IMG/VR virus record: IMGVR_UViG_3300044991_001618 | Location: 48,964-112,963 of that record | Origin: a virus | Direction: 5' to 3' (one strand) | Length of the DNA: 64,000 nucleotides | Shown: piece by piece, positions 1 through 64,000 of the stretch | How positions within the stretch are numbered: position 1 is the stretch's first letter | How the letters are laid out: every line of letters starts with the position of its first letter | Program-made: the position numbers and the translations under genes | Notes under the pieces: model-generated | What the model saw: the letters and a program-made list of their open reading frames with translations, nothing else | What the model was told of the DNA's origin: nothing | The model's database searches: none

Positions 1-229
1 AATTTGGTTCAGAATCCCAAGCTAATTTTTTAACATTAATAGATTTAAAATCATATTCATTTAAATATTTAACAAGAGAATCTTCTTTTGTATGGATAAT
101 AACCAATTCATCAAAATCATTTTCTTGTTTCTCCAATGACGCAATTGCTTTGGTGAAAAACATATCAAAGTCTTTAACTTTTGATGATTTAATTGGTAAT
201 ATAATTGATAGTGATAATTTTTTGCTCAT
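1..229 (-). CDS. Partial (runs off window) GT2-like glycosyltransferase N-terminus
   Basis: Manual translation from ATG at 229: MSKKLSLSIILPIKSSKVKDFDMFFTKAIASLEKQENDFDELVIIH..., a typical GT-A start (S-I-I-L-P ... E-L-V-I-I). Confidence 0.6.
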   Translation of the reverse strand, partial: MSKKLSLSIILPIKSSKVKDFDMFFTKAIASLEKQENDFDELVIIHTKEDSLVKYLNEYDFKSINVKKLAWDSEPN

Positions 230-230
230 T

Positions 231-1277
231 TTATAATTTGTTTAGTTGCTCTTGAAATGCGTTTATTCTATTATCAAAATATGAATTAAAACAATTGATA
301 ACTGTTGATGTGAATTTATCCTTATCTTTATACATATTAGATGTCTTTTCTATCTCTTCATATAGTTCAGGTGTTATACTGTCTTCCAACCAATTCTGAA
401 TAAATTCGGCAATATAATCAACCATTTTTAATTTGTCTTGTATCCAAATGCCGTTTTTATCATTCATCCATTCAGGTATTAAATCTGGTATTCTACCAAT
501 AACTGGAATACCACAAGCCATAGATTCTAATGGATATGTTCCAAAACCACTAATATCATCAATCCAAACGCTTAAAAAACAATTCTTTAAAGAATTAGCA
601 AATTCACTTTGGCTAAGACCCCTCATATCCCTAAATGTGAACCACCTAAATTGGGGGTATTTTAAATAAAATTGTTTAACAATATTAATTGTATCAGTCT
701 GCTCTCTTGTGTGAACAGCAATAATTGGCATTGGGGGTACTTTTGGTTTATCAAATAAATCTGAAATTACTGGGGTAATAATGTCATAAGACATTTTCTT
801 CATATATGAATCTAGTTCATCCTTTTGTTTTTCAGAAGTTGTTATACATTTTAAAAATCCTAATGAAGGCCAACTTTGCCCTGGTTGTAATGTATCTAAA
901 ACATAAGAGTAAGATTGCATCAATACAATTTTACCACAAGGCAAATCTTTTATTTGTTCCATAATAAATCCATATATTTCTGGAAGTACAATAAAATCTT
1001 CTGGACTAATTTCCAAATTCTCCCCCTCAATTGAACGGTGGGGTAATGAGGTCATATAACTTTCGTCAAGCCAAGAAGCAACACCTGAATAATCTTTCTT
1101 TTCGTGTAATATAATAGGATTGAAGCCGTTATCTTTTAATGATAATGCCACATCGTATATATATTTTATGGATGCCCTAGCATTTCCTTTTGTGTCTTGA
1201 GCCACAAAATAAATCCTTGATTTCTTATCTTTTAAGATATTTAAAGAATTTTCAATTTTTGGTTTAATATCATTCAT
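231..1277 (-). CDS. GT-B (GT4-like) glycosyltransferase
   Basis: C-terminal GFGTYPLESMACGIPVIG matches the GT4 E-x7-E/EAMACG region (first Glu replaced). Confidence 0.7.
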   Translation of the reverse strand: MNDIKPKIENSLNILKDKKSRIYFVAQDTKGNARASIKYIYDVALSLKDNGFNPIILHEKKDYSGVASWLDESYMTSLPHRSIEGENLEISPEDFIVLPEIYGFIMEQIKDLPCGKIVLMQSYSYVLDTLQPGQSWPSLGFLKCITTSEKQKDELDSYMKKMSYDIITPVISDLFDKPKVPPMPIIAVHTREQTDTINIVKQFYLKYPQFRWFTFRDMRGLSQSEFANSLKNCFLSVWIDDISGFGTYPLESMACGIPVIGRIPDLIPEWMNDKNGIWIQDKLKMVDYIAEFIQNWLEDSITPELYEEIEKTSNMYKDKDKFTSTVINCFNSYFDNRINAFQEQLNKL

Positions 1278-1278
1278 G

Positions 1279-1557
1279 TTAATATTTGTTTATTATCTTT
1301 TTGTTTAATAATGTATTAAATGCCAATTTAAATGGTAGAGTCAAGTTATTACCTGAACTTAATCCAAGTTTTTCATCAATGTCATCATTCTCTGTTAGAA
1401 TAACATCTAACATTAGTTTTACAAGTTCATATTTTATAATATTTATTTTTGTATCTGTTGTACCTGTTATTTCTATTGATGCAACTTCTGTCATATCAAC
1501 ATACTTTTCAACAATATCTAAATCAACATAATAATGTTCTCCTAAAATTTTTAACAT
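1279..1557 (-). CDS. Hypothetical protein
   Basis: 92-aa ORF tightly packed in the minus-strand operon. Confidence 0.7.
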   Translation of the reverse strand: MLKILGEHYYVDLDIVEKYVDMTEVASIEITGTTDTKINIIKYELVKLMLDVILTENDDIDEKLGLSSGNNLTLPFKLAFNTLLNKKIINKY

Positions 1558-2138
1558 AGTTCTAAAATTTTGTCTTTAAATTCTCTTAGTTTATTTATGC
1601 TATGTTTGGTTTTAATATTTTTATTGTATTCTTGTTCATACTTAATTATAACCAAATTGTTTGGCACATCTAATAATAGGTTAGGATTAGCCGTAAGTAA
1701 AACATCTATTGGTTTAATCATCTCATTTTTTGTTTGTTCGCTATAAAATTTGATATTTTCAATCAAACAAGAAAATTTTGATAAAAAGAACAATGTTGCT
1801 GGCTTTGATTTTCCAATTTCATCGGAAACAATAATAATCTCATGATTATCTCTCATATCCAAATAAAAATCATTCAAATCATTCATCCCTGTATATTCAA
1901 CAGATGCTGCATGCCCAAATATCTCCATTGGATGTTCAATGTATAAAAAATTATACAAATCATCATCCAATGGAAATTTAAAATGATTTAAAAGATTTAA
2001 GGAATCAATTGGGTAATTTATTTCATATTTAAATTCTGATTCATTATCTTCATTTGCAACATAAAACTTATCATAAACTTGTTCTATCTTCCCAAGAGTG
2101 TCCCTTAATATTCCATTTAAATCAATTGCTATTGTCAT
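1551..2138 (-). CDS. HAD-like 5'(3')-nucleotidase-related protein
   Basis: N-terminal IAIDLNGILRD resembles HAD motif I (DxD changed to DxN). Confidence 0.5.
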   Translation of the reverse strand: MTIAIDLNGILRDTLGKIEQVYDKFYVANEDNESEFKYEINYPIDSLNLLNHFKFPLDDDLYNFLYIEHPMEIFGHAASVEYTGMNDLNDFYLDMRDNHEIIIVSDEIGKSKPATLFFLSKFSCLIENIKFYSEQTKNEMIKPIDVLLTANPNLLLDVPNNLVIIKYEQEYNKNIKTKHSINKLREFKDKILELC

Positions 2139-2853
2139 ACTTTTTTAAAATTTTGCTTATGATGGGGTTTCTAACAATATCCTCACTATAAAATTCATGG
2201 TGAGCAATATCTGAGATGCCTTGTAATCTTTCCATAGCATCATATAATCCAGTTCCCCTCTTGTCTTTATATCTATCAGTTTGTTCCAAATCTCCAGATA
2301 TAAAGAATTTAGTATTAAAACCTATTCTTGTCAATAGTAATTTCATTTGATTTGGTGTGGTATTTTGTGCCTCTTCTAATACCAAGATGGTGTTGTCAAT
2401 GTTTAAACCCCTCATATAAGCAAGAGCCATAACCTCAATAACCTCCATATCCATTAATTTCTCACGGATATTTTTGCCAATTATTTTGTTAATTAAATAA
2501 AATGATGGATAAATATATGGATCCATCTTCTCATTTACATTTCCAGGTAACGCCCCTAGTTTCTCTTCTGCTTCAACTGCTGGTTTAACAATCACCAACT
2601 TGTCATATGTATTGCTGGGGTCTGCAAGTAAGTCAATGGCTGCTTTCATAGACATATAACTCTTTCCAGTTCCAGCAGGACCAATGCAAATTGTAATTTG
2701 GTTATTTAACAATTTGTCATAATAAACCACTTGATTGTCATTTAGGAATTTTTCTTTTGTTTTCTTTTTAAGTAAACTACAAATTTGGCTTTTCCTAGAT
2801 TGGGGAGCTAACTCAACCTCATCTTCTTTTTTCACAAATCTTCTTCTCGTCAT
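2122..2853 (-). CDS. phoH: PhoH family ATPase
   Basis: GPAGTGKS Walker A, LGALPG, AYMRG, EEAQN, LLTRIG, GDLEQTD, DIVRNP. Confidence 0.95.
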   Translation of the reverse strand: MTRRRFVKKEDEVELAPQSRKSQICSLLKKKTKEKFLNDNQVVYYDKLLNNQITICIGPAGTGKSYMSMKAAIDLLADPSNTYDKLVIVKPAVEAEEKLGALPGNVNEKMDPYIYPSFYLINKIIGKNIREKLMDMEVIEVMALAYMRGLNIDNTILVLEEAQNTTPNQMKLLLTRIGFNTKFFISGDLEQTDRYKDKRGTGLYDAMERLQGISDIAHHEFYSEDIVRNPIISKILKKYDNSN

Positions 2854-2887
2854 TAAGTTGTTTTTATTTAATAATAAATAATAGGAA

Positions 2888-3889
2888 CTAGAATTTAGTA
2901 GTCAAATTTTCATCATTAAATTTATGTAACCAATATTCTATCATTTCATCAAGCATTGTTTCAAATGTATATTTTGGTTGCCAGTTAATTGTTTTCCTTA
3001 ATTTTGTTGCATCTCCTTTTAAATCATATAGTTCTTCTGGTCTATAAAATTTTTCATCTTGTTTTACATAATCCATATAATTTAACCCCAAGTATGAAAA
3101 AACATATTCACACAATTCTCTAACAGAATGGGATACCCCTGTGGCACACACAAAGTCATCAGGATTATCTAATTGCAATATTGACCACATTGCCTCCACA
3201 TAATCTTTTGCGTGTCCCCAGTCCCTTGTAGCATCCAAATTACCCAAACTTAATGAATTAGCTAATCCCAATTTTATTTTAACTGCTTGTTTAACCACCT
3301 TGTTTGTTACAAAGTTTGTCCCCCTTCTTGGGGATTCGTGATTAAATAAAATCCCATTTGATATAAACATACCATATGAATTTCTATAATTTCTTGCAAT
3401 ATTATACCCAAATACTTTTGAACAACCATAGGGTGATACCGGATTTAAAGGCGTTGTTTCCCTTTGAAATCCATCAGCATCAATTGAATTACCAAACATT
3501 TCAGATGATGATGCCTGGTATATTTTAATTGACTTATCTACAAGTTTAACCGCTTCAAGTAAGTTTAAAACGCCAAGTCCAGTTGCATTTGCTGTGTAAA
3601 TGGGTTGGTCAAATGATATTCTTACATGAGATTGTGCTGCCAAATTATATATCTCATTAGGTCTAACATCTTGTATTACTCTAATTAATGATGATAAGTC
3701 AGTCAAATCAGCATAATGTAATTTTAACTTATCATATATATTATCCAATCTTGATGTTTGATTTTCTGCAACTGAATTTCTTTTCAATGTTCCATGAACT
3801 TCATATCCTTTCTCAATCAATAATTCTGCTAAGTATGATCCATCTTGACCATTTATCCCAGATATCAATGCTATTTTATTTTCTTGCAT
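2888..3889 (-). CDS. gmd: GDP-mannose 4,6-dehydratase (copy 2)
   Basis: GINGQDGSYLAE, NLAAQSHV, QASSSEMFG, SPYG, NHESPRRG, RDWGHA; start placed at MQENK (3889). Confidence 0.95.
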   Translation of the reverse strand: MQENKIALISGINGQDGSYLAELLIEKGYEVHGTLKRNSVAENQTSRLDNIYDKLKLHYADLTDLSSLIRVIQDVRPNEIYNLAAQSHVRISFDQPIYTANATGLGVLNLLEAVKLVDKSIKIYQASSSEMFGNSIDADGFQRETTPLNPVSPYGCSKVFGYNIARNYRNSYGMFISNGILFNHESPRRGTNFVTNKVVKQAVKIKLGLANSLSLGNLDATRDWGHAKDYVEAMWSILQLDNPDDFVCATGVSHSVRELCEYVFSYLGLNYMDYVKQDEKFYRPEELYDLKGDATKLRKTINWQPKYTFETMLDEMIEYWLHKFNDENLTTKF

Positions 3890-4778
3890 AAGTATAATTT
3901 TCAATAAACCACTCAACTGTTTCCTTCAACCCCTCCTCAATTGGGGTGAATTTAAAATCTGGTAAATATGACATCAATTTGCTATTATCAGATGGCTTTC
4001 TAAATTGTCCATCAGGTTTAGAATCATCAAATATTACCTTACCCTTAAAGTTAAAATAATTTACCAATAAGTCAACCAAATCTCTTATACTAATTTCAGA
4101 TGAGGGACTCAAAATAATTGGTTCAGATTCATTGTAATTATTTAAAACCCATTCACTTAATCTTGCAACATCTTTAACATAAATAAATTCTCTTAATGGT
4201 TTACCAGATCCCCAAACAATAAAATCAGTTTTTGTTTCTTTTGCCAAAAATAATTTATGAATTAACATAGGAATAACATGACCATGCTCTAATGAGAAAT
4301 TATCATTAGAACCATATATGTTTGTTGGTATTACTGATTTATAATTTAACCCATATTGTTCTCTATATGCCCTAATTTGTATATCTGCCATTCTCTTGGC
4401 ATAAGCATAGGGATAATTTGATGAATGAGGCTCACCCAAATGTATCTTCTTTTCAGTTAGGGGGTAATCAATATTATCTGGAAATACACAAGTGGATAAG
4501 AAACAAACCAAATTTTCAACTCCAACCTTCCTTGCTGATTCTATAACATTTGTGTTTATCATAATGTTATCATAGAAATATTCACCCTTATACTTCATAT
4601 TACCCCCAAGTCCACCAACTTTACCAGCACAATGAATAATATGTGTTGGTTTATGCTTTTCAAAGGCTTCATATGTAAGGTGGGGGTTTGTTAAATCAAT
4701 TTCACTTCCAATCTTAATATCTGATTTAATATGTGAACCAACTAAACCATATCCACCAGTTACTAACAATTTTAGCAT
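3876..4778 (-). CDS. fcl: GDP-L-fucose synthase
   Basis: TGGYGLVG, AGKVGG, LSTCVFP, YAYAKR, PTNIYG, HVIP, WGSGKPLREF, KPDGQFRK. Confidence 0.93.
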   Translation of the reverse strand: MLKLLVTGGYGLVGSHIKSDIKIGSEIDLTNPHLTYEAFEKHKPTHIIHCAGKVGGLGGNMKYKGEYFYDNIMINTNVIESARKVGVENLVCFLSTCVFPDNIDYPLTEKKIHLGEPHSSNYPYAYAKRMADIQIRAYREQYGLNYKSVIPTNIYGSNDNFSLEHGHVIPMLIHKLFLAKETKTDFIVWGSGKPLREFIYVKDVARLSEWVLNNYNESEPIILSPSSEISIRDLVDLLVNYFNFKGKVIFDDSKPDGQFRKPSDNSKLMSYLPDFKFTPIEEGLKETVEWFIENYTYARK

Positions 4779-4783
4779 ATAAA

Positions 4784-5782
4784 CTAATATTTTTTATTAT
4801 TAATCATTTTAGTAATCCTAACTTGTTCATCCCAATGCTCAATCATTTCATCCATTAACATTTCAAAAGTATATTCTGGCTTCCAACCAAATTCTTTTCT
4901 AATTTTAGTAGAATCACCTTTAAGATATTTTAATTCTTCAGGTCTCATAAATTCTTGGTCTTGGACAACATATAGATTATAATCAAGTTCTAGTTTAGTA
5001 AATACATAATCAATCATTTCTCTAACTGAATGAGTTTTCATTGTTGATACAACATAATCATCTGGTGTATTGTGGTTTAATAATAAGTGCATTGCTTTTA
5101 CATAATCTTTAGAATGACCCCAATCTCTATATGAATCCATATTGCCAATGACTAGTTTATTTGCTAATCCATGTTTTATTTCAAGAGCAGTTTTAATAAC
5201 TTTGCTTGTTACAAAATTGGATCCCCTTCTTGGGGATTCATGATTGAATAGTATTCCATTTACAGCATGTAATCCATAACCCCTTCTGTAACTTCTAACT
5301 AATGAATATGCAGATAATTTAGAACACCCATATGGTGATACTGGTATCATTGGTGTTGTTTCTCGTTGAAAGCCATCACTATCAACAGAGTTTCCAAACA
5401 TTTCTGATGATGATGCTTGATAAAATTTAGCATTTGGACAACTTCTTCTATAGGCTTCTAACATATTTAAAACACCATTTGAATTTGTTTGTAATGTAAA
5501 TTCTGGTATATCAAAACTTATTCTAACATGACTTTGTGCTGCTAAATTATATATTTCATCAGGTTGTATTTTATCTAATAATTTTTGTAAATTTGTTTGG
5601 TCTAAAACATCCCCATAATAAACATACATTCTATCTTTTATGGATTCAATACGGCTTTGTTGGTGTTCAGGTACTGAATTTCTTCTAACAATGCCATAAA
5701 CTTCATATCCTAAAGACAATAAATATTCTGATAAGTATGAGCCATCTTGCCCATTAATTCCTGTAATAAATGCTTTTTTCAT
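4784..5782 (-). CDS. gmd: GDP-mannose 4,6-dehydratase (copy 1)
   Basis: GINGQDGSYL, NLAAQSHV, NHESPRRG, RDWGH. Confidence 0.95.
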   Translation of the reverse strand: MKKAFITGINGQDGSYLSEYLLSLGYEVYGIVRRNSVPEHQQSRIESIKDRMYVYYGDVLDQTNLQKLLDKIQPDEIYNLAAQSHVRISFDIPEFTLQTNSNGVLNMLEAYRRSCPNAKFYQASSSEMFGNSVDSDGFQRETTPMIPVSPYGCSKLSAYSLVRSYRRGYGLHAVNGILFNHESPRRGSNFVTSKVIKTALEIKHGLANKLVIGNMDSYRDWGHSKDYVKAMHLLLNHNTPDDYVVSTMKTHSVREMIDYVFTKLELDYNLYVVQDQEFMRPEELKYLKGDSTKIRKEFGWKPEYTFEMLMDEMIEHWDEQVRITKMINNKKY

Positions 5783-5783
5783 A

Positions 5784-6383
5784 TTATTTTTTAAAAATTT
5801 TCATTTTAGTTAAATCAGGCCAATCAGTAACTACCCATTGCCTTGGTGGGGTATTGATTGCATCTTGTAATTTATTTAGTCCTAATTGTGCAATCTCAGG
5901 TGTCATATAATAATGAAATCCAAGAGTGTCTATATCTTGGTCTCTCCACGGTATGTTAGGTAATCTTCCATCATAAGACATTTTCTTTAATGAAATATAA
6001 TCAATTTCATTATCAAGTAAAATAATACCCCCTCTACCTAATGAAAGATGTTTTTGATATTGAAAACTAACACACATAAATGTGTTGGGAATATAACTAT
6101 TTTTTTTCCACAATACTGCTGCATCAATAATTCTTTTATCACCATAATTAAGTGTATAATAATTTTCCCAATCTTCATATCTCCATTCTAGTTCTATACC
6201 TATTTTTTCTGCCAAAAATGGTACAGACAAATATGTTCTTGTAGGTACATTAATTTTGGTTTCTTTAACATATCTTAAACATAATTCTAACCCATGTGTA
6301 CAACTATCAACAGCAACTGCATAAGAAGAACCAAAAAACTCTGATATTTTATTTTCAAAAGTTGAAACTACTTCAAAATTCAT
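5784..6383 (-). CDS. Short DegT/DnrJ/EryC1-like PLP-dependent sugar aminotransferase
   Basis: FE..F.G..YAVAVDSCT, IIDAA, SFQYQKHL..GRGG (PLP lysine); only 199 aa. Confidence 0.75.
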   Translation of the reverse strand: MNFEVVSTFENKISEFFGSSYAVAVDSCTHGLELCLRYVKETKINVPTRTYLSVPFLAEKIGIELEWRYEDWENYYTLNYGDKRIIDAAVLWKKNSYIPNTFMCVSFQYQKHLSLGRGGIILLDNEIDYISLKKMSYDGRLPNIPWRDQDIDTLGFHYYMTPEIAQLGLNKLQDAINTPPRQWVVTDWPDLTKMKIFKK

Positions 6384-7282
6384 TTTTTATCATTTAAATA
6401 GGTTTTAATATTGTTGTTATCATCACACCATTTAAGTGCGTATTGACCTTCTAACGGTCTTGAAAACATTGGATGGTAATGTTTGGCACACCCCTCAAAA
6501 AAATAATGATTGGCTTGAGTTAATCTAGTTTTATTAAAATCTGTAACACCTTCAACATTACAGCCACCATGCAACATATTTGAAGCCCATATTAAAGCTT
6601 GTCCTTTTTTTAAACTTACGTTTTTTTCAGAGGCTTTTTTACTTTTTATTAATTCAATTAAAAAATCTTCATATATTTTATAATTATTAGATTCCCCATT
6701 TTCAATAGTATCAGGGTGAGGTAAATTAAGATTATGGTATTCATATACTGGCCATTTATGACTACCCGGTATTATTTTTAAAGTGCCATTAGTTTCATCA
6801 ACATCTTCAAATGCTACCCACACACCAACCATCCAAAGATGTGGTATTGTGTGAAAATGTATTGTATCACTATGTAGTGGTTGATTACTACCTTTAATAA
6901 AATTAATAGTTGAAAATGGAAATGGCGTTTTTCCATATAAATAACTAAGAGTATTAATAATTTTAGGGTGTATTGTTAAATTAGCAATTGAGTCACTTTT
7001 TTTCCAATGTTCAAATATTCTTTTACTTTCTGTATATTGAAAGTGGTCAGCATGATATGTAGTATTTTCATTATTTAGTGCACTATACGTGTCATTTACT
7101 ATTGGTAATATATCATCATCAGTTAATTCTAAATCAATAATAAGATAACCATTTTCATTATAAAATTTACAATTTTCTTTTTGTTTATTGGTTAGCCCTG
7201 AATCATCCAATAATTCGTGAAAAAATGGTGATTCAATCCATGGAATGTCTAATGAGTTGTTTGATGGTTTAAAATTATTCAT
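6380..7282 (-). CDS. PhyH-family Fe(II)/2-oxoglutarate dioxygenase
   Basis: HSD, GVWVAFED.DETNGTLKIIPGSH, MLHGG, distal R. Confidence 0.88.
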   Translation of the reverse strand: MNNFKPSNNSLDIPWIESPFFHELLDDSGLTNKQKENCKFYNENGYLIIDLELTDDDILPIVNDTYSALNNENTTYHADHFQYTESKRIFEHWKKSDSIANLTIHPKIINTLSYLYGKTPFPFSTINFIKGSNQPLHSDTIHFHTIPHLWMVGVWVAFEDVDETNGTLKIIPGSHKWPVYEYHNLNLPHPDTIENGESNNYKIYEDFLIELIKSKKASEKNVSLKKGQALIWASNMLHGGCNVEGVTDFNKTRLTQANHYFFEGCAKHYHPMFSRPLEGQYALKWCDDNNNIKTYLNDKK

Positions 7283-7805
7283 AGTTCATAAGTTTTTTAG
7301 CACTTTCTAATATTTGTTTTGAATCTCTCGTTTTGATTGGTTTTGCTGGTGATCCAGCATATACTGTCCAAGGTTCTGTATCTTTAGTAACAACAGACCC
7401 AGCTCCAACTATTGACCCTTCACCTAATGTTACACCAGGTAAAACAGTACAATTAACACCTAAAGTAGAGTATCTTTTAAATATTACTGGTTTATTTATG
7501 ACCATTCGATGTTCTAATGGAACAACAGGCGATATTAATCCTTGAGTAAAATCATCACTTGCGCAGACAATTCTACTTCCAGAACCAATGTTAGTAAAAT
7601 CTTCCATAACAATTAATGCTGGCGCACCACCTATAATTGAAACACTTGGTGCAATATGAATATAATCCCCCAATATTGCTTGAGTTGATATATAAGTCCA
7701 CATATCAATTGCTACATGATTACCTATTTCAACTAATTCAGGTCTTGATATTATTGCTAAATTACTAACCCTAACATCTTTCCCCACTTTTTTTAATTTT
7801 TTCAT
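7275..7805 (-). CDS. Hexapeptide-repeat acyltransferase
   Basis: Left-handed beta-helix repeats, VLPGVTLGEGSIVGAGSVVTKD...GSPAK. Confidence 0.88.
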   Translation of the reverse strand: MKKLKKVGKDVRVSNLAIISRPELVEIGNHVAIDMWTYISTQAILGDYIHIAPSVSIIGGAPALIVMEDFTNIGSGSRIVCASDDFTQGLISPVVPLEHRMVINKPVIFKRYSTLGVNCTVLPGVTLGEGSIVGAGSVVTKDTEPWTVYAGSPAKPIKTRDSKQILESAKKLMNYE

Positions 7806-7814
7806 TTTTTATAT

Positions 7815-8465
7815 TTATAATCCACCATTTATTTTTAAATTACCACCACAAAAATATTCATTTTCTATAATATAATCAATAGTATTATATAATTCTTCAG
7901 TTTTACCAAACCTTTTTAAACCTATTTTTTCTTTTGCAATATCTTGATATTTAGATTCAACTCTATCACCCATTCCACCATCCCAATATCCTAGTTGTAT
8001 TGTATTACATGTTATTCCATGTTTTATATTTTCTTTATTAGCAACCGAAATTAATCTATCCAAAAAAGCTTTTGATGCACAATATAATGAATTTTTAGGT
8101 ACATTCATTTCAGAAAAAATTGAAGATATTGATATCACTCTACCCCATTTATTTTTAATCATATTTGGTAAGCATCCAGAAAGTATATTTATATTACCTT
8201 TTATGTTTACATTCAACATATCATCAATTTCTTTATAATCATCCTCAGTAATACTATTTAAAAATACATCATATTTTTTACCTGACATATTTAAAACAAT
8301 ATCTACTTGATTTTCATTAAAAAAATTATTTACTTCTTTTGGGTTTGTTACATCAACGTCTTTACTACTTAAATCAATTACTTCATATTTTTTTTTAAGA
8401 AATGGTACTAATTTAGTTCCAAGACCACCTTTTCCACCAAAAACAACTATTTTTTTCATAATCAT
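7815..8465 (-). CDS. SDR oxidoreductase, FabG-like
   Basis: GGKGGLG, GRVISISS, YCASK. Confidence 0.85.
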   Translation of the reverse strand: MIMKKIVVFGGKGGLGTKLVPFLKKKYEVIDLSSKDVDVTNPKEVNNFFNENQVDIVLNMSGKKYDVFLNSITEDDYKEIDDMLNVNIKGNINILSGCLPNMIKNKWGRVISISSIFSEMNVPKNSLYCASKAFLDRLISVANKENIKHGITCNTIQLGYWDGGMGDRVESKYQDIAKEKIGLKRFGKTEELYNTIDYIIENEYFCGGNLKINGGL

Positions 8466-9406
8466 TGATTATACTTAATTATCATTGAACCCCAAGCCCA
8501 ACCAGCACCAACAGCTGATAATAATATATTATCACCATAAGTTATTTCACCTGATTTAATTGCATCATCTAAAGCAATTGGTATTGATGCACCTGCAATA
8601 TTACCATATTTATCCATTATTGTTTTTACTTTATGCATTGGTAAACCAACATCTTTTGCAACCAACTTTAATATATTAATACTAGGTTGATGTGGTACTA
8701 ACATATTAATATCATCAGCTGTTAAATTAGCTTCTTTTAAAACACTTTTAATTGATTCAGGTAATACTTTAGTTGCTTGTTCCCAAACTTCTTTGCCTAC
8801 CATTTCAAATGGTTTATCTAATGGCATTCTAAAACCTGTCATACCAGTACCTTTACCATTAGACAATATTTCACTTACCATCCAACTATTATCTGAGGGT
8901 CCTAAAACTACAGCTCCAGCACCATCGCCAAAAAATACACAATGACGATTATTTAAGTTAGTATGTTTAGAATATGTTTCACTAGCAACAATTAATATAT
9001 TTTTATATATACCAGTACTAATTAATGTTGATGCAAATGACATAGCATAGACAAACCCAGCACAAACTGCATTAATATCAAATGATGGTACATTTTTTTC
9101 AATATCTAATTTATTATGTAAAACACATGCAGTTGATGGTGATATTTGATCAGGACTAGAAGTAACTACTATAATTAAATCTAAATCTTCTTTATTTATG
9201 TTAGCCGATTCTAAAGCATTTATGGCAGCATAGTAAGCTAAATCAGAAGTTTTCTCATCAGCAATAAATCTTCTTTCTAAAATACCTAATTTTTGTTCAA
9301 CCCATTCTGGTGTTGTGTCTATGTTTTTACATAGTTCACTATTACTCACAACCCTATTAGGTAGATAAGACCCAGTACCAATTATTGTTACTTTATCACT
9401 CTTCAT
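8462..9406 (-). CDS. fabH: 3-oxoacyl-ACP synthase III family (FabH-like)
   Basis: GTGSYLP, AVCAGF (Cys), FGDGAGA, VPHQ (His), YGN (Asn), GAGWAWG. Confidence 0.9.
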   Translation of the reverse strand: MKSDKVTIIGTGSYLPNRVVSNSELCKNIDTTPEWVEQKLGILERRFIADEKTSDLAYYAAINALESANINKEDLDLIIVVTSSPDQISPSTACVLHNKLDIEKNVPSFDINAVCAGFVYAMSFASTLISTGIYKNILIVASETYSKHTNLNNRHCVFFGDGAGAVVLGPSDNSWMVSEILSNGKGTGMTGFRMPLDKPFEMVGKEVWEQATKVLPESIKSVLKEANLTADDINMLVPHQPSINILKLVAKDVGLPMHKVKTIMDKYGNIAGASIPIALDDAIKSGEITYGDNILLSAVGAGWAWGSMIIKYNQ

Positions 9407-9496
9407 TTATAGAAATGTTTTATCTAATTCTTACCTTTTGCAGAAATCTGTTTTATATTCATATACTAATACCCAACTTTCTTGGATAATTACATT
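9407..9496 (-). pseudogene. Internally deleted relic of the cupin gene at 10122-10535
   Basis: Reverse strand reads NVIIQESWV-LVYEYKTDFCKR*ELDKTFL*, versus NVIAQESWV...LVYEYKTGPYEGQEFDKTFIL in the cupin; 23-bp identity between 9448-9470 and 10166-10188. Confidence 0.8.
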
Positions 9497-10125
9497 TTAT
9501 TTTTTTCCCATGACTCCCAAACAAAAGGATAATCAAATTTATTTTCAAATCCATTATAAATTAAGTTTTTTTGAATATTAATTCTTCTTTCTATATCATT
9601 TTCAATACCTAAATGAAACTGTATTTGTATATTTTTAAATTTATTAATAATTTTACTTTCAATCATATATTCCATTAATGCATATTCATCGCCCTCAATA
9701 TTAATCTGAAGTAAATCTACTTGATTAATGTTATTATCTGAAAGTATTTTATCAATAGGTAAGGTTTTAATTTGGATTACAGAATTACCATTTGTATTAA
9801 AATTTGTTGATGAGCCATCATTTGACAAATATAAAGATTTAGTTGCCTCATTTTTATCTGTAGATACACCTACATTCATTACTTTTATTTTTTTATAATT
9901 TTCATATTTTGTAACTAAATGATTATAAAAGTCTGGGACAGGTTCAACTAATATTATATTAGGAACATATGGGTTATTTTTTTTTAAAATTTCATCAATC
10001 CATAACCCATAATACCCCCCTAAATCAATAACAATTGAATTGTTATTTAATTCATAATTTATGTTATGGGTATAATCACCATTATCCCCAAACCACTTAT
10101 TTAAACTTGTAATGTCTTGTCTCAT
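9490..10125 (-). CDS. FkbM-family SAM-dependent methyltransferase
   Basis: IDLGGYYG, LVEP, VDLLQINIEGDEY, IQIQFH. Confidence 0.85.
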   Translation of the reverse strand: MRQDITSLNKWFGDNGDYTHNINYELNNNSIVIDLGGYYGLWIDEILKKNNPYVPNIILVEPVPDFYNHLVTKYENYKKIKVMNVGVSTDKNEATKSLYLSNDGSSTNFNTNGNSVIQIKTLPIDKILSDNNINQVDLLQINIEGDEYALMEYMIESKIINKFKNIQIQFHLGIENDIERRINIQKNLIYNGFENKFDYPFVWESWEKNKM

Positions 10126-10535
10126 AAAATAAAAGTTTTATCAAATTCTTGTCCTTCATAAGGACCTGTTTTATATTCATATACTAATGTGTTATCTTCT
10201 AATATTTCATAATTATGCCCACCTTCTAATGTAAATGATGCATCACCAAAATATAAAATTTCTGTTGTTAAAATTGAATCATCAATATCGTAAAATATAC
10301 ATTTGACGCTCCCTTGTAATACCACCCAACTTTCTTGTGCAATTACATTTCTAGTTCTTTCTTTCCAAATATGTTTATGTGGTTTAAATGTTGTACCCTT
10401 AGTTAAATTTAATTTTGAACATTGGATAAAGTTATCCCCAGATATTATATCTTCTCTTCCTGGGGTTATTTCATTTTTTCTAACTATTATGTGTAGTAGT
10501 TTAGTTTCATTAATTTTTGAATATATCTTTTTCAT
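10122..10535 (-). CDS. Cupin-fold protein (WbuC-like, sugar-nucleotide associated)
   Basis: PHKH, QESW.V..G, GGHNYE, EYKTGPY. Confidence 0.7.
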   Translation of the reverse strand: MKKIYSKINETKLLHIIVRKNEITPGREDIISGDNFIQCSKLNLTKGTTFKPHKHIWKERTRNVIAQESWVVLQGSVKCIFYDIDDSILTTEILYFGDASFTLEGGHNYEILEDNTLVYEYKTGPYEGQEFDKTFIL

Positions 10536-10538
10536 TTT

Positions 10539-11351
10539 TTAAATTTTAATCCAATTATCAAGTAATATGTCAGAAGAGTTTAGATGTGACGCTGAGGGTC
10601 CAAACCAATTATTAGGTCCAATTATTTTTTTATCTTTATTTTCATTTAAATAAGCACCCCACCAACCAAAAGTACTATTACATATTATATTGTGTTCACA
10701 CATACTCATTGAGTATAAATCTAAATAATCTTTGCCCAAACTAACAAATTCTTTATTAGGTAAAAAATCAAACATACTTTTAACACCATTTAAATCATCA
10801 CTAAATATTAAGTAATTTCTATCAAGACCAATCAAATTAATAGCTGACATATAATACTCTATAGATTGTTGTGGATGGTAATTAGATGATGATAAATAAT
10901 CACCTCTTCTAATATGAATTGAAACTGAATTTTGAACATTTGGTAATCTTTCCAAAATAATTTGTTTAATATTTATAGTTGGTTTAAAAAGATTGATAAT
11001 ATAATCTTTATTATTTATAAAATATTTTTCACTCTGAAAATAACCTTCAATTAATAAATTTTCACCTATGTTATATTTTATTTGCCCATAATTAAATGTT
11101 ATAGGTTCTACATGTACTCTATATGGTAATAGTAATTTCTCTATAAAAGTAATATTACGTAATAAATTATCTTTATAAACACTATAATCAGGGTCAAACC
11201 CTGGTTTTGGCGTCTCAGTACTAATTGGTCTTAAAAATTCATTTGAAAAAATATAATCAACATTATTATCCAAAGCCAAACTAATTGATGCAGATAATTT
11301 AAACATAACATTACATATCCCACCTTGATGATTTGTAGTTATAAAATTCAT
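10539..11351 (-). CDS. Alpha-1,2-fucosyltransferase (GT11)
   Basis: GG..N.MF, GYFQSEKYF, SIHIRRGDY, IFSDD, HNIICNSTFGWWGAYL. Confidence 0.92.
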   Translation of the reverse strand: MNFITTNHQGGICNVMFKLSASISLALDNNVDYIFSNEFLRPISTETPKPGFDPDYSVYKDNLLRNITFIEKLLLPYRVHVEPITFNYGQIKYNIGENLLIEGYFQSEKYFINNKDYIINLFKPTINIKQIILERLPNVQNSVSIHIRRGDYLSSSNYHPQQSIEYYMSAINLIGLDRNYLIFSDDLNGVKSMFDFLPNKEFVSLGKDYLDLYSMSMCEHNIICNSTFGWWGAYLNENKDKKIIGPNNWFGPSASHLNSSDILLDNWIKI

Positions 11352-12196
11352 ATTTTTGTGGTATATAGATTTATTAAAGTTTCACATCTTTTTTCATATG
11401 TATGCTTTTTTGACAACTCCAATCCAGATTTACCAATAGACTCTCTTAATTTATCATTAGATAGTAATTGTTTTATTTTTAAAATCATTTCATTATTATC
11501 TTTATACATCATAACATTTACACCATCAATAAAACCCAATTCTTCATACTGGTAATTATAGTTAGTCACTAAGGGTATGCCACATCCTATGGTCTCAAAA
11601 CTTCTATAATTAATATCATTTGATAAGTTACAATTCCAATGTATTTTGTAGGAATTTATTGCATTAACCATAGAGTCACCAATAACAAAATTATCAAATA
11701 TAAAACTAAAATTACTTGATAATAAATCTATATAGTTGTTTCTATTAAGTAAGTTACCACAAAACCCAAGGTCACATTTTTTAGCAGCATTTCTTGGAGA
11801 GATTAATGTATCATCAAATGAGTTTGGAAACCAAATCTTATAATCTTTATTAACATAATCTTTAGTTGAGTGTAATAAAATGTCATAATTACCTCTATTA
11901 TATTCTTTTATATACCCTTCTTCCCCTTTTACATGCGCATCAATACTCCATAAAAATTTTGTTGTTTTAACTTTAGATAAATTTGGAACCCATCCTGTCT
12001 CATTATAATTTTCTAAATTTATTATTAAATCATATGATTCATAATCTATATTATCATTAAAATTATTGTGACCTAAACCCCAAACATCACATTCTTGATT
12101 TAACTTAATAAATGCTCTTTGTAAACAAAAACATTCTCTAAAATGTCTATTTTCATTATGTCTGCCATTCTCTTGTATTAAAAGTATTTTTAACAT
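11348..12196 (-). CDS. CgeB-like / Glyco_trans_1_2 glycosyltransferase
   Basis: NYRSFETIGCG, ESIGKSG...KHTYEKR C-terminal pattern. Confidence 0.75.
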   Translation of the reverse strand: MLKILLIQENGRHNENRHFRECFCLQRAFIKLNQECDVWGLGHNNFNDNIDYESYDLIINLENYNETGWVPNLSKVKTTKFLWSIDAHVKGEEGYIKEYNRGNYDILLHSTKDYVNKDYKIWFPNSFDDTLISPRNAAKKCDLGFCGNLLNRNNYIDLLSSNFSFIFDNFVIGDSMVNAINSYKIHWNCNLSNDINYRSFETIGCGIPLVTNYNYQYEELGFIDGVNVMMYKDNNEMILKIKQLLSNDKLRESIGKSGLELSKKHTYEKRCETLINLYTTKI

Positions 12197-12197
12197 A

Positions 12198-12989
12198 TTA
12201 ATAATTTGTTATAATTTTATTGATAACCCCATTTATTAAATTATTATTTAAGTGATTCCCTTCGGTTAATGGTTGGATATTATTTTTTTGAGTAAACAAT
12301 TCAATATTGTCTTTATGTACAAAAATATGGTCAGAAGGATAATCATATTCTAAATAAAAAGGAATGTATCCAATATCTTTAAGTAATTTAAAAATATTGG
12401 AATCATCATATCCAAATTTGGTTAATTGAAAATTTTCTAACTCTACAATCAATGTTGGTTTATCTTTCTTTATTGTCTCAACCCCACCTTCTAACACAAA
12501 TTTTTCATATCCCTGAACATCAATTTTAATAAAATCTATTTTTGGTAAATCTAAACTATCAATTGTTTTTATATTAATTTCTTCACCACCAGCACCAACA
12601 CTTAAATCACCAATATTAATCCAAGGAGAATTGTAATTAATTTGATTCATTTTAGATACAATATTTTCATTACCTAATCCAAAATTATATACAATTATGT
12701 TTTTAATGTTGTTATCATTAATTGATAATGTTTGGATATCAAACATAATTTTTTGAGGTTCAAAACTATAAACTATATTACAATACTTAGAGGCAATTAT
12801 TGAATGCCACCCATAATTACTTCCAACGTCTATAAAGGTTGAGTCACTATCTAAATTAGTTTTTAAAAATTCAATAATATGTTTTTCCCAAATTTTTCCG
12901 TTAATTATATCCCCACCAATACCATCATTTTTGAAAGTATATATTTCAAACCAATCTACTTTAGTTTTAATTATATTATCTATTATCAT
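12198..12989 (-). CDS. FkbM-family methyltransferase
   Basis: IDVGSNYG, SFEP, IDFIKIDVQGYE..VLEG. Confidence 0.9.
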   Translation of the reverse strand: MIIDNIIKTKVDWFEIYTFKNDGIGGDIINGKIWEKHIIEFLKTNLDSDSTFIDVGSNYGWHSIIASKYCNIVYSFEPQKIMFDIQTLSINDNNIKNIIVYNFGLGNENIVSKMNQINYNSPWINIGDLSVGAGGEEINIKTIDSLDLPKIDFIKIDVQGYEKFVLEGGVETIKKDKPTLIVELENFQLTKFGYDDSNIFKLLKDIGYIPFYLEYDYPSDHIFVHKDNIELFTQKNNIQPLTEGNHLNNNLINGVINKIITNY

Positions 12990-14031
12990 ATAATTTTTGA
13001 TATAAAGTTTCCCATTCTAATGTTATTTTTTTTTCTTCAAAATCTATTGCCCTGTTTTTTGCATTATAGGACATTGTTTTATATAATTCTTTGTCATTAC
13101 AAAGGTTTGTAATAGATTCTACATATTCGTTTTCATTTTTACATACAAATCCACCATCTTTTATAATTTCATCTTGAGCATTATATCCAGCAAAATGAGA
13201 AATAATTGGTTTACCATAAATCATAGATTGTGCTATTGCAGTTCCAAATGTTTCTCCATCACTTCTATAGTGTAAAAACATATCAATAGTATTATGGAAT
13301 TTATGTATTAATTCATCATCATTTGTTGGGTCAATAATTATACAATTATTATTTAATTCTAAACTATTAATTAAATTTATAGTTTGACAACATGCGCCAA
13401 TTATAATGTATTTAAATTTATAACCATTATCTTTTATTTTTTTTAATGAATTTAAAGCTATTGGATGAAAATTATCTTTTCTACCCGTTCTACCAAATAC
13501 AAAATAATCTTTAGGGATATTATATTCTAATTTTAAATTATCCTTTGAATTTAACGGAAAAGGAATTGGGTTGTAAATCATATAATCAGAACCATTTCTA
13601 ATCTCTGTTACCTTATTACTAATTGTTACAGAACAATCTAAAAATTCAGAAAAATCCTTACCACCAAATATATTTGTTTCAATTTGAATTGGGCAAATTC
13701 TTTGATTAAACGGCCATTCAAAATATCCACTTCTTGCAAAATGAATTATGTCAAAATTATATGATTTAACTATTTTGGTAAAATTATTTTCTCTATAAGG
13801 ATAACCCATATCCGGGCCTAATTTATCTGTTGACGCCTCAAAAGGTATTAGTTGAGAATTGTTTAGTTTTGTTTTTAAAAAATTTAACCGATTATTGTCT
13901 TGGTTAGGATTATAACAAACGTATACATCAAATAAATCAAGGTTTAAATTTAATAATATTCTTTCATGTGACCTCCAAGTACCCCCATAGTCTATGGTAT
14001 GTGAGTAAAATAAAATTTTAATTTTATTCAT
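12976..14031 (-). CDS. GT4-family glycosyltransferase
   Basis: GGTWR, ETFGTAIAQSMIYGKPII. Confidence 0.8.
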   Translation of the reverse strand: MNKIKILFYSHTIDYGGTWRSHERILLNLNLDLFDVYVCYNPNQDNNRLNFLKTKLNNSQLIPFEASTDKLGPDMGYPYRENNFTKIVKSYNFDIIHFARSGYFEWPFNQRICPIQIETNIFGGKDFSEFLDCSVTISNKVTEIRNGSDYMIYNPIPFPLNSKDNLKLEYNIPKDYFVFGRTGRKDNFHPIALNSLKKIKDNGYKFKYIIIGACCQTINLINSLELNNNCIIIDPTNDDELIHKFHNTIDMFLHYRSDGETFGTAIAQSMIYGKPIISHFAGYNAQDEIIKDGGFVCKNENEYVESITNLCNDKELYKTMSYNAKNRAIDFEEKKITLEWETLYQKLYDNR

Positions 14032-14032
14032 A

Positions 14033-14683
14033 TTATCTAATAATACTAGTATTTAATCTATAAATATATAATCTTTCAGGTATTTGATAAAACTTATACC
14101 CATTATTAATGGCTCTTTGCCATAAATCCCAATCCTCCATACCTTTAATATCTCTATATCCACCTAATTCTAATAATGCATTTTTTCTAACTAACATAGA
14201 ACCATGAGTTAATACATTCTCACTAAAAATTTTATTAAAAATATCTAAATGAGTTATATTGTCATTAACATCAAAACAACTTGGCAATAAATTATCATCA
14301 TTTATTCCAGTAATATTCCAAGCATGTGTTCCTAAAAAATCAATTTCATTATTTTCTATGTAGTGAAGTTGCTTTTCAAGTTTGTCTGGTAAATATAAAT
14401 CATCGCCATCCAAAAATCCAACCCATTCAGTTTCAACATGCTTTAAACCAAATTCTTTAGCATATGATAATCCTTGTTTTTTATCTTTTTTTAATATGGT
14501 TAAATCTAAATTGTAATTTGCTAATTCAATCATTTTTTGAGTATAATCCCAACATTCATCTAAAACAATAATAGTTTTAAAATTTTTATAAGTTTGATTA
14601 ACCAATGAATTTATTGATTTATTCAATAACATATCATAAAATTCATTTATACTATGCACACAAATTAAAATTGTTAATTTCAT
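14033..14683 (-). CDS. GT2-family glycosyltransferase
   Basis: SLVNQTY, FLDGDD, EDWDLW. Confidence 0.88.
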   Translation of the reverse strand: MKLTILICVHSINEFYDMLLNKSINSLVNQTYKNFKTIIVLDECWDYTQKMIELANYNLDLTILKKDKKQGLSYAKEFGLKHVETEWVGFLDGDDLYLPDKLEKQLHYIENNEIDFLGTHAWNITGINDDNLLPSCFDVNDNITHLDIFNKIFSENVLTHGSMLVRKNALLELGGYRDIKGMEDWDLWQRAINNGYKFYQIPERLYIYRLNTSIIR

Positions 14684-14689
14684 AATTCT

Positions 14690-15343
14690 TTAATAAATTT
14701 CTAAATAAAATTTAGGATGTCTATTTTCATTCTCATCAAAAACATCGCCAACAAATTCATTATTCATTCTATTATTAGGAAATTTAACTGTATTTTTTTC
14801 TAAAGTAAAATATGAATCATGAACAAAAGAATTTTCTTTAACTTTATTGTAAATAATATCTTTTAGGAAATTTTGGTCAATTTGCCAAAAATCACCCTTA
14901 ACATATTCATTAATTAAATTTTTAATATTTTTTAATATTTTATTTCTGCATCCCCACATACCACCCATTATTAGTGCGTTGTGGTAAGGGTGATCTCTCA
15001 TAATATGGAAATCTTTATTGGATTTTAGCCATTCATCTACTGCTAATTTCTCTCTAATTGATACTCTGCTATCAGTATCTCTTGATATCATTATATCTGA
15101 GTCTTCACAAGCATAAAATCTCCAAAACATACTAGTCCAATCACCTTCATCTAGCATTTTAACAATTTCAACATTATCAAATGTTGATAATTTTTCAACA
15201 ATATCTTCTGGCACTGATTTCCCACAATAAAACCTACAGACCCAATCTGGGTAAATTGTTTTTGACAATTCAGCATTTTTAATTGCACCTAAAGTATATT
15301 TTGGATTGTCTCCCCAAAGACTAAAAGATATTACTTTATTCAT
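14690..15343 (-). CDS. Putative GT-A glycosyltransferase (ISFSLWG family); paralog of 31239-31907
   Basis: ISFSLWGDNPKY, MFWRF, SRDTDSR (DxD), MRDHPYH, MGGMWG, DQ.FL. Confidence 0.6.
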   Translation of the reverse strand: MNKVISFSLWGDNPKYTLGAIKNAELSKTIYPDWVCRFYCGKSVPEDIVEKLSTFDNVEIVKMLDEGDWTSMFWRFYACEDSDIMISRDTDSRVSIREKLAVDEWLKSNKDFHIMRDHPYHNALIMGGMWGCRNKILKNIKNLINEYVKGDFWQIDQNFLKDIIYNKVKENSFVHDSYFTLEKNTVKFPNNRMNNEFVGDVFDENENRHPKFYLEIY

Positions 15344-16005
15344 AATTCAAAATTAATTTTTTTTCTGTTATTGTAAAGATTTGTATCATAATTTAAATCT
15401 TGATAATTTTTTTTATGAATTTCATCTTGTTTTCCAAATCCCCAATCTGGGTGTTCATGTTTTATGATGACATCATCAAAATATGTTTGCTTACCTAATA
15501 AATTTGCAACACTCATAAATTCATTATCACACCATGTTGATTTATATCCAGGATAATAAATGTAATTAAATTTTTCATAATATCTTTTGCCCAAAATACA
15601 AATTGTATTTAATTCACTCTTTTTAAACCCATCATTAAACCACAGAACCCCATCTGTATTAGGATATATATCTTTCATTTTATTAATGATAATTTCATCA
15701 TATCCTTTAATTTGGGGAATCATATCATCTGATGCTAAAAGCAAAATATCCCAATCTTTTGCATAGTCCATATCTCTATTAACTGCATGTACTTTTGAAG
15801 AACTTTGACCAACCACAACCTTGCAATTTTTAAAAGTTGATAAAATTTCCAAACAATCAGAATTGTTCATTTCGATATCATCCTCATCAATTGTTATTAA
15901 AAACAACATATTATCCAAATTATTTGCAAGAGTTTGGTATATTTTTAAAACATTAAAAAATTTAATTTTTCTATTCCTTGTTGGAAATTTTACCAATATC
16001 TTCAT
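15340..16005 (-). CDS. GT2-like glycosyltransferase; paralog of 30590-31249
   Basis: KFPTR.R, LLLASDDMIP, YKS..CDNE, HEH. Confidence 0.65.
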   Translation of the reverse strand: MKILVKFPTRNRKIKFFNVLKIYQTLANNLDNMLFLITIDEDDIEMNNSDCLEILSTFKNCKVVVGQSSSKVHAVNRDMDYAKDWDILLLASDDMIPQIKGYDEIIINKMKDIYPNTDGVLWFNDGFKKSELNTICILGKRYYEKFNYIYYPGYKSTWCDNEFMSVANLLGKQTYFDDVIIKHEHPDWGFGKQDEIHKKNYQDLNYDTNLYNNRKKINFEL

Positions 16006-17639
16006 TATATTATTTTAATATATTCATCCTTTATTTGTTTTGCAACTGTTGAACCAAAATATTTGTCCTCCAACTCCTCTTGATTTGGGGGTAAGTGAAA
16101 TTCTTTACTCAAAATATCTCCAATATCATTAACTTCATAAATCCAACCACCTTTTCCACACATCCAGCCTTCAATTGTTGTTCTACCTAACATTATACCA
16201 GCAGTTTCAACACATTTTTTTGTATATTTTTCAATGTTCCAAGTTGATTTAAAATGTTTAACATGAGAATCATTTAATAATTCAGATAAGTAATTTGATG
16301 AACTATCTCCAACCAACCAAAGTTCAAGATTTTTTTCTTTGGTATAAATAACTAAGTCTCTTATTGTTTTCTCTCTTAAATAATCAATTGTTCCAACAAA
16401 TAAAACATAATTATCATTTGATGATTTATTTAAATTAAATCTATTCTCATCAATTGGGTTATATATAACTGAAATATCTTCCAATGGAATCCTAAAATCA
16501 TTTTCAATATAATCTGCTATACTAGGTCTAATTGCTACATATTTTTTTATGGATGGATGTAATATTGGTTCTTCTACAGAAATAACCTCTGAGTGGATGG
16601 TATATAGTTTTGGGATACCCGGATATAATTGACATATTTTTTCAGCAATTGGTTTATGCTGAATATGAATCACATCATAATTAACTGGTGCAACAGAATA
16701 TAGCATATTCTCTTCACTAACTTTAAAACCCTCCTCAGTATTGACACCCCACTTACCATCACCCAATTTAAAACCTGGGGGTTCATTTATGTGAAAAACA
16801 TTAATTCCAAGATTTGCTGCCATCTTTGTTAATGACCCCCCTATATCTGAAACAACAGTAACATTGCAATTTTGATTTAATAAGTTTCTAGCTAACTCAT
16901 ATACGTATAATTCAGATCCTGTGAAGTTTTTAAAATATAAGCAAGATATTAAAACATTTAATTTTCTTTTCCCATTATGGGGTAATTTAACTGGCAAGTT
17001 ATCTGCATACTTTTCAGCAAATTTAATTTTATTTTCTTCCCATTTCTCATTTGTTTGTCCAATTGATAAGTGAGTTATTTTTATATTATATAAAACGCCA
17101 ATATTAACCCCTTGCATATAGTTTTCAAAACAAAATGATATATCATAGAAATGAAATCCATCAAAATCTTCAATAAAATTGCTCTTAATTCTATCTTTAT
17201 GAATTGCCATAAACAAGCCATCAACAATTACCACCTTTTCTGCCTCATTACCTAATGAGGTTGAATACTTGGATTCCCATTGTTTACCCTCATGCTTATG
17301 GTTAACAATACCAAGCATCTTATTTCTTTCTTCCCACCACATACCAGATGATGGCATACTAGTTGTGCCAGCAATACCCAATATGCCAAAATTGGTTTTA
17401 TCAAAGTGCTTAATTAATTTATTCCCCCAACCTTTATCTTCAAAAATGATGTCATCATGACAAAGAACAACAATGTTGTTCTTTGCCTTATTTAGTATTT
17501 CATTATAAACTTTTGCCAATGATTTTTCACCATTGTTAATTACCTCAATAATTTCCACATTTTTTGGGCCAACTGTTTTCTTAACTTGCTCAATAAATGC
17601 TGGATTGCTCTTTCTTGTTGAAAATCCTATTGTTATCAT
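16005..17639 (-). CDS. Bifunctional GT-A + GT-B glycosyltransferase
   Basis: N-terminal CHDD, VDGLF, FHFYD (GT2-like); C-terminal GSELYVYELA, GRTTIEGW (GT4-like); start placed at MITIGF. Confidence 0.75.
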   Translation of the reverse strand: MITIGFSTRKSNPAFIEQVKKTVGPKNVEIIEVINNGEKSLAKVYNEILNKAKNNIVVLCHDDIIFEDKGWGNKLIKHFDKTNFGILGIAGTTSMPSSGMWWEERNKMLGIVNHKHEGKQWESKYSTSLGNEAEKVVIVDGLFMAIHKDRIKSNFIEDFDGFHFYDISFCFENYMQGVNIGVLYNIKITHLSIGQTNEKWEENKIKFAEKYADNLPVKLPHNGKRKLNVLISCLYFKNFTGSELYVYELARNLLNQNCNVTVVSDIGGSLTKMAANLGINVFHINEPPGFKLGDGKWGVNTEEGFKVSEENMLYSVAPVNYDVIHIQHKPIAEKICQLYPGIPKLYTIHSEVISVEEPILHPSIKKYVAIRPSIADYIENDFRIPLEDISVIYNPIDENRFNLNKSSNDNYVLFVGTIDYLREKTIRDLVIYTKEKNLELWLVGDSSSNYLSELLNDSHVKHFKSTWNIEKYTKKCVETAGIMLGRTTIEGWMCGKGGWIYEVNDIGDILSKEFHLPPNQEELEDKYFGSTVAKQIKDEYIKII

Positions 17640-17670
17640 ATTGTTATTATTTTTTATTTCATTGAAAAAA

Positions 17671-19338
17671 CTAGCAATTATCAATGTAAACCATCACTTC
17701 ATTATTGTAAGGAATGAATGTATTGTTTAAATCGTGGACAATTTTACCATTAATCTTAATTTTCCATTTTTTATAGTGTTTTTTATTACAAGATGTCCAC
17801 ATACCTGTTTTAATTTCTGAAGAATAAATAACATTGTCATTCTCGTCCAAAAATTCAACATAGTAATTTTTTAACGTATTGCCCTTAATCTCTAATTGTG
17901 GAGTATCCAAAAAAGAAATGTGGATTTCATTTTTTTTCTTATTTTGATATTTTTCATTTAAGAATTCTTTTTTGGTTGCTAAAAACCAATTCCAAGGATT
18001 ATTTATTTTTTGTAAAGAAAAATTTTTTGATTCTAAAACACTTAAAGATTTTTCTGTTTTTGATTTCCATTCTGGAATCATCCAATCATGGAAACTTATA
18101 GCTATTTGGTCAATATTTTCAAAATCTTGATTATCAAAACTATCTAATAAATCATATTCTGCACCTTCAATATTGATTTTCAATAATGAAATTTTGTTTA
18201 TTGAGAATTCTTTACAAAAATTTTTCCATGTTTTAACTTTTACCTCTTCCCCATCCTCTGAGTTAATCATAGATGTGTTTATACCTTTGTTTTTCATTTT
18301 TATGATGCCATCTTCTTTACCAATTACTCCTTTGAAAAGCTCTGTGTGTCTAATTTGATTTTCAAAGGGGTCGACACCAATTACTCTTTTCTTCCCAATA
18401 AAAAAATTACTCCAATCCCAATTCAAACAACCTATATCCACTACATCCCCATTATGAATTAAACATCTGTCATTTACTGTACTATAATCTTGACCTGGAA
18501 TAGTTTGGATTAAATTTTGTCTACATGTGATCATATCCGCAACATAATTAATTTCTTTTTCATGTAAATCAAAAGGTCTTACACAATGACAATCTAAGTA
18601 AAATCCTTCTTTTAGCAGTTTTTCATCATAACTACCATCACGTGCGTTAAGTGATTTCATTTGGTTGTCAACATAGTCTATTGGAAAATGCCACTTTTCA
18701 ATTCTGTCTTTAAGAAAAAATCCTTCCTCATAACCGCGTCTTAATTTATGTACCTGAAACCTATCCGAGAATTCTTCAATTTTTTTGGTTAAATATATTT
18801 CGTCACCATACCACTTTAATATTTTTTTGTATTTAAATTTACTTAACCGATCAAAAAAATCTGAGAAACTGCCTTCCAAATTAAAAATTTCTTCAAATAT
18901 TTTACCCTTTGCTGCGTTATAACACATTGCAAAAATATTAGAATCAAACCATCCTTTAGAATCATTCCTTTCTAAATCATACGCATCACTAGAATATACC
19001 ACAATGCTGTCCTCATCAAAATCTTTTATTGTGTTTTGAAAATAGTCATAACTAAACAACATCATATCAATGTCAGAAATTAGACAAACTTCATCTGGAA
19101 AAAACTTAGTTCCATATAGTCTATAGAATATAGCTTGAATACTTATTTGAATTTGTGGCAGGGCTTTGACTTCCTTAACCAATCCGTTTCCATCAAAATA
19201 AAAATCAGTTTCTTTTTCTCCTATTTTAAATAATACTGGAGTTGCTCCTAATTGCTTTTTACAAACCTTGGCAACCACAGGCCAATAGTCTTGGTAATAT
19301 GAATCATCACACGACATTATTAGTTTTGCAACTTTCAT
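17671..19338 (-). CDS. Fusion of a GT-A-like N-domain, an FkbM methyltransferase and a C-terminal beta domain
   Basis: ISDIDM (DxD) in N-half; VDIGC, GVDP, LLKINIEGAEY, QIAISFH in C-half. Confidence 0.7.
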   Translation of the reverse strand: MKVAKLIMSCDDSYYQDYWPVVAKVCKKQLGATPVLFKIGEKETDFYFDGNGLVKEVKALPQIQISIQAIFYRLYGTKFFPDEVCLISDIDMMLFSYDYFQNTIKDFDEDSIVVYSSDAYDLERNDSKGWFDSNIFAMCYNAAKGKIFEEIFNLEGSFSDFFDRLSKFKYKKILKWYGDEIYLTKKIEEFSDRFQVHKLRRGYEEGFFLKDRIEKWHFPIDYVDNQMKSLNARDGSYDEKLLKEGFYLDCHCVRPFDLHEKEINYVADMITCRQNLIQTIPGQDYSTVNDRCLIHNGDVVDIGCLNWDWSNFFIGKKRVIGVDPFENQIRHTELFKGVIGKEDGIIKMKNKGINTSMINSEDGEEVKVKTWKNFCKEFSINKISLLKINIEGAEYDLLDSFDNQDFENIDQIAISFHDWMIPEWKSKTEKSLSVLESKNFSLQKINNPWNWFLATKKEFLNEKYQNKKKNEIHISFLDTPQLEIKGNTLKNYYVEFLDENDNVIYSSEIKTGMWTSCNKKHYKKWKIKINGKIVHDLNNTFIPYNNEVMVYIDNC

Positions 19339-19358
19339 ACTTTTTTAATGTTTTAAAA

Positions 19359-20003
19359 TTATTTTTTATAAATTTCATAAGTAGATAAATCAGGATATGG
19401 TAATTCCAAATCCTCATTATGTTTTTTTGTTCCATTCAAGTTATAAAATTGACTCATCATCAATAATCCTCTTGCTGCAAGTTCTGGCATCATATAAAAA
19501 TTCCAACCTAACATATCAAAATAATCATCATGATAAGAACATTCTCTTCTACCACTAAACCTTGCTCTTTTGAACCACATAGCAGCATGCAGATTGTCTG
19601 TTAAAATTGCACCGCCTTTACTCAATTTCAATGTTTTGTATGGTCCTGTGAATGATACACACATGTGAGTTTCTGGTATATACATATTTGCAGTAAATCT
19701 TAGGGCAGAATCTATCACATTTGTTGGGTTTAACCTATATGAGCCTTTAGTTGTGTTACCCTCTACAGGTGTAAAATTAACTTTTAACCCTGCATGAATT
19801 ATTTCACAAGGAACTGAAGGATATGTCCTTGAAGGGCAATCTACATAATCAGTGGCCAATGATTTTTTAATGTTTTTTTCATAATACAATGAAAGAAAAA
19901 GAGCATTACTCATATTGTCTAAAGCAATTGCATAAGGTGCTCCAGTATAATCGCATATACTTTTCTCAAAGTCTTCAGTTATTTTATAAACTCCTTGCGC
20001 CAT
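19359..20003 (-). CDS. Short DegT-like aminotransferase (second copy)
   Basis: FE....YTGAPYAIA, IDSA, SFTGPYKTL...GGAILTD; 214 aa. Confidence 0.75.
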   Translation of the reverse strand: MAQGVYKITEDFEKSICDYTGAPYAIALDNMSNALFLSLYYEKNIKKSLATDYVDCPSRTYPSVPCEIIHAGLKVNFTPVEGNTTKGSYRLNPTNVIDSALRFTANMYIPETHMCVSFTGPYKTLKLSKGGAILTDNLHAAMWFKRARFSGRRECSYHDDYFDMLGWNFYMMPELAARGLLMMSQFYNLNGTKKHNEDLELPYPDLSTYEIYKK

Positions 20004-20589
20004 TTTTAATTATTTTTACAGGAACTCCAACATAAGTTCCAGGTTTATTTATATCTTTCACTACACAACCATTTGAACCAATTACAACTTCTTCACAAAT
20101 ATTAATCTTCTGTTTTACACTAGAATTAGTCCCCAAATAAACAACATCTCCAATATTACAATTTCCTGAAACTCTTGCACCAGGAGCAGTTGTAAAATAA
20201 TCTCCAATTTTACAATCATGACCTATTGATGTATGTATGTTTAAATGAGTGTGTTTACCAAAATTACAATTAGTTGTAATAATCACACCTGAACAAACAA
20301 TACTACCTTCGCCAAATTCAATGTTTTTATTTAAAATTTGTGCTGAAGGACTAATATATTTTGTATATATAGTCTCCTTTGGTAATTTTTCAACTAAACT
20401 TTTTCTTAATTTACTATCACCTATTGCAACTAAAACAATATATTTTTTTGGATCAAATTTGGATAAAGGATAAATATTATCATTATTTTCATTAAAGAAA
20501 GTATCTTCAACAAAACATTTTATATTATTTTTCATTTCAGCTCTAATCTCATTAGCACACCCACCAGCCCCTATCAAAACTAACTCCAT
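19984..20589 (-). CDS. PglD/NeuD-family sugar N/O-acetyltransferase
   Basis: IGAGG, VAIGD..LR, IGHD, hexapeptide repeats, VGVP. Confidence 0.88.
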   Translation of the reverse strand: MELVLIGAGGCANEIRAEMKNNIKCFVEDTFFNENNDNIYPLSKFDPKKYIVLVAIGDSKLRKSLVEKLPKETIYTKYISPSAQILNKNIEFGEGSIVCSGVIITTNCNFGKHTHLNIHTSIGHDCKIGDYFTTAPGARVSGNCNIGDVVYLGTNSSVKQKINICEEVVIGSNGCVVKDINKPGTYVGVPVKIIKNGARSL

Positions 20590-20595
20590 AATTTA

Positions 20596-21204
20596 TTATA
20601 ATTGTATTCCTGTTGATCCAAAACCATTATCCCCCCTATCTGTTTGGGGTAATTCATCAATATTTTCTATATTAACATATTTGCCTTGTATTACTGGACA
20701 CAATACTGCTTGTGCAATCTTTGTTCCTTTCTTAATATGAAACTCTTCTCTTGATGTGTTAAACAAAATTACCTTAACTTCCCCAACATAACCCCCATCA
20801 ATAGTAGATGGTGTGTTCAATACAGTAACCCCATAATTGATTGCTAATCCACTTTTTGGTCTAATCTGTATTTCATGTTCATCTGGTATATTAAAGGCCA
20901 ACCCCGTGTTTACCATTAGCCTAGATAGGGGTTTTAATACAACTTCTTCTACTGAACAGAGGTCAAATCCAGAATCTTTTTCATAATTATAAAATGGTTC
21001 AATTGCATCTGGATGTACTTTTTTATATCCAAGGTTTTTTACCTTCATTGCAGTTTCAAATAATGTACCATATTCTTCTGGTGAAATGCCAAACATTTCC
21101 AAAAGTCCATTAATATCATCATCATCACCTTGTTCATTCATAAGATTTTGCAATCTTTCAATTTCTTCTTGCGATAAATCATCAAAATCATTTCCTAAAC
21201 TCAT
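20596..21204 (-). CDS. dut: dUTPase with acidic N-terminal extension
   Basis: SGFDL, RPKSGLA, TIDGGYVGE, IAQ, RGDNGFGSTG. Confidence 0.93.
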   Translation of the reverse strand: MSLGNDFDDLSQEEIERLQNLMNEQGDDDDINGLLEMFGISPEEYGTLFETAMKVKNLGYKKVHPDAIEPFYNYEKDSGFDLCSVEEVVLKPLSRLMVNTGLAFNIPDEHEIQIRPKSGLAINYGVTVLNTPSTIDGGYVGEVKVILFNTSREEFHIKKGTKIAQAVLCPVIQGKYVNIENIDELPQTDRGDNGFGSTGIQL

Positions 21205-21209
21205 TTTTT

Positions 21210-21599
21210 TTAGTTTTTATTGTTATTTAATATTTTAGTTGTACTAATATTAGGTGTTTTTTCAAAGAAAACAACCTCTTTAACAAATTCTTGACCAATT
21301 ATTTCTTTCCCCTTATAATCATCTCCAATAATCATTATATCTGGTTGATAGTAAGCCAAAATTGATTTTAATTCAGTATCAGAATCAAAAGAAGTTACTT
21401 CATCAACATATTTTAAAGAGGACATTACTTTAAATCTTGCATCCAAAGAATTAAAGGGTCTATCATTACCCTTTAATTCTTTAACTCTCATATCACTATC
21501 TAACCCAACAAATACATAACCAAAACTTTTTGCATATTCTAACAAATGAATATGCCCAATATGTAAAACGTCAAAACAACCATTTACCCAGACCTTCAT
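21210..21599 (-). CDS. Cytidylyl/adenylyltransferase (RfaE domain II / TagD-like)
   Basis: NGCFDVLHIGH (HxGH), KG..RP, GDDY, ISTT. Confidence 0.88.
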   Translation of the reverse strand: MKVWVNGCFDVLHIGHIHLLEYAKSFGYVFVGLDSDMRVKELKGNDRPFNSLDARFKVMSSLKYVDEVTSFDSDTELKSILAYYQPDIMIIGDDYKGKEIIGQEFVKEVVFFEKTPNISTTKILNNNKN

Positions 21600-21602
21600 A
21601 CC

Positions 21603-22304
21603 TTATTTTAAAATTAAAAGTTTCTTAATTACATCAATTAAAACCTCAACATCCCTCTCACAATATTTTGTAATACCTTCAATATTGTTGTCATTCCAAT
21701 ATGCGTCATGTACTTTATTACCTGTAACATCCATATTCTTTGATGATTCTATACCAAGACTAACACACATTAACTCTAAAGATGCAATTGAACCAAATTG
21801 ACCATATTGCCAAATGTCTTTTGTGTCTATTGCTTTAACTTCCCAAGGTTTAGTATCAAAACTTGGTAAAATCTTTGGGGGCATCAGTCCATTAATCATC
21901 ATTCTCTTAGCCAATACTGGAATATCAAATCCCTTAACATTATGGCCACAAAGGAAATAATTTAATGAGCCAACTTTTTGAAGAACCTTTTGGGTTTTTT
22001 TAAGAATATCCAATTCGTCTTTTCCAGAAAATGATTGCATTTTAATTGACCCATCATCATTAACAAATGCCAGAGAAACACAAGCAATTTTTAGGAACTC
22101 AGAAACAAGTGCTGAACGATTATGAAACATAGAATCAAAACCATCAGCACCATCCTCTGGAAATCTTTTTTCAAACCAATCATAATAATTTTCAAACTGA
22201 AAGGCTAATTCAGGTTTGTTTGTTTTTAAGGCATCAAAACTGGCTTCACAACCAACAGTTTCAATGTCAAGGAATAAGATTTTGTTTAAAGGTACATTTA
22301 TCAT
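21603..22304 (-). CDS. PolB-related 3'-5' exonuclease
   Basis: FLDIET, GHNVKGFDIP, YCERDV. Confidence 0.85.
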   Translation of the reverse strand: MINVPLNKILFLDIETVGCEASFDALKTNKPELAFQFENYYDWFEKRFPEDGADGFDSMFHNRSALVSEFLKIACVSLAFVNDDGSIKMQSFSGKDELDILKKTQKVLQKVGSLNYFLCGHNVKGFDIPVLAKRMMINGLMPPKILPSFDTKPWEVKAIDTKDIWQYGQFGSIASLELMCVSLGIESSKNMDVTGNKVHDAYWNDNNIEGITKYCERDVEVLIDVIKKLLILK

Positions 22305-22311
22305 GTTGTAG

Positions 22312-23532
22312 TTATTTAATTAGTGACTTATAAAATTCTGCTCTATTTTTTGTTACAGTAATTAAGGAATATGTATCCTTTACTGTTTCATATAAATTTT
22401 CTCCAAGGTCTTGTACTAAGTTGGGATTCTTCAGTAACTTTTCAATATACTTTGCCCAATCAACCCCATTCCTATCAGCATCAACAAGCAAAGCATTCCC
22501 CCCCTTTACAAAAGTACCTCTATCTAATCCATGTTTCAAATCAATCGTATAAGGACCAAAGTTTGAGGCTATTAATGCTTTTTTATAAAACCCAGCTTCA
22601 ATTACTTTTAATTGCGACTTCATTTCATTAAAAATGTGATTCTTTATTGGTGCTAAAGATATGTCAAATTTTGCATAATTCTTAGCATATGCAGTAACAG
22701 GTTTTGTCCACACTCTTAAATAAGCCTCATTATTTTCTTTATCATAAGGTTCTTGTACAAATTTAAACAAATATTTTTTATAATCCTCACTTATTGTAGA
22801 ATATTTTTGTGTAAATATTTCTTCATATCTTGCCCATACAGTTTCTTCTGGTTTAATATTTCTTTTCTTTTGCTCTTTTGTTTCAGAATTAATTTCAGTA
22901 ACAGAACCCCTAGTATCAAATCCACATAATACAAATTGTAATTTATTTGAATATTTTGTTAATGAACTAAATGGTTTATCTAAAATCATTAAATCATGTT
23001 GATGACTAGACCCACCAAGCCAACCCACTCTAACCCTATCAGATTCAAGGGTTGGCTCATTAAATTGGGGGTCATTTGGATTTATAGCATTTGGAAACAC
23101 AAAAACATTTTTATTATATTTTTTGATTAAATCTGCATATAATTTTGTTGTTGTTGTAACATATTTTGCTGCTTTTAAATTTTCAATTATTTTTTCATTT
23201 ATTTTATGAATTTTTATAATCTCATGTATTGGGTGATCCTTTGTTGGCATCCAATAATCATCAATATCACAAATTGTAATTATACCCATATTATTTAATG
23301 TTAATATAAGGCTCTTTGCTTTATCAAAATCATGACCAATACTTCTATGGAAAGCAACAATTTCATAATTCTTCCAAAAGTTCATATCATCCATTGGGGG
23401 TTCATAATCAATATCTATGTGAAATTCACCAGAATATTCTGATTGTAAGAAAAGATGGGGGTCAATTGAGCGGAATTTTCCAACCCCAGAGCGGTCAGAT
23501 GGGACTACTAAAACTTTTATTTGTTTACTCAT
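22312..23532 (-). CDS. GT-B glycosyltransferase
   Basis: DIDD, GWLGGSSH..DL, DISLAP, FNEMKSQLKVIEAG. Confidence 0.8.
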   Translation of the reverse strand: MSKQIKVLVVPSDRSGVGKFRSIDPHLFLQSEYSGEFHIDIDYEPPMDDMNFWKNYEIVAFHRSIGHDFDKAKSLILTLNNMGIITICDIDDYWMPTKDHPIHEIIKIHKINEKIIENLKAAKYVTTTTKLYADLIKKYNKNVFVFPNAINPNDPQFNEPTLESDRVRVGWLGGSSHQHDLMILDKPFSSLTKYSNKLQFVLCGFDTRGSVTEINSETKEQKKRNIKPEETVWARYEEIFTQKYSTISEDYKKYLFKFVQEPYDKENNEAYLRVWTKPVTAYAKNYAKFDISLAPIKNHIFNEMKSQLKVIEAGFYKKALIASNFGPYTIDLKHGLDRGTFVKGGNALLVDADRNGVDWAKYIEKLLKNPNLVQDLGENLYETVKDTYSLITVTKNRAEFYKSLIK

Positions 23533-23573
23533 TTTTATATTTTATATTTAAATATAATAAATAAAATCAAAAA

Positions 23574-23608
23574 AAAAAGCAATATGCAGAGATTGCATAT
23601 TGCTTTTT
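23574..23608. terminator. Intrinsic terminator hairpin (A/T tails on both sides)
   Basis: AAAAAGCAATATGCA-gagat-TGCATATTGCTTTTT perfect inverted repeat. Confidence 0.8.
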
Positions 23609-23629
23609 ACAAACAAAATAATTATTTAA

Positions 23630-24202
23630 TTAACTTTTAATTTTTTTAATCTTTTGTATTTTACCTTCAAAAATATGTGACCCCACCCTAAATTGGAAAA
23701 ACTCATCTGACTTCTCTGTACTTTCTGTTAATAACCCCATTTCTTTAATGGTTGATTTAACTGTTTCTTTTACAATTTTTTTAATATATTCTGCGTCTAT
23801 TTGTGTGTTTGATACTTGTTTTTGTTCTACTATATTTTGTTTTGGTTTATTGCCCATTAATTTTGATGCTTTTTCAACCATCTCATCTGTTAAAATATTT
23901 CTACCAATAGGTTGCTGAACTTGTGCAATTGGATGTTCCAGCATAATCCTTTTAATTTCATCTGGCAATCTTGATTTCTTTATTGCATCTTCAGAGGGGG
24001 TTTCAATATTTCTTATTGGCATAACTGGTGCTGTCATTTCATTTTCAGATAGTATATCATCAGGTATATTATATCTTGCATTTGGTATTGAAAAATCAAC
24101 ATTATCACCCGTTGGTATTGCGTTACCACTTCTTGGTAACTTGTTGTGAACATCCATTATTGCTTTGGATTTCATTAGTTTTTGCATTAAATCATTTTCC
24201 AT
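23630..24202 (-). CDS. Hypothetical protein
   Basis: 190-aa ORF. Confidence 0.75.
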   Translation of the reverse strand: MENDLMQKLMKSKAIMDVHNKLPRSGNAIPTGDNVDFSIPNARYNIPDDILSENEMTAPVMPIRNIETPSEDAIKKSRLPDEIKRIMLEHPIAQVQQPIGRNILTDEMVEKASKLMGNKPKQNIVEQKQVSNTQIDAEYIKKIVKETVKSTIKEMGLLTESTEKSDEFFQFRVGSHIFEGKIQKIKKIKS

Positions 24203-24226
24203 ATTATGTAATATTTATTTGGTATT

Positions 24227-24655
24227 TTATGTAATATTTATTTCATCTTCTGGTGTATTATAATCCCCATCAAATTCTGCTTTAACCAAGCACACACCAC
24301 CTCTGAAAGTTTTATCCCCATTAAAGTTAAACCCTTCTCTTGGGGTTGTAAATACTTCACCTGATGGATTTAATGACATTATTTTATCCAATCTAAATAT
24401 CCTCCAACCGGGTAGAATTTGTTTCCCCAAATAACCAGTATGTGAAGCCCCTTCAATATCATATGCCCTAACTGCTCTATTCCCACCTTTGGTTGTACCA
24501 AGACAAACAGGTTCAATTAGTCTTAATCCTTTACCCCCTGGCTCATCACCATCATAATAAACGACACAGACTTGTCTACCCTTTATTGCTGAAGCAATTG
24601 ATTCAATTGAAGCAATTTCTGTTAATAATGATTTTAATGTATTTGTTAATTTCAT
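24227..24655 (-). CDS. Stand-alone WYL-domain protein
   Basis: AI..R..+.+.Y, R.IEP..LG, RAY, WRIFRLDKI. Confidence 0.75.
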   Translation of the reverse strand: MKLTNTLKSLLTEIASIESIASAIKGRQVCVVYYDGDEPGGKGLRLIEPVCLGTTKGGNRAVRAYDIEGASHTGYLGKQILPGWRIFRLDKIMSLNPSGEVFTTPREGFNFNGDKTFRGGVCLVKAEFDGDYNTPEDEINIT

Positions 24656-24951
24656 TTCTTAAAATCTGGATATGGATTTTTTTCCTTAAATTTATTTATT
24701 TTTATTTCACTTTTTCTTTCAGTAACATCTAGTTGTGTTCCAATTGTTGGTGTATGAGTATCAAGGAAAATACCATTGCCCCTACCTTTTCCATCGCCAT
24801 CCCCAAGGGCATTTGGATTTTTTGATGAATATTCAAATGCTATATCCTTATATTCATTTTTTGGTAATAGCTTTGCTCTTTGCTCTTCTGCAAATTTGCT
24901 CAAATTATTTTCAATATTTTGGCTTAAATCAATTGCTAATTCATCTCCCAT
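24652..24951 (-). CDS. Hypothetical protein
   Basis: 99-aa ORF coupled to neighbours. Confidence 0.7.
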   Translation of the reverse strand: MGDELAIDLSQNIENNLSKFAEEQRAKLLPKNEYKDIAFEYSSKNPNALGDGDGKGRGNGIFLDTHTPTIGTQLDVTERKSEIKINKFKEKNPYPDFKK

Positions 24952-24955
24952 AATT

Positions 24956-25426
24956 TTAATATTTTATTAATTTTTTTATTTTATTTATTTCCTCTGTTAT
25001 TTTTGGTATTGAGGAAGCATGCCTTTCTGTTGCCTTTTTATGTGTTTCTGATGGTCTAACATTGGTATCATCTTTATCATGTGAATCAATAAATTGATTT
25101 GATTCACCAGCATTTGTTCTATTTCTTTGGGTCATTTTAACATTTGCTCTCATTTGATTTAATGTTTGTTCAACCCAATATTTCATTTTAAGACTACCAT
25201 TTAAAATAAATTCAGCATCCTTAAAATCACCTTTATAAGTATCAAAATAACTTTTTATTCTTTTCATTTGGGTATATGATATTGTATTTTTCCCTTGTAA
25301 TTCTTTATTCCTTTTATAACCTTCGCTATCTTGGGGAATTTGTCCAATAGAGTTCATACACATCATTAAATGTTGTTTCATTTCTGGAGGAAAAGGAATT
25401 GGTCTATTATAAAGTTTACTATTCAC
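24956..25426 (-). CDS. Hypothetical protein
   Basis: 156-aa ORF ending ITEEINKIKKLIKY. Confidence 0.7.
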   Translation of the reverse strand: MNSKLYNRPIPFPPEMKQHLMMCMNSIGQIPQDSEGYKRNKELQGKNTISYTQMKRIKSYFDTYKGDFKDAEFILNGSLKMKYWVEQTLNQMRANVKMTQRNRTNAGESNQFIDSHDKDDTNVRPSETHKKATERHASSIPKITEEINKIKKLIKY

Positions 25427-26192
25427 TTTTTAGCATTTTTATTAAATCATTTATACTTAATCCGTTTTTCTCTGCTTGGGTTTTCAACATTTTAATATTC
25501 TTTTTGATAATTGGATTTGTTTCATCTTTTGATGACTGCAAATCACTATCTCCATTTCTTTTTGATACAACCAAATCTTCAACCATTTTATTGAACTCAG
25601 ATAATGTCATTTTATCAATAGACCCTTTCTTTTTCTTTTTGCTTATTTTCCCAGAAGGGTCTTTACCAAATTCTTTTGTTCTTTGCTTTGCCTCATCAGG
25701 TTCAACATCAAGTTTATCAACCAAATATTTATATGTTTTTTTACCATCAAGATTTTTTGTTTCCTCATAGCCAAATGCATTGGACATATCAATCTCTTCA
25801 ATCCCCTCACCATAATATGTTCTATATCCACGAGTTACAGGGTCATTTGTTTGCCTTGTTGCTGGAATAATTTGATCCATTGTTCTATGAGTATGTTGCG
25901 TATTATTTAATATGGGGATTTTTGATGTTAGCATTGAACCATCATCATCAACCAATTCTTCCAATTCTTTTTTTAACTTCTTTGTTGTTGGTTTTCTTTT
26001 GGTTTTAACAATTTTATTTAAGTGATTTTTTATTTTTTTAATATTTTTTTTATCAAAGTGAACAACTTCATCATTATCTCTTGCTTCGGACAATGTGCCA
26101 TTTATTGAGAAATATAGTGAATATTTATCAGTCTTTTCTCTAATTAAAAAATAATAAGGTGAATTAAAATATTCTTCGTTAATATTTATCAT
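25419..26192 (-). CDS. Hypothetical protein
   Basis: Charged ORF; start placed at MININEE (26192) because an ATATTTAT motif overlaps the upstream ATG at 26207. Confidence 0.7.
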   Translation of the reverse strand: MININEEYFNSPYYFLIREKTDKYSLYFSINGTLSEARDNDEVVHFDKKNIKKIKNHLNKIVKTKRKPTTKKLKKELEELVDDDGSMLTSKIPILNNTQHTHRTMDQIIPATRQTNDPVTRGYRTYYGEGIEEIDMSNAFGYEETKNLDGKKTYKYLVDKLDVEPDEAKQRTKEFGKDPSGKISKKKKKGSIDKMTLSEFNKMVEDLVVSKRNGDSDLQSSKDETNPIIKKNIKMLKTQAEKNGLSINDLIKMLKSE

Positions 26193-26247
26193 TTGACTTT
26201 TATTCATAAATATTCACTAAATACTATTTATTATAATAATAATATAA

Positions 26248-28002
26248 ATGAGTTATCAAAATATTAATCAATATAATTTTAATAAGATTGGATTTAGACC
26301 TGTAAATGAAATTATTGATATAAGTTTGGCTTCGGATGAGTTGAATTTTGATGAGGAAACTGTATTTTCATCAAATTTGATTGCTGAGAATGATGGGAAT
26401 AGGATGCCATTCAATTTTGATTTTAACTATTCTGGTAATTCAAGTGGATATTCATCAACAGATGTTATTGTTTCAAAAAATTATTATAATCCAGAAAATT
26501 ATAATTTAACAGCAAATACATACCAAAATAAAATTTCAATATGTGATATTGGATTAACCGGAATTGATAATGGATTAACCAATGTTATTTCTGGTCAAAC
26601 CATTGAAATAAATTATGGTTTATATACAAATACAAATGATATATATAATAGGTATAAATTTGATAGAAGATTAAAATTACACCCCATAACAGGGTTCACA
26701 ACAAGCACAAATAGAATATATAATGATAATAGTTATTCTTATAATATAACATCTGGAACAACATCAAGTCTCAAATATTCATCATTAAATGGTTCATTTT
26801 ATCAAGGATTTTATAGATTATTTGGTTATGATTATGAAATATTCCCAGAAAGACCAAATCTTGGCTGGACAGCAGAATTTGTATTAAAATATAGATGGAC
26901 AGGCGATACAAATGGTTTGAATGTAAGATATCCAAAAAATAAGGGGACATTCTTTTATTTAGGTGCAAGAGCAGAAAATAAGTTTTATCATTTTGCTGAT
27001 GGACATCCAGTGTCATATAGTGCATATACAAGACCAACATCTGGCTTAACTTGTTGGGATACTTGCAATTGTGATATAAATTATTCAGCATCCACATATT
27101 CAGCATCAACTTGTAATAAGGTATATCCAATCACAGGAATAACAAATCCAGATAAAGATGTTATATTTAATGAACCAAATCCCTTATATGATTCTGTTTC
27201 AAATGCACTATCACTTCAGTTAAGTGGTAATTCTGGCAACCCAATAGTTTGTGTAAAAACATTCACCCTAACAGGAACTTGCGAAACATCAGGTGCAACT
27301 ATAAATCAATGGTGCTCAACAAAAGGAATATTTGATGAATTTAAAAATACAACATATATCCAAGATGAAAATTGGGTTCAAATTGACGCAGTATTTGTTA
27401 GAGATAGACTAATTGAAAATTGTGATTTAAAAGAACTTGGGGGGTTAGGATTATTAGTCTCAAGGGAATATACTGCAACAACAACCAATAGAAGCATTGA
27501 ATTAATACAACCAAAATTAAGTGGTGAAACAAATGCAAGCATTGAAGTTGTTAATTTTGACCAATCATGGATTAATACAAAAAAATATAGAAATGGAAAT
27601 TTAAGAATATACATAAATGGTAAAATATTCTTCATCATTGATAATTTTGAGGAAATTATCCCAAGACCATTAAATACTCTAAAAGAAAGACAAATTGGCG
27701 TCCCCTTCAATATTTCAGTTGGGGGTGGCACACAAGGGCTTAAAGATTCTCTTACATTAAGTTCATGTACAAATAACACCCTAATACAAGACCCAGAATT
27801 ATTACCAACTGATATACTAAATAATACATCATATTCTGGTTTAACCACAAATATTACTCTTGAAGAAGAATTTGGGGGTAGTTTAATAGGTGATATGGGG
27901 GCATTTAGAATGTATGTTGAACCCTTAAATGCTGGTCAAATAAGGCATAATTTTAATATATTAAAAACAAAATATAATTTAATAAACCCATACATAAAGT
28001 AG
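26248..28002 (+). CDS. Putative virion structural protein (Ser/Thr/Asn-rich, LamG-like C-terminus)
   Basis: LRIYINGK and GDMGAFRMYVEPLNAGQIRHNFN resemble a LamG/ConA end; TATTTAT upstream. Confidence 0.55.
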   Translation: MSYQNINQYNFNKIGFRPVNEIIDISLASDELNFDEETVFSSNLIAENDGNRMPFNFDFNYSGNSSGYSSTDVIVSKNYYNPENYNLTANTYQNKISICDIGLTGIDNGLTNVISGQTIEINYGLYTNTNDIYNRYKFDRRLKLHPITGFTTSTNRIYNDNSYSYNITSGTTSSLKYSSLNGSFYQGFYRLFGYDYEIFPERPNLGWTAEFVLKYRWTGDTNGLNVRYPKNKGTFFYLGARAENKFYHFADGHPVSYSAYTRPTSGLTCWDTCNCDINYSASTYSASTCNKVYPITGITNPDKDVIFNEPNPLYDSVSNALSLQLSGNSGNPIVCVKTFTLTGTCETSGATINQWCSTKGIFDEFKNTTYIQDENWVQIDAVFVRDRLIENCDLKELGGLGLLVSREYTATTTNRSIELIQPKLSGETNASIEVVNFDQSWINTKKYRNGNLRIYINGKIFFIIDNFEEIIPRPLNTLKERQIGVPFNISVGGGTQGLKDSLTLSSCTNNTLIQDPELLPTDILNNTSYSGLTTNITLEEEFGGSLIGDMGAFRMYVEPLNAGQIRHNFNILKTKYNLINPYIK

Positions 28003-28054
28003 AATATTTACTTTATTGTAAAAAACTTTAATATTAATATATTAAATGTTTTAA

Positions 28055-29305
28055 ATGAGTAAGATATTTGTTCAAATTGCATCTTATAGAGATTATTTAT
28101 TGGAATCAACCATAGAAGATATAATTTCAAATGCAAAAAACCCCAAGAACCTAGTTATTGCAATTGCACGACAATACCACCCAGATGATAAGTTTGGCAC
28201 ATTAGATAAATGGAGAAAAGATAAGAGATTCAAAATTATTGATATATTATATAATGAAACAAAAGGTGTTTGTTGGGCAAGAAACATGGTTCAACAATTA
28301 TATAATAATGAAGAATATACATTACAGATTGATTCCCACATGCGTTTTGAACAAAATTGGGATGATATTTTAATTAAAATGATTAAGCAACTTCAAAAAT
28401 CTGGCTACCCAAAACCATTATTAACAGGGTATGTATCCTCTTTTGACCCAGATAATGATCCAGAGGCAAGGTCAAAAGAACCTTGGCGAATGCTATTTGA
28501 TAGATTCATTCCAGAAGGTGCAATGTTTTTTTTACCTGATACTATTAAAAATTGGCAAAATTTAAGTCAGCCAGTTTCTTCAAGATTTTATTCTGCACAT
28601 TTTTGTTTCACACTTGGCATATTTTCAAAGGAGGTTCAGCATAACCCAGAATATTATTTTCATGGTGAAGAAATCTCAATTGCTGCAAGAGCATATACAC
28701 ATGGTTATGATTTATTTCATCCACATAGATTAACTGTTTATCATGAATATACAAGAAAGAACAGAACAAAACAATGGGATGATGATAAGGAGTGGGTTGA
28801 TAAAAATAATAAAAGCCATTTAATTAATAAGAAACTTTTTGGGATGGATGGCTTGGTTCAGGAGGGTCATAATGGTTTGTATGGATTTGGTTCTGTTCGA
28901 ACATTAAGGGATTATGAGAGGTATGCTGGGATTTTATTTTCAAGAAGGGCTATTCAAGAGGAGACATTAAAACATTCTTACCCCCCAAATACATATAATT
29001 ATGAAACGGAGGAAGATTGGTTAAATTCATTTTCAAGCATATTTAAACATTGTATTGATGTGTCTTATAATTCAGTTCCAGAGAAAGATTATGATTTTTG
29101 GGTGGTTGCATTCCATGATGAGAATGATGAAACAATATATCGAAAAGACGCAGATAAGGATGAAATTAATAGAATGTTAAATGACCCCGACCATTACTGT
29201 AAAATATGGAGGGAATTCAATGCGATAAGGCAGCCAAAGTATTGGGTTGTTTGGCCTCATAGTGAATCTAAAGGTTGGTGTGATAAGATAAGTGGTAATT
29301 TTTAA
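28055..29305 (+). CDS. GT60-like polypeptide GlcNAc-transferase (copy 1)
   Basis: IFVQIASYRD, KGVCWAR, LQIDSHMRF..NWD, FHGEE, RAYTHGYD: motifs of the Gnt1-type GlcNAc transferase family. Confidence 0.82.
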   Translation: MSKIFVQIASYRDYLLESTIEDIISNAKNPKNLVIAIARQYHPDDKFGTLDKWRKDKRFKIIDILYNETKGVCWARNMVQQLYNNEEYTLQIDSHMRFEQNWDDILIKMIKQLQKSGYPKPLLTGYVSSFDPDNDPEARSKEPWRMLFDRFIPEGAMFFLPDTIKNWQNLSQPVSSRFYSAHFCFTLGIFSKEVQHNPEYYFHGEEISIAARAYTHGYDLFHPHRLTVYHEYTRKNRTKQWDDDKEWVDKNNKSHLINKKLFGMDGLVQEGHNGLYGFGSVRTLRDYERYAGILFSRRAIQEETLKHSYPPNTYNYETEEDWLNSFSSIFKHCIDVSYNSVPEKDYDFWVVAFHDENDETIYRKDADKDEINRMLNDPDHYCKIWREFNAIRQPKYWVVWPHSESKGWCDKISGNF

Positions 29306-29315
29306 TTTAATATAT

Positions 29316-30590
29316 ATGTTTAGTATAATAAACCATATAATAGCTGAAAAAGGATATTACATTAATTTGGATAACTCAATAGATAGGAGAGTTAGGGTTG
29401 AGGAACAAATTGAGAAATATAATATTAATGGATTAGAAAGATTCCCAGCATTGACTGATTCTTGGCATCAATACTCTTGCACCAAATCTCATTTGGCAAT
29501 ATTACAGAAATGTTTTGATGAAAATATTGAAACAGTAATGATTTTTGAAGATGATTTTCAGATATATGATGAATGTAAATTTGCTCACAATACACTTAAT
29601 TTAAATGATTGTTTAACTAGTGTTGTTAATGATTTAAATTTGGTTGATTGGGATGTTATATTGTTTGGCTGCAACCCAAGAACTTATTTAATACCTATAA
29701 CAAATAATTTGGCAATTAACTCTAAAAGTACAGGTGCTTGGGCTTATCTCATTAAAAAGAAGGCATATAAATACATTTTAGATAATTTAAATTATGGACG
29801 TGATTTATTGGCTATAGATGATTTTTTACCACTATTGAATCAAAGAGGATTCACATCTTTGACCACCATACCATTAACCATTCATCATGGTGTTAATTTA
29901 GTATCAACATTACAACCAAGAGAACCTGTCAACTATAATGTTATGATAGAGGGAAATTATTATAATTATATTTATAATTATGTTACAGATAAAAGTCTTA
30001 CATATGATACTTATCAAATTGAACAAGAAATAACAGTTGTGATAACAGGTAAATTTATCAATGACTTCATATCACATTTAAGATATTCATTAATGTCAAT
30101 TCCCCCAACCATAGAGAAATGCAGATTTCTAATTATATATGACATATTGGATTATTCAGCATCTCACAATAGCATTATTCAAGTATATGATTATTTCAAA
30201 AATAGAAACAAATCAATAAATTGTGATATTAGATTTTCTACTGAAAACAATAGAAATAATTTACTATTAGAGTTAATTAAAACAAAATATTTTATTCATT
30301 TAGAACATGGCTGGGTATTCTTGAATAATGATATCAACTTTAAAGAAATGATAAATAATCTAAACAATAATGAAAGCATTAATGGATTTTGGTTTAATCA
30401 TGGCCAAGATGAGGCAAATAATACCCCAACCATATTTAGAACATCAACATATACCAATAATTACAATTTGCAAATGTATGATGAAAATATAATGGTTACA
30501 CATATAAATCACCAAGAATTAGAAAACCCAATTCTTAAAAATATTGCAAATGAATTTATTAAAAATAATCCTTTAAAAACATATGATTAA
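29316..30590 (+). CDS. GT25-like glycosyltransferase with additional C-terminal GT-A-like domain
   Basis: YYINLD.S.DRR, C.KSH, MIFEDD, AYLI, AID; start placed at MFSII. Confidence 0.72.
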   Translation: MFSIINHIIAEKGYYINLDNSIDRRVRVEEQIEKYNINGLERFPALTDSWHQYSCTKSHLAILQKCFDENIETVMIFEDDFQIYDECKFAHNTLNLNDCLTSVVNDLNLVDWDVILFGCNPRTYLIPITNNLAINSKSTGAWAYLIKKKAYKYILDNLNYGRDLLAIDDFLPLLNQRGFTSLTTIPLTIHHGVNLVSTLQPREPVNYNVMIEGNYYNYIYNYVTDKSLTYDTYQIEQEITVVITGKFINDFISHLRYSLMSIPPTIEKCRFLIIYDILDYSASHNSIIQVYDYFKNRNKSINCDIRFSTENNRNNLLLELIKTKYFIHLEHGWVFLNNDINFKEMINNLNNNESINGFWFNHGQDEANNTPTIFRTSTYTNNYNLQMYDENIMVTHINHQELENPILKNIANEFIKNNPLKTYD

Positions 30591-31249
30591 TGAAATTTTT
30601 ATTCAAATTTCCATCCAGAGGGAGGTCAAATAAATTCAAGGAAACATTGCAATTACATTTAATGCATTTGTCAAATAAAAATGAATACAAATTCATATTC
30701 ACTTTTGATGAAGATGATGATACAATGAATAATGATGATATTAAAAACTTTATAAAAACTTTAAATATTGATTTTAAAATATTTTATGGTCAAAGCAAAA
30801 ATAAAATAGAAGCAATAAATGCAAATTTAAGTGATGAGGATTATGATATTTTAATTTTAATAGCTGATGATATGATTCCACAAGTTATGGAATATGATGA
30901 GATAATAAGAAACATTATTGAAACATCAGAAAATGGTACAGATACTATTATACATTTCAATACAACTAGATGGGCAAATCTTCTTGATGTTTGGTGTATA
31001 ATGGGAAAGAAATATTATGATAGATTTAAATACATTTATAATCCTGTGTATAAGAGTATTTATGCGGATAATGAATATACTGAGGTTGCTCAAATTTTAG
31101 ATAGATACATTTTTTCTGAAATCATAGCATTCAACCATAATTGGGATTCAGATGAAACAACCTTAAAAAGTTGGGGGCATAATCAAGAAGATGAGAATAT
31201 TTATAATTCAAGAAAAAATGAAAATTTTGATTTAAAAAATGGTAAATAA
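30590..31249 (+). CDS. GT2-like glycosyltransferase; paralog of 15340-16005
   Basis: KFPSRGR, ILIADDMIP, YKS.YADNE. Confidence 0.65.
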   Translation: MKFLFKFPSRGRSNKFKETLQLHLMHLSNKNEYKFIFTFDEDDDTMNNDDIKNFIKTLNIDFKIFYGQSKNKIEAINANLSDEDYDILILIADDMIPQVMEYDEIIRNIIETSENGTDTIIHFNTTRWANLLDVWCIMGKKYYDRFKYIYNPVYKSIYADNEYTEVAQILDRYIFSEIIAFNHNWDSDETTLKSWGHNQEDENIYNSRKNENFDLKNGK

Positions 31250-31907
31250 AAAAATAATATCTTTTTCCTTGTGGGGTGATAATCCAAAATATACCTTGGG
31301 TGCAATTAAAAATGCTAAATTAGCTAGTACAATTTACTCCAATTGGATATGTAGATATTATATTGGTCTTTCAACCCCTACTGAAATTGTGGATGAATTA
31401 AAACATATGAATAACACAGAGATTGTAATTATGAATGAGCAAGGTGAGTGGAATTCTATGTTCTGGAGGTTTTTACCTATTGGTGATAATGATATTGATG
31501 TTATGTTATCAAGAGATTGTGATTCAAGATTATCAATTAGAGAAAAGTTATGTGTTGATGAATTTATAAATTCAGATAAAATGTTTCATAATATGATAGA
31601 CCACCCATTCCATAATGGAATTATGGGTGGCATGTGGGGTGCAAAAAAAGGAGTTTTAAATAATATGAAAGAATTAATTGATAATTGGCCAAAAACAAAT
31701 CAATGGCAAACAGATCAATCTTTTTTAAATACAATGGTAACGCCTATAATTGGTGATAATATTTTTATACATGATTCCATCAATAAAAGAAATTTTCCAA
31801 TAAAAAGAAAAGATTATGAATATGTTGGGGAATCATATAATGGATATGATGAAAGGTCTGAACATTGGTGTGTTTTTACTTTTGATGAATACAAACATTT
31901 GGATTAA
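31239..31907 (+). CDS. Putative GT-A glycosyltransferase; paralog of 14690-15343
   Basis: ISFSLWGDNPKYTLGAIKNA identical to the paralog; SRDCDSR, MGGMWG. Confidence 0.6.
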   Translation: MVNKKIISFSLWGDNPKYTLGAIKNAKLASTIYSNWICRYYIGLSTPTEIVDELKHMNNTEIVIMNEQGEWNSMFWRFLPIGDNDIDVMLSRDCDSRLSIREKLCVDEFINSDKMFHNMIDHPFHNGIMGGMWGAKKGVLNNMKELIDNWPKTNQWQTDQSFLNTMVTPIIGDNIFIHDSINKRNFPIKRKDYEYVGESYNGYDERSEHWCVFTFDEYKHLD

Positions 31908-31909
31908 AT

Positions 31910-33583
31910 ATGAATAAATTAACATTAGTAACTGGACTCTGGGATATAAAAAGAGATTCATTGGGTGATGGTTGGAATCGCTCATATAATCATTATTTGG
32001 ATAAATTAAAACAATTATTAAGTGTTGATAATAATTTAATTGTATTTGGTGATAATGAATTAAAGAAATTTGTTTTTCAACATAGAAGTGAGAATAATAC
32101 TTTTTTTATTGAAAGAAATTTGGATTGGTTTAAAAATAATAATTACTTTGATTTAATCCAAAAAATAAGAACAAACCCCCAATGGTATCAACAAGCTGGG
32201 TGGTTAGAAGAATCCACACAAGCAAAGTTAGAATATTATAATCCCCTAGTTATGTCCAAGATGTTCTTGTTGCATGATGCAAAGATTATGGATCCGTTTA
32301 ATTCAGAATATGTGTTTTGGATTGATGCTGGATTAACAAATACAGTTCACCCTGGATATTTCACTCATGATAAGGTTTTGGATATGTTGCCAAAATATAT
32401 ATCAAAATTTAGTTTTGTTTGTTTTCCATATGAAACAACAAGTGAAATACATGGTTTTGATTATAATAAGATGGTATCTATTGTTGGCAAACCAGTTAAC
32501 AAAGTGGCAAGAGGTGGTTTCTTTGGTGGACCCAAAAACACAATAAGTGATATTAATTCAATATATTATGGCTTATTAATGGATACATTAGGTCAGGGTT
32601 ATATGGGTACAGAGGAATCCTTATTTTCAATAATGACATATAAACATTCAGATTTAATAAATTATTTTGAGATTGATGGGAATGGTTTGTTTGGAAAGTT
32701 TTTTGAGGATTTAAAGAATGATGTATTGGAAATAAAATCAGAGAATAAAATGATAAATAGCACGCCTTTGGATACATCAAAAGTTGGCTTATATGTAATA
32801 GGGTTTAATTCCCCCAACCAATTTGAAACATTGATTAAATCTATGTTAGATTATGATGCAAATTTTATTGATAAGACGCAGAAATATTTATTGGATAATT
32901 CAACAGATTTATCAACAACCCCAAGATATATTGAGTTATGTGAGTTGTATGGATTTGAGCATATAAAGAAAGATAATCTTGGAATATGTGGTGGAAGGCA
33001 ATTCATTGCGGAGCATTTTAATGATTCTGATTTGGATGTGATGATTTTCTCTGAGGATGATATGAACTTCTATAAGAAACCAGGTGAGGTATGCAGAAAT
33101 GGATTTAATAGATATACCCCCAACTTATATAACAAGTGTTTGAATATTATTCAGAAGGAGAATTATAATTTCTTAAAGATTAATTTTAGTGAATTTTATG
33201 GGGACAATTCAACACAATGGAGTTGGTATAATGTTCCGCAAAATGTTAGGGTTGAGAATTGGCCAGATAAACCAAATCTACCTATTCAAGGATTGGATCC
33301 AAATGCACCAAGAACAAAGTTCAATAATATAAAATCAATGGAGGCTTTGCCTTATGCTGATGGTGAGATTTATTATTGCAACTGGACACATTTCATAACA
33401 AAGGCTGGAAATAAAAAAATGTTTATTGATACAAAATTTGCCCATCCTTATGAAAATACATGGATGTCATTTATGTACCAAGAAACAGTTAAGAATGTTA
33501 TTAAGCCTGGAATATTATTATTGACCCCTATTGAACATCATAGGTTTGACCATTATGCTGGTGAATTAAGAAGGGAGAATTAA
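31910..33583 (+). CDS. HtrL/YibB (WlaTC)-like glycosyltransferase fused to a second GT-A-like domain
   Basis: TLVTGLWDI, FWIDAG, GGFFGG; C-half LLDNS, FSEDD. Confidence 0.68.
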   Translation: MNKLTLVTGLWDIKRDSLGDGWNRSYNHYLDKLKQLLSVDNNLIVFGDNELKKFVFQHRSENNTFFIERNLDWFKNNNYFDLIQKIRTNPQWYQQAGWLEESTQAKLEYYNPLVMSKMFLLHDAKIMDPFNSEYVFWIDAGLTNTVHPGYFTHDKVLDMLPKYISKFSFVCFPYETTSEIHGFDYNKMVSIVGKPVNKVARGGFFGGPKNTISDINSIYYGLLMDTLGQGYMGTEESLFSIMTYKHSDLINYFEIDGNGLFGKFFEDLKNDVLEIKSENKMINSTPLDTSKVGLYVIGFNSPNQFETLIKSMLDYDANFIDKTQKYLLDNSTDLSTTPRYIELCELYGFEHIKKDNLGICGGRQFIAEHFNDSDLDVMIFSEDDMNFYKKPGEVCRNGFNRYTPNLYNKCLNIIQKENYNFLKINFSEFYGDNSTQWSWYNVPQNVRVENWPDKPNLPIQGLDPNAPRTKFNNIKSMEALPYADGEIYYCNWTHFITKAGNKKMFIDTKFAHPYENTWMSFMYQETVKNVIKPGILLLTPIEHHRFDHYAGELRREN

Positions 33584-33626
33584 TATTTAATTCAAAATAA
33601 AATATATTATTATTATAATAAAAAAT

Positions 33627-34883
33627 ATGAAAATATTTGTTCAAATTGCAAGTTATCGTGACCCTGAATTAGTTAAAACCATTGAGGATATTCTGGATAA
33701 GGCAAAGAAGCCAAAGAACCTTGTTTTTGCCATTGCAAGGCAATATGCTGATGAGGATGGATTTGATAATCTTGATAAATGGAGAAAAGATAAAAGATTT
33801 AAAATATTGGATATTCCATATAATGAATCAAAGGGTGCTTGTTGGGCAAGAAATTTACTTCAGCAATTATATAATGATGAGGAATATACCCTTCAACTTG
33901 ATTCACATATGCGTTTTAATCAAGATTGGGATGACACATTAATAAAAATAATTAAGGGCTTGCAGAAAGATGGTTATAAGAAGCCTTTATTAACTTCCTA
34001 TGCTTGTTCTTATGAACCAACAAATGACCCAGCAGGGAGGATACAAGACCCTTGGAGGATGGTTTTTGATAGGTTTGCTCCAGAAGGTAATGTCTTTTTT
34101 ATGCCAGAAACAATTGATGAATGGAAAACATTAAAGAAACCAATACCAGCAAGATTTTATTCAGCACATTATGCTTTTACCCTTGGACAATTTGCCAAGG
34201 AGGTTCAGCATAATCCAGAATATTATTTTCATGGTGAGGAGATTTCAATTGCAGTTAGAGCTTATACTTGGGGATATGATTTATTCCATCCCCATATTCC
34301 AATCATATATCATGAATATACAAGAAAGGGAAAGGTTAAACAATGGGATGATGATAAGGAATGGGTTAAACGTAATGATAGGGCACATTATCTAAATAAA
34401 AGATTGTTTGGGGTTGATGGTGTTCAACAAGAGGGTCATGATGGATTATATGGTTTTGGTCCGGTTAGAACATTAAGAGATTATGAAAAATATGCTGGTA
34501 TTCATTTTTCCAAACGTGCTGTTCAACAATGGACAATTGATAAGAAGAACCCCCCAGTTAAAGAGGAGTATAAGACAGAGGAAGAATGGGAAAATAGTTT
34601 TTCAATTATATTTCGGCATTGCATTGATGTCCAATATGATTCAGTTCCAGAAAAGGATTATGAATATTGGGTGGTTGCATTCCATGATGAGAATGATAAC
34701 ACATTATATAGAAAAGATGCAGATATTAATGAGATAAATTCAATGATGAATGATTCAGATAAGTATTGCAAAATATGGAGAGATTTCCAAACAACAAAGC
34801 AGCCAGATTATTGGGTTGTTTGGCCTTATTCAAAATCAAAAGGCTGGTGTGACAGATTGACAGGTAAATTAAATATAATATAA
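33627..34883 (+). CDS. GT60-like polypeptide GlcNAc-transferase (copy 2)
   Basis: IFVQIASYRDPE, SKGACWAR, LQLDSHMRF, FHGEEISIA. Confidence 0.82.
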   Translation: MKIFVQIASYRDPELVKTIEDILDKAKKPKNLVFAIARQYADEDGFDNLDKWRKDKRFKILDIPYNESKGACWARNLLQQLYNDEEYTLQLDSHMRFNQDWDDTLIKIIKGLQKDGYKKPLLTSYACSYEPTNDPAGRIQDPWRMVFDRFAPEGNVFFMPETIDEWKTLKKPIPARFYSAHYAFTLGQFAKEVQHNPEYYFHGEEISIAVRAYTWGYDLFHPHIPIIYHEYTRKGKVKQWDDDKEWVKRNDRAHYLNKRLFGVDGVQQEGHDGLYGFGPVRTLRDYEKYAGIHFSKRAVQQWTIDKKNPPVKEEYKTEEEWENSFSIIFRHCIDVQYDSVPEKDYEYWVVAFHDENDNTLYRKDADINEINSMMNDSDKYCKIWRDFQTTKQPDYWVVWPYSKSKGWCDRLTGKLNII

Positions 34884-34886
34884 TAT

Positions 34887-35498
34887 ATGAGAAACATTAG
34901 AACAGATAAATTACAACATGGGTTTTTAGCAGTATATGACCCATTATTTATGAGTTTGGATTCAATTTCAAACGTGTTGGAAATTGGGGTTTATAATGGT
35001 GGTAGTCTTAGATTATTACAGAGTTATTTTCCCAATACTAATATCTATGGTATGGATTTGGATACCCCAAAATATTTTAACCCCAATGATAAATTTAAAA
35101 TTCTTATTGGCAATCAAGAAAATAGAGAGGAGTTAGAAGATGCTGTTGCTGTCATTGATAATGAATTAGATTTGATTATTGATGATGGGGGTCACACTAT
35201 GAAGCAACAACAAATATCTTTTGGGTGTTTATTTAAGCATTTAAAGAAAGGGGGAATTTATATAATAGAAGATTTACATACTTCTAGGTGGGGTATAAAT
35301 TCAGACTACATAGATAAAAGTGATTTAATTACAACATTAGATTTACTTAATAATTTTAAAAACACTAGTAATATTATTTCAAATCATATGACTAACGAGG
35401 AAAAAGCTTACTTGGAGGACAATATCGAATCAATAGAAATTTGGTCAAAGAATATAGAACACAATATTAGTGTGACTTCAGTCATTAGAAAAAGGTAA
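34887..35498 (+). CDS. Class I SAM-dependent (sugar O-)methyltransferase
   Basis: VLEIGVYNGGSL, G.Q, DLIIDDGGH, GGIYIIEDL. Confidence 0.85.
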   Translation: MRNIRTDKLQHGFLAVYDPLFMSLDSISNVLEIGVYNGGSLRLLQSYFPNTNIYGMDLDTPKYFNPNDKFKILIGNQENREELEDAVAVIDNELDLIIDDGGHTMKQQQISFGCLFKHLKKGGIYIIEDLHTSRWGINSDYIDKSDLITTLDLLNNFKNTSNIISNHMTNEEKAYLEDNIESIEIWSKNIEHNISVTSVIRKR

Positions 35499-35529
35499 CA
35501 TTAATATTTATACCTAAATAATTAATTTA

Positions 35530-36240
35530 ATGATTATTAAAAAACAAATATCAAGGATAAAAGAAATTATTGAATCTTTTACTAAAAACTCATATGATTT
35601 ACCAGAAAAACCAGATGAAGTGTTATTCAATGATTTTTGGCTTTCCCAATTGGATGTAGAAGGTGATTATGTAAAGTTGTATCATTTTGGTGAGCCAGAT
35701 TTGGAATACCTAGATCCATCTCATTTTGGTAAAAATTCATATACAAGTTCAGAGAAATGGTGGGGAAAAAATAGGTTATTTTTTTACACAAATTTAAAAC
35801 AAAAAGAAAGGATTGTTTCAGGTACACTATATACTGCAACTATAGATTTAAAAGATTTGTATCCATTCAATGCTGACCCCCTAAACTTATATGACATTGC
35901 TGTTGAAATGTATTCTAATGAAAATATTCCATACCAAAGGCAAGTATTATATATGTCAAATATGCTAATAGATATGGGGTATAAGGGAATGATATATAAA
36001 TGGCACGATGAAAGTTTGTTGGCAGTAATATGGGAAAAGGTAAAAAACATAAAATCAGAGCAAGAGAAGAAAGAATATAAGTTACCAACAAGCGATATGG
36101 TTGGTTATCCAATAGAAAATGGATTAAGCACCAATCCAAGATTATCACATGAGGAAAAAATAGAGGGAGTAGTTAAGAAAATGATTCACAGTAACTACCC
36201 CCCAGATTTTATTCAAAATTACATTGACAGTTTTAAGTGA
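35530..36240 (+). CDS. Hypothetical protein, possible ADP-ribosyltransferase-like fold
   Basis: LYH, LFFYT, LY...I...LY, GYKGMIY pattern resembles ART-PolyVal. Confidence 0.4.
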   Translation: MIIKKQISRIKEIIESFTKNSYDLPEKPDEVLFNDFWLSQLDVEGDYVKLYHFGEPDLEYLDPSHFGKNSYTSSEKWWGKNRLFFYTNLKQKERIVSGTLYTATIDLKDLYPFNADPLNLYDIAVEMYSNENIPYQRQVLYMSNMLIDMGYKGMIYKWHDESLLAVIWEKVKNIKSEQEKKEYKLPTSDMVGYPIENGLSTNPRLSHEEKIEGVVKKMIHSNYPPDFIQNYIDSFK

Positions 36241-37355
36241 TATTTTAATTTATCTGCCATATCAAGTTTTTCCCAAGGCATAGTATCATTACCAAAATGA
36301 CCTTTTGCTGAATTGTAATAGATTGGGGTTTTTAAATTAAAATGTTTTATAACATCAGATGGGGTTGTTGGGAATATGTTTTTAACCACATTAATTAACA
36401 AATCATCATTAAATTTACCATATGTATTTATGCTTAGTGAGGCTGGTGTTGAAACACCAATCATATAAGCAATTTCAACACTACACTTATCAGCAACACC
36501 ACTTGCAACAATATTCTTTGCAATATACCTTGCCAAATATGCGCCAGTTCTATCCACTTTGCTTGGGTCTTTACCACTAAAAGCACCACCCCCAACTGGA
36601 CAATATGGTCCGTATTGGTCAACCACAATCTTTCTTCCTGTTACACCGCAATCAGCAACTGGTCCACCTACATTCCAAGAACCAGCAGGGTTAATGACAA
36701 TTGAGGTGTTATCATCAATCAAGGCAAAAATATCAGCATCCAAATTCATTTCATTATACCGAATCCCTTTCATAATAATTTGCCTTACATTAGATAGGGT
36801 TAAATCTTCGCTATGCATTGTTGATACCAATATGGTATGAATTCTTTTGCTATTGTCATCATACTCAATTGTTGTTTGTGTTTTAATATCAGGACCGAAT
36901 CCTATATTATTATATACATAATCAACCAACTTCTTTGATACATACATACCAATTGGCATATAGGTTTTTGTTTCGTTTGTTGCATAGCCAGTCATAAAAC
37001 CTTGGTCACCAGCACCCAAAGAATCTTCGCTATATTTTAAAACAGCACTATTTATTTCTCTACTTTGCTGTCCAATCAAATTTATGATTGTAATATTTTT
37101 GTAATAAAACCCATGACCTGGGTTAGTGTAACCAATTTCTTTTATGGTATTTTTAATAACCTCTTCATAATTGATTCTATGTGTGCTGGATATTTCACCC
37201 CCTAACACAACACAATTGTCTTTAACAAGAGTTTCAACAGCAACCTTTGCGTCTGGGTCAAGAGTAAGGTAAGCATCAAGTATTGCGTCTGAAATTTGGT
37301 CAGCAACCTTATCTGGATGCCCAATGGAAACGCTTTCAGCGGTAATTAATTTCAT
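36219..37355 (-). CDS. metK: S-adenosylmethionine synthetase
   Basis: ESVSIGHPDK, GAGDQG, TGRKIVVD.YG, GGGAFSGKDPSKVDR; start placed at MKLITAES. Confidence 0.96.
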   Translation of the reverse strand: MKLITAESVSIGHPDKVADQISDAILDAYLTLDPDAKVAVETLVKDNCVVLGGEISSTHRINYEEVIKNTIKEIGYTNPGHGFYYKNITIINLIGQQSREINSAVLKYSEDSLGAGDQGFMTGYATNETKTYMPIGMYVSKKLVDYVYNNIGFGPDIKTQTTIEYDDNSKRIHTILVSTMHSEDLTLSNVRQIIMKGIRYNEMNLDADIFALIDDNTSIVINPAGSWNVGGPVADCGVTGRKIVVDQYGPYCPVGGGAFSGKDPSKVDRTGAYLARYIAKNIVASGVADKCSVEIAYMIGVSTPASLSINTYGKFNDDLLINVVKNIFPTTPSDVIKHFNLKTPIYYNSAKGHFGNDTMPWEKLDMADKLKYHLKLSM

Positions 37356-37389
37356 ATTTATATATTTTAGAGTTAAACAATTCACTTTG

Positions 37390-37397
37390 CAAATATA
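37390..37397 (-). promoter_or_regulatory. Bacteroidota-type -7 promoter element (TATATTTG) upstream of metK
   Basis: Matches TAnnTTTG, about 35 nt upstream of the ATG. Confidence 0.55.
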
Positions 37398-37401
37398 ATA
37401 A

Positions 37402-37430
37402 GAAAAGGGGTCGATTTCAACCCCTTTCTC
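37402..37430 (-). terminator. Hairpin between doxX-like gene and metK
   Basis: GAAAAGGGGT-cgatttca-ACCCCTTTCTC. Confidence 0.55.
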
Positions 37431-37492
37431 CTAATTCTTAAATTTTTTTATAAGTTGCCAAATCTCTATTTATTTTCTTGATTTGGCAGGAT

Positions 37493-37882
37493 TTAAATCT
37501 TTGATTGTATCTTTAATAATTCTTTAACTGCATCTTTTTGACTATAACATACTGCACCAAAAATTACTGCAATAATAATAATAATTGGATTTAGTGCATC
37601 ACTTGTTGTTATATGGAATAATATAATATTTAAAATAATAGGTATAATTGCCAGAAAACCAAGAAATCTTGTTCTTTTATATAATAAAAGTAAGCTACTA
37701 AAAATTTCCACAATACCAACTAATGAACCAAGATAGGAATTAAACATTCCCACCATAAGAAGTTGTGCCCCCATATCTGTTGGTGGTGGAGGGGTCATAA
37801 AGTGTAAAAATTTATTAGCACCAAATACAATAAAAAGAAATGCTAACATAGCAATTGAAGACTTTAATAAATTCTCTTTCAT
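37493..37882 (-). CDS. DoxX-like membrane protein
   Basis: Four hydrophobic segments, FGANKF, VEI...LLL, NIILFH. Confidence 0.75.
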   Translation of the reverse strand: MKENLLKSSIAMLAFLFIVFGANKFLHFMTPPPPTDMGAQLLMVGMFNSYLGSLVGIVEIFSSLLLLYKRTRFLGFLAIIPIILNIILFHITTSDALNPIIIIIAVIFGAVCYSQKDAVKELLKIQSKI

Positions 37883-37901
37883 TTTAATTTTTTTTAAATT
37901 A

Positions 37902-37928
37902 GATTGGGGGCATTATCTACCCCCAATC
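37902..37928. terminator. Hairpin downstream of the TonB-dependent receptor gene
   Basis: GATTGGGGG-cattatcta-CCCCCAATC. Confidence 0.6.
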
Positions 37929-37937
37929 ATTATTTGT

Positions 37938-40900
37938 TTAGTTAAAGATGTATCTCAATCCCAATTGCGCTTGCCAAGCATTACCTACACTAATTGTTTT
38001 AACAAAAGTTTTGTCTAATAGTTGTGTTGAACCATCAACAACTCTTGTTGCCATTCTGTATGTTGGAACACCATCAGCAGAAACAGATGCTACTGTTAAT
38101 GGACTTGCTGTACCGAAACTACCAGATGTTGTAGAATATCCAACACCCCAAGCATTATTCAATATATTTCCAAAGTTAAGAATATCTGCTCTAAATTGCA
38201 AGGTATTTCTTTTTCCTTTTACATTAACATATACTTCTTGAACCGCAGATAAATCAACTCTTGTTAACCAAGGGAAGTATCCACCATTTCTTTCAGCGTA
38301 TGTTCCTTTGCGTGATGATAAATATTCATCATTTGAAATTAGATTGTTTAACGCCTCTTGTTGTTGTGCTGGGGTGAAAGTCTTTCCACCAGCAGTAAGT
38401 GTTGCAAAAGTGATTTCTGTTGCATTATTTGGCACATAAATGAGGTCGTTAATTTGTCCATCACCATTTAAGTCATTTCCATAAATGTAACTGATTTTAC
38501 TACCACTTGCAGATGTTGCACCTAATGTTAATTCAGTTGAACCTCCAAATTTACCGCCATAGTTAATTCTATAATTAACATATCCAATAAATCTATGACG
38601 TAAATCATTATCTGTGAATGATGGGGCTAAGAAATTTTGGCCACCAACACCAGGTGCATTTGCCTGAACTGTACTACCTACTGATTGTAGATCTGTTGAC
38701 CTTGCGTTTGTATAGCCAACCATACCACCTAAACCATTAACCGCTGGTTTCTCAATCTTTGTAGTAAGAGCATAAGAATAACCCCTATCTGTATTTGTTA
38801 ATAAGAAAGCATTTGAAATTGTTGGATTTAAGAATCTTGCTATTGCAACTGTATTTGCAGCACCAGAACCTGAACTTGTAACACCTGATGCTGGATAACG
38901 TGGTCTTCCATCTGACAAGAATCTATCAGCACTTTTTAAATTTGCGTCAATATAACGTAGTCCAGATAATGTTTTACCATAAATACCTTCAACTGTTCCG
39001 ATTAATCCAAATGGTAATTTTTGGTCAACTGCAATATTTGATTTCCAAACTGATGGGTATTTTAAATCCTCACTTGATGCGTTAATAACATAAGGTGGTA
39101 ATTTTGTAATATCAGTTGTTGTTGGTGCAAATCTGCTTGGGTCAGTTGTGAATGGGTATGCAGTTGTATTTGTTACGTTAATAACCGCTGTATTAACACC
39201 ATTATTACCCAGTTGATTAGATACCAAAACTTGTGGAACTCTTGAAACAAAGATACCCGTTCCACCCCTAACTTGGGTTGTTTGGTCACCATTAACATCA
39301 TAATTAAATCCAATTCTTGGGGATAACAATAATGTTGGTTTTGGGAATGCACTTGTGTTAATTTTTGTTGGTTGACCATTTTTATCTCTGAATGTTAAAC
39401 CACCAACAACTGGATTATAAAAATCTTCCGCAGTTGAATTGTCATACATAACAACATCCCCACGCAAACCAACTGTTAATTTGACTAAATCAGTTAATTC
39501 ATACTCATCTTGTGCATAAGCACTAAATGTGGAAACTTTTAAAGATTGTAATGGTTCAATACCCCCAGGTAATAATGAGTATCTTAGATTGTAACGGTTT
39601 AGAGTTACTGGTGATACTGGATTACTTGGGTTGTTTTTAAATTCTAATGCTGCTTTTTTGAAATCATCAATAGAATTATAAACATAAACACCATTTGATG
39701 CTGGGAAGAAAACGTTATTTGATTGGAAATATTCATAAGCCAAACCAAATGTGAAGTAATGCTTACCAGATGACAAATTAAAATTGTTTGTTAAATTTAA
39801 AGTACTGTAATTAAGTTTGTTGTTTGGTGTGAAGGGGTCAAAGCCAACAGTTGTATAGGTTGTACCATCTTTAAGAATATCTATTGTTGGAAATAAATCT
39901 GTACGATATCTTCTATCTTCAATTTGTTTATTGAATGTAGCAATAAAGTTGTTTGACTTCTTTGAAGAAAGAATTGAGTTTAATTCAAATGCAACAGAAC
40001 GAGTATTATCTTGGATGATATATCCAGTGTTTTCCCCAGAGATAGCAAATGCTGAATTTTGACGATTACCATTACCAGCTGTATTGCTACTGTTTGAACT
40101 ACTAATAACTTGTTCTGATTCTGAATTATGATGAGAATAACGAAGAGATGCTTTGTGCTTTCTACTAATGTTATAATCTAAACGAACAAGTCCTTTTGTA
40201 CTTTTAACATCATTATTAAAGTTATCAAGTGAACCAAGGTCATAATTAAAGTTTGTTTTCATAAATGAGGACAAATCTTTTAAATCACTTTCTGTTACAC
40301 GAGATACGTTACCAGTAGCACCTGGCTTGTTTGTTTGCCAACTTAATGCTGGATTTGTTCCAGTAAATTGTTCAGCATTAACAAAAATAAATAATTTGTT
40401 TTTGATGATTGGTGCACCAATTCTAAAACCAGTTGTTTTTTCATCTAGGAAGATTGGTGGTAGTTTGATACCATTTACAGTTTTACCTACTAAATCACTT
40501 GACCTAAATAATCTGTAAAATGAACCAGAAATATCATTTGTACCAGAACGAGTTACTGCATTAACACCTGCACCAACAAAGCCAGATTGTCTAACATCAA
40601 AGGGGGCAATATTTAATTGTACCTCTTCAACAGCATCAAGAGAAATTGCGGTTGTTCCTGTTCTACCACCAGCAGCAGCAGATGACCCAAGACCAAATCC
40701 ATTATTAAATACTGAACCATCAATTGTGAAATTGTTAAAACGGCTGTCTTGCCCACCAAATGAACGACCATTACCATAAGCATTATACTTTGTAATGTCA
40801 TCAATTGTTCTACCAATTGTTGGTAAACTATTAATTGTACTTGAACTAAATTGAGTTGATGCCCCAGTTCTTTGACTAGAAAAAATGGCATTTTTGTTTG

Positions 40901-41282
40901 CCGTAATTGTTACCCCTTGCAAATCATAAGATGATTCAACTAAGGAAAAATTCAATGTTTTGGTTGTTCCCAAATTTAATATAACATTGGATTGGGTTTT
41001 TGTGGCATATCCAACATAACTAACTGTTATGTTATAAGGGCCACCAACACGCATCCCTGGAATTCTATATGTACCATCAATATCAGTTGATGTACCATAA
41101 CTTGTTCCAGATGGTAAGTGAACAGCCTCAATGGTTGCACCAACCAAAACCTCACCTTTTGGGTCACTTGTTGGTACTGAAGGTGTTGTTACCACACCAG
41201 TTATTGCTGAAGTTGTTACTTGAGCATAACTCATACTAAACGTCATAAATGTTAATAATAACGTTTTAAAAATGTTTTTCAT
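37938..41282 (-). CDS. TonB-dependent outer-membrane receptor (Oar-like, N-terminal carboxypeptidase-regulatory-like domain)
   Basis: Signal peptide, [25 protein letters not shown], plug ([30 protein letters not shown]), [10 protein letters not shown]-terminal QLGLRYIF. Confidence 0.92.
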
Positions 41283-41410
41283 AGTAAAATTGTTTTGTTT
41301 AAAAATTTTAATTTATTATAAATAAGACTTTACAAGTATAGCCAAACAAAATATTTTAGGCAAGTTTTTTTTGAATTTATATTTTTCATATATTTATTTA
41401 TAAATATAAT

Positions 41411-41785
41411 ATGAAATTCTATATAAAGAAAGGTGCAGATTTACCTATATTAAAAGTTGAACCAATTAAGGATGGTAGGTCAGATTACAAAAAATTTATG
41501 GAGGATTTGGAGTCATCTACCATATTATTTTCTATGATTAACACAGAAAATAATTCATATAAAATCACAAATAGTGAAGCATATTTAGTTGCCAAAGAAA
41601 CAACAGAACCAACCCCAAATGTGGAATACTACATATATTATCAATTTAAGAAAAGAGAAACAAATACACCTGGCATATATAAAGGTGAATTTTTAATTAG
41701 GAATGAAGATGGGGACCTCATCTTGCCTTTAAGAGAAGAATTAACTATTATTATTTTAGATTCGTTTATTAAGAAGTTTAATTAA
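41411..41785 (+). CDS. Hypothetical protein, BppU-like beta-sandwich
   Basis: FYIKK...P.L, Y.F...ET..PG.YKGEF, LP pattern. Confidence 0.45.
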   Translation: MKFYIKKGADLPILKVEPIKDGRSDYKKFMEDLESSTILFSMINTENNSYKITNSEAYLVAKETTEPTPNVEYYIYYQFKKRETNTPGIYKGEFLIRNEDGDLILPLREELTIIILDSFIKKFN

Positions 41786-41817
41786 AACTTTTATATCTTA
41801 CCCCTAAAATAATTAAT

Positions 41818-44496
41818 ATGATAAGTAGTCAAGAAATTGAGGAGTTTCTTAATGGTTCTGATCCAGAAGAACATATTGTTGCTATTGAATATGACTTTAT
41901 GTCTAATTGTGTCTATAAGATAAAAGAAATTCCCAATAAAGGAAAACAAATTGTCAAAGATACTTTTACCGCATTTTGTTGGGTGGGTAATTTAAATTCA
42001 TTGAATTTCTACAATAAGTCAAAGGCTTTGCAAAAGGAAGCAATGACCAAGCATAGTATTATTATAACAAAATTAAGGACAGATGAGCATCCAAGATTGG
42101 AACATGGAATGAAATTTATGGTTCAGTCATTAAAGGGTTATAGAAATTTAGCTGCTTTCTTTAAGGAAGGGGGTTTAGACCCAAAGAGTGAAGTTGGGAG
42201 AACCAAAATTATTATGCTACCCCCGGTTGACCAATATCTCATATCCAAAGGTAAAAGATTATTTAAAGGGTTTGATTCTTATGATGATATAACAAGGCTT
42301 GTATTTGACTTAGAAACCACAGCATTAGAACCTACTGATGGTAGAATATTTATGATTGGAATTAAAACCAATAAAGGTTACTCCAGAATCATAGAGTGTA
42401 TTAATCCAGAGGATGAGGCAAATGGTATTATTGAATTTTTTAAAGTTATTGATGAAATTAAACCAACCATTATTTCAGGATACAATTCAGCAACGTTTGA
42501 CTGGGAATGGATTTTCAAAAGATGTGAGATATTAAAGATACATGCTCAAACTGCGTGTAAGTCATTAAACCCAACAAAATCATTCACAAGAAGGGATTCT
42601 ATGCTAAAATTAGGGGGTGATGTTGAGAAATACATGCAGACCTCTATTTGGGGATATAACGTTATTGATGTTATTCATTCAGTAAGAAGGGCACAAGCAA
42701 TCAATAGTGATATCAAATCTGCTGGTCTTAAATACATTACAAAATATATAAATGCAGAAGATGCTGATCGTGTATATATTGAACACACCAAGATTGGTAA
42801 AATGTATCAAGAGAAAGAAGAATATTTTCTTAATATAAATAATGGAAAATATAAATTAGCAACAGATTATCCTGACCTTGATATCAAATTTCCAAAAGTA
42901 TATAAGCGAGTTACAGGTGATAAACTTGTTGAAGCATATCTTGATGATGACTTGGAAGAAACAATGAGAGTTGATTCAGAATTTAGTCAAGCATCTTTCT
43001 TATTGGCAAAGATGGTTCCATTACCTTTTGAAAGGATATACACAATGGGAACAGCAGGATTATGGAAGACATTGATGTTGGCTTGGTCATATAATAATCA
43101 GTTGGCTGTTCCCCAAAGTGAGGATAAAAGAAACTTTGTGGGCGGTTTATCCAGATTGGTTAAGGTGGGGTATTCAAAGAATATCTATAAACTTGACTTT
43201 TCGTCCCTATATCCATCCATACAATTGGCTCATGATGTATTCCCATCTTGTGACATAACTAGCGTTTTAGAAGGTATGTTAAAGTTTTTTAGAAATGCAA
43301 GGATAGATTATAAGAATTTGGCAGAAGAATGGAAGGATAAGGATCCTAAGATTGCTGCAACTTATGATAACAAGCAATTACCAATTAAAATTTTCATAAA
43401 CTCTTTATTTGGTTCATTATCAGCACCAGCAGTTTTCCCCTGGGCTGAAATGGATAAAGGTGAACAGATAACTTGTACAGGTAGATTATATTTAAGGCAT
43501 ATGATTAAATTCTTTATGAATAGAGGTTATGTTCCTTTAGTATGTGATACGGATGGTGTTAACTTTTCAGCAACAGATGATTTTAGCAATAGGGAATATA
43601 TTGGAAAAGGATTAAACTGGAAAGTTAAAGAAGGTAAGATTTACAAAGGTATATATGCTGATGTTGCAGAATACAATGATTTATATATGAAAAAGGAGAT
43701 GGCTCTGGATTTGGATGGTCATTGGTTATCTTGTGTTAACTTTGCAAGAAAAAACTATGCCATTATGAAAAATGATGGTAAAATAAAGTTGACAGGAAAT
43801 ACAATAAAATCAAAGAAACTTCCCCAATACATTGAAAGATTTATTGATGTTGCTGTTAAGTTATTGCTTGAAGGCAAAGGAAAAGAATTTATTGAAGAAT
43901 ATTATAATTATTTTGAAAAGGTTTATAATAAGGAAATTCCCCTAATTGAAATTGCAAACAAGGCAAGGGTTAGACAGAATGTTAAAGACTATGTAAAAAG
44001 GTCAAAGACATTAAATAAAGCAGGAAGTACCACAAGTAAGATGGCTCATATGGAGTTAATCATAAAGGAAAAATTACATGTTAATCTTGGGGATATTATA
44101 TATTATGTAAATAATGGAACAAAACAATCGCACGGGGATGTGTCAAAAACAAAAGATGGTATTAAATTAAATTGCTATTACATTGACCAAAATGTGTTTG
44201 AAAAGACCCCTGATTTGACTGGGGAATATAATGTACCAAGAGCAGTTGTAACTTTTAACAAAAGAATAAGCCCATTATTGGTGGCTTTTAGTCCAGAGAT
44301 TAGGGATAGGATTCTTATAAAAGACCCTGCTGATAGGCAATTCTTTACAACAGAAGAATGTAAATTGATTAATGGTATTCCTTATGCACAGAAGGATCAA
44401 GATGATTTAAATGATGTAATGACAATATCAGAAGATGAGGTTAAATTCTGGGAAAAAATAAATGTGAATCCCAATCTAATATATGAAAATGTTTAA
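41818..44496 (+). CDS. Family B DNA polymerase with 3'-5' exonuclease
   Basis: FDLETT, GYNSATFDW, DFSSLYPSI, KIFINSLFG, DTDG, KNYA; no intein evident. Confidence 0.95.
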   Translation: MISSQEIEEFLNGSDPEEHIVAIEYDFMSNCVYKIKEIPNKGKQIVKDTFTAFCWVGNLNSLNFYNKSKALQKEAMTKHSIIITKLRTDEHPRLEHGMKFMVQSLKGYRNLAAFFKEGGLDPKSEVGRTKIIMLPPVDQYLISKGKRLFKGFDSYDDITRLVFDLETTALEPTDGRIFMIGIKTNKGYSRIIECINPEDEANGIIEFFKVIDEIKPTIISGYNSATFDWEWIFKRCEILKIHAQTACKSLNPTKSFTRRDSMLKLGGDVEKYMQTSIWGYNVIDVIHSVRRAQAINSDIKSAGLKYITKYINAEDADRVYIEHTKIGKMYQEKEEYFLNINNGKYKLATDYPDLDIKFPKVYKRVTGDKLVEAYLDDDLEETMRVDSEFSQASFLLAKMVPLPFERIYTMGTAGLWKTLMLAWSYNNQLAVPQSEDKRNFVGGLSRLVKVGYSKNIYKLDFSSLYPSIQLAHDVFPSCDITSVLEGMLKFFRNARIDYKNLAEEWKDKDPKIAATYDNKQLPIKIFINSLFGSLSAPAVFPWAEMDKGEQITCTGRLYLRHMIKFFMNRGYVPLVCDTDGVNFSATDDFSNREYIGKGLNWKVKEGKIYKGIYADVAEYNDLYMKKEMALDLDGHWLSCVNFARKNYAIMKNDGKIKLTGNTIKSKKLPQYIERFIDVAVKLLLEGKGKEFIEEYYNYFEKVYNKEIPLIEIANKARVRQNVKDYVKRSKTLNKAGSTTSKMAHMELIIKEKLHVNLGDIIYYVNNGTKQSHGDVSKTKDGIKLNCYYIDQNVFEKTPDLTGEYNVPRAVVTFNKRISPLLVAFSPEIRDRILIKDPADRQFFTTEECKLINGIPYAQKDQDDLNDVMTISEDEVKFWEKINVNPNLIYENV

Positions 44497-44500
44497 AATT

Positions 44501-44535
44501 AAAAACCCCCAACCTTAATTAGATTGGGGGTTTTT
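44501..44535. terminator. Bidirectional intrinsic terminator between convergent genes
   Basis: AAAAACCCCCAA-ccttaattaga-TTGGGGGTTTTT. Confidence 0.85.
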
Positions 44536-44537
44536 AA

Positions 44538-44870
44538 TTACCCTTTTAATCCATCTGAACTAACTATATACCAAGTTCCAGAACAATTCTTGAACTCAAC
44601 ACATGCACCTTTCTCTAATACTATTTCATCATATTCCTCATCAATCTTATTATTATCAGGGATAATAATAACTGTGGTCATTGCCTTCACTGTAACATTA
44701 TCTGTATTCTTTGAATGGAGGAATAATTTGCATTGGGGTATTGCTCGAACAATAATAAAACCTTCACCAGATGTGGAATATTCTGCTTCTGACACAATGG
44801 ATATATCTGATGTATTAACAAATACACCATTTATTACTTTTTGGATTGGGATTGTTTTTATTATTGCCAT
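44538..44870 (-). CDS. Hypothetical beta-rich protein
   Basis: 110-aa ORF ending WYIVSSDGLKG; TATATTTG upstream (44882-44889). Confidence 0.7.
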   Translation of the reverse strand: MAIIKTIPIQKVINGVFVNTSDISIVSEAEYSTSGEGFIIVRAIPQCKLFLHSKNTDNVTVKAMTTVIIIPDNNKIDEEYDEIVLEKGACVEFKNCSGTWYIVSSDGLKG

Positions 44871-44914
44871 GTTTTTTATTACAAATATAACTTAATTTAA
44901 TTTAAAAACAAATT

Positions 44915-46033
44915 TTATATTACATAAATTTGTCTTGGGAAAGCGTTAAATTTTAATTGTTTATTTAAGTTTTCTGCAATAAGTGCTTCTTTTTCCATTT
45001 GTTTTTCAGGTTTTAATCTTTCCAATCTTGCCAATAATTCTTCAATAAGTTTTGCTTTTTCATCTTTCCCTTCAGTTATTAATGATTCATAATCTAACTT
45101 TAACTCTGAATCAGGGACTTTTATTGCTCCACTATACTTTCCCCTAACTCTACCCAAACTCTCTTTTACGTAAGCTGTAAACCACCTTCTTACCCAATGT
45201 TTTGCTGGTTGGTTTAACTTATCCCAAGTTAATTCACTAAATGGGACATCTGATGGTAATTTAATAATATCTGGGTTATCTTCCAAACACTTTCCACGGC
45301 TATCACCATCCACATCATAATACCAATACCAAATTTGTTTTCCAACATATGAGGAGTAATTTCCCCAGTTAAATTTACCACCTGGTGTATTATATATATG
45401 AATTGCTTTTTTACCATCTGGTAATCCTGTTATTCTATAAGTTAATGAACCTCCAAGAATTCTTGTTAATATATTTGCCGATTGCATTCTGAGTAAATAA
45501 TCAAAACCTGACATCATAAAATAGGATCCTGTATTTCCCATTTGAGCAAAACCAGCGTCTGATGCACCCAATCCAATACCTCCAAATCCAAAACCACCAG
45601 CACCACCTAAACCAAATGCACTAAATGCTTGGTTGCTATACCATAATAATTCATTCACCTCTCGGCCAGCAGGAATTTCATACAATTGTTGATTTTTTTC
45701 CAATGTAATATAATCTTTTTGCAAAACCCAAGGACCCCCAGATTGCAATCCAACAATTTTTGAATAAGCATATTCATATTGCTTTTCAAAATCCATTGTT
45801 CTTGTAATTAAAGCATTTGCAACAGATTTTTCGCTCATATTAAGATTAACCAAATTAACCCATTGGGATTCGGTTAGCCAATCAAGCATATATTGTTCAT
45901 AATCTTGAACGGATAATTCCATTAAGGAATCCATCATTTCATCAGTTATCTCAACACCCCTTAATGGTGCACCAAGTAAATGACGAATTCTTGTGTAAAT
46001 TTGCGTTCTTTCTGGCTCGGCTATTACTGACAT
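44915..46033 (-). CDS. Putative neck/head-completion protein (T4 gp13-like)
   Basis: RHLLGAP..VEITDE, WVRRW..A..KE.LGRVRGKY.G...P...L.LD. Confidence 0.7.
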   Translation of the reverse strand: MSVIAEPERTQIYTRIRHLLGAPLRGVEITDEMMDSLMELSVQDYEQYMLDWLTESQWVNLVNLNMSEKSVANALITRTMDFEKQYEYAYSKIVGLQSGGPWVLQKDYITLEKNQQLYEIPAGREVNELLWYSNQAFSAFGLGGAGGFGFGGIGLGASDAGFAQMGNTGSYFMMSGFDYLLRMQSANILTRILGGSLTYRITGLPDGKKAIHIYNTPGGKFNWGNYSSYVGKQIWYWYYDVDGDSRGKCLEDNPDIIKLPSDVPFSELTWDKLNQPAKHWVRRWFTAYVKESLGRVRGKYSGAIKVPDSELKLDYESLITEGKDEKAKLIEELLARLERLKPEKQMEKEALIAENLNKQLKFNAFPRQIYVI

Positions 46034-46060
46034 ATTTCTTTTATATATAAATATAAGAAA

Positions 46061-46762
46061 TTATTCTTTTGGCTCATTATTATTTGCATTATCATATAAT
46101 TCAAGAACAAAATCCCAATTTATATAATTCCAGAAGTTATGTATATACTCATCTCTTTTGTTTTGGTATTTGAGATAATAGGCATGTTCCCATAAATCCA
46201 ATCCCAATATTGGAAATCCACCACCTTTAATGACATTCATAAGGGGATTATCTTGGTTTGGGGTGGTGATAATTTTTAATGTATTATTTTTTGTTGCAAC
46301 AAGCCAGACCCATCCTGATCCAAAATGGCTTTTTGCCTTTTCTTCAAATTTTGTTTTAAATGAATTAATTGAGCCAAAACTTTTTATTATTTTATCTTTT
46401 AATTCTTTTGGGATATTCTTTTTGGTTGGTGATAACATATTCCAAAACAAAGCGTGATTAAATGCTCCACCTGCATTATTTCTAATTGTTTTGTTGAATT
46501 TGCTTATATTTGTTATTATCTGTTTTAAATCATAATTTGATTTATTATCTTTTAATGCTTTATTCAATTTATCAACATAACCTTTATAATGTTTATTATA
46601 ATGAATATCCATTGTTTTCTCATCAATAAAAGGTTTTAATGAGGCATACGAATAAGGGAGTTTTTCAATTCCAACCTTTTTCATTTCATTAAGTAAAAAA
46701 TTAACATTATCTTTGTATATCCTTGATATTATTTCTTCTTTGATTGTTTCAAGTATTTTCAT
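46061..46762 (-). CDS. sodA: Mn/Fe superoxide dismutase (Mn-type signature) with N-terminal extension
   Basis: LPYSY..L.P.ID, HYNKH, NNAGG.FNH, FGSGW.WL, NQDNP, DLWEHAYY. Confidence 0.93.
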   Translation of the reverse strand: MKILETIKEEIISRIYKDNVNFLLNEMKKVGIEKLPYSYASLKPFIDEKTMDIHYNKHYKGYVDKLNKALKDNKSNYDLKQIITNISKFNKTIRNNAGGAFNHALFWNMLSPTKKNIPKELKDKIIKSFGSINSFKTKFEEKAKSHFGSGWVWLVATKNNTLKIITTPNQDNPLMNVIKGGGFPILGLDLWEHAYYLKYQNKRDEYIHNFWNYINWDFVLELYDNANNNEPKE

Positions 46763-46770
46763 AAATTATT

Positions 46771-46787
46771 ATATTTATAATAAATAT
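46771..46787. promoter_or_regulatory. Two opposed ATATTTAT motifs (putative late promoters) in the 32-bp gap between SOD and the LRR array
   Basis: ATATTTAT on + at 46771-46778 and on - at 46780-46787; same motif precedes the sheath and neck genes. Confidence 0.5.
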
Positions 46788-46794
46788 TTGTATA

Positions 46795-47280
46795 ATGGAT
46801 AATAGCACAATAAACAACATACTAAACTTTTTGGTAACTAATGAAGGTAAAAAATTACCAGAAAAATGGGTTCAATTTAAATTGGAAAATAATATACCAT
46901 TAACAAAAGAAGAATTGAAAGTTGGGGGTAATTTGGATTTATATGGCTCAAAAATAGAATCATTACCAGAAGAGTTATATGTTGCAGGAACATTGGTTTT
47001 ATCAAATTGTAAAAATTTAACATCTTTACCAAAAAGATTAAAAGTTGGGGGGGATTTGCATTTAGACTATACAAATATAACATCATTACCAGAAGGATTA
47101 TATGTTGGTAGGCATTTATATTTAATAATGTGCAAAAATTTAACATCATTACCAAAAGGATTGAAAGTTGATGGTGGAGTAAATATAAAACTCACAAATT
47201 TAATTAAATACACTAAAGAGGAATTAAGAGAAATGATTGAGCCAGATGGTTATATAACAGGAAAAATAATTAGAAGTTAA
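46795..47280 (+). CDS. LRR array gene 1 (about 4 repeats)
   Basis: 21/22-aa repeats LPxGLxVGGxLxLxxxxIxS with N- and C-caps. Confidence 0.88.
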   Translation: MDNSTINNILNFLVTNEGKKLPEKWVQFKLENNIPLTKEELKVGGNLDLYGSKIESLPEELYVAGTLVLSNCKNLTSLPKRLKVGGDLHLDYTNITSLPEGLYVGRHLYLIMCKNLTSLPKGLKVDGGVNIKLTNLIKYTKEELREMIEPDGYITGKIIRS

Positions 47281-47927
47281 TGGAAAAAGAAACACTAAAA
47301 AACATATTTAAATTCATTGAAGAAAAGGGTGAGCATAGAACACCATTTTTATGGAAATGGAAAAATAATATACCATTAACAGAAGAAGACTTAAATGTTA
47401 ATGGTAATTTGGATTTAAGGCATTCAAATATAACCTCATTACCAGAAGGATTAAAAGTTTGGGGTAATTTGATTTTAGAGTATTCAAAAATAGCCTCATT
47501 ACCAGAAGGATTGAAAGTTAAAGGTAGTTTGATTTTAAGTGCTACCAAAATAACATCATTACCAAAAGGATTGGAAGTTGGTGGTAGTATATTTTTGAAT
47601 GAGAGCCTCATAAAGGCATTACCAGAAGGATTGAAAGTTAAAGGTAGTTTGGATTTGAGTAATACCAAAATAACATCATTACCAAATGGATTACAAGTTA
47701 AAGGTCAGTTGAGTTTGTTTGGTACAAAAATAAAATCATTACCAGAAGGATTGGAAGTTGGTGGTTGTATATATTTGTCTTTCAGCACCATAAAGACATT
47801 ACCAAAAGGATTAAAAGTTGGAGGTACTTTGCAAATAGGTCAGACTCGATTAACAAGATATTCAGATGAGGAATTAATGAAAATGATTGAGCCAGGATTT
47901 ATAACAAATAGTATAATAAGATTATAA
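47280..47927 (+). CDS. LRR array gene 2 (about 7 repeats)
   Basis: Same repeat; TAATG overlap with gene 1. Confidence 0.88.
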   Translation: MEKETLKNIFKFIEEKGEHRTPFLWKWKNNIPLTEEDLNVNGNLDLRHSNITSLPEGLKVWGNLILEYSKIASLPEGLKVKGSLILSATKITSLPKGLEVGGSIFLNESLIKALPEGLKVKGSLDLSNTKITSLPNGLQVKGQLSLFGTKIKSLPEGLEVGGCIYLSFSTIKTLPKGLKVGGTLQIGQTRLTRYSDEELMKMIEPGFITNSIIRL

Positions 47928-48646
47928 TGGATAATAACACAATAAAAAAAATATTAGATTTTCTTGAAGAAAAAGAAAACAAAAAACATTCAGAAAGAGA
48001 TAATCTTGTTTGGAAATTAAGATTTGGATACCCCCTAACAAAAGAAGATTTGAATATTAAGGATACCTTGTATTTAAATAATACAAATATAACCTCATTA
48101 CCAGAAGGATTGAAAGTTGGTAAGAGTTTGGATTTAAGAGTATCAAATATAACCTCATTACCAGAACGATTGAAAGTTGGTTGGAATTTGAATTTAAATA
48201 ATACAAAAATAACCTCATTACCAGAAGGATTGAAAGTTGGTAGGAATTTGTATTTAGAAAATTGCAAAAGTTTAACCTCATTACCAGAAGGATTGGAAGT
48301 TGGGGGTGATTTGGATTTAAGTGGTTCAGGAATAGAAACATTACCAAAAGATTTGAAAGTTGAGGGCAACTTAATTTTAATAGGATCAAAAATAACCTCA
48401 CTACCAGAAGGATTTAATGTTGTTGGTGTTTTGTGTCTTTATAATACAGAAATAGAATCATTACCAAAAGGATTAAAAGTTGGGGTTCAGTTGGATTTAA
48501 GGTTTACAAAAATAACCTCATTACCAAGAGGTTTGGAAGTTGGTGGTATTTTAAGAATAGACCACACAGACCTAGACAATTATTCAGATGATGATTTAAG
48601 ACAAATGGTTAAACCTGGATTTATAAAAGGTGAAATATATAGGTAA
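47927..48646 (+). CDS. LRR array gene 3 (about 8 repeats)
   Basis: Same repeat; first 108 bp identical to gene 6. Confidence 0.88.
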   Translation: MDNNTIKKILDFLEEKENKKHSERDNLVWKLRFGYPLTKEDLNIKDTLYLNNTNITSLPEGLKVGKSLDLRVSNITSLPERLKVGWNLNLNNTKITSLPEGLKVGRNLYLENCKSLTSLPEGLEVGGDLDLSGSGIETLPKDLKVEGNLILIGSKITSLPEGFNVVGVLCLYNTEIESLPKGLKVGVQLDLRFTKITSLPRGLEVGGILRIDHTDLDNYSDDDLRQMVKPGFIKGEIYR

Positions 48647-49113
48647 TGGATAATAACACAATAAAAAACATATTTAAATTCCTTGAAGATGAAGGAGAAC
48701 ATAGAGCACCTTTTATGTGGAAATGGAAAAATAATATACCATTAACAGAAGAAGACTTAAATGTTGAAAGTGATTTGAATTTCTATAGATTAGAAATAAA
48801 ATCATTACCAAAAGGATTAAAAATCCATGGTCATTTGGGTTTATATAAAACAAATATAACTTCATTACCAAAAGGCTTGGAAGTTGGGGGCGATTTGAAT
48901 TTAAATGAAACAAAAATAAAATCATTACCAAAAGGATTGAAAGTTGGTGGCAATTTATATTTAACATATTGTGGAAAATTAACTTCATTACCAGAAGGGT
49001 TAAAAGTTGGTGGTGATTTGTATATACATGCCACACCATTAACAAAATATTTAGATGATGATTTAAGACAAATGGTTAAACCTGGATTTATAAAAGGAAT
49101 AATATATAGGTAA
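48646..49113 (+). CDS. LRR array gene 4 (about 4 repeats)
   Basis: Same repeat; N-cap shared with gene 2, C-cap shared with gene 3. Confidence 0.88.
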   Translation: MDNNTIKNIFKFLEDEGEHRAPFMWKWKNNIPLTEEDLNVESDLNFYRLEIKSLPKGLKIHGHLGLYKTNITSLPKGLEVGGDLNLNETKIKSLPKGLKVGGNLYLTYCGKLTSLPEGLKVGGDLYIHATPLTKYLDDDLRQMVKPGFIKGIIYR

Positions 49114-49778
49114 TGGATAATAACACAATAAACAAGATACTAAACTTTTTGGTAACTAATGAAGGTAAGAAATTACCAGGAACATGGATTAAATTTAAAT
49201 TGGGAAATAATATACCATTAACAAAAGAAGAATTAAATGTTAAGGGTAATTTGAATTTGAGTGATTCACAAATAACCCAATTACCAGAAGGATTGAAAGT
49301 TGGGGGTGATTTGTATTTAAATAGAACAAATATTAAATCATTACCAGAAGGATTAAAGGTTGGTGGTAATTTATCATTGCTAAAATGTAAAAATTTAACT
49401 TTATTACCAAAAGGATTAGACGTTGGGGGTTGGTTGGATTTAAGAGGAACAAATATAATCTCATTACCAAAAGATTTGCAAGTTGGGGGTGGTTTGGATT
49501 TGGAAGGCACAAATATAAAACAACTCCCAAAAGATTTATATGTTAGTGGTAAATTGGATTTATCATTCACAAAAATAACATCACTACCAGAAGGATTATA
49601 TGTTGGCAAGAATTTATTTTTAAATAATTGTTATGATTTAAAATCATTACCAAAAGGATTGAAAGTTGGTGGTGGAGTAAATATAACTGATGCAAGTTTA
49701 ACTAAATACACTGAAGAGGAATTAAGGAAAATGATTGAACCAGGATTTATAAAAGGAGATATAATAAGATATGGATAA
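49113..49778 (+). CDS. LRR array gene 5 (about 7 repeats)
   Basis: Same repeat; N-cap type shared with gene 1. Confidence 0.88.
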   Translation: MDNNTINKILNFLVTNEGKKLPGTWIKFKLGNNIPLTKEELNVKGNLNLSDSQITQLPEGLKVGGDLYLNRTNIKSLPEGLKVGGNLSLLKCKNLTLLPKGLDVGGWLDLRGTNIISLPKDLQVGGGLDLEGTNIKQLPKDLYVSGKLDLSFTKITSLPEGLYVGKNLFLNNCYDLKSLPKGLKVGGGVNITDASLTKYTEEELRKMIEPGFIKGDIIRYG

Positions 49779-50190
49779 TAACACAATAAAAAAAATATTA
49801 GATTTTCTTGAAGAAAAAGAAAACAAAAAACATTCAGAAAGAGATAATCTTGTTTGGAAATTAAGATTTGGATACCCCTTAACAAAAGAAGAGTTAAATC
49901 AAAAAGGTAATTTGCATTTATCATTTACAAAAATTACATCCTTACCAAAAGGATTGAAAGTTGGTGGGTTTTTATATTTATTTATGTGTAAACATTTAAC
50001 ATCTTTACCAGAAGGATTGAAAGTTGGAGGTATTTTGAGTTTGAATCATTCAAGTATAACCTCATTGCCAAAAGGGTTAGAAGTTGGGGGTGACTTACAG
50101 ATTGAAGGTACATCCTTAACAAAATATTCAAATGAGGAATTAAGGAAAATGATTGAGCCAGGATTTATAAAAGGAGATATAATAAGATAA
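49771..50190 (+). CDS. LRR array gene 6 (about 3 repeats)
   Basis: Same repeat; N-cap of gene 3, C-cap like gene 5. Confidence 0.88.
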   Translation: MDNNTIKKILDFLEEKENKKHSERDNLVWKLRFGYPLTKEELNQKGNLHLSFTKITSLPKGLKVGGFLYLFMCKHLTSLPEGLKVGGILSLNHSSITSLPKGLEVGGDLQIEGTSLTKYSNEELRKMIEPGFIKGDIIR

Positions 50191-50192
50191 CA

Positions 50193-50735
50193 ATGGATAA
50201 TAACACACTAAAAAACATATTTAAATTCCTTAAAAATAAAGAAGGGAAAAAACATAGACAACAAGACACATTATTATGGAAGTTAATATTTAATGAGCCA
50301 TTAACAAAGGAGGAATTAACTATTGATGGTGATTTGACCGTATCAAATACAATAATAACTTCATTACCAGAAGGATTAAAAGTTTCTGGTGGTTTGGATA
50401 TATCTTACACAAAAATAACCTCATTACCAAAAGATTTAAATGTTAAGGGTGATTTATATTTAAGAGATTCAAAAATAACCTCATTGCCAGAAGGTTTGAA
50501 AGTTGGTGGTAATTTAAATTTAGGTTGGACAAAAATGGCATCATTACCAGAAGGATTAAAAGTTGTGGGTGATTTGGATTTATATTGGACAGACATAACC
50601 TCATTACCAAAAGGTTTGAAAGTTGGTGGTGATTTGGATATAAGAGAAACAGAATTAATAAGATATTCAGATGATGAATTAAGAGAAATGATTAAACCAG
50701 GTTTTATAGAAGGAGATATAATAAGATATGGATAA
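50193..50735 (+). CDS. LRR array gene 7 (about 5 repeats)
   Basis: Same repeat and caps. Confidence 0.88.
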   Translation: MDNNTLKNIFKFLKNKEGKKHRQQDTLLWKLIFNEPLTKEELTIDGDLTVSNTIITSLPEGLKVSGGLDISYTKITSLPKDLNVKGDLYLRDSKITSLPEGLKVGGNLNLGWTKMASLPEGLKVVGDLDLYWTDITSLPKGLKVGGDLDIRETELIRYSDDELREMIKPGFIEGDIIRYG

Positions 50736-51180
50736 TAGCACATTGAAAAACATATTTAAATTCCTTGAAGATAAGGAGGGATATAATGCCCCATTCATAT
50801 GGAAATGGAAAAATAATGAACCCTTAACAGAAGAAGATTTGAATGTTAAAGGTGATTTGGATTTATCAGAAAATGAAGAAATAGAATCATTACCAGAAGG
50901 ATTAAAAATTGAAGGTAATTTACTTTTATATGATTCCTCTGTTGAATTACCAAAAGGATTAGAGGTTGGTGGTAATTTACATATGACTCATAGTATATAT
51001 GATTTACCAAAAGGATTGAAAGTTGGCGGTGATTTATATCTATCAGGTATTGGACACCGTTTTGAAGATATTGAGGACAGAGTAAAGAAAATTATTTACC
51101 CTGGGTTTATAAAAGGTATGATACTTGCTGATGACTATGATCCATATGATGACTATAACGCATTTGATAATGATGATTGA
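50728..51180 (+). CDS. LRR array gene 8 (about 3 repeats, acidic tail)
   Basis: Shortened repeats; C-terminal DDYDPYDDYNAFDNDD. Confidence 0.85.
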   Translation: MDNSTLKNIFKFLEDKEGYNAPFIWKWKNNEPLTEEDLNVKGDLDLSENEEIESLPEGLKIEGNLLLYDSSVELPKGLEVGGNLHMTHSIYDLPKGLKVGGDLYLSGIGHRFEDIEDRVKKIIYPGFIKGMILADDYDPYDDYNAFDNDD

Positions 51181-51197
51181 TTTAAATTAAAAATATA

Positions 51198-51863
51198 ATG
51201 GAAAAAGAACAACTAAAAAACATACTTAATTTCCTTGAAGAAAAAGAGAATAAAAATAAACCATTTGTTTGGAAATTAATGAATAATGAAACATTTACAG
51301 ATGATGAATTAAACATTAAAGGTGATTTGGATTTATTTGAAGAAAATATAACTTACATACCAGAAGGATTAAAAGTAGAGGGTGATTTGAATTTAAAAAG
51401 TTGTAAAAGATTAAAATCTTTACCAGATAATTTATATGTTGGCGGTGAGTTGAATTTGGAAGGTACAAGTATAAAACAAATCCCAAAAGGTTTATATGTT
51501 GGTGGTGATTTTAATTTAGTCGCTTTAAAAATAAAATCATTACCAAAAGACTTAAATGTTGATGGTGGTTTGGATTTGGCTTATTGTACAGACTTGACTT
51601 CACTACCTAACAATTTGAAAGTTGGTGGCTATTTAAGTCTATACAATACAAAAATAACCTCATTACCAGAAGGACTACAAGTTGGTTGGGATTTGTATTT
51701 AGATTACACAATGATAAACACATTACCAAAAGGCTTACAAGTTGATCGTGATTTATCTATTACAAATAGCCCATTAGCAAAACTTTCAGATGAAACCATA
51801 TTAAGTATGATAGAACCAGATGGTTATATAAATAGGGATATAATAAGAGAAGATAATGGATAA
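51198..51863 (+). CDS. LRR array gene 9 (about 7 repeats)
   Basis: Same repeat, more diverged. Confidence 0.88.
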   Translation: MEKEQLKNILNFLEEKENKNKPFVWKLMNNETFTDDELNIKGDLDLFEENITYIPEGLKVEGDLNLKSCKRLKSLPDNLYVGGELNLEGTSIKQIPKGLYVGGDFNLVALKIKSLPKDLNVDGGLDLAYCTDLTSLPNNLKVGGYLSLYNTKITSLPEGLQVGWDLYLDYTMINTLPKGLQVDRDLSITNSPLAKLSDETILSMIEPDGYINRDIIREDNG

Positions 51864-52326
51864 AACAACAATTAAAAGAATAATGGATTTCCTAAAATCA
51901 GAGGAAGATAAATCATCATTAAAATGGATATTATTGCATAACATTGAGTCAATGCCTGAAAAGTATTATCACAAGGGAGCATTAGAGTTGTATGGTGAAT
52001 TGATAACTAAATTGCCAAAAATTTTAGAAGTCACTGAACAATTAGATTTAAGTTATTCAACAATAACAGAATTACCAGAAAAACTTATAGTTGGTGATGA
52101 TTTATATTTATATGATTGCAAGGATTTAAAATATTTACCAGATAACTTATATGTTGGGGGAGAATTACATCTTCAGAAGTCTGGAATAAAAGAATTTCCC
52201 CAAGGAATGATTGTAAACGGTACTATTTGGTTAAGGAATTCACCATTAGGTCGTTATAATGTAAAAGAAATACAAGCAAAATTAGAGGAAAGAAATTGCA
52301 AAGTACATGGAAGTATAATGGTTTAA
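51856..52326 (+). CDS. LRR array gene 10 (about 4 repeats, most diverged)
   Basis: ITELPEKLIVGDDLYL, YLPDNLYVGGELHL. Confidence 0.82.
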   Translation: MDKTTIKRIMDFLKSEEDKSSLKWILLHNIESMPEKYYHKGALELYGELITKLPKILEVTEQLDLSYSTITELPEKLIVGDDLYLYDCKDLKYLPDNLYVGGELHLQKSGIKEFPQGMIVNGTIWLRNSPLGRYNVKEIQAKLEERNCKVHGSIMV

Positions 52327-52332
52327 TGAGTG

Positions 52333-52563
52333 CTAATGGCACTCATTTTCAAAAAACTCATTATCAAATACAAAACTATCATCATTCTCACCAATGAACT
52401 TGGTAAAATCTTCTAGCAATTCTATTTTGGAATTTAGTACTTCCATTTTCTGTGCAAGAATTGCACCGTTTTTTTCAAATTCACCCATATCATCCAGAAT
52501 TTCTTTGTGCTTCTCAATGATAAAATTCTGTAAATCTGAGGTTTTAATTACGTGTAATTTCAT
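52333..52563 (-). CDS. Hypothetical small protein
   Basis: Start placed at MKLHVIK; TACCTTTG (TAnnTTTG) at 52603-52610 upstream. Confidence 0.65.
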   Translation of the reverse strand: MKLHVIKTSDLQNFIIEKHKEILDDMGEFEKNGAILAQKMEVLNSKIELLEDFTKFIGENDDSFVFDNEFFENECH

Positions 52564-52635
52564 TTTATTTGTTTTTTTTTGTTTCAAGTAATAAATATTC
52601 TGCAAAGGTAAAATAATTCAACCAAAAAACAAATA

Positions 52636-54402
52636 TTATTTTGTTTTTATTTTCATATTTAATATCTGGGTTAAAATATCTTCTGTAGTATCAGTTTCAA
52701 ATAAGTTATCCCCAAGAACAGTTGATATTATTTTTTTCTTTCTATCCAACATATCATATATAATTCCCTCAATGGTGTTTTCAAATATGGGATATAATAC
52801 AGAAACTGAATTCTTTTGTCCAATTCTATATGCCCTATCTTCTGCTTGACTATGATCTGCTGGAACAAAGGATAAATCATTAAAGATAACAACATTTGCA
52901 CTTGTCAATGTAATACCAACGCCAGCTGCTTTTATATTGCCAACAAAAACCTTTATCTTATCATTTGTTTGAAATTCATCAACACTCTCTTGTCTTTGTT
53001 TTGCTGTTGAACTACCATCTAATTTAACAGCAATTTTATTAAAATGTTCATATATTTTATTTAATGAGTTTGTGAAATTTGAGAAAACAATAATCTTTTT
53101 CTCTTGCTCCAATGTATTCTCAATAAATTCTATAGTACTCTTAATTTTTTCATCTGCAATTATTTGTCTAACTTTCATTAGTTTTGAAAATTGAACACTC
53201 AAAGATTTTGATTCTTTTGGGTTATTTTTAACCCATTCAAAATACTCCCCCATAACATCCTCATATTCTTTTGATTTTAATCTTAAATAAATTGGTGTTA
53301 TTATTTTTTCTGGTAAATCTAATACATTCTCTTTTAGTCGCCTTAATAATAATGGTGACGTTCTTTCCCTTAACTCATCCAAATTTGACGCACCGCTCAC
53401 ATTCCATACCTTATTCATTCCAACACTAAACTGATATCCAGCACAGTATCTTTTAACATAGGCCATCCAGTTTTTTGATACGGGGCTATCAACCAATGAT
53501 AATAAATTAAAATAATCAATCGGTCTTGATGTTAATGGCGTTCCAGTCAATAACCATATTTTATTAATATCTTTGCAAATATCATTTATCAATTTTGTTC
53601 TCGATGCTTGGGGGGATTTAATATAATGACATTCATCAATTATAACCAAATCAAATTTTGATTTCTGAATTAAAGATTCTTCTTTAGTTTTTAATGAATG
53701 AAAGTTTTTAATAATATCATAATTAATGATTACAAAGTCAGCAGAATCTTCATATTTTTTTCCCTCACAAATATAAATTTCTTTGTTTGAATAATTTTCA
53801 ATTTCTCTTTTCCAATTTTGTTTTAAACTTGCTGGACAAATAATTAAAGTTTTACTTGGTTTAGCTTCAATTGAGGCAATAATTGCTGAACTAGTTTTAC
53901 CCAAACCCATATCATCTGCTAATATGAATTTATCATTCTCAAGCAATTTTATAATTGCTTCTTTTTGATGTTCAAAGGGTATTCTATGGGAATACTTTTC
54001 ATAATCAATAACAACATTTTTATTTGTCTTATCCACAATAATTCCATCTTTTGGAATCCAATAAAGGGTTAATCTATCATTATCAAAAAATCTACCAAGA
54101 ATGTGGTATGATTTTTCCTTCTCAACCAATAACTTTTCAATCCATATTTTTTGGGGAACACTTGTTAATAATTTATCATCAGCAATCATTTTTGCAAAAT
54201 AGATATCAAGGTCAACCCACTTTCTGGCAATCTTTGGTCTTGTCTGGTTAAATAATGAAATGTATTCAACTTGGCTTGGAGTCAAATAAAAATTTGGGTT
54301 TTCCAAAGCCATATTCCTTAAACCATTTAAATAATCATTTTGACCATTATATGATTTTAATAACAACAACGCCTCGTCCTCACTTATCTTTTTTTTGTTC
54401 AT
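52636..54402 (-). CDS. SNF2-family (SMARCAL1/HARP-like) helicase/ATPase
   Basis: LADDMGLGKT, CPASL..NW, DECH, LTGTP, RRLK, GVGITLT, QAEDRAYRIGQ. Confidence 0.92.
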   Translation of the reverse strand: MNKKKISEDEALLLLKSYNGQNDYLNGLRNMALENPNFYLTPSQVEYISLFNQTRPKIARKWVDLDIYFAKMIADDKLLTSVPQKIWIEKLLVEKEKSYHILGRFFDNDRLTLYWIPKDGIIVDKTNKNVVIDYEKYSHRIPFEHQKEAIIKLLENDKFILADDMGLGKTSSAIIASIEAKPSKTLIICPASLKQNWKREIENYSNKEIYICEGKKYEDSADFVIINYDIIKNFHSLKTKEESLIQKSKFDLVIIDECHYIKSPQASRTKLINDICKDINKIWLLTGTPLTSRPIDYFNLLSLVDSPVSKNWMAYVKRYCAGYQFSVGMNKVWNVSGASNLDELRERTSPLLLRRLKENVLDLPEKIITPIYLRLKSKEYEDVMGEYFEWVKNNPKESKSLSVQFSKLMKVRQIIADEKIKSTIEFIENTLEQEKKIIVFSNFTNSLNKIYEHFNKIAVKLDGSSTAKQRQESVDEFQTNDKIKVFVGNIKAAGVGITLTSANVVIFNDLSFVPADHSQAEDRAYRIGQKNSVSVLYPIFENTIEGIIYDMLDRKKKIISTVLGDNLFETDTTEDILTQILNMKIKTK

Positions 54403-54486
54403 AATTTATATCAATATTATTTAATAATAATAAATAAGTGTTAAATTATCAACTAAATGATATTTATTTTAGATAAAAGAATATAT

Positions 54487-54999
54487 ATGGCAAAAATAGT
54501 TCCTATAACCAGAATTGGTAAATTTTTTGGCGCAGATGATTATAATTTGGATATTGATTTGGGTATGGAATATATGGGTGGTGATTTAAATATGACCATT
54601 GTTTTATATAGAATTGATAGAAAAAAAACAAAAAAAGATGATGTTTATGGTGAATCGCCAACCGATGGAATTGTTTTTATGCCGCCAATTGAAATAACAG
54701 GATTGGTTCAAATAGTTGAGTCAACAATGAAACAATTGGGTAATTCCAAAATTGAACAAAAAGAACCTGGTAATCTTAAATTATCATTATACCAAAAGCA
54801 ATTGGATGATTTAAATGTTGAAATATTAAAAGGTGATTATTTGGCTTATTATGTGACAGAAGATAAAGTTAGATACTATTCTGTTAATGATGATGGAATT
54901 GTTAATATGGATAATAAACATACATATGCTGGTTATAAACCATTCTATAGAACTATTATAGCCACATTTGTTAATAAAGATGAATTTAGAGGAAAATAA
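54487..54999 (+). CDS. Putative neck/head-closure protein (T4 gp14-like)
   Basis: LYRID...T..DDVYGE pattern; lies upstream of tail genes; start placed at MAKIVP. Confidence 0.55.
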   Translation: MAKIVPITRIGKFFGADDYNLDIDLGMEYMGGDLNMTIVLYRIDRKKTKKDDVYGESPTDGIVFMPPIEITGLVQIVESTMKQLGNSKIEQKEPGNLKLSLYQKQLDDLNVEILKGDYLAYYVTEDKVRYYSVNDDGIVNMDNKHTYAGYKPFYRTIIATFVNKDEFRGK

Positions 55000-55160
55000 T
55001 GAAAATTATAGTTACAGAAGTACAATTAAATAAAATCACAGAAATTGTTACAAATAAAAAAGTAATTTGCAACAATTGTGAATGGTCTTGGAAATTGGCA
55101 GATGGCGGCAATGATCCATATATATGTCATAAATGTGGCCACGATAACGAAGAAAAATAA
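54999..55160 (+). CDS. 53-aa zinc-ribbon protein (not in the ORF track)
   Basis: MKIIVTEVQLNKITEIVTNKKVICNNCEWSWKLADGGNDPYICHKCGHDNEEK; two CxxC; TAATG overlap with the upstream gene. Confidence 0.75.
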   Translation: MKIIVTEVQLNKITEIVTNKKVICNNCEWSWKLADGGNDPYICHKCGHDNEEK

Positions 55161-55161
55161 T

Positions 55162-55980
55162 ATGACATTACCCAAAAAAATAAAAACAAATCTGGATATT
55201 GTATATGATAAAACTCTATTAGATAGAAGAGAAGAGTTGTTGGATAATATCATTGACAATGGGACATATTTACCAAAATCTTTATTACATGAGGATCTTG
55301 ATAAAGGTATGCTTGAATTTGTTAAAAATGATTTGCAAATTTTAAGTGGGGGTAAAATAATTCCACTTGTTGAAAAAATAATTAGCACTCAAAATTGGTC
55401 TCAATATACTGAAACTTGGACTTTCATTGATGAAGATAATAATCCAGTTCCACCATTTATCACATTGGTAAGAATGAATGATTCCAAATATGGAACAAAC
55501 CCAGCAACACAATATACAATACCAAATAGAAAACCATTTTATTTTGCAAGCGTACCAACATGGGATGGACAAAGAAATGGATTTGATATTTATTCAATTC
55601 CACAACCTGTACCAATTGATATAAATTTTAGTGTTAAAATAATTACAAATAGAATTAGAGATTTGAATAAATTCAATACAAAAGTGTTGCAAAAATTCTC
55701 ATCTAAACAAGCATATGCAACAATCAATGGACATTATATACCAATCATTTCAACCAATATATCAGATGAATCACAAATTAATACTGATAGCAGAAAATTC
55801 TATATTCAATCTTATGATTTCACAATGTTGGGTTTTTTAATTGATGAAGAAGAATTTGAGGTGAAACCAGCAATAAATAGAATTAGCCAAGTATTTGAAA
55901 CTGAAATTCAAAACCAAGTATCAAATATACCAATAAGTTCAAACTTACCAATAAATGATTTAACTTATGAGATAATTTAA
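55162..55980 (+). CDS. Putative tail terminator/sheath-stabiliser protein (T4 gp15-like)
   Basis: PPFITLVR, PQPVPIDINFSVKI, position before the sheath; true start probably MTLPKK. Confidence 0.55.
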   Translation: MTLPKKIKTNLDIVYDKTLLDRREELLDNIIDNGTYLPKSLLHEDLDKGMLEFVKNDLQILSGGKIIPLVEKIISTQNWSQYTETWTFIDEDNNPVPPFITLVRMNDSKYGTNPATQYTIPNRKPFYFASVPTWDGQRNGFDIYSIPQPVPIDINFSVKIITNRIRDLNKFNTKVLQKFSSKQAYATINGHYIPIISTNISDESQINTDSRKFYIQSYDFTMLGFLIDEEEFEVKPAINRISQVFETEIQNQVSNIPISSNLPINDLTYEII

Positions 55981-55981
55981 T

Positions 55982-56302
55982 ATGGCATCAGCATTAAGGA
56001 TAACAAGCCTAAATTTGAGTGGAGAAATTGTTTTTGTAACATTACTACAAAACAATATCACTTATATTATTGGCGAAAAAGTTATCCCTTTTGATGTTTA
56101 CCCAAGACCTGAAACAAGTAAATTAAGTGGACTATATACTCTATATGTTCCAAACTACCTTACAAGTTATGATTTAATTATTCCAGAAGTAGTTGATCCA
56201 ACACCAACACCAACTGTGACCCCTACTAACACTATTACACCAACTATTACACCAACTCAAACAATAACACCTACTAACACTATTACACCAACTCAAACAT
56301 AA
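55982..56302 (+). CDS. Small protein with C-terminal Thr-Pro (mucin-like) tract, apparently truncated
   Basis: PTPTPTVTPTNTITPTITPTQTITPTNTITPTQT*; the repeat continues in frame after the TAA. Confidence 0.7.
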   Translation: MASALRITSLNLSGEIVFVTLLQNNITYIIGEKVIPFDVYPRPETSKLSGLYTLYVPNYLTSYDLIIPEVVDPTPTPTVTPTNTITPTITPTQTITPTNTITPTQT

Positions 56303-56348
56303 ACACCAACTCAAACAATATATTACAGGTACACTAAAATAAGTTAAT

Positions 56349-56915
56349 ATGAGTGAAATTAAAATTGGGCTTCAAATATGGGCTAAAGAAAATGTAACAA
56401 TAACAAAATTTAGGAATGGTGATGATATTCCATTTGTACCAAATAGGAATGAATGGAGTGAATTGACATCACCAGCCTATTGCATAAATGAAAACAATAA
56501 TTATTTATATAATTATTGGGCAATAATTGATTCAAGAAATACTGCACCCTTGGGTTGGAGGATTCCAACCGAGAATGATTGGGACATTTTAATAAATCAT
56601 CTTGGTGGTAAGGATAATGCTGGATATAAATTAAAGAGTATTGATGGCTGGTTAAATGAAGTTCATAATTTTGAAACAGGTCAAATAATTACACAAAATT
56701 TTGGTGGGACAAATGAGGTTGGTTTCAATGCAACGCCAATAGGGTTTAGGCATATGGATGGAAATTATGCAACAGATTTATTATGTGCATTTTTTATACC
56801 AGAGTCAATTGATGAAAATTTATGCAAATACTTATTTTTATTTTCAGGAAATGAGTTTGGTAAAGGTGGTATGTGGAAAAAAGATGGGTTTCCAATTAGA
56901 TTAATAAAGGAATAA
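56349..56915 (+). CDS. FISUMP (Fibrobacter succinogenes major paralogous) domain protein
   Basis: IG.Q.W..EN....FRNGD.IP, LYN, P.GWRIPT..DW..L, GF.A.P.G.R, GF.IRLIK. Confidence 0.85.
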   Translation: MSEIKIGLQIWAKENVTITKFRNGDDIPFVPNRNEWSELTSPAYCINENNNYLYNYWAIIDSRNTAPLGWRIPTENDWDILINHLGGKDNAGYKLKSIDGWLNEVHNFETGQIITQNFGGTNEVGFNATPIGFRHMDGNYATDLLCAFFIPESIDENLCKYLFLFSGNEFGKGGMWKKDGFPIRLIKE

Positions 56916-56965
56916 TAGTTTTTGATTATTTTTTAGATATTTATATGAATAAATAAAAAATAACA

Positions 56966-59900
56966 ATGGCAAATCAAAAAGTATTCGTATCCCCTGGTGT
57001 ATACACTTCTGAAACAGATTTAACGTTTGTTTCCCAGAGTATTGGTGTAACCACATTAGGAATGGTCGGTGAAACAATTAAAGGTCCTGCATTTGAGCCT
57101 ATATTCATTACAAGTTATGATGAATTTCAAACTTATTTTGGTGGAACATCACCTGAGAAGTATATAAACACACAAATACCAAAATATGAATCTGCATATA
57201 TTGCCAAGTCATATTTGCAGCAATCAAATCAAATGTATGTTACAAGAGTATTGGGATTATCTGGTTATGATGCTGGCCCATCTTGGTCAATAACAACAAT
57301 TGCAAATGTTAATCATTCAACTGTTGGTTTAACCGGTGGAACTGGTGTTGGTTCATCTATCTCAATAACATTTACTGGAACAACTGGAACAACTGGGACA
57401 TTTGTAATAACAAGTGCTACGTATCCAAATGGTATAAGTGGATCATTATTTTCTGGTGATACTTATACAACAAGCAATGGTTCAACATCAACATTCTATG
57501 ATGATTTAAAGACATTTGCAAATGATGTGGCTTTATCAACTTCATTAACTGGTCAAACATCAACTTATGGTTCATTACCAGTATCTGTGTATAATTCAAT
57601 CACAGGTTCAACAAAATCTGGATTAACTGAATATAATTATTTTGGAACAACAATTCCTTTGGGTAGTGATGGTAAGCCAGCCAATGAAAATGATTTGTGG
57701 TATTATGCAACATTTTCTAATTCTGGGAATGATTATACAGGTTATTCATTTTATTACAACACATCTAATTTTAATGTTTCAAGTGGTTCATTCACTGGAA
57801 CAGTAATTGGTAACACTTATACATTCACTGGAACAGCATATACAGATTATAATGATATGGTTGTGGCAACAATTAGGTCAAGAGGAATAACAAGTTATTC
57901 TTCCACAAATCATGGTCAGATTTATAGTTTAAGTGCATTAACTATTGATACAAATAATAGTACAACTATAAGTGAGACACCATTTGGTAATTTTGTTTTA
58001 AGTGGAAAAACAACATCAAACAATAATTACACATTTAATGTATCATTAAAAAATACCAATTCAAATTATATTGCAAATGTATTGGGAGTAGATAATTTTG
58101 GCAAGGATAGAAATGATGTGCCAATTTTTGTTGAGGAGCATTATCCAACCTTATTAAATCAGGCTTATAGACTTGGTTATATTAAAGGATTAAAAACTAA
58201 TTTAACTTATTTGCCATCAGCAAGAAGTGGTAGTACTACATCAATTGGGTGGTATCTTGAAAAATATCAATCACCAAAAACACCATTTGTTGTTTCTGAA
58301 TTGAGAGGAAATAAAGTTTATAACTTATTCAAGTTCATTTCAATATCTGATGGCAATTCAGCAAATACTGAAGTTAAGGTTTCAATTATTAATATGTCAT
58401 TTAAGAATAGAACATTTGATGTATTGGTTAGAAGTTATTATGATTCAGATTCAGCACCAGTTGTATTGGAGAAATATACAAATTGCACATTAGATGAATT
58501 ACAAAATAGTTTCATTGGAAAGAAGATTGGAACAAGTGATGGCAAATATAATTTGGTTTCAAAATATATTATGCTTGAAATGGGTGATGAATTTCCATCT
58601 GATGCAATTCCTTGTGGATTTATGGGATACCCACACAGAAAGTATAATGACGCATTAACACCAAATTTATTATATAAGACAAGATATTATTTTAATAATG
58701 AGGTTGTTAACAATGAACCATTTGCAGCATCAAATGCTGTATCTGCTGACAATATAAAAAGAACATATCTTGGATTTTCAACAAATTATGGATATGATAA
58801 TTCTTTATTAAACTATAAGGGTAAACAAAATCCAGCAAGTATTATTTCTGATAGTTCAGAATGGAATGTGGTAACAAAAGGTTTCCATATGGATTCAGGT
58901 GCAACAGTTGTTACAATAGCAAATAGTTATACAACAAGTGGTCAAACAGCATTTGAGGTTGGTAGTGGAAGTTTTAATTCAGAGCCAGAAACAAATTCAA
59001 ATCCATATTATTACCTATATTCAAGAAAGTTCACTTTATTATTTGAGGGTGGTTTTGATGGATGGGATGTTTATTCTGAAAGAAGAACAAATGGAGATAC
59101 ATACCAAATTGGTGGTGTGGATTATATGAGGGGTGCGTTATCCATTTCAGGCAAATATGCAGCTGCAACAGGTCAAGGAACATTTAAAGAAATTACAGAA
59201 GGTGATGGAACAATTGATTTTGCAACAACAGACTATTATGCATATTTTAAGGGAATTTTAACATATAAAAATCCAGAATCAACAAATATAAATATCTTTG
59301 TTACACCAGGTATTGATTATATTAATAATAGTAATTTGGTTGAAAATGCCATTGATATGGTTGAAAGTGATAGAGCAGATTCAATTTATATTGTTACAAC
59401 ACCTGATGCAAATTTATTAACAACTGATGTGAACAATGTTATTTATCCCCAAGAATCAATTGTTTCTTTGGAGGAAACAAATATTGATTCAAATTATACT
59501 GCAACATATTACCCTTGGATTTTGGTTAGAGACCAAGCAAATAATACCCAAGTTTATATTCCACCAACAGCAGAAGTTTGTAGAAACTTGGCATTAACTG
59601 ACAATGTGGCATTCCCCTGGTTTGCATCAGCAGGTTATAATAGGGGTTTAGTTAATTCAGTTAAAGCAAGATTAAAGTTAACACAAGATGATAGAGATAC
59701 TTTATATCAAGGAAGAATAAATCCAATTGCAACATTCTCTGATGTGAATACTGTGATTTGGGGAAATAAAACATTGCAAGTTAGAGAATCAGCATTAAAC
59801 AGAATTAATGTTCGTAGGTTGTTATTGCAAGCACGTAAATTAATCTCTGCGGTTGCTGTGAGGCTTCTTTTTGAACAAAATGACCAGATAGTACGTCAAC

Positions 59901-60109
59901 AGTTTTTGGATACGGTAAACCCAATCTTAGATGGTATTAGAAGGGATCGTGGTTTAACTGATTTCCGTGTTACGGTTTCAAATGACCCAGAGGATATTGA
60001 TAGAAATACAATGAGTGGAAAAATATATATTAAACCTACAAGGTCTCTTGAGTTTATTAGCCTTGAATTTGTGATAACCCCTACTGGTGCTTCATTTGAA
60101 GACGTATAA
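56966..60109 (+). CDS. Contractile tail sheath protein
   Basis: SPGVY..E.D, G...KGP, YYPW, PWFASAG..RG, LY..RINPI, WGNKTLQ, RINVRRLL, IYIKPTRSLEFI. Confidence 0.95.
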   Translation: MANQKVFVSPGVYTSETDLTFVSQSIGVTTLGMVGETIKGPAFEPIFITSYDEFQTYFGGTSPEKYINTQIPKYESAYIAKSYLQQSNQMYVTRVLGLSGYDAGPSWSITTIANVNHSTVGLTGGTGVGSSISITFTGTTGTTGTFVITSATYPNGISGSLFSGDTYTTSNGSTSTFYDDLKTFANDVALSTSLTGQTSTYGSLPVSVYNSITGSTKSGLTEYNYFGTTIPLGSDGKPANENDLWYYATFSNSGNDYTGYSFYYNTSNFNVSSGSFTGTVIGNTYTFTGTAYTDYNDMVVATIRSRGITSYSSTNHGQIYSLSALTIDTNNSTTISETPFGNFVLSGKTTSNNNYTFNVSLKNTNSNYIANVLGVDNFGKDRNDVPIFVEEHYPTLLNQAYRLGYIKGLKTNLTYLPSARSGSTTSIGWYLEKYQSPKTPFVVSELRGNKVYNLFKFISISDGNSANTEVKVSIINMSFKNRTFDVLVRSYYDSDSAPVVLEKYTNCTLDELQNSFIGKKIGTSDGKYNLVSKYIMLEMGDEFPSDAIPCGFMGYPHRKYNDALTPNLLYKTRYYFNNEVVNNEPFAASNAVSADNIKRTYLGFSTNYGYDNSLLNYKGKQNPASIISDSSEWNVVTKGFHMDSGATVVTIANSYTTSGQTAFEVGSGSFNSEPETNSNPYYYLYSRKFTLLFEGGFDGWDVYSERRTNGDTYQIGGVDYMRGALSISGKYAAATGQGTFKEITEGDGTIDFATTDYYAYFKGILTYKNPESTNINIFVTPGIDYINNSNLVENAIDMVESDRADSIYIVTTPDANLLTTDVNNVIYPQESIVSLEETNIDSNYTATYYPWILVRDQANNTQVYIPPTAEVCRNLALTDNVAFPWFASAGYNRGLVNSVKARLKLTQDDRDTLYQGRINPIATFSDVNTVIWGNKTLQVRESALNRINVRRLLLQARKLISAVAVRLLFEQNDQIVRQQFLDTVNPILDGIRRDRGLTDFRVTVSNDPEDIDRNTMSGKIYIKPTRSLEFISLEFVITPTGASFEDV

Positions 60110-60206
60110 TGATGGATATAACCAACATTAAATACTATAATGGTTATTAATGATGGAAAAACACAACACAACCCCCCCCTCAATGTAGAAGTTGGGTGGG
60201 GGGTTA
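60107..60206 (+). repeat. Direct repeat copy 1 (52-bp imperfect palindrome) plus G/C hairpin
   Basis: 60107-60158 matches 61359-61410 at 48/52 nt; followed by AACCCCCCC...GGGGGGTT. Confidence 0.8.
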
Positions 60207-60294
60207 ATCCTCATAAATAATATATTCTACAATCTGTGAACACCCATAAACATACCTACTTTCAACTTCACAAATGTACAGAATCTTTGCAGAA

Positions 60295-61251
60295 TTATAA
60301 AATGAAAGATAACATCTTAAATTTTTCTCTGGATTCAGAATCAAACAATTTTTCATAGACTATTTTCTTGTCGTTGTCTACTCTAACATGGTGTATCTCA
60401 TCAAAAATGCCTAATGATCTAATATTCCAAACTCCTGGAGATGTCTGTATATTGACTATTCTTTCTCTGTTTACAATTATTGAAATTTTTTCTGGGGTAT
60501 TTCCTATTTCTCTATAGAATATATTTAAATTTTTATCTTCGTCATTATAATAAAGGGTCCAATGTAAATTCCTATGATATAACTGGTCTCCTATTTTAAG
60601 TAAATCTTTGCTTGGCAACTCAGAAAAGAAGATTTTATTTCCTGATTCAATAAAAAGTTTTTTTGTAAAATTTTCCAGATATAATAATTGAAAAGAGTGC
60701 ATTTCATTTTCTATGAAATCCCTATTATATTTTTTAAAATTGTCTGGTAATGATTTCACCTTAAAAGATTTAAAACATCCAAGAATAAATCCACTTTCTT
60801 CTGGGTCTTTTCCATCTTTGGTGTAAAAAATAGTATCATACTCGTCCAGAAGCTTGCTATTTTTAATAATTAAATCCTTATCTAATAATTCGCAATCGTA
60901 TTCCATATGGTGCATGTTTTCATAGCCAAAATTTAAAGCTATCTGGGCTGCCATTGAAAGCATACGGTAAATAGCAAACCCATAAAATGTTTTTGAGAAA
61001 AATTTAGATACTATCTTTTTATTATCAAATGTATAGTAAGAAAATCCAAGAAGGTTTGGATTATCAGATATATCATTATTATAATCATATAAATAATAAT
61101 GACATTTTTTCTGAATATGAATTGGGATGTGTGAATGAGATATTAAAACAATGTGAAATCCGTACCTTCTAACAGAATCCACACATCTCTCTAATATAAT
61201 TTCTTGTTCTTCTGTTGGACAATATGCTGATATGCAAATTAAATCTTTCAT
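60295..61251 (-). CDS. Hypothetical protein, possibly glycosyltransferase-associated
   Basis: 318-aa ORF with EYD motif, antisense to its neighbours, between the direct repeats. Confidence 0.65.
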   Translation of the reverse strand: MKDLICISAYCPTEEQEIILERCVDSVRRYGFHIVLISHSHIPIHIQKKCHYYLYDYNNDISDNPNLLGFSYYTFDNKKIVSKFFSKTFYGFAIYRMLSMAAQIALNFGYENMHHMEYDCELLDKDLIIKNSKLLDEYDTIFYTKDGKDPEESGFILGCFKSFKVKSLPDNFKKYNRDFIENEMHSFQLLYLENFTKKLFIESGNKIFFSELPSKDLLKIGDQLYHRNLHWTLYYNDEDKNLNIFYREIGNTPEKISIIVNRERIVNIQTSPGVWNIRSLGIFDEIHHVRVDNDKKIVYEKLFDSESREKFKMLSFIL

Positions 61252-61358
61252 TTTTTCTATGTTTTATGTTTTGCATAAATATATTAAAATTAATTTGTTA
61301 ATCCAATTTGGGTAAAATTAAAATACCCCACAATGGAGGTAGGGGGGGTTAATTCACT

Positions 61359-61458
61359 TAATGATAGATATAACCAACATTAAATACCATAATGGTTTAT
61401 AATGATGGAATTTTACAACAACCCCCCACTTCAGCTTTGAGGTGGGGGTTTTTTTTTG
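61359..61458 (+). repeat. Direct repeat copy 2 plus intrinsic terminator
   Basis: 52-bp repeat, then AACCCCCCAC-ttcagctttga-GGTGGGGGTT followed by a T run. Confidence 0.8.
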
Positions 61459-61493
61459 GGTTTTTAAATATATATATTAAAATACTTACAATT

Positions 61494-62159
61494 ATGAAAT
61501 TAAGAAATATTATATCAAAAAATATAAATGAATATTTGTTTGAAGCACAAAAAATTAAAACTAATATAAATGATAATTTTTGGAAATGGTTTGGGGATAG
61601 TAAAATTATTGAAAATAGAGAACCAATTTCTGTTTACCACCAAAATGTTTCTGGGGATAATAATTTTAATGAGTTTATTCCCCAGAGTTTTGGCACCTTT
61701 GGTCAGAATTCAATGTTTTATTTTGCAAAAGATAAAAATTGGGTCAAAAACTTTGTGAAAACTTTTAACAATTCAAACAAAGAAAAACCAAGAGTTTTTT
61801 ATTTATCAATACAAAATCCATTAAACTTACAAAATCTTTTGTTAACACCAAAAGAATGGGTTTCATTTTTAGAAAATAAAAACCTATTAACTAATACAAT
61901 TAAAGATTCTCTAAATAATATGCCTAACTGGGCTTATGGTGGATTTAACAAAATACCTTCGTGGAAAATATATAGGTATGATTTTGGCGAATTTGTTGAT
62001 AAATTAAAAGAAAATGGATATGATGGGGTTATTCAAACTGATGCTAATTATGGTAGAACTAATGATTTAACTACCTATGTTGCAATTAAACCTAATCAAA
62101 TTAAATCTGTTAAAAATGATGGTAGTTGGGATATAAATGATGATAATATTTATTCATAA
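61494..62159 (+). CDS. ART-PolyVal-like ADP-ribosyltransferase-fold protein
   Basis: NF.KWFGDSK, P..VYH, FYF, YL.IQNP, GYDGVI, YV...PNQIKS..N.G; start placed at MKLRNII. Confidence 0.72.
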   Translation: MKLRNIISKNINEYLFEAQKIKTNINDNFWKWFGDSKIIENREPISVYHQNVSGDNNFNEFIPQSFGTFGQNSMFYFAKDKNWVKNFVKTFNNSNKEKPRVFYLSIQNPLNLQNLLLTPKEWVSFLENKNLLTNTIKDSLNNMPNWAYGGFNKIPSWKIYRYDFGEFVDKLKENGYDGVIQTDANYGRTNDLTTYVAIKPNQIKSVKNDGSWDINDDNIYS

Positions 62160-62162
62160 AAC

Positions 62163-62201
62163 AAAAAACCCCATTTCTTTAATTAGATTTGGGGTTTTTT
62201 T
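62163..62201 (+). terminator. Intrinsic terminator
   Basis: AAAAAACCCCA...TGGGGTTTTTTT; loop contains ttaattagat like the 44501 terminator. Confidence 0.8.
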
Positions 62202-62269
62202 ATATGTTAGGGGCAATTACTTTACTTTAGCTATGTCAAGTATTATTTTTTTACATAATATATAATTTA

Positions 62270-63139
62270 ATGAAAAAAAATACTTTACCAAAGAGCAATC
62301 CCAATGTTGCAATGTATATTGCATTTGGATTATGGGGTTCATTTTTATTGGGGGTAATATATACCCCAAGCAAAATTAAATATGAAAAACAATCTTATCT
62401 CCCAATAATTCAACAAGAAACAGTTTTTATTGAAAAGGTGATTGAACCCATTAAAGTGAAAGTTGATACAACAGAATCAATCATACCAGAAAATGATGTG
62501 CTTGAAGGTGTTACAATAATTGATGAGGATGCTTATTCAAAAAGGTCATATGTTTATGATATTCGAAATATGGATAAGACTGCATTGAGAAAACATCTTA
62601 AAATTAATGGATTTAGAAATTTGGATAAAGCCACTTTGGTTCAGATGAGAAGAATGTGGATGGCATTTCATTATGAGAGTATGTTAATGAATTTACATCT
62701 GCTAACAGAATTCCCCATATCTATGCTCTATTCATTCTTTATCATTGAGGCAACCACTAATGGCATTGAGACCAACTTATGGCGACTGCACGCAAATGCA
62801 GGGGGGATGAAGGCATTTAAGGGGTATGGTTCTGTGACATATAGAACCTATGAGGTGATAAGGGGAAAAAATGTAACTATGAAAGCAAAATTTATGAGTG
62901 CAAAAAATACTCAAGAAGGAATTGAGGCTTGGGCTAAAGTATTAAATTCAGGAAGATATTATGACTGCAAGAAAGCAAATTATAAATTACCAAAGAAACA
63001 ATTATATGAAAGCATATGCAAGTGTGTTTATGAATCTGGATATCATACAGACCCCAAGTATAAGTTTAGAGCACAATTTATGACAGAATTTTGGAAATTC
63101 AAAACAGAAAACCTTCCAATTATTGTAGAAGAATTTTAA
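62270..63139 (+). CDS. Membrane-anchored GH73/glucosaminidase-like peptidoglycan hydrolase
   Basis: N-terminal hydrophobic helix; IIE (catalytic Glu), N.GGMK, T.E, GYHTDPKY (cf. GYATDPxY). Confidence 0.75.
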   Translation: MKKNTLPKSNPNVAMYIAFGLWGSFLLGVIYTPSKIKYEKQSYLPIIQQETVFIEKVIEPIKVKVDTTESIIPENDVLEGVTIIDEDAYSKRSYVYDIRNMDKTALRKHLKINGFRNLDKATLVQMRRMWMAFHYESMLMNLHLLTEFPISMLYSFFIIEATTNGIETNLWRLHANAGGMKAFKGYGSVTYRTYEVIRGKNVTMKAKFMSAKNTQEGIEAWAKVLNSGRYYDCKKANYKLPKKQLYESICKCVYESGYHTDPKYKFRAQFMTEFWKFKTENLPIIVEEF

Positions 63140-63146
63140 TTTAACT

Positions 63147-63184
63147 TGGTTGCTCATTAAATTTGGGCAACCATTTTTTTTTTT
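63147..63184 (+). terminator. Intrinsic terminator
   Basis: TGGTTGCTCA-loop-TGGGCAACCA followed by a long T run. Confidence 0.8.
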
Positions 63185-63215
63185 GGATTTATAAATATTT
63201 ATAAAATAAAATAAT

Positions 63216-64000
63216 ATGAAGATAATTGAAGGATTTAATGAAAAGTCAACCCCAGATATGAAATATTACGCATTTGACTGGGATGATAATATTGTATATA
63301 TGCCAACAGAAATAATATTAATTGATAATAATGATGATGAAGTTGGAATGTCAACACATGATTTTGCAAAATATAGAGGAGATATTGGAAAAACTGAATT
63401 TAAATACAGGGGAACAACAATAGTTAATTATGCTGATTTACCATTTAGGCAATTTAAAGTTACAGGTGATGAACAATTTTTAAAAGATATTTTAATAGCA
63501 AAAATAGGTCCAGCATTTGATGATTTTAAAGAAGCAGTTAATAATGGATCCATTTTCTCAATTATCACAGCAAGGGGACATAATCCTGAAACATTGAAAA
63601 AAGCAGTTAAAATATATATTGAAGAAAATTTTAATGATATTAGTAAAAAGAAAGTTATACATAATCTTAATAAATATAGAGATTTAATCCCAAGTCAAAG
63701 TGATATTGATATAATTGATGAATATTTGGATTTATGTAAATTCTATCCAGTTTCTTTTGGATCAGGTAGTGCTGCTAATCCAGAAGTAGAAAAAGTGAAA
63801 GCATTAAAGGAATTTTATGAATATTGTAAAGAAATGGCTAATGAAATTAAAAAAGCATTTGAATTTAAAAATGAAGTTTCTGGTGAATCATTGAAATTCT
63901 CAATTGGATTTTCTGATGATGATATGAAAAATATTGAAACAATGAAGAATAGTATAAATAAACCAGAATTAACAATATATTCAACAAATAAAGGTACTAA
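63216..64000 (+). CDS. Partial HAD-superfamily protein (runs off window)
   Basis: MKIIEGFNEKSTPDMKYYAFDWDDNI (motif I), ITARGH (II), K (III), IGFSDDD (IV). Confidence 0.75.
   Translation, partial: MKIIEGFNEKSTPDMKYYAFDWDDNIVYMPTEIILIDNNDDEVGMSTHDFAKYRGDIGKTEFKYRGTTIVNYADLPFRQFKVTGDEQFLKDILIAKIGPAFDDFKEAVNNGSIFSIITARGHNPETLKKAVKIYIEENFNDISKKKVIHNLNKYRDLIPSQSDIDIIDEYLDLCKFYPVSFGSGSAANPEVEKVKALKEFYEYCKEMANEIKKAFEFKNEVSGESLKFSIGFSDDDMKNIETMKNSINKPELTIYSTNKGT

Follow-up and report, generated by a model that had tools for sequence, protein, structure and literature searches.

A conserved, lineage-specific [S/T]-[G/A]-x-[S/T] motif in a jelly-roll virion protein of a freshwater jumbo myophage, a candidate site of protein modification

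The 64,000-nucleotide stretch analysed here (the window) derives from an uncultured freshwater jumbo myophage of ~300 kb, the host of which is probably a member of the Bacteroidota. The gene under study encodes a virion protein and is placed at the head of the tail-fibre module; in relatives a tail-fibre gene follows its homologue. The focal gene and the features that bear on its interpretation are as follows.

231..23532, minus strand: large glycan-biosynthesis island, assigned from Pfam and PHROG matches and conserved in genomes G026, G047 and G009
22312-23532, minus strand: 406-aa GT-B of this island, which adjoins the focal gene in all clades
26248..28002, plus strand: focal gene, intact ORF of 584 aa with 17 [ST][GA]x[ST] motifs
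28055..29305, plus strand: GT60-type glycosyltransferase (PF11397), copy 1, Pfam E 2.1e-67, 228.5 bits
29292..33583, plus strand: between the GT60 copies, a GT25-like gene (PF01755, E 8e-9), two unassigned genes and an HtrL_YibB-like gene (PF09612, E 8e-18)
33627..34883, plus strand: GT60-type glycosyltransferase (PF11397), copy 2, Pfam E 1.1e-65, 222.9 bits
56966..60109, plus strand: tail sheath, 1047 aa, phrog_23 E 9e-60

Searches of Pfam, PHROG and the PDB with the sequence of the focal protein returned no match, and neither tblastn of the protein against GenBank phages nor megablast of the region found a cultured relative. The AF2 model, built from a diverse alignment (pLDDT 84.5, pTM 0.88), shows a single jelly roll of ConA/LamG type, the loops of which contain large insertions (~360 residues). 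The predicted two-sheet β-sandwich superposes on solved members of the ConA-like/LamG class, VIA matching it to the Pan3 tailspike, CBM40, a GH43 CBM and lectin-like jelly rolls (Z 13-15.7, rmsd 3.0-3.5 over 185-230 residues), while Foldseek matched LamG/ConA-like entries of both the PDB and BFVD. The BFVD matches include virion structural proteins of cyanophages. An earlier note on this DNA had described the product as a putative structural protein. The modelled lectin-type fold says nothing on function, carbohydrate or ligand binding included.

The protein contains exactly 17 [ST][GA]x[ST] tetrapeptides when overlaps are allowed, identical to those listed in the earlier note, which had put the number at about 17. 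Of the 21 [ST][GA] dipeptides only four (TGID, TAEF, SGNP and TGTC) lack Ser or Thr at the fourth position, again as stated there. The note had estimated 2-3 matches from composition; the computed expectation is 1.85, and 20,000 whole-protein shuffles gave a mean of 1.85 matches and a maximum of 9, so that the observed number is ~nine times chance. Shuffling within windows of 10-30 residues yielded 2.2-2.9 matches, and the excess therefore survives the comparison with shuffled sequences that the note had proposed. The frequency of Ser or Thr after [ST][GA] is 0.81 at +3 and 0.19-0.33 at every other offset and, as the signal is confined to +3, it is not a local composition effect. When ~16,000 residue-class patterns were ranked, [ST][GA]x[T/ST] came first by >5 orders of magnitude, whereas N-x-S/T is not enriched in the protein (14 vs 11.2 expected). 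Overall the matches are dispersed and not tandem, as claimed, the exceptions being one YSAST-YSAST duplication and SGNS-SGYS. The consensus of the lineage-specific tetrapeptide is hydrophobic-[S/T]-[G>A]-x-[T>>S]. Chance or composition bias, to which the richness of the protein in S, T, N and G might have pointed, has next to no prospect of being the cause and is refuted by the shuffles (17 matches attained in 0/20,000 global and 0/5,000 local trials), by the +3-specific signal and by the retention of sites across hundreds of homologues.

The 121 homologues that share 55-85% identity contain on average 14.4 matches vs 3.5 expected, and 148 representatives at ≤50% identity contain 1,584 vs 365 expected. 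Conservation in the 121 homologues exceeds 90% at about 10 sites, with swaps between Ser and Thr. The individual sites, with the number of homologues that carry the motif, are listed below.

26431..26442, plus strand: site aa 62, SGNS; 103/121, with interchange of S/T and of G/A
26590..26601, plus strand: site aa 115, SGQT; 121/121, G replaced by K/E/N in motif-poor homologues
26689..26700, plus strand: site aa 148, TGFT; 120/121, position 0 replaced by D/N in motif-poor homologues
26899..26910, plus strand: site aa 218, TGDT; 117/121, motif-poor homologues retain the +3 Thr only
27019..27051, plus strand: sites aa 258, SAYT, and 265, SGLT; 111/121 and 104/121, Cys-rich loop region, coil, lower pLDDT
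27133..27144, plus strand: site aa 296, TGIT; 120/121
27223..27234, plus strand: site aa 326, SGNS; 113/121, strand end in the model (DSSP)
27289..27300, plus strand: site aa 348, SGAT; 121/121, strand start in the model (DSSP)
27835..27846, plus strand: site aa 530, SGLT; 115/121, loop
26443..27531, plus strand: lineage-private or partly conserved sites aa 66, 88, 169, 280, 285, 409 and 425 (starting at nt 26443, 26509, 26752, 27085, 27100, 27472 and 27520); 2-63/121

Core sites that are not conserved are still in excess (29% vs 17% expected). DSSP applied to the model places the sites in coil beside strand ends or in long loops, and the non-motif dipeptides of TGID and TAEF in a helix and a core strand, respectively. 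As would be expected of a sequon, a short motif occurs beyond composition and is conserved in the proteins that would be its acceptors. It should be noted that the conserved sites are only as conserved as the rest of the 55%-identical core, and that the x residue at each site is conserved too, as structural positions are, both of which count against a tag. One subclade of homologues contains 0-1 matches, the chance level, and retains the same jelly roll; at sites 115 and 218 its members have K/E/N in place of G, or [ST]G is absent. Since a whole subclade is without the excess, the fold does not need the motif, as predicted for a recognition site. The excess is lineage-specific.

The motif excess is restricted to a few virion-type proteins. 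The genome-wide comparison of structural and non-structural proteins that the earlier note had suggested located it in the focal protein, the tail sheath and a 500-aa protein, and the remainder of the genome was flat, its ~130 proteins containing 46 matches vs 46 expected. The excess in the sheath is secondary (17 vs 6.1 expected) and, from the alignment of orthologue sites, lies mostly in inserted domains. The +3-specific signal is displayed by proteins that are unrelated by BLAST, namely the sheath insert domains, the 500-aa protein with its orthologues and an orthologous 728/715-aa pair, whereas the other 129-371 proteins per genome display a flat +3 signal of 0.12-0.17. No excess was found in 32 phage T4 proteins, including sheath, baseplate and fibres, or in a phage-encoded Ser/Thr-rich outer-membrane β-barrel of 1114 aa (6 vs 7.0 expected), and the major capsid protein (6 vs 2.6) was not counted as enriched. 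The variable C-terminal domains of the homologues likewise show no excess (19% vs 31% expected), and the motif therefore does not decorate all exposed surfaces; as these domains are expectedly the most exposed, this observation speaks against a tag. Non-virion proteins do not avoid the motif. Huge counts in two proteins of G026 proved to be a periodicity effect of (Gly-Thr-Ser)n collagen-like repeats and were excluded, and the enriched proteins of G009, repeat proteins with the variant pattern I-S-A-x-T-E, were not used as evidence either.

The alternative that survives best is that the motif is purely structural. The [S/T]-G-x-T sequence would then be an ST-turn capped by glycine where strands meet loops, in the jelly roll as well as in the sheath inserts, with nothing attached, and lineages would differ only in polar preference, S/T in the freshwater clades vs D/E/N/K in the other clade. 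Exchange of S/T-G for D/E/N-G is the classic ST-turn/Asx-turn equivalence, in which Ser/Thr or Asp/Asn precedes Gly at strand/loop junctions, and the exchange observed between lineages fits it. Thus, Asp or Asn takes the capping position of site 148, adjacent to the sole motif glycine (G149) that is conserved superfamily-wide, and the sheath sites are replaced by D/E-G-x-K/N with G retained; the occurrence of D/E/N-G at site 148 and several sheath sites of the motif-poor lineage also weighs against a tag. Consistent with a turn, 7 sites have an invariant glycine in the close clade, site 258 has N/D as alternatives to G, the sites are at strand ends, the C-terminal extension domains are without excess, and the overall S/T content of motif-poor proteins is lower (9-13% vs 16-20%). 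A generic turn, however, leaves the conserved +3 Thr unexplained, as it does the coordinated loss in a whole subclade, which the fold tolerates, and the lack of signal in T4 structural proteins, >1,200 other phage proteins and the Ser/Thr-rich β-barrel. Residues required by the fold would be conserved in all homologues, but for 6 of the ~7 motif glycines conservation does not extend beyond the motif-rich clades. In addition, the secondary-structure context is mixed (strand C-ends, strand N-ends and long loops), the tetrapeptide is enriched in BLAST-unrelated proteins of the same lineages, and within the motif-rich clade S/T at position 0 hardly ever gives way to D/N. We regard a purely structural role as somewhat unlikely, while noting that, if it were correct, the motif would still be a useful lineage marker and the locus would caution against taking gene adjacency, here to GT60, as a substrate relationship.

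The explanation that we favour, at somewhat short of an even chance, is that a phage-encoded modification uses the motif as its acceptor or recognition site; this would probably be O-glycosylation, with a transferase distinct from GT60. The motif is in excess, conserved, confined to few virion proteins and lineages and dispensable for the fold; what we infer beyond this are the modification itself, its chemistry and its enzyme. In the proposed mechanism the loops and strand ends of the focal protein would carry a tetrapeptide that is read by a phage-encoded enzyme, which would act on assembled or assembling virion proteins. The modification would most plausibly be O-glycosylation of the motif Ser/Thr, and the transferase may be a soluble glycosyltransferase of the conserved glycan island that uses phage-made nucleotide sugars. 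A more specific and more tentative form of this proposal, which is possible rather than probable, is that in freshwater Bacteroidota jumbo phages a dedicated phi-[S/T]-[G/A]-x-T sequon marks folded tail and fibre proteins for O-glycosylation in the cytoplasm. The responsible transferase, encoded by the phage but so far unrecognised as one that glycosylates proteins, would draw on nucleotide sugars made by the phage and work in parallel to a GT60 pathway on Pro-Thr linkers. If the proposal is true, virion glycosylation in these abundant uncultured lake jumbo phages would be predictable from sequence via a conserved acceptor motif, the very large glycan gene islands of the phages would have a purpose, and a compact tag-and-enzyme pair would be available for cytoplasmic glycoengineering.

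The focal gene adjoins the glycan island in both motif-rich clades. The island encodes two GDP-mannose-dehydratase-type SDRs, an epimerase, a GT11-like protein, GTs of GT1, GT2 and GT4 type, FkbM methyltransferases and PhyH, together with a cytidylyl/adenylyltransferase-like heptose-pathway gene (phrog_7878). SDRs of PF16363 occur in 23/25 motif-rich vs 4/25 motif-poor genomes (Fisher 7e-8, confounded by phylogeny), and within the mostly motif-poor clade motif numbers are higher in the genomes with PF16363 or a GT11-like gene (Mann-Whitney p=0.002). Both PF16363 and PF01531 are positively associated with motif load, an association that is phylogenetically confounded; phylogeny and habitat both confound the relation between motif load and glycan genes, which comes down to perhaps 3-4 independent contrasts. 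None of the transferase families compared across the genomes tracks the motif perfectly, and PF00534 (GT1-type) has no discriminating value, being scattered over every clade. Subtracting G009 from the genes shared by G026 and G047 had low power, as only 51 proteins are common to G026 and G009. An alternative purpose of the island could be DNA hypermodification or the synthesis of host-envelope glycans (literature lead: bioRxiv 10.1101/2023.12.21.572611).

To our knowledge, only a few mycobacteriophages have been shown to glycosylate their own particles, and we know of no sequon for this process. Literature searches found no description of the [ST][GA]x[ST] motif. Mycobacteriophages encode glycosyltransferases that act in the host cytoplasm on virion proteins of the phage itself, and a role in shielding the particle has been proposed for the glycans (Freeman et al. 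2023, Cell Host Microbe, as described in PMC12619734). A comparable self-modification is what is proposed here, although in the mycobacteriophage system, as described there, the glycans are found at the C-terminal tails of subunits of the capsid and tail tube, and a dispersed tetrapeptide sequon is not known. In the present phage, by contrast, the motif occupies ~10 conserved internal positions of a jelly-roll protein of the fibre module and further ones in the sheath, the major capsid protein is not enriched, and any glycan is a prediction. The general O-glycosylation sequon of the Bacteroidota, the probable host phylum, is D-(S/T)-(A/I/L/V/M/T), which resembles the phage motif in its length of 3-4 residues and in having a small or aliphatic residue follow the Ser/Thr that is, or in the phage would be, the acceptor. 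The fucosyltransferase context of Bacteroidota O-glycosylation is given in PMC8698959. The bacterial glycans contain fucose, and the system differs in being periplasmic, in acting on exported proteins and in requiring a preceding Asp, whereas in the phage the motif is preceded by a hydrophobic residue at −1, has Thr at +3 and occurs on cytoplasmically assembled virion proteins. The BAHT enzymes Aah and TibC hyper-heptosylate the autotransporters AIDA-I and TibA. As is proposed for the phage, they carry out cytoplasmic O-glycosylation of many Ser/Thr residues at turns of a β-rich surface protein, and the heptose-pathway-like gene of the phage island is a further likeness; however, no GT9-type BAHT homologue was identified here, and BAHT substrates are tandem 19-residue repeats while the phage sites are dispersed.

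The paired hydroxyls may have another use. They could carry a modification of another kind, such as phosphorylation, acylation or ester cross-links, or form a recurrent contact or ligand surface in assembly or polysaccharide adhesion. The restriction of the motif to virion proteins of particular lineages, the lectin-type fold and the imperfect tracking by any transferase would all suit such a role, but we consider it improbable: no kinase or acyltransferase candidate was found, the sites are scattered over the whole fold with no obvious single patch, and the association with sugar-nucleotide genes favours glycosylation.

The enzymes encoded beside the focal gene are clear members of GT60, both copies scoring far above the curated cut-off of PF11397 (21 bits). 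CAZy family GT60 comprises polypeptide α-GlcNAc transferases that act directly on protein Ser/Thr or Hyp (Dictyostelium and Trypanosoma cruzi). As the earlier note observed, the focal gene is immediately upstream of a GT60-like gene (copy 1 starts 52 nt downstream, the second copy being 5.6 kb away), and 17/18 focal-clade genomes carry GT60, in most cases syntenically within 0-8 kb of the homologue. The motif as a sequon of these enzymes, which would add GlcNAc to its Ser/Thr, is nevertheless very improbable. A motif read by GT60 would co-vary with it across genomes, but a second clade that is just as rich in the motif has no genome with GT60 (0/7, two of them 86% and 93% complete), and the remaining genomes have none either (0/25); in G040 GT60 lies 57 kb from the focal-gene homologue. 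Thus, of the note's view that the motif is a recognition site for a phage-encoded modification, the part that holds is that the motif is real, conserved and confined to few virion-type proteins, whereas the assignment of GT60 as its enzyme is not supported, and the adjacent GT60 proteins are probably not its readers. Known acceptors of the family are Thr/Pro-rich mucin-like tracts or the hydroxyproline of Skp1, not [ST]Gx[ST], and in these phages GT60 follows one clade and coincides with Pro-Thr tracts that resemble the mucin-like acceptors. There are many such tracts in the GT60-positive G026 and none in the GT60-negative G047 or G009, and it appears more likely, from this distribution, that the GT60 enzymes glycosylate Pro-Thr linker tracts of fibre proteins instead. 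The 113-kb contig contains a single tract of this kind, in a small protein that is a candidate substrate:

55982..56302, plus strand: 106-aa protein, candidate GT60-type substrate, with the only Pro-Thr tract (PTPTPTVTPTNT) of the contig

Pro-Thr tracts also occur in the linkers of focal-protein homologues.

The [ST][GA]x[ST] tetrapeptide is in excess in the product of an intact reading frame.

26248-28002 (+): focal gene, intact ORF, 584 aa

The AlphaFold model of this protein, built from a diverse alignment (pLDDT 84.5, pTM 0.88), predicts one ConA/LamG-type jelly roll. In the model ~220 core residues, spread across positions 40-580, superpose on lectin-like jelly rolls (Z 13-15.7), including the Pan3 cyanophage tailspike, CBM40 modules and a GH43 carbohydrate-binding domain, while the other ~360 residues form loop elaborations. 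Among the BFVD matches are virion structural proteins of cyanophage S-PM2. Large fibre proteins are the next genes in relatives, one of them with PHROG tail-fibre and collagen-like matches, and a TATTTAT box lies at -23 of the focal gene, as it does for sheath, terminase and other structural genes. The fold and BFVD matches, the downstream fibre genes and the shared box are therefore read as indicating a fibre- or baseplate-associated virion protein. Beyond the core, most homologues carry a Pro-Thr linker followed by a variable C-terminal domain, for example LamG_3 or DUF285; the focal copy is a natural short form, similar in length to homologues P0002-P0004. The TATTTAT sequence (26222-26228 at the focal gene) recurs 5' of about 30 other contig genes, preceding the start codon by 18-35 nt in the focal, tail sheath, terminase, 500-aa protein and adaptor-like genes, among others (31 of 134 genes versus about 5 expected by density), and is a candidate late-promoter box.

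The over-representation of the motif claimed in the earlier note is confirmed, and is stronger than was estimated. The focal protein holds 17 matches where composition predicts 1.85, the maximum in 20,000 shuffles being 9; when residues were shuffled only inside 10-30-residue windows, so that local composition was preserved, 2.2-2.9 matches resulted and 17 was never reached. Ser or Thr occupies +3 (the first motif residue being position 0) in 17 of the 21 [ST][GA] dipeptides, a frequency of 0.81 compared with 0.19-0.33 at each of the other offsets. When ~16,000 class patterns were scanned without bias, the motif came first by >5 orders of magnitude. Two copies, at aa 280 and 285, stem from a tandem YSAST-YSAST duplication (27079-27111, aa 278-288) that is private to this phage's protein and lies within a Cys-rich, low-confidence loop.

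Comparison across whole genomes showed that the excess is confined to a few large proteins. The focal protein is the clear outlier of the contig (Poisson P ~1e-11), followed by the tail sheath (17 versus 6.1 expected) and a 500-aa protein (8 versus 1.5), while the remaining proteins together have 46 matches versus 46 expected. When four full genomes were scanned, the +3 signal (0.42-0.81) was limited to a handful of large proteins in each, the other 129-371 proteins per genome being flat at 0.12-0.17. Enriched proteins, mostly unrelated to one another by BLAST, share the extended consensus hydrophobic-[S/T]-[G>A]-x-[T>>S]. In T4, none of 32 proteins showed an excess, including sheath gp18 (3 versus 2.9), baseplate proteins and fibres gp34-37. 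The C-terminal extension domains of the homologues (23,096 residues) likewise displayed no excess (19% of dipeptides versus 31% expected), and non-conserved core sites were only moderately enriched (29% versus 17%); both observations argue against a sequon for protein surfaces in general. A pair of very high counts in the relative G026 were set aside as products of (Gly-Thr-Ser)n collagen-like repeats. In that complete genome the repeat makes up much of a 1706-aa protein, 51% Ser/Thr (L170:7616-12736 (-), equivalent to G026:27616-32736), and recurs in a 794-aa tail-fibre protein between the focal homologue and a PF11397 (GT60) gene. Three large repeat-containing proteins of the motif-poor relative G009 (L186:13193-19638 (-) and L188:7880-11098 (-)) have an I/V-S-A-x-T-E/D flavour, 24 versus 3.5 in one of them, which is more suggestive of a repeated helical cap than of the loop motif.

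The motif is widely conserved among homologues of the focal protein. At 55-85% identity, 121 homologues average 14.4 motifs versus 3.5 expected, and 148 cluster representatives at <=50% identity contain 1,584 versus 365. Ten sites (aa 62, 115, 148, 218, 258, 265, 296, 326, 348 and 530) each carry the motif in 85-100% of the 121 homologues, with Ser/Thr swaps at positions 0 and +3 and, at some sites, Gly/Ala swaps. That the motif is a purely structural turn signature is possible, if somewhat unlikely. The model places the conserved sites in long loops or in coil immediately flanking strands, and the non-motif dipeptides include TGID at a helix start and TAEF in a core strand. One homologue subclade, however, has 0-1 motifs, the chance level: at site 115 it retains the flanking Thr/Ser with Gly replaced by K/E/N, at site 218 the +3 Thr alone, and at site 148 the Gly with Thr replaced by D/N. 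The only superfamily-wide glycine is G149. The jelly-roll fold can thus do without the motif. In tail-sheath orthologues, where most motif sites fall within inserted domains, the motif-poor genome has D/E-G-x-K/N at the sites that three motif-rich genomes have in common.

The motif resembles a lineage-specific tag borne by some of the virion proteins, and not a requirement for folding. To this extent the proposal that it is a recognition site for phage-encoded virion modification is partly supported, but the suggested reader, GT60, is not. We tentatively favour a putative modification site, most plausibly for O-glycosylation by a transferase other than GT60 from the glycan island of >23 kb that the focal gene adjoins.

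231-26207 (-): glycan island; two GDP-mannose 4,6-dehydratase-type SDRs, epimerase, GT11-like fucosyltransferase, several GT1/GT2/GT4-type transferases, fused GT2_5+GT4 protein (544 aa), FkbM methyltransferases, PhyH dioxygenase, KAS III-like enzyme
22312-23532 (-): 406-aa GT-B glycosyltransferase, phrog_7162

Parts of the island are syntenic in both motif-rich clades. PF16363 occurs in 23 of 25 motif-rich versus 4 of 25 motif-poor genomes (Fisher 7e-8, kinship ignored), and within the third, mostly motif-poor clade, genomes with a strong PF16363 match or a GT11-like gene have 2-11 motifs versus 0-5 without (Mann-Whitney p=0.002, kinship ignored). The tree suggests that few independent contrasts underlie this association, and the island could instead serve DNA hypermodification or make host-envelope glycans; that the motif itself has some other function is doubtful. 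The 406-aa GT-B, a core gene of the phage group, adjoins the focal homologue in all three clades and is immediately downstream of it in motif-poor G009. It is kept even in motif-poor phages and is therefore without discriminating value for the motif.

GT60 is an unlikely reader, and a GT60-specific acceptor site is improbable: two PF11397 genes follow the focal gene at distances of 52 nt and 5.6 kb, but among 50 related contigs GT60 was found in 17 of 18 focal-clade genomes (usually 0-8 kb from the homologue, 57 kb away in G040) and in 0 of 7 of the second, equally motif-rich clade, two of them 86% and 93% complete, as in 0 of 25 of the mostly motif-poor clade. GT60 coincides instead with Pro-Thr tracts, which known GT60 acceptors resemble. 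GT60-positive G026 has nine Pro-Thr-tract proteins, including the linker of the focal homologue and two small proteins adjoining GT60; such proteins are practically absent from the GT60-negative genomes G047 and G009, and the focal contig has one, at 55982-56302.

The source is a single viral contig (112,963 bp, 29% G+C) encoding a myophage tail sheath, T4-type major head protein, portal, terminase, DNA polymerase and helicase. Because related contigs reach 326 kb, with estimated completeness of 100%, it covers roughly a third of a jumbo-phage genome. The closest cultured relatives of the capsid protein are from a Microcystis phage, Flavobacterium phages and a Rhodothermus phage, all at ~35-44% identity. 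A Bacteroidota host has been proposed for a similar freshwater phage lineage (PMC12619734), and such a host would be consistent with a phage-encoded barrel.

37938-41282 (-): SusC/TonB-type outer-membrane barrel, 1114 aa; CarboxypepD_reg domain and outer-membrane beta-barrel PF25183 (E 1.7e-49)

This Ser/Thr-rich protein displays no motif excess (6 versus 7.0 expected). Its SusC/TonB-dependent-receptor-like architecture is typical of Bacteroidota, and its presence points to the probable host phylum and to possible remodelling of the host envelope.

Follow-up and report, generated by a model that had tools for sequence, protein, structure and literature searches.

The uncultured jumbo myophage studied here probably sugar-coats its own particle proteins, since its genome encodes, in duplicate, a relative of the protist and animal enzymes that initiate mucin-type O-glycosylation of proteins. 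We consider it fairly likely that the locus encoding them serves a cytoplasmic mucin-type O-glycosylation of Thr/Pro tracts on phage appendage proteins. The genome comprises approximately 300 kb; the record analysed covers 113 kb, with 64% of the genome lying outside it, and all positions refer to the window, a stretch of 64,000 nucleotides. The analysis itself covers which genes are present, the families to which they belong, their predicted fold and synteny, how the duplication arose and the selection acting on both copies. Two sugar islands are present. The second is a co-directional row of genes on the plus strand, in which a weak GT25-like gene, two small genes and a two-domain HtrL-like transferase lie between the two GT60-like ORFs, and an O-methyltransferase gene follows. 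All ORFs were found exactly at the positions given in the preliminary description. The features referred to below are:

2888..20589, minus strand: strain-specific 17.7-kb sugar block (first island), between phoH and dut
14690..16005, minus strand: two-gene module of the first island, paralogous to 30590-31907
26248..28002, plus strand: 584-aa protein heading the gene row; N-terminal part of a relative's fibre-like protein
28055..29305, plus strand: GT60-like glycosyltransferase copy 1, 416 aa (PF11397, phrog_24687)
29292..30590, plus strand: 432-aa protein with N-terminal GT25-like domain (weak PF01755 match), strain-specific inner cassette
30590..31249, plus strand: putative small glycosyltransferase, 219 aa, with DEDD and ADDM motifs (phrog_14945)
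31239..31907, plus strand: 222-aa protein of an unnamed family with invariant RDxDSR and WRF motifs; paralog in the first island
31910..33583, plus strand: HtrL-like transferase, 557 aa, two GT-A domains (HtrL_YibB); second conserved pillar of the bracket
33627..34883, plus strand: GT60-like glycosyltransferase copy 2, 418 aa (PF11397, phrog_24687)
34887..35498, plus strand: SAM-dependent (sugar) O-methyltransferase (Methyltransf_24, phage methyltransferase PHROG)
35530..36240, plus strand: 236-aa hypothetical protein, last of the gene row
36219..37385, minus strand: S-adenosylmethionine synthetase MetK (Pfam profile search)
55982..56302, plus strand: 106-aa protein with Thr/Pro C-terminal tail, two genes upstream of the tail sheath

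Judged by sequence, both paralogs are true PF11397/GT60-family enzymes and predicted transferases. Against a cut-off of 21 bits, the Pfam profile PF11397 ('GlcNAc') scores 228.5 bits for copy 1 (E 2e-67) and 222.9 bits for copy 2 (E 1e-65), with profile positions 2-46 and 96-350 of 352 matched, while phrog_24687 is matched by both proteins over their full length (E 1e-161 and 8e-160, respectively). The copies are 69% identical in a gapless alignment of 414 residues that includes the C-terminal ~110 residues, and both carry the motifs KIFVQIASYRD, LQ[IL]DSHMRF and YFHGEE; the close paralogy, motifs and shared C-terminal part described previously were thus all recovered. In an alignment of 38 diverse homologues, D93-x-H95, E205, E206 and H230 (copy 1 numbering) are invariant, the D-x-H being the putative metal-binding motif. 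Copy 1 is composed of a catalytic GT-A domain (residues 1 to ~306) and a beta-rich C-terminal domain of ~110 aa. No hydrophobic segment that could act as a membrane anchor occurs in the GT60-like enzymes, which are predicted to be soluble.

The AF2 model (pLDDT 95) has a predicted fold closest to that of polypeptide GalNAc-transferases (ppGalNAc-Ts). All top Foldseek matches are ppGalNAc-Ts (E 2e-10), as are the first 29 entries of VIA-align, with Z 19.5-22.5 over the catalytic domain; 27 of these align over 254-280 residues at an rmsd of 3.2-3.8 Å, and two GalNAc-T4 entries over 300-317 residues at an rmsd of ~6. The next fold follows at Z 18.4, and TarP at Z 16.5. The closest solved structures hence belong to the animal and apicomplexan GT27 enzymes, which likewise form isoform families by duplication. 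In contrast to these, the phage enzyme, at 12-14% identity, has no membrane anchor, a smaller C-terminal domain and no Pfam match to a ricin-type lectin at E <= 0.01; few structural alignments pass residue 330, and their rmsd is poor. The protist GT60 alpha-GlcNAc-transferases of Dictyostelium and Trypanosoma cruzi belong to the same family PF11397, which the phage enzymes match at about 225 bits, and share the GT-A fold and the D-x-H; the acceptors proposed here are Thr-rich mucin-like tracts. The phage enzyme differs in that it is predicted to be soluble and cytoplasmic in the bacterium, is extended at the C-terminus by a domain of ~110 residues and forms a bracket with an HtrL-like enzyme.

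Copies 1 and 2 stem from one duplication, and the event that yielded copy 2 is common only to three relatives (L006, L007 and L008). Both copies show dN/dS values of 0.06-0.13, which indicates purifying selection. By analogy with animal GalNAc-T isoforms, having two initiators suggests that each has its own acceptor or priming specificity.

The arrangement of a GT60-like gene, a variable cassette and an HtrL-like gene is kept in 69 distinct, phylogenetically non-independent architectures (about 70 related phage contigs) and also occurs in the cultured phages XacN1, Xoo-sp13 and CM1. Genes inside this bracket are exchanged wholesale; in the closest relative, the cassette containing the GT25-like gene is replaced outright. 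That gene had been named GT25-like, and the assignment holds for its N-terminal part: PF01755 is matched weakly (E 8e-9, 36.1 bits, cut-off 24), by residues 60-178 of 432 and over profile positions 67-198, and sequence comparison with the PDB retrieves COLGALT1 and other GT25 entries (E 0.002). Of the two small genes, both taken for GT-A-like before, 30590-31249 finds backing as a putative glycosyltransferase (phrog_14945 'glycosyltransferase', E 5e-9), whereas 31239-31907 matches nothing in Pfam, PHROG or the PDB, only its two invariant motifs being conserved. The HtrL-like and O-methyltransferase assignments were confirmed. Residues 4-255 of the former match PF09612 HtrL_YibB (E 8e-18, 65.4 bits, cut-off 24.1). 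Its first domain (1-278, HtrL_YibB) is GT-A-like, with GT6 enzymes as nearest structural matches (Z ~13) and other GT-A folds scoring equally; the second (290-557) contains an invariant E382-D383-D384. Natural GT60::HtrL fusions (P0061, P0081, P0123) and GT60::GT60 tandem fusions (P0001, P0004, P0007) exist, and in many relatives an O-methyltransferase domain is fused to the HtrL-like C-terminus. The separate methyltransferase of this phage matches Methyltransf_24 at E 5e-6 and a phage methyltransferase PHROG at E 2e-21. MetK is a plausible source of SAM for the five methyltransferases of both islands. The last gene of the row has a longer homologue in the closest relative (389 aa, 75% identity).

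Some 20 genes for sugar-nucleotide enzymes, transferases and methyl- or acyl-transferases make up the first island, which is missing from the closest relative. It contains two gmd genes, one fcl-like gene and a GT11 gene, in good agreement with the preliminary description. The H-antigen-like Fuc-a1,2-Gal-b-GlcNAc glycan suggested there is not supported: sequence does not disclose the donor or linkage of any of the enzymes, the GT11, gmd and fcl genes belong to this strain-specific island, and the cassette with the GT25-like gene is a different one in the closest relative. The two-gene module is duplicated between the islands with its gene order kept: 30590-31249 is 39% identical to 15340-16005, and 31239-31907 is 52% identical to 14690-15343.

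Candidate acceptors emerge from the neighbourhood of GT60 genes. Among the relatives, 38 of 65 architectures place a Thr/Pro-rich ORF immediately upstream, and 49 of 65 have one among the three upstream ORFs, counts that are not phylogenetically independent; genome-wide, 3 of 321 and 7 of 328 ORFs are Thr/Pro-rich. These ORFs encode stalks of 200-650 residues, with Thr at alternate positions and Pro restricted to odd offsets, that end in lectin-like or Gly-rich domains (Laminin_G_3 or Gly_rich_2). In bacteria, Thr/Ser/Pro-rich ORFs are enriched within three genes of a GT60-like gene (12/322, versus 1/505 farther away; p 9e-5), the majority of bacterial GT60-like loci having no Thr/Pro neighbour.

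In this phage, 26248..28002, which matches no Pfam or PHROG profile, corresponds to the N-terminal part (~600 residues) of a fibre-like protein, 1434 aa long, that the closest relative encodes. There, this part is followed by a Thr/Pro stalk of ~560 aa, absent here, and by Gly_rich_2. Similarly, 55982..56302 represents the first ~100 residues of the relative's 1330-aa stalk protein. Its C-terminal 40 residues form a Thr/Pro tail with a T-x-T-x pattern, and as the only Thr/Pro-rich ORF of the 113-kb record it encodes a candidate acceptor. Both syntenic stalk genes are thus short (584 and 106 aa), and the distal domains of the relatives' stalk proteins find no match anywhere in the record. Due to this truncation the local acceptor is uncertain.

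Comparable loci are known from the Xanthomonas jumbo phage XacN1 (ORF334-ORF330), from Xoo-sp13 and from two phages of Stenotrophomonas, CM1 and RAS14. XacN1 ORF334 shares 45% identity with the GT60-like enzyme, and ORF330 shares 41% with the HtrL-like enzyme over full length. The gene order agrees, a cassette separates the two genes, and PolB is close by, as is a giant protein adjacent to the baseplate that contains a Pro/Thr/Ser tract. In contrast to our phage, XacN1 has a single GT60 copy and a carbamoyltransferase in its cassette. Its virions contain at least two glycoproteins stained by periodic-acid-Schiff (PAS); the published annotation names just two transferases, ORF334 among them, and the authors tied the enzymes to no substrate (PMC5852040). 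In mycobacteriophages, according to Freeman et al. 2023 as cited in PMC12619734, phage-encoded transferases decorate the C-terminal ends of capsid and tail-tube subunits; the tract of the 55982 protein is C-terminal as well, whereas the carriers here are jumbo myophages, those in culture having Xanthomonas and Stenotrophomonas as hosts. The phage virion glycosylation literature searched yielded no tie to mucin-like repeats or a GT60 initiator.

Homology and the linkage of the genes are the basis from which we infer all chemical steps of the proposed pathway. Synthesis would begin with the soluble GT60-like enzymes, which would attach one HexNAc, probably GlcNAc donated by UDP-GlcNAc, to Thr residues of phage appendage proteins that lie in alternating Thr-x (Thr/Pro) tracts. 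One or two further sugars would come from the HtrL-like enzyme, which is conserved and has two domains, and the strain-specific transferases (the GT25-like one, the 30590/31239 pair and those of the 17.7-kb first island) would finish the glycan, which would be O-methylated with SAM from the phage MetK. A similar order is found in the Skp1 pathway of Dictyostelium and Toxoplasma, where the cytoplasmic GT60 initiator Gnt1 is followed by a two-domain glycosyltransferase. The phage locus likewise combines a GT60 initiator with a two-domain second transferase. However, the latter is HtrL-like rather than GT2/GT74, the phage lineage lacks a consistent prolyl hydroxylase, and the acceptors look like long repeats instead of a single site.

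That the transferases instead build a glycan on phage DNA bases, a hypermodification evading host nucleases, appears quite improbable. The second island lies outside the structural module and is surrounded by genes for replication and nucleotide metabolism (dut, exonuclease, PolB, SNF2 helicase), and variation of the cassettes between strains would be compatible with an arms race against restriction systems too. Phage GT-A and GT-B enzymes decorate 5hmC with mono- to tri-saccharides (bioRxiv 10.1101/2023.12.21.572611) and 5-hydroxycytosine with arabinose chains (PMC13326640). The DNA glycan clusters of Pyle et al. also have multiple transferases and variable content and are often located near replication genes, but they adjoin a thymidylate-synthase homologue or a 5mYOX enzyme. 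Neither was found here: a search for PF00303 (ThyA, dCMP/dUMP hydroxymethylase), whose control was positive in 10 of 14 genomes, was negative both for this record and for relatives of 90% and 98% completeness, and Tet_JBP (TET/JBP-type 5-methylpyrimidine dioxygenase) has no match in five records, its control being silent everywhere too. Moreover, the GT-A enzymes of Pyle et al. resemble JGT and TarP; the latter, a reported PDB neighbour of phage DNA GT-A enzymes, lies 6 Z-units below the ppGalNAc-Ts, and both family and modelled fold indicate transferases acting on polypeptides. A set of over a dozen transferases, together with methyl and acyl decoration, goes far beyond any known DNA glycan, and the linkage to Thr/Pro proteins argues against DNA as well. 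It is also unlikely that the enzymes remodel a host envelope glycan (LPS/LOS or capsule) on lipid carriers, relying on host priming, flipping and ligation, e.g., for superinfection exclusion. HtrL_YibB and GT25 are families of LOS/LPS loci (PMC4172580), GDP-sugar derivatives as in the first island are typical of O-antigens, and a SusC-like outer-membrane barrel is encoded within the same insertion. Yet, consistent with the earlier statement that flippase, Wzy and ligase are lacking, no flippase, polymerase or ligase was found in this record or the near-complete relatives. Both are equally devoid of the phosphoglycosyl transferase PF02397 (with a valid control), and relatives 90% and 98% complete (G001, G002) encode no protein with at least five TM segments. 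A 4-TM neighbour protein considered as GtrA was rejected as MauE/DoxX-like. None of the sugar-island proteins is predicted to have a TM helix cluster, which is also true of peripheral O-antigen transferases. All characterised GT60 activities act on polypeptides (PMC8724618), and the Thr/Pro protein linkage and the natural GT60 fusion to HtrL likewise speak against envelope remodeling.

A low probability is assigned to a protein acceptor other than a virion appendage, such as a host takeover or non-structural phage protein, or to Skp1-like modification of hydroxyproline instead of Thr. Dictyostelium Gnt1 modifies a single cytoplasmic protein at Hyp (PMC8724618), two conserved GT60 copies are kept here although the long stalks are missing, and P4H-type 2OG-oxygenases (PF13640) are present in some relatives (G002 and G003). 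On the other hand, PF13640 is absent from the 90%-complete closest relative and only sub-threshold (17.7 bits) in this record, the recurrent GT60 neighbours are fibre-like proteins with lectin-like ends, and the XacN1 glycoproteins are virion proteins. The protein modification reading of the preliminary description is supported in part and indirectly, by the GT60 family, the ppGalNAc-T-like fold, the lack of export machinery, the relatives' Thr/Pro neighbours and the PAS-positive XacN1 proteins, virion proteins being the presumed acceptors.

New in this study are the bracket with swapped cassettes, the predicted GalNAc-T-like fold, the HtrL-like enzyme with two GT-A domains and its fusions, the upstream Thr/Pro ORFs, the single duplication with purifying selection on both copies and the module shared between the islands. 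There is about an even chance that a widespread aquatic jumbo-phage lineage, reaching to phages of Xanthomonas and Stenotrophomonas, makes its own 'phage mucins' by means of a GT60 initiator, an HtrL-like extender and a swapped finishing cassette, and thus a strain-specific virion glycan coat. If so, such mucins would be fibre proteins whose Thr/Pro stalks extend over hundreds of residues and which receive their sugars in the cytoplasm of the bacterium. The glycan coat of the virion would evolve like an O-antigen locus, and the initiator of this phage would have duplicated and diverged as the animal GalNAc-T isoforms did.

Judged by its content of a 1047-aa tail sheath, a family-B DNA polymerase (PolB), an SNF2 helicase, PhoH, dUTPase and small paralogous gene arrays, the window is a fragment of a contractile-tailed jumbo phage of approximately 300 kb. 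It makes up the right end (64 kb) of an IMG/VR virus record of 112,963 bases (36% complete according to CheckV), with a GC content of about 29%. Relatives reach 270 and 295 kb, with an estimated completeness of 90% and 98%, respectively. The lineage may correspond to the moraphages, which carry four core glycosyltransferase groups (PMC12619734). Megablast revealed no match to the second sugar-gene island among cultured phages. A Bacteroidota host is hinted at by a SusC-like barrel, a Fib_succ_major protein and the MAG labels of near-identical contigs. The barrel and its neighbor are:

37493-37882, minus strand: 4-TM protein, weakly MauE/DoxX-like, adjoining the SusC-like barrel
37938-41282, minus strand: SusC/TonB-dependent-receptor-like outer-membrane beta-barrel, 1114 aa (OMP_b-brl_4, E 2e-49, and a CarboxypepD_reg domain)

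The barrel is 87% identical to its counterpart in the closest near-complete relative, G001, and is missing from the relative G002. A GtrA identity of the 4-TM neighbor was discarded, its similarity being weakly to MauE. The Fib_succ_major protein, a Fibrobacter/Bacteroidota paralogous domain (56349-56915, plus strand), is encoded immediately 5' of the tail sheath and has a second copy elsewhere in G001. Further genes encode a lineage-conserved Fe/Mn superoxide dismutase (46061-46762, minus strand) and an ART-PolyVal ADP-ribosyltransferase domain protein (61392-62159, plus strand, E 2e-11) followed by a glucosaminidase-like protein (62270-63139).

The second island (26248-36240, plus strand) comprises nine genes in one direction, overlapping or at most 52 bases apart, and no terminator-like sites were found on its coding strand. 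Sigma-70 and terminator scans gave results at shuffle level. A shared late-promoter motif was discarded: a ATATTTAT-like box lies 5' of many genes of all classes and does not discriminate in a genome of 71% AT. All ORFs named in the preliminary description are present at the coordinates given there. Its two GT60-like paralogs, copy 1 (28055-29305, 416 aa) and copy 2 (33627-34883, 418 aa), match PF11397 at 228 and 223 bits and share 69% identity over their full length, which includes the C-terminal domain. The GT25-like (weak), HtrL-like and methyltransferase assignments were upheld by Pfam. The designation of two further genes as GT-A-like stood in part: 30590-31249 matches a phage glycosyltransferase PHROG, while 31239-31907, from an unnamed family whose RDxDSR motif is invariant, matches nothing in Pfam or PDB. 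By PDB sequence search, the GT60-like, HtrL-like and 31239 proteins had no match, and the 30590 protein only chance-level ones.

GT60 enzymes are polypeptide alpha-GlcNAc-transferases that initiate glycans of the mucin type in Dictyostelium and T. cruzi; unlike their animal counterparts, they have no lectin domain (PMC8724618). The GT60-like family contains 4447 clusters (50% identity) at E <= 0.001, and many members have two to four GT60-like domains. Across 38 diverse full-length homologues, the D-x-H motif (D93, H95), E205, E206 and H230 do not vary. For the AF2 model (pLDDT 95), the best PDB matches found by Foldseek are all polypeptide GalNAc-transferases. With VIA-align, 29 entries of these enzymes rank first (Z 19.5-22.5), 27 of which align over 254-280 residues at an rmsd of 3.2-3.8 Å, mainly to model residues 1 to ~306; the best other fold reaches Z 18.4, K4CP 17.6 and TarP 16.5. 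Residues ~310-416 form a separate beta-rich domain, which accompanies the catalytic domain both in phages and across many bacterial phyla and for which the ESM Atlas gave no usable match. No signal peptide or TM segment was found in the protein, the TM scan being a simple hydropathy window.

In a tree of 62 GT60-like proteins rooted with phage XacN1, copy 1 and copy 2 of the window phage and of the related loci L006 and L008 form sister clades, which indicates a single GT60 duplication in their common ancestor. Orthologue pairs show dN/dS ratios of 0.06-0.13, with dS near saturation. The copies differ by 38 fixed differences scattered across both domains; copy 1 retained the lineage-wide residue at 22 of these and copy 2 at 11. 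dS to L006 differs 2.5-fold between the copies (1.07 vs 0.42), pointing to mosaic recombination within the island. A two-gene module (15340/14690 and 30590/31239) is likewise duplicated between the islands, in the same order and with 39% and 52% identity, and gmd and short DegT-like genes are doubled as well. The duplications can reasonably be read as two parallel glycans or two acceptor classes.

The model of the HtrL-like protein (31910-33583, 557 aa; pLDDT 90.5) reveals two domains connected by a low-confidence linker. Residues 1-268 (HtrL_YibB) align with GT6 enzymes (BoGT6a, human A/B transferases; Z 13.0-13.3), and residues 283-557, which contain an invariant EDD motif, with B4GALNT1, POMGnT1 and GnT-I (Z 14-15). 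Both sets of scores are tied with other GT-A folds, so that they identify the two halves as GT-A transferases and nothing more specific. Whole-chain Foldseek matches are other tandem GT-A enzymes, namely LH3, mimivirus R699, K4CP, LARGE1 and COLGALT1. Natural fusions join GT60-like to HtrL (P0061, P0081, P0123) and GT60 to GT60 in tandem (P0001, P0004, P0007), and HtrL-like::O-methyltransferase fusions of 770-790 aa are common. By a Rosetta-stone argument from these fusions, the separate GT60-like, HtrL-like and O-methyltransferase genes of the window are predicted to be one functional unit.

For comparison, 80 related viral loci, with ORFs called mechanically, were reduced to 69 distinct architectures. 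In the frame that recurs among these, one strand carries dut, a cytidylyltransferase, an exonuclease and six small genes. The opposite strand carries the homologue of 26248 and variable large ORFs, then the GT60-like and HtrL-like genes with 2-12 variable small genes between them, and finally a gene of 124 aa and PolB. Across the loci, identity of the GT60-like protein never falls below 69%, compared to ~62% for PolB. The bracket formed by the GT60-like and HtrL-like genes is also present in the cultured Xanthomonas phage XacN1, where ORF334 and ORF330 are, over their full length, 45% and 41% identical to the GT60-like and HtrL-like enzymes and enclose a carbamoyltransferase along with two ORFs; PolB is close by. 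Phage Xoo-sp13 is arranged in the same way. Core proteins of G001 are 85-94% identical to those of the window, but its inner cassette (29292-31907 in the window) is swapped for seven unrelated genes, and the 17.7-kb core of the first sugar-gene island (2888-20589) is wholly missing, leaving only ~3.4 kb from phoH to dut. In G002 the cargo is located inside the bracket instead, with 17.5 kb separating the GT60-like and HtrL-like genes. On these comparisons, two hot spots carry interchangeable sugar-gene cargo around fixed enzymes, as is known from O-antigen and capsule loci.

GT11, gmd, fcl and the GT25-like gene are all strain-specific cargo. The first island encodes aminotransferase-like, N-acyl (FabH, SDR, hexapeptide transferases) and dioxygenase functions, and the two islands together have five methyltransferases; for this reason we predict a glycan more elaborate than the H-type trisaccharide proposed before (Fuc-a1,2-Gal-b-GlcNAc). 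Relevant features of the first island are:

5784-9406, minus strand: FabH (KAS III), SDR, hexapeptide acyltransferase, PhyH-family dioxygenase and a short DegT-like ORF
5784-6383 and 19359-20003, minus strand: two short DegT-like ORFs, 199 and 214 aa, matching ~50-80 of 360 profile positions

The first set suggests an N-acylated, possibly hydroxylated amino-sugar. As G002 has an 84%-identical homologue of equal length (214 aa), ORF 19359-20003 appears to be a short but conserved form and not a broken gene. The methyltransferases in the window are four of FkbM type and one Methyltransf_24. An S-adenosylmethionine synthetase gene (36219-37385, minus strand) adjoins the second island; the phage enzyme may supply SAM for sugar methylation.

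Central to this analysis, we infer that the acceptors of the GT60-like enzymes are Thr/Pro proteins. If 22 Thr+Pro within 40 residues are required, the ORF directly 5' of the GT60-like gene is Thr/Pro-rich in 38 of 65 architectures, and one of the three upstream ORFs in 49 of 65, counts which share ancestry and are not independent trials; genome-wide, the rates are 3/321 and 7/328 ORFs. Several remaining architectures have such an ORF directly 3' of the HtrL-like gene. The persistent feature is one spot beside the GT60-like gene at which Thr/Pro ORFs recur, non-homologous and in varying number. In the stalk tracts, which span 200-650 residues, Thr takes every other position and Pro is confined to odd offsets from Thr. 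Because they terminate in Laminin_G_3 (ConA-like) or Gly_rich_2 domains, these mucin-like proteins of the relatives resemble fibres or adhesins with a flexible stalk. In XacN1, Xoo-sp13 and CM1, the sole Ser/Thr/Pro-rich ORF within 20 kb encodes 3100-3300 aa, including a Pro/Thr/Ser tract of 30-50 residues, and adjoins an annotated baseplate-wedge gene in the first two phages. At least two proteins of the XacN1 virion are periodic-acid-Schiff (PAS)-positive, and the authors of that study found no more than two glycosyltransferases, of which ORF334 is one (PMC5852040). On bacterial chromosomes of many phyla, Thr/Pro-type ORFs are more frequent up to three genes from a GT60-like gene than farther away (12/322 vs 1/505, p 9e-5), although most bacterial GT60-like loci have no such ORF and some matches are possibly spurious ORFs.

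The window phage itself lacks the long syntenic stalks of its relatives. ORF 26248-28002 (plus strand, 584 aa) corresponds to residues 1-598 of a 1434-aa G001 protein and ends where the G001 stalk starts, representing a stalk-less N-terminal module of a fibre-like protein; ~7.2 kb are missing relative to G001, comprising the stalk, a Gly-rich domain, a second stalk protein (1228 aa) and two small genes. Likewise, the 106-aa product of ORF 55982-56302 corresponds to the initial ~100 residues of a G001 protein of 1330 aa, which is composed of an N-domain, a 650-residue stalk and Gly-rich and ConA-like parts; the window ORF retains only a 40-residue Thr/Pro tail. The distal domains gave no tblastn match across the whole 113-kb record. 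Repeat collapse during assembly is judged an unlikely cause of the short stalk genes, as the distal domains are wholly missing and one junction drops 7.2 kb and two further genes relative to G001. A short form also occurs in G002 (140-aa ORF), and the short forms may be natural. With the long stalks missing, the candidate acceptors are the 55982 tail, just 5' of the sheath gene, and products of the unseen 64% of the genome. ORFs 26248 and 55078 had no tblastn match among cultured phages and hence no annotation backing for a virion role; in the ESM Atlas, the 584-aa protein matched viral hypothetical proteins and gave a weak ConA-like lead only.

Glycan hypermodification of DNA is a real phage strategy, and the locus is close to replication genes, so that the transferases of the island could serve this purpose. 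However, a thymidylate-synthase-type enzyme is absent from the record, G001 and G002 in a search whose control worked (a Tet_JBP search had no match either, but its control was also silent), the enzyme set far exceeds the needs of any known DNA glycan, and family, fold and neighbors all point to polypeptides. The association of HtrL and GT25 with LOS/LPS would fit remodeling of envelope glycans, possibly via host machinery, yet no phage-encoded phosphoglycosyl transferase or polytopic membrane protein was found in near-complete relatives.

Modification of polypeptides might alternatively follow a Skp1-like Hyp route: P4H-type 2OG-Fe(II) oxygenase genes of some relatives (G002:C1:288908-291681 and G003:C1:101311-101607; loci L198, L201, L199) could yield hydroxyproline acceptors in the phages carrying them. 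Such genes are missing from the closest relative, and a prolyl hydroxylase was discarded as core partner, not being consistently present. Transfer to Thr/Pro proteins is the reading we favor.

Full-text searches found no paper tying GT60 to phages or to phage Thr/Pro (mucin-like) repeats, and the XacN1 and moraphage papers mention transferases in general terms only (PMC5852040, PMC12619734). Specific to the window are the duplicated initiator, the module common to both islands, the wholesale cassette swap relative to a close relative and the loss of both syntenic stalks. To our knowledge, phage-encoded protein glycosylation is documented for few cases only, mycobacteriophages and the PAS staining in XacN1, and mucin-type initiation by GT60/GT27-like enzymes is considered eukaryotic. 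A cytoplasmic version in a bacterial virus, with an identifiable enzyme-substrate pair, would give a simple system for the reading of Thr/Pro repeats and would explain why jumbo phages have large and hypervariable sugar islands. Mucin-type glycosylation of virions would add a new layer of surface diversity, bearing on host recognition, particle stability and phage ecology.

Follow-up and report, generated by a model that had tools for sequence, protein, structure and literature searches.

Positions 46795-52326 of the window, the 64-kb stretch of the virus record IMGVR_UViG_3300044991_001618 analysed here, are filled by ten intact plus-strand genes, mostly overlapping, which encode LRR proteins of 139-239 aa and sit within the interval that runs from an SOD gene to an SNF2 gene. 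All ten open reading frames (10/10) were found at the coordinates and lengths listed by the first-pass annotation. Neighbouring genes overlap by TAATG at four junctions and by ATGGATAA at three, and are separated by 2 nt and 17 nt at the other two; the genes form a single unit between a conserved 32-nt upstream region and a conserved 3' hairpin, as listed below with orthologues in close relatives (L010-L012 among them).

46763..46794, plus strand: candidate promoter region of 32 nt, containing TATATTTATA, which separates the divergent SOD gene from LRR gene 1
46795..47280, plus strand: LRR gene 1, 161 aa, 4 LP-anchored units; closest protein in four relatives at most 58%, no close orthologue
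47280..47927, plus strand: LRR gene 2, 215 aa, 7 units; orthologue in L011 (92%)
47927..48646, plus strand: LRR gene 3, 239 aa, 8 units; no close orthologue in four relatives
48646..49113, plus strand: LRR gene 4, 155 aa, 4 units; orthologue in L012 (91%)
49113..49778, plus strand: LRR gene 5, 221 aa, 7 units; orthologue in L012 (94%)
49771..50190, plus strand: LRR gene 6, 139 aa, 3 units; orthologue in L011 (95%)
50193..50735, plus strand: LRR gene 7, 180 aa, 5 units; orthologue in L010 (88%)
50728..51180, plus strand: LRR gene 8, 150 aa, 3 units of 19 aa, acidic C-terminal tail; no close orthologue
51198..51863, plus strand: LRR gene 9, 221 aa, 7 units; in all relatives (88-94%); protein chosen for modelling
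51856..52326, plus strand: LRR gene 10, 156 aa, 4 units, divergent caps; in all relatives (81-87%)
52325..52347, plus strand: candidate terminator, a 10-bp hairpin followed by UUUUC, directly 3' of gene 10

The upstream region is identical in the window and in relative L009, despite a different first LRR gene, and would serve as the promoter region of the array; a sigma-70 scan returned fewer sites than in shuffled sequence and was uninformative. The hairpin, with a folding energy of -12.5 kcal/mol and a z-score of -4.9 that was equalled by none of 200 shuffles, is kept in all five relatives and is the putative terminator.

The array is one of four in the 113-kb record, which is only 36% complete and holds 32 intact LRR paralogues, so that the family takes up about a tenth of it or more. 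A 270-kb relative (90% complete) contains 57 matches in at least eight clusters, with 28-57 matches per relative, and the family is widespread across viral metagenome contigs, with more than 2000 database homologues and nearest Atlas clusters that are 97-100% viral. The source phage is a distant T4-like myovirus of roughly 300 kb. Among cultured phages, blastn with the locus returned nothing related, and tblastn detected the family only in Edwardsiella phage Edno5, together with a weak match in EBPR podovirus 1. The window contains no tRNA genes and thus gives no clue to the host from that side; no evidence was found for the Bacteroidota host that had been proposed. A literature search on LRR proteins in phages (jumbo or huge phages, tandem paralogues, anti-defence) returned no paper on such arrays.

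Repeat architecture and predicted fold

Each of the ten proteins consists of an N-cap, a run of repeats and a C-cap, as originally described, and ends some 25 residues past its last repeat. The array holds 52 LP-anchored units, in line with the earlier estimate of about 50, and 42 of these are complete internal units; because 30 of them measure 20 aa, ten (a Cys variant) 21 aa and two (in gene 8) 19 aa, the period is 20/21 aa, and the previously given 21/22 aa is one residue too long. At the DNA level, the 60/63-nt unit is present in 46 copies. The unit reads xGxLxLxx[T/S]xIxSLP, or xLxLxxCxxLxSLP in the 21-aa variant, with the first L of the LRR motif replaced by G8 and V7 standing one residue before it. 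The proteins contain 0-3 Cys each, those in the repeats being the framework Cys of the 21-aa units.

Sequence variation within the unit is sharply partitioned. Entropy is at least 3 bits at positions 10, 12, 14, 15 and 17, which are positions 3, 5, 7, 8 and 10 of LxxLxLxx(N/T/C)xL, and at most 0.9 bits at L1, P2, L5, V7, L11, L13 and I18, with L11, L13 and I18 nearly invariant across units. The variable residues are thus not scattered, as the first-pass annotation had proposed to check, but occupy the five places where an LRR strand and turn face outward, and they are predicted to form one exposed face, a placement based on their alternation with the buried L11/L13, the DSSP strand at L11-x12 and the textbook LRR register rather than on solvent exposure.

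The AlphaFold2 model of the gene 9 protein is an LRR solenoid (pLDDT 92.3, pTM 0.85) of regular two-strand coils, each coil contributing a strand at L11-x12 to a ladder, and the caps are predicted as helices plus a hairpin; residues 1-20 are modelled at a lower pLDDT of 61-72. Among solved structures, Vibrio FlrP (8z5u chain 0) comes closest, with Z 22.6 and an rmsd of 2.8 A across 174 residues, and phmmer matches it as well (E 2.4e-20, 30% identity); other solved LRR proteins score Z 13-15, and IpaH, SspH1 and VLR structures are in the Foldseek list. The confident model and the solved homologue agree on the fold that had been assigned, and on the repeat motif and the predicted solenoid we place the ten proteins in the LRR superfamily. 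Their Pfam LRR scores of 13-19 bits lie below the gathering thresholds of 20.6-27, which reflects the atypical unit rather than another fold; P0064, a relative with the same repeat class, passes both LRR_4 (47 bits) and LRR_1 (30 bits).

NCBIfam returned local matches to the SlrP, SspH2 and Xop models over the LRR part only, at 14-41 bits against cut-offs above 1000, and no NEL E3 ligase or other effector domain follows the LRR in any of the ten proteins. Searches of PHROGs gave only weak matches to families without assigned function, with no tail-fibre or decoration family among them, and PADLOC gave no match on the sequence. Longer LRR proteins in the databases (336-413 aa), considered as fused forms, were set aside, as they carry other, unannotated C-terminal domains. 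The N-termini (for example MEKETLKNIF and MDNNTIKKIL), as read by eye, are hydrophilic or amphipathic and have no hydrophobic signal-peptide core, in agreement with the earlier reading that signal peptides are absent.

Turnover and signs of selection among close relatives

At this locus, close relatives with flanks of 96-99% identity differ in gene number, having 2, 7, at least 4 or at least 5, and array content, far from invariant, ranges from 2 to 10 genes when the window is included. Only genes 9 and 10 are common to all relatives, and the extra genes of the relatives have no close copy in IMGVR_UViG_3300044991_001618. Caps appear to be exchanged as well: the N-cap DNA of genes 3 and 6 is 99% identical and includes an exact match of 108 nt, the longest exact repeat between any two genes of the array, whereas their C-caps are only 68% identical. 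Modules average 65% DNA identity. Since the array DNA is repetitive, one may ask whether misassembly has produced it, an explanation to which we give next to no credence: the units are 60-80% identical with no exact between-gene match beyond 108 nt, all ten frames are open with proper caps, and four other, independent metagenome assemblies contain orthologous genes in matching order, with genes 4 and 5 adjoining in L012 as in the window and genes 9 and 10 adjoining in all four.

The differences that separate nearest-orthologue pairs are concentrated on the predicted face, where amino-acid differences affect 36 of 213 codons; in the framework they affect 21 of 646 (odds ratio 6.1, p 2e-10). For genes 2 and 4, the repeat-region amino-acid changes are scattered along the protein, and every one of them is at a face position (8/8 between gene 2 and its L011 orthologue), while across 13 orthologues of gene 9 variable columns make up 18 of 39 at the face and 20 of 119 in the framework (p 4e-4). 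The dN/dS comparison suggested by the first-pass annotation bears out its expectation, with an omega of 4.2 for the face (43 non-synonymous to 2 synonymous changes), 0.63 for the framework, 0.50 for the caps and 0.04-0.15 for the flanking genes; the face value exceeds 1 by virtue of a low dS inside the repeats (0.025), the within-codon test alone gives p 0.019, and on the scale of the flank dS (0.14-0.74) a face dN of 0.085 would be no higher than neutral. The framework and cap omegas are also high for a constrained scaffold.

Two alternatives to selection on the face can be weighed against these figures. The first, that the family spreads by recombination as near-neutral or selfish DNA with its exposed positions drifting, would account for the fairly high framework and cap values (0.5-0.63) and for a face dN below neutral on the flank scale. 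It fits poorly, however, with the 32 of 32 copies that are intact with hydrophobic core and caps preserved, with a 43:2 ratio above that of neutral drift as judged from within-gene dS, with the retention of genes 9 and 10 in every relative, and with the persistence of the family across many viral contigs, and we regard it as improbable. The second invokes a diversity-generating retroelement that writes the variable positions by targeted hypermutation, and draws on the abundance there of GAT, AAT, TAT, AGT and CAT codons, all reachable from AAT. Yet AAA, GAA, TGG and ATG, which adenine mutagenesis of AAY cannot give, are common at the same positions, orthologue differences include third-base changes, the roughly 150 distinct units have no template copy, and modules average 65% identity. 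As neither the record (36% complete) nor relatives of 90% and 67% completeness yielded a reverse transcriptase (PF00078), and the codon set is at odds with adenine templating, we rejected this mechanism as very unlikely. That the point substitutions on the face were fixed by positive selection is somewhat better than an even bet, as one part of the overall explanation that follows.

A candidate binder repertoire and its possible site of action

A fixed scaffold with one exposed face that changes rapidly looks like an inherited library of candidate binding proteins. We accordingly read the ten genes, at a probability of roughly 55%, as one transcription unit of an inherited, diversifying repertoire of small, effector-less LRR solenoids with predicted binding faces. 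The five variable residues of each repeat (10, 12, 14, 15 and 17) would line up on one side, so that 4-9 stacked repeats could give every protein a separate binding surface, and this surface may diversify by three routes: positively selected point substitutions on the face, changes in repeat number, and homologous recombination in conserved framework or cap DNA, which would swap caps and add or remove whole genes. The idea of a phage binder library put forward in the first-pass annotation is upheld here as regards the fold, the site of variation, the signature of selection, gene turnover between relatives and the mosaic make-up of the caps; binding itself is what we infer, and cytoplasmic solubility is one possibility beside carriage in the virion. 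The proteins may bind targets that differ between host strains and either block or tether them, host defence components being the first guess.

The Edno5 homologue, encoded in the early region of this temperate phage with cI on one side and exo/recT on the other, hints at an intracellular role. As a separate observation, array 2 of the record lies inside the head-gene block, starting 1 nt past the stop of the head-maturation protease gene and ahead of the major head protein, and this points to a role in the virion rather than a purely cytoplasmic one; four relatives also have LRR genes at this position, in differing numbers. A ATATTTAT-type motif is found 20-32 nt upstream of many first-in-operon genes, and arrays 1 and 4 have it in common with the sheath, adaptor and protease genes.

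Taken with the T4-like character of the phage, these features raise the possibility that the LRR proteins are late products, synthesised alongside the head proteins, that travel inside the capsid and are injected together with the phage DNA like the T4 internal proteins, with the N-terminal amphipathic helix, modelled at lower pLDDT (residues 1-20), as a capsid-targeting leader. This scenario concerns the site of action and is compatible with the binder reading, and we consider it rather unlikely. A T4-type [LI]xE site stands at the leader end in just 15 of 32 paralogues, the leader is confined to LRR proteins within the 113 kb, unlike the T4 targeting sequence, which unrelated cargo proteins have in common, and the pI values run from 4.35 to 9.3 and are thus not uniformly basic. 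A similar helix in bacterial (Aquimarina) homologues and in the Edno5 early-region protein suggests an ordinary N-cap, and the upstream motif may not be specific to late genes, since it also precedes the SOD gene and the gene ahead of DNA polymerase.

To our knowledge, there is no precedent for a virion with at least 40 different small adhesins, and this counts against another placement of the proteins, on the virion surface, where conserved caps would dock on capsid or tail and binding to variable cell-surface structures would broaden attachment or host range. Targets on the host surface would suit the diversifying selection and the rapid turnover equally, the upstream motif is common to structural genes, and phage Goslar offers a model in its paralogues, which have a docking module in common but recognise the host through variable domains that are LRR or beta-helix in some cases (10.64898/2026.04.21.720040). 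Here, however, the entire protein is predicted to be a capped solenoid with no separate docking domain, and PHROGs gave no match to tail-fibre or decoration families; we judge surface adhesins to be a long shot.

Returning to the inherited binder repertoire, a bolder version can be offered tentatively: this lineage of phages of about 300 kb may hold an antibody-like repertoire of at least 40 binders on one scaffold, shaped by positive selection and cassette exchange, that neutralises defence proteins varying between host strains, possibly delivered in the capsid, or recognises competing mobile elements. If true, this would be a recognition repertoire belonging to a virus of bacteria. Most of the counter-defence proteins known from phages are small, unrelated to one another and found singly, and the family suggests another strategy, in which a stable scaffold is kept in many inherited variants whose binding face changes rapidly. 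Should targets be found, each paralogue would offer a natural means of probing a protein of the host or of a competitor, and the small, cysteine-free 20-aa scaffold may serve binder engineering.

Comparison with known systems

FlrP of Vibrio alginolyticus (PDB 8z5u/8z5w/8z60) shares a homologous core and the 20-aa LPxGLxVxGxLxL unit, and is likewise a small, LRR-only protein that acts purely by binding, as we presume the phage proteins do. It has a Sec signal peptide (M1-A19) and is a periplasmic, single-copy structural spacer on the flagellar rod (10.64898/2025.12.04.692373). The phage proteins, in contrast, have no signal peptide, possess their own N-cap and C-cap, and exist in dozens of copies with a fast-changing face. 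The LRR domains of type III effectors (IpaH, SspH1/2, SlrP, YopM, XopL/XopAC) belong to the same 20-aa LRR class ending in LP, as reflected in the local NCBIfam matches (SlrP, SspH2, Xop) and structural Z-scores of 13-14, and in these effectors the LRR domain picks the target. They act in eukaryotic cells, however, whereas the phage proteins carry no NEL ubiquitin-ligase, other effector domain or secretion signal, and the matches are far below family cut-offs.

The T4 internal proteins IPI-III are small and non-essential, IPI* being anti-restriction, and resemble the present family as small proteins of a T4-like phage encoded at loci that differ between close relatives; the fold is unrelated, and the targeting sequence and cleavage site are not conserved here (15/32). 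Lamprey and hagfish VLRs show the same arrangement of cap, variable modules and cap, with a varying module number and diversity on the strand positions, but they are somatically assembled from cassettes, have Cys-rich LRRNT/LRRCT caps, and are secreted or membrane-anchored, whereas each phage variant is a separate inherited gene whose caps have no cysteine knots. Because caps, cellular location and source of diversity all differ, the resemblance is one of design, by analogy, and not of descent. Plant NLR/R-gene clusters (RPP8, PMC6771003) likewise combine tandem LRR genes, unequal crossing-over, exchange between genes and presence/absence variation with positive selection on exposed xxLxLxx residues, although theirs are host immune receptors equipped with NB-ARC and signalling domains, which the solenoid-only phage proteins lack. 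The logic of the R-gene clusters and of the VLRs would thus be the same as that of the array described here, in a virus of bacteria.

The ten-gene array and its phage

The ten consecutive open reading frames for leucine-rich repeat (LRR) proteins, numbered here 5' to 3', lie exactly where the first-pass annotation had placed them and encode products of 139 to 239 aa.

Features of the array and its flanks (window positions, strand, description)
46061-46762, -, Fe/Mn superoxide dismutase-signature (SOD) gene, signature DLWEHAYY in the product
46795-47280, +, LRR gene 1, ORF
47280-47927, +, LRR gene 2, ORF
47927-48646, +, LRR gene 3, ORF
48646-49113, +, LRR gene 4, ORF
49113-49778, +, LRR gene 5, ORF
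49771-50190, +, LRR gene 6, ORF
50193-50735, +, LRR gene 7, ORF
50728-51180, +, LRR gene 8, ORF
51198-51863, +, LRR gene 9, ORF
51856-52326, +, LRR gene 10, ORF
52636-54402, -, SNF2-type helicase, adjoining a small ORF downstream of the array

Successive genes are joined by four TAATG overlaps, three ATGGATAA overlaps and two gaps (2 nt and 17 nt), and both neighbours of the array, the SOD-signature gene on one side and the small ORF with the SNF2-type helicase on the other, are on the opposite strand. The 32-nt region 5' of gene 1 is identical in one relative whose first LRR gene differs, and directly 3' of gene 10 lies a 10-bp hairpin followed by a U-run (folding energy -12.5 kcal/mol, z -4.9), which is kept in five of five relatives. 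We read the ten genes as one transcription unit, with these two elements as its putative promoter and terminator. Across the whole record, a ATATTTAT(A)-type motif precedes the start codon by 20-32 nt in roughly half of the genes with a gap of at least 25 nt in front of them (examples at window 46770-46780, 46010-46020 on the - strand, and 56935-56945), including those for the sheath, adaptor, head protease and SOD as well as LRR arrays 1 and 4; the motif is a candidate phage promoter element, and ATATTTAT-type 7-mers show no overall over-representation in the AT-rich DNA of the record. The helicase beside the array has 588 aa in the window and two relatives and 956 aa in two others (L011:11439-14309; L012:2957-5827).

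The source record, of which the window is the second part, is an IMG/VR virus of 112,963 bp (CheckV completeness 36%) that encodes a terminase, portal, head-maturation protease, major head protein, DNA polymerase and long tail sheath, the last most similar, among cultured phages, to distant T4-like ones (about 30% identity). It holds 32 intact LRR paralogues across four arrays, 22 of them in three arrays outside the window (record positions 8295-11747, 26993-28747 and 34524-41996); a 413-nt gap at 40279-40693 also yields LRR matches and may contain either a remnant or a 33rd gene that starts with a codon other than ATG. A 270-kb relative (90% complete) has 57 LRR matches in at least eight clusters, and other relatives have 12-46 each. 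More than 2000 homologues occur in a large protein database, none with a name; viral members account for 97-100% of the nearest ESM Atlas clusters, the top BFVD hits are entitled 'Leucine-rich repeat [uncultured Caudovirales phage]', and the 20-aa repeat core, without the phage caps, is found in many bacteria (Chlamydiae, Aquimarina, Patescibacteria, Vibrio). Elsewhere in the window, a paralogous pair of glycosyltransferase genes (28055-29305 and 33627-34883, +), both matching phrog_24687 at E ~1e-160, flanks a block of other + strand genes.

Repeat architecture, fold and location of variation

Each array protein begins with a part of about 38-45 aa, continues with units anchored on LPxGLxV and ends in (Y/L)xDxELRxM(I/V)xPGFIxGxIIR. 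The ten proteins contain 52 LP-anchored units, and because the 42 that are complete and internal are mostly of 20 aa (30 units) or 21 aa (10 units), with two of 19 aa in gene 8, the period of 21/22 aa proposed earlier has to be corrected to 20/21 aa. The 21-aa variant has Cys where the 20-aa units have Thr/Ser, and at the DNA level the 60/63-nt unit occurs in 46 copies. Gene 8 (50728-51180, +) stands apart from the other array genes in its 19-aa units, changed C-cap and acidic tail, which ends DDYDPYDDYNAFDNDD (pI 4.35); acidic tails also terminate three paralogues elsewhere in the record.

Gene 9 was modelled with AlphaFold2 from 19 aligned sequences (pLDDT 92.3, pTM 0.85). In the model, three helices at the N-terminus lead into eight regular coils whose short strands fall at x6-V7 and L11-x12, and two helices plus a hairpin make up the C-cap. 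The solved structure closest to the model is PDB 8z5u chain 0 (Z 22.6, rmsd 2.8 A over 174 residues), which phmmer recovers too (E 2.4e-20); other LRR structures, namely SHOC2, Leptospira LRRs, SspH1, IpaH, YopM and internalins, score Z 13-15. This chain is FlrP of Vibrio alginolyticus, a periplasmic LRR protein that has a Sec signal peptide and binds the flagellar rod (10.64898/2025.12.04.692373). Pfam LRR models match the ten array proteins below threshold only; one relative that has this repeat class exceeds the thresholds. In NCBIfam, the models for SlrP, SspH2 and the Xop effectors match locally, over their LRR parts.

Over the 87 twenty-residue units of the whole record, entropy is 3.0-3.6 bits at positions 10, 12, 14, 15 and 17 and at most 0.9 bits at L1, P2, L5, V7, L11, L13 and I18. 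In the register xLxLxx(T/C)x(I/L), the variable positions are 3, 5, 7, 8 and 10 of the classical LRR motif, and since the buried L11 and L13 are interleaved with them, they must, to judge from the repeat pattern and the model, point outward on one face, a placement with which the modelled strand at L11-x12 agrees. The modules are nearly all unique (mean DNA identity 65% over 112; only eight pairs at 90% or more).

Selection and turnover

Four related virus records from other metagenomes carry the same locus; their flanking proteins are 96-99% identical to those of the window, and for 7 of the 10 array genes at least one of these records has an orthologue, at 81-95% identity.

Substitutions in pooled nearest-orthologue pairs (Nei-Gojobori counting; face, repeat positions 10, 12, 14, 15 and 17; framework, remaining repeat positions)
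Face codons: non-synonymous 43, synonymous 2, omega 4.2
Framework codons: non-synonymous 23.5, synonymous 11.5, omega 0.63
Caps: non-synonymous 60.8, synonymous 26.2, omega 0.50
Flanking genes: omega 0.04-0.15

The first-pass annotation had named variable residues that are scattered or buried, with dN/dS well below 1, as evidence against its reading; by the within-gene rate the face codons instead reach an omega of 4.2 (binomial test against neutrality, p 0.019). Amino-acid differences fall on 36 of 213 face codons versus 21 of 646 framework codons (odds ratio 6.1, p 2e-10), and a second, independent set of 13 gene-9 orthologues shows variation in 18 of 39 face columns and in 20 of 119 framework columns (p 4e-4). 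All repeat-region amino-acid changes in genes 2 and 4 are scattered, each at a face position; since the framework codons beside them keep their amino acid, this pattern speaks for point mutation over conversion tracts. Between relatives, dS is 0.02-0.09 in LRR orthologues and 0.14-0.74 in flanking genes (44915-46762, 52636-54999), the SOD-signature product being 97-99% identical among relatives with omega 0.04-0.07; as LRR dS is thus several-fold lower, omega exceeds 1 only against the within-gene neutral rate and not against the flank rate. On these values the shared LRR cassettes look younger than their surroundings, one possibility being a recent spread between lineages.

LRR genes between SOD and SNF2 in the window and four relatives
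Window: 10
L009: 2, orthologues of genes 9 and 10
L011: 7, orthologues of genes 2, 6, 9 and 10 and three others
L012: at least 5, orthologues of genes 4, 5, 9 and 10 and one other
L010: at least 4, orthologues of genes 7, 9 and 10 and one other

Array content, whose invariance among relatives the first-pass annotation had named as refuting its reading, varies from 2 to 10 LRR genes at the same locus, and close copies of the relatives' extra LRR genes are found nowhere in this record. The caps are, by sequence comparison, mosaic: genes 3 and 6 match exactly over 108 nt at the 5' end and have C-caps 68% identical, genes 3 and 4 match exactly over 45 nt within the C-cap, and gene 9 orthologues differ in their first residues (MEKEQ or MDNTT). 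That the array was created by misassembly is unlikely, given that the relatives' records carry orthologous LRR genes at the same locus, that modules average only 65% DNA identity and that no two genes match exactly over more than those 108 nt. A diversity-generating retroelement was considered and rejected, with no reverse transcriptase in the record (36% complete) or in the 90%-complete relative and with variable-site codons that do not fit.

Possible mode of action and known systems

Being bare capped solenoids, the LRR proteins would act most simply by binding, and an arms race with host-variable targets may drive the family, as selection pattern, turnover and family size together would fit. 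The main rival is a role in the virion. Array 2 starts 1 nt past the head protease gene and precedes that for the major head protein (record positions 26290-32746, corresponding to L043:6290-12746), LRR genes occupy the same protease-to-major-head-protein slot in four relatives (G001, G002, G004 and G005) in differing copy number, and arrays 1 and 4 have the upstream ATATTTAT-type motif in common with structural genes. Several observations speak against a T4-type targeting leader: just 15 of 32 paralogues have the (L/I)xE site, such a leader occurs on no other protein of the record, bacterial and Edno5 homologues begin with a similar first helix, and paralogue pI ranges from 4.35 to 9.3. We favour binding inside the cell, where the targets would be host defence components or other strain-variable proteins. 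An intracellular role fits the position of the homologue in the cultured temperate Edwardsiella phage Edno5 (L014:5995-6738, MH898687.1), an early-region gene with cI on one side and exo/recT on the other. Its 247-aa product combines seven near-identical 20-aa units of this class with a C-terminal domain that is different and unannotated.

Plants and jawless fish provide well-known examples of LRR folds, tandem LRR clusters and positive selection at strand positions. Our literature search found no published account of such an LRR family in a phage.

What the first reader, a model, noticed from the sequence alone, without database searches (positions are those of the whole stretch)
47280..50190. 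Mosaic cap sharing points to ongoing recombinational shuffling inside the LRR array
Seen: genes 3 and 6 share 108 identical bp at their 5' ends (47927-48034 = 49771-49878) but have different repeats and C-caps. Genes 2 and 4 share 48 identical bp of N-cap (47352-47399 = 48718-48765). Genes 3 and 4 share a 45-bp C-cap block (48586-48630 = 49053-49097) and near identity across the following gene junction. Genes 1 and 5 share another N-cap type, and genes 5 and 6 share a C-cap. N-cap and C-cap relationships are therefore discordant. Inference: homologous recombination or gene conversion through the conserved repeat cores makes new cap/repeat combinations. No reverse transcriptase or site-specific recombinase is visible in the window.
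Basis: partly seen in the sequence, partly recalled or inferred. Interest (0 to 1): 0.75.

Follow-up and report, generated by a model that had tools for sequence, protein, structure and literature searches.

The report
Recombining LRR gene array in phage
An uncultured freshwater giant phage carries ten neighbouring genes for small leucine-rich-repeat binding proteins that are patchworks of one another, and related phage strains show the patchwork still being re-cut by ordinary homologous recombination; what the proteins bind is unknown.

Summary
Observation confirmed. The three identical blocks (108, 48 and 45 bp) sit exactly where stated. The 108-bp block is the longest exact match among all 33 paralogs of this family in the 113-kb contig, a fragment of a ~300-kb jumbo myophage.

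- No single tree fits both N-caps and C-caps (AU tests).
- A relative (L020) differs from the window by a 1,844-bp indel bounded exactly by the two copies of the 108-bp block.
- Another relative (L014) has 2 genes where the window has 10, with the crossover in the first ~45 nt of the N-cap.
- Against its ortholog in L021, gene 4's C-cap carries a 65-85-bp conversion tract copied from or to gene 3, running across the stop/start junction.
- Independent metagenome contigs reproduce the window's gene order, and one shows a strain-level breakpoint inside gene 7.
- No reverse transcriptase, tyrosine integrase or resolvase is present, even in a 90%-complete relative.

Refinement: most mapped breakpoints lie in the caps and gene junctions, not the repeat cores.

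The proteins fold as capped 20-residue LRR solenoids with hypervariable concave-face positions. Their function is unknown. No publication was found. This scan has noted similar phage LRR arrays before on other DNA.

The parts
46795..47280 (+). D1, LRR gene 1 (161 aa; N-cap type shared with D5)
   Evidence: ORF list; repeat parsing; N tree (D1,D5) 100/100
47280..47927 (+). D2, LRR gene 2 (215 aa, 7 repeats); ortholog in L020 at 95% nt
   Evidence: intragenic two-repeat duplication r2/r4 at 91%
47927..48646 (+). D3, LRR gene 3 (239 aa, 8 repeats); chimera with a D6-type N-cap joined to an unrelated body
   Evidence: AF2 model pLDDT 93.9
48646..49113 (+). D4, LRR gene 4 (155 aa); ortholog in L021
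49113..49778 (+). D5, LRR gene 5 (221 aa); ortholog in L021 at 97%
49771..50190 (+). D6, LRR gene 6 (139 aa); ortholog in L020 at 97%, where it directly follows the D2 ortholog
50193..50735 (+). D7, LRR gene 7 (180 aa); strain-level recombination breakpoint near 50430
50728..51180 (+). D8, LRR gene 8 (150 aa, degenerate repeats, acidic C-terminal tail)
51198..51863 (+). D9, LRR gene 9 (221 aa); conserved anchor gene present in L011, L014, L020 and L021 (94-97%)
51856..52326 (+). D10, most divergent family member (156 aa); conserved anchor next to the helicase side
47927..48034 (+). 108-bp identical N-cap block, copy 1 (start of D3)
49771..49878 (+). 108-bp identical N-cap block, copy 2 (start of D6). 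The 1,844 bp from copy 1 to copy 2 are absent from relative L020.
47352..47399 (+). 48-bp N-cap block in D2, identical to 48718-48765 in D4
48718..48765 (+). 48-bp N-cap block in D4
48581..48665 (+). D3 C-cap end, stop/start junction and first codons of D4: partner of the conversion tract (contains the 45-bp block 48586-48630)
49048..49132 (+). Gene-conversion tract (at most 85 bp, at least 49059-49123) in the D4 C-cap and D4/D5 junction. It matches D3 and not D4's own ortholog, while both sides match the ortholog.
   Evidence: three-way comparison
49470..49479 (+). Cluster of 4 substitutions in 10 bp between the window and a 99.6%-identical independent contig (L097). In L097 LPKDLQV reads as the family consensus LPEGLKV: candidate micro-conversion.
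46061..46762 (-). Fe/Mn superoxide dismutase gene, conserved left flank of the variable slot
   Evidence: Pfam; flank conservation
52636..54402 (-). SNF2-type helicase gene, conserved right flank, used to fetch orthologous loci
   Evidence: PHROGs
52452..52466 (+). Only terminator-like hairpin downstream of the array; none lies inside it on the + strand

Best explanation
The stretch is part of a ten-gene, tightly packed array (46795-52326). Stops overlap starts, and there is no + strand terminator-like site inside, so it is probably one operon. The genes encode small signal-less capped LRR proteins.

The array is one of four clusters of a family of at least 33 paralogs, about 15% of a 113-kb fragment of an uncultured ~300-kb jumbo myophage. 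The host is probably a freshwater Saprospiraceae bacterium (inferred).

The family evolves by general homologous recombination among its own members.
- Unequal crossing-over between misaligned paralogs, within one genome or between co-replicating genomes, deletes, duplicates and fuses genes.
- Short-tract gene conversion (tens to about 110 bp) copies cap segments and gene junctions between neighbours.
- Exchange starts in stretches that are conserved at the DNA level: mainly the N-cap 5' end, the N-cap body and the C-cap/junction, and sometimes the LP-x-G-L-K-V repeat core.
- No dedicated diversifying enzyme is involved.

The outcome is new N-cap/repeat/C-cap combinations and a gene number in this slot that ranges from 0 to at least 11 among related phages.

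Shown: the mosaic structure, the breakpoints, the conversion tract, the copy-number variation and the LRR fold.

Inferred: that recombination happens during phage replication using phage or host general recombination functions, and that the products are a repertoire of cytoplasmic binders whose variable concave face recognises different targets.
For: Exact blocks and their significance.

Synonymous divergence between D3 and D6 is 0 in the first 108 nt. It is near saturation in the next 63 nt of the N-cap, and C-cap dS is 1.21.

N-cap and C-cap trees conflict. (C3,C5) in the N tree stands against (C5,C6) and (B2,C3) in the C tree. (D3,D6) at 100/100 in the N tree stands against D6 with D2 in the C tree. 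No shared topology fits.

Relatives keep both flanks at 86-95% nt identity but carry 10, 7, 2 or 0 genes in the slot.

The L020 junction equals the window's D2 3' end, then the 108-bp block, then the D6 body at 100%.

L014 joins the D1 start to D9 within the first ~45 nt.

D4's C-cap tract equals D3 and not its L021 ortholog. Smaller tracts occur in D2 and D6.

L021 has a 137-aa chimera with a D9-type C-terminal half, switching at a repeat core.

L016 (identical to L017 from a second sample) and L018 share 100%-identical gene blocks in a different order. One L018 gene is the L016 g8 body joined to the L016 g1 tail.

Independent contigs L097 (99.6% over D1-D5) and L096 confirm the window's order. 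L096 has 0 differences in 861 bp, then 37 in 346 bp inside D7.

No RVT_1, Phage_integrase or Resolvase hits in the contig, in a 90%-complete relative or in L020's contig.

Fold: AF2 pLDDT 93.9. Foldseek and PDB profile hits are to 20-residue bacterial LRRs.

Variable positions 10, 12, 14, 15 and 17 of the repeat match the canonical concave-face x positions.
Against: All sequences are short-read metagenome assemblies. An assembler can skip a loop between two identical 108-bp repeats, so the L020 'deletion' alone could be a collapse.

Single-clade AU tests on the 126-159-column cap alignments are mostly non-significant: only (D2,D6) is rejected by the N data at p 0.004, and (C3,C5) by the C data at p 0.051. 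Those clades were also chosen after seeing the trees.

The direction of each event (deletion or insertion, which copy was donor) is not resolved.

'Ongoing' rests on strain and relative comparisons, not on observed events.

No recombinase of the phage itself was identified above threshold (only a weak RecA-like hit in relatives), and the contig is only 36% complete.

The binder function is entirely inferred. Pooled pN/pS at hypervariable positions among orthologs is 0.93, against 0.35 for the scaffold. That is elevated but not shown to exceed 1, and the pairs are not independent.
Confidence: 0.85

Rival explanations
1. Simple serial tandem duplication followed by independent divergence, with no exchange between copies. 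The identical blocks would be regions under strong constraint.
For: Some pairs are concordant in both caps and look like plain whole-gene duplicates: D1-D5, A1-A5, A2-A4. Most single-clade AU tests cannot reject concordance.
Against: Synonymous sites are identical in the blocks and near saturation next to them. Both caps reject a common tree. Tracts cross stop/start junctions. Ortholog outgroups show that D4's C-cap matches its paralog and not its ortholog. Indels between relatives end exactly in the shared blocks.
Confidence: 0.03
2. Assembly artefact: the mosaics and copy-number differences are chimeric or collapsed joins made by short-read metagenome assemblers in a repetitive region that holds several strains.
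For: All data are metagenome contigs. In sample Ga0164293 the contigs break next to the 108-bp repeat: L097 ends at 49688 and L096 starts at 49569. That shows the repeat troubles assemblers. A loop between identical repeats can be skipped, which would mimic the L020 arrangement.
Against: A shared identical block must exist in the reads, whichever way paths are joined. L097 reproduces D1-D5, including the D2/D3 junction, at 99.6%, and L096 reproduces the D5/D6 junction. L016 and L017 from two different samples have identical arrays. The L014 and L021 junctions and the D4 conversion tract lie in sequence with too little exact identity for a graph mis-join.
Confidence: 0.07
3. A programmed diversification system: a diversity-generating retroelement, a site-specific recombinase shuffling cassettes, or an expression-site/silent-cassette system as in bacterial antigenic variation.
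For: The capped modular architecture with hypervariable positions resembles the targets of such systems. Two thirds of this genome are unseen.
Against: No RVT_1, Phage_integrase or Resolvase hits in the contig or in a 90%-complete relative. All 33 copies are complete ORFs with start codon and both caps, so none is a silent partial cassette. Breakpoints fall at varied positions in conserved DNA, not at one defined site.
Confidence: 0.04
4. The exchange is mainly between different co-infecting phage genomes (horizontal cassette swapping in a shared gene pool) rather than within one genome's arrays. This is a variant of the main explanation and differs only in where the partners sit.
For: L016 and L018 share gene blocks at 100% identity while their flanks are only about 80-98% identical. 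L096 is identical to the window for 861 bp and then 10% diverged. Repeat units at 93-95% identity occur between clusters 7-13 kb apart, such as B1.r5/r6 and C2.r2.
Against: The D3/D6 block, the D3-D4 tract and the intragenic repeat duplications have both partners in the same genome. The two routes are not exclusive.
Confidence: 0.35

Closest known systems
Hyperplastic regions of T4-type phages with PeSL-mediated modular shuffling (Arbiol et al. 2010, PMC2839356; Comeau et al. 2014, PMC4122927)
   Same: A slot of non-core genes between conserved core genes, whose content differs by insertions, deletions and replacements between closely related phages. The cause is homologous recombination between short repeated sequences.
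   Different: There the repeats are intergenic promoter/stem-loop cassettes flanking unrelated ORFans. Here the genes abut or overlap, the recombining sequences are the coding caps and repeats of one paralogous family, and chimeric proteins result.
Variable lymphocyte receptors of lampreys and hagfish (established knowledge; PDB 2o6s, 2o6q and 2o6r appear among the hits)
   Same: Capped LRR modules (N-cap, variable number of repeats, C-cap) with diversity on the concave face. Mosaics arise by copying through short conserved stretches.
   Different: VLR assembly is somatic, acts on an incomplete germline gene flanked by partial cassettes, and depends on cytidine deaminases. Here every copy is a complete inherited gene and the change is evolutionary, not developmental.
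Birth-and-death and concerted evolution of tandem LRR gene clusters such as plant NLR/R-gene clusters (established knowledge)
   Same: Tandem LRR paralogs with unequal crossing-over, gene conversion, chimeras, copy-number variation between close relatives and variable ligand-facing residues.
   Different: Those are host immune receptors with signalling domains in eukaryotic genomes. These are about 130-250-aa LRR-only proteins in a virus.
Vibrio polar-flagellar-motor LRR protein, PDB 8z5u chain 0
   Same: Same 20-residue repeat class, L-P-x-G-L-x-V-x-G-x-L-x-L-x-x-[TS]-x-I. Profile E 9.4e-33. Foldseek TM 0.84 by target, rmsd 2.1.
   Different: The match covers the repeats only (profile positions 43-197). 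The phage N-cap and C-cap are not shared. That protein is a single bacterial gene, not an array.
LRR domains of the IpaH/SspH/SlrP effector family (PDB 7ya8, 4nkh, 4puf)
   Same: Short bacterial-type 20-residue LRR solenoid used as a substrate-recognition module.
   Different: Those are fused to an E3 ligase domain and secreted by type III systems. The phage proteins have no second domain and no secretion signal.
Expanded repeat-protein families and 'genomic accordions' of large DNA viruses of eukaryotes (established knowledge)
   Same: Lineage-specific expansion of a binder-type repeat family in a large virus, with recombination-driven copy-number change.
   Different: A different virus realm and different repeat types. 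Nothing here shows transient amplification under selection.

Membership tests
Leucine-rich repeat (LRR) superfamily | Tandem repeats with the L-x-x-L-x-L-x-x-(N/T/C)-x-L core | tested here: met
   Of 123 parsed units, 88 have 20 residues and 28 have 21. Invariant or near-invariant: L1, P2, L5, V7, L11, L13, T/S16 (C16 in the 21-mers) and I18 (L19 in the 21-mers).
Leucine-rich repeat (LRR) superfamily | Curved solenoid fold with capping elements | tested here: met
   AF2 model of D3: pLDDT 93.9, pTM 0.86, helical N- and C-caps. Foldseek hits are all LRR proteins.
Leucine-rich repeat (LRR) superfamily | Pfam LRR models above gathering score | tested here: not met
   LRR_1, LRR_4 and LRR_8 score 12-19 bits, below their cut-offs of 20.6-27. 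Three of the ten proteins have no hit at all. Current models under-detect the family.
20-residue bacterial LRR class of PDB 8z5u chain 0 | Significant sequence-profile and structural match over the repeats | tested here: met
   E 9.4e-33, 116.7 bits. TM 0.84 by target.
20-residue bacterial LRR class of PDB 8z5u chain 0 | Shared terminal caps, meaning full-length homology | tested here: not met
   The match covers profile positions 43-197 only. An N-cap-only profile finds 160 representative clusters, always starting at residue 1 of small proteins.
Diversity-generating retroelement target | Reverse transcriptase in the genome | tested here: not met
   No RVT_1 hit in the contig, in a 90%-complete relative or in L020's contig. 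Positive controls responded.
Diversity-generating retroelement target | Template repeat / variable repeat pair with adenine-specific differences | not tested
   No specific scan was made. The differences between copies are not restricted to one base (alignments).
VLR-type or antigenic-variation-type cassette system | One incomplete or expressed gene plus silent partial cassettes | tested here: not met
   All 33 copies are complete ORFs with start codon, N-cap, repeats and C-cap.
Site-specific recombinase shufflon | Tyrosine or serine recombinase encoded with the array | tested here: not met
   No Phage_integrase or Resolvase hit in G000, G001 or G003. The only resolvase seen is part of an IS607-like element that replaces the array in relative L012.
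T4-type hyperplastic region | Variable accessory genes between conserved core genes in close relatives | tested here: met
   The SOD-side and D9-D10-helicase-side flanks are 86-95% identical. The slot holds 10, 7, 2 or 0 family genes.
T4-type hyperplastic region | Recombination at intergenic promoter/stem-loop cassettes (PeSLs) | tested here: not met
   The genes overlap or abut. There is no + strand terminator-like hairpin inside the array. Breakpoints map inside coding caps.

The most novel reading that the evidence does not exclude
The jumbo-phage lineage keeps an inherited, recombination-shuffled repertoire of some 35-50 LRR binders. This would be a viral, germline counterpart of VLR- or NLR-type repertoires. 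Individual members would neutralise or hijack different host proteins, for example defence systems of Saprospiraceae, possibly after being packaged and injected. Cassette exchange within the phage population would continually create new specificities.
Probability: 0.3. Interest if true: 0.85.

Novelty: new variant of a known kind. Interest (0 to 1): 0.6.

Why it matters
If the reading holds, a whole clade of large freshwater phages spends roughly a seventh of its genome on one family of small binding proteins. It renews that family by plain homologous recombination rather than by a special enzyme.

The model is tractable. Conserved flanks allow PCR across the slot. Natural variants have 0, 2, 7 and 10 genes. 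It could show how viruses build and turn over binder repertoires, and it could be a source of compact, naturally diversified LRR scaffolds.

The family (more than 2,000 proteins, all 'hypothetical') is missed by current Pfam thresholds. It therefore goes unannotated in viral metagenomes.

The recombination mechanism itself is ordinary. The unknown is what the proteins bind.

Tried and rejected
- Single-clade AU tests on cap alignments: too little signal in 126-159 columns. Replaced by whole-topology tests and three-way ortholog/paralog comparisons.
- blastn of the array against isolated phage genomes: no match. The PolB has only about 23% identical relatives among cultured phages, so no cultured relative is available.
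- PHROGs gave one weak unnamed hit for D3 and none for the other two family proteins tried.
- The listing of cluster members gave no names or accessions.
Independent support for the arrangement came instead from an exact-pattern scan of metagenome contigs.
- megablast at 93% identity or more between L016 and L018 gave only one hit. A sliding-window painting was used instead.
- Positive selection: pooled pN/pS at hypervariable positions is 0.93, so no claim of pN/pS above 1 is made.
The L-x-E motif is not universal among the paralogs. It was not testable further.
- Literature searches for phage LRR arrays found nothing relevant. The jumbo-phage comparative review PMC7824862 does not mention LRRs.
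Full report
**1. What is there**

The finding lies in a run of ten same-strand genes (D1-D10, 46795-52326). Their stops overlap or abut the next start. There is no + strand terminator-like site until 52452-52466, downstream of D10.

Each gene encodes a 139-239-aa protein with three parts:
- a conserved N-terminal segment of about 53-57 residues;
- 2-8 repeats of 20 residues, L-P-E-G-L-K-V-G-G-x-L-x-L-x-x-[TS]-x-I-x-S, or of 21 residues in a Cys variant;
- a conserved C-terminal segment of about 40 residues.

The window is the right-hand 64 kb of an IMG/VR contig of 112,963 bp that CheckV rates 36% complete. The contig encodes a family B DNA polymerase, an SNF2 helicase, a 1,047-aa tail sheath and a head-tail adaptor-like protein. 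It is therefore a fragment of a jumbo myophage of about 300 kb.

The contig's TonB-dependent receptor gene is 85% identical to one in a pond Saprospiraceae MAG. This suggests a freshwater Saprospiraceae host, by inference only.

The family is much larger than the finding implies. There are 33 complete paralogs in four clusters: 7, 3, 13 and 10 genes. They sum to about 17.6 kb, roughly 15% of the contig.

A 270-kb, 90%-complete relative gives 65 profile matches in at least eight clusters. I read this as about 45 genes. More distant relatives of the same phage group, with about 62% helicase identity, give 0-2 weak matches. This is a lineage-specific expansion.

**2. The observation**

All three exact blocks are as stated. 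The 108-bp block is the longest exact match in the family.

In a permutation test on polymorphic columns, D3-D6 and D2-D4 are significant after correction for all 496 pairs (global p<0.0005). The 45-bp D3-D4 block alone is not (global p 0.14). That block does extend across the stop/start junction, about 80 nt with 3 mismatches.

D1 and D5 share both caps, so they are concordant. D5 and D6 share only the end of the C-cap.

**3. Are the caps discordant?**

- N-cap and C-cap nucleotide identity matrices are essentially uncorrelated (Mantel rho 0.15, p 0.10).
- The N-cap tree has well-supported pairs (D3,D6), (D1,D5), (C3,C5), (B1,B3) and (C10,C11).
- The C-cap tree has (A1,A5), (A2,A4), (A3,A6), (C5,C6) and (B2,C3).
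- Tests of single clades on these short alignments are mostly not significant.
- Whole-topology AU tests are clear. N-cap data reject the C-cap tree (delta lnL 286, p 2e-4) and the concatenated tree (p 0.014). C-cap data reject the N-cap tree (delta lnL 245) and the concatenated tree (p 7e-5).
- Between D3 and D6 there is no difference of any kind in the first 108 nt. All 8.2 synonymous differences of the N-cap fall in its remaining 63 nt, and C-cap dS is 1.21. Different segments of one gene pair therefore have different ages. Protein-level constraint cannot produce that.

**4. Direct evidence from related phages**

Using the flanking helicase I fetched orthologous loci. Both flanks are conserved at 86-95% nt identity: PolB to SOD on one side, and D9, D10, a small ORF and the helicase on the other. 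The slot between them differs.

| Locus | Content of the slot |
|---|---|
| Window | D1-D10 |
| L020 | two novel genes, D2 ortholog (95%), D6 ortholog (97%), a 175-aa gene with D7-like C-cap, D9, D10 |
| L021 (contig end) | D4, D5 (97%), a 137-aa chimera with a D9-type C-terminal half, D9, D10 |
| L011 (contig end) | D7 (93%), a novel 202-aa gene, D9, D10 |
| L014 | D9 and D10 only |
| L012 | no LRR gene; an IS607-like element, resolvase-type TnpA plus TnpB |

The L020 D2/D6 junction matches the window's D2 3' end, then the shared 108-bp block, then the D6 body at 100% and not D3. The two genomes thus differ by a 1,844-bp indel whose ends are the two copies of the 108-bp block. That is what a crossover between those repeats would leave. 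The direction, deletion or insertion, is unresolved.

L014 matches the SOD/D1 junction through the first 11 nt of D1, and matches D9 from about nt 45 on. This is a 4.4-kb difference with the crossover in the N-cap 5' end.

Compared with its L021 ortholog, D4 is 98-100% identical from nt 76 to about 375. Its C-cap is different:
- between 49048 and 49132 at most (49059-49123 at least), 13 sites match D3 against the ortholog;
- on both sides of that tract the sequence matches the ortholog against D3.

This is a gene-conversion tract that crosses the D4 stop and the D5 start. Smaller tracts of the same kind occur in D2 (nt 79-83, matching D4) and in the D6 C-cap (matching D5).

A second, more distant pair behaves the same way. 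L016 is identical to L017, which comes from another sample. Compared with L018, gene blocks are 100% identical but ordered differently, one L016 gene is missing from L018, and one L018 gene is the L016 g8 body joined to the L016 g1 tail.

**5. Is it an assembly artefact?**

An exact-pattern scan of metagenome contigs found two independent contigs from sample Ga0164293.
- L097 matches the window at 99.6% over 46370-49688, which covers D1 to D5 and the D2/D3 junction.
- L096 matches 49569-50777, which covers the D5/D6 junction.

The window's order is therefore reproduced. A shared identical block must in any case exist in the reads. The L020 arrangement alone could be a collapsed loop. The L014, L021 and D4 cases could not, because their junctions lack long exact identity.

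The strain comparisons add to the case:
- L097 differs from the window at 13 sites, all within the LRR genes, 11 of them non-synonymous.
- Four of these fall within 10 bp (49470-49479). In L097 the D5 repeat core reads as the family consensus there, which is a candidate micro-conversion.
- L096 is identical to the window for 861 bp and then differs at 37 sites in 346 bp. The switch lies inside D7.

**6. Mechanism**

No reverse transcriptase, tyrosine integrase or resolvase is encoded in the contig, in the 90%-complete relative or in L020's contig. Controls were positive.

All copies are complete genes, so none is a silent cassette. Breakpoints fall at different places in conserved DNA: the N-cap start, the N-cap body, the C-cap/junction, one repeat core, and intragenic repeat duplications such as D2 r2/r4.

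The best-supported mechanism is general homologous recombination. Unequal crossing-over accounts for gain, loss and chimeras. Short-tract conversion accounts for local homogenisation. It is not resolved whether the partners are arrays in one genome or in co-infecting relatives. Blocks that are 100% identical between contigs whose flanks are only about 80-98% identical argue that exchange between genomes contributes.

**7. What the proteins are**

- The AlphaFold2 model of D3 is confident: pLDDT 93.9, pTM 0.86. It shows helical N- and C-caps around a solenoid.
- Foldseek and a PDB profile search return only LRR proteins. The closest is a Vibrio polar-flagellar-motor LRR protein (8z5u chain 0; E 9.4e-33; repeats only). 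Next come IpaH/SspH/SlrP LRR domains and VLRs.
- Pfam LRR models stay below threshold.
- The most variable repeat positions (10, 12, 14, 15, 17) correspond to the canonical concave-face x positions.
- Among orthologs, pooled pN/pS is 0.93 at these positions, 0.35 on the scaffold and 0.77 in the caps. This suggests relaxed or diversifying selection but does not prove it.
- More than 2,000 homologs exist, all called 'hypothetical'. Look-alike clusters in the ESM Atlas are 97-100% viral.
- The N-cap alone defines 160 representative clusters, always starting at residue 1.
- Function is unknown. A cytoplasmic binder repertoire is the most likely reading, by inference.

**8. Comparison with what is known, and novelty**

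The process is that of tandem multigene families (birth-and-death, concerted evolution) and of T4-type hyperplastic regions (PMC2839356).

It resembles VLR assembly in its modules, but not in timing or enzymology.

I found no publication on such phage LRR arrays. Earlier notes of this scan describe similar arrays, and one recombining array, in other genomes.

Verdict: observation confirmed and interpretation supported. This is a new variant of a known kind of evolutionary process acting on an undescribed phage protein family.

Noticed in passing
L012:12309-14083 (+): In one relative (helicase 91% identical) the whole LRR slot between the small ORF/helicase and SOD is occupied by an IS607-like element: a 191-aa resolvase-type TnpA and a 399-aa TnpB (OrfB_IS605 plus Cas12f1-like TNB). 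No LRR gene remains there.
   Followed up: partly
window 37938-41282 (-): The phage-borne 1,113-aa TonB-dependent receptor is 85% identical to one in a pond Saprospiraceae MAG and 69-74% identical to Haliscomenobacter and other Saprospiraceae copies. This points to a recent host-derived gene and to the likely host group.
   Followed up: partly
L006:186-752 (= G000:C1:36605-37171, - strand; outside the window): An unrelated small gene (lysine-rich, Cys-containing C-terminus) is inserted between two LRR genes (C9 and C10) of the 13-gene cluster C. It is the only non-family gene inside any of the four clusters.
   Followed up: no
window 50728-51180; also paralogs A1, A5 and C13 (contig 8295-8798, 10193-10717, 34524-35090): A subset of paralogs carries an extra acidic C-terminal tail (runs of D/E/Y) after the C-cap. 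D8 also has degenerate 19-residue repeats.
   Followed up: no
window 46795-52326 and the other three clusters: Two repeat subtypes are intermixed within genes: a 20-residue Thr/Ser type and a 21-residue Cys type (x-x-C-K-x-L-T-S). Of 123 parsed units, 88 are 20-mers and 28 are 21-mers.
   Followed up: partly
window 46370-49688 vs L097: Between two 99.6%-identical strains all 13 differences fall in the LRR genes. None falls in the 425 bp of SOD and intergenic DNA also covered, and 11 of the 13 change the amino acid.
   Followed up: partly
window 36219-37385 (-): A full-length S-adenosylmethionine synthetase (metK) gene is present in the phage contig, with all three Pfam domains.
   Followed up: no
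window 46763-46794: The first codons of the genes are cluster-specific rather than cap-type-specific. Eight of the ten genes of this array begin MD(N/K), while clusters A and C mostly begin MEKE. The 5' ~15-75 nt therefore seem to be homogenised locally. The 32-nt A+T-rich gap between SOD and D1 is the only plausible shared promoter region.
   Followed up: partly
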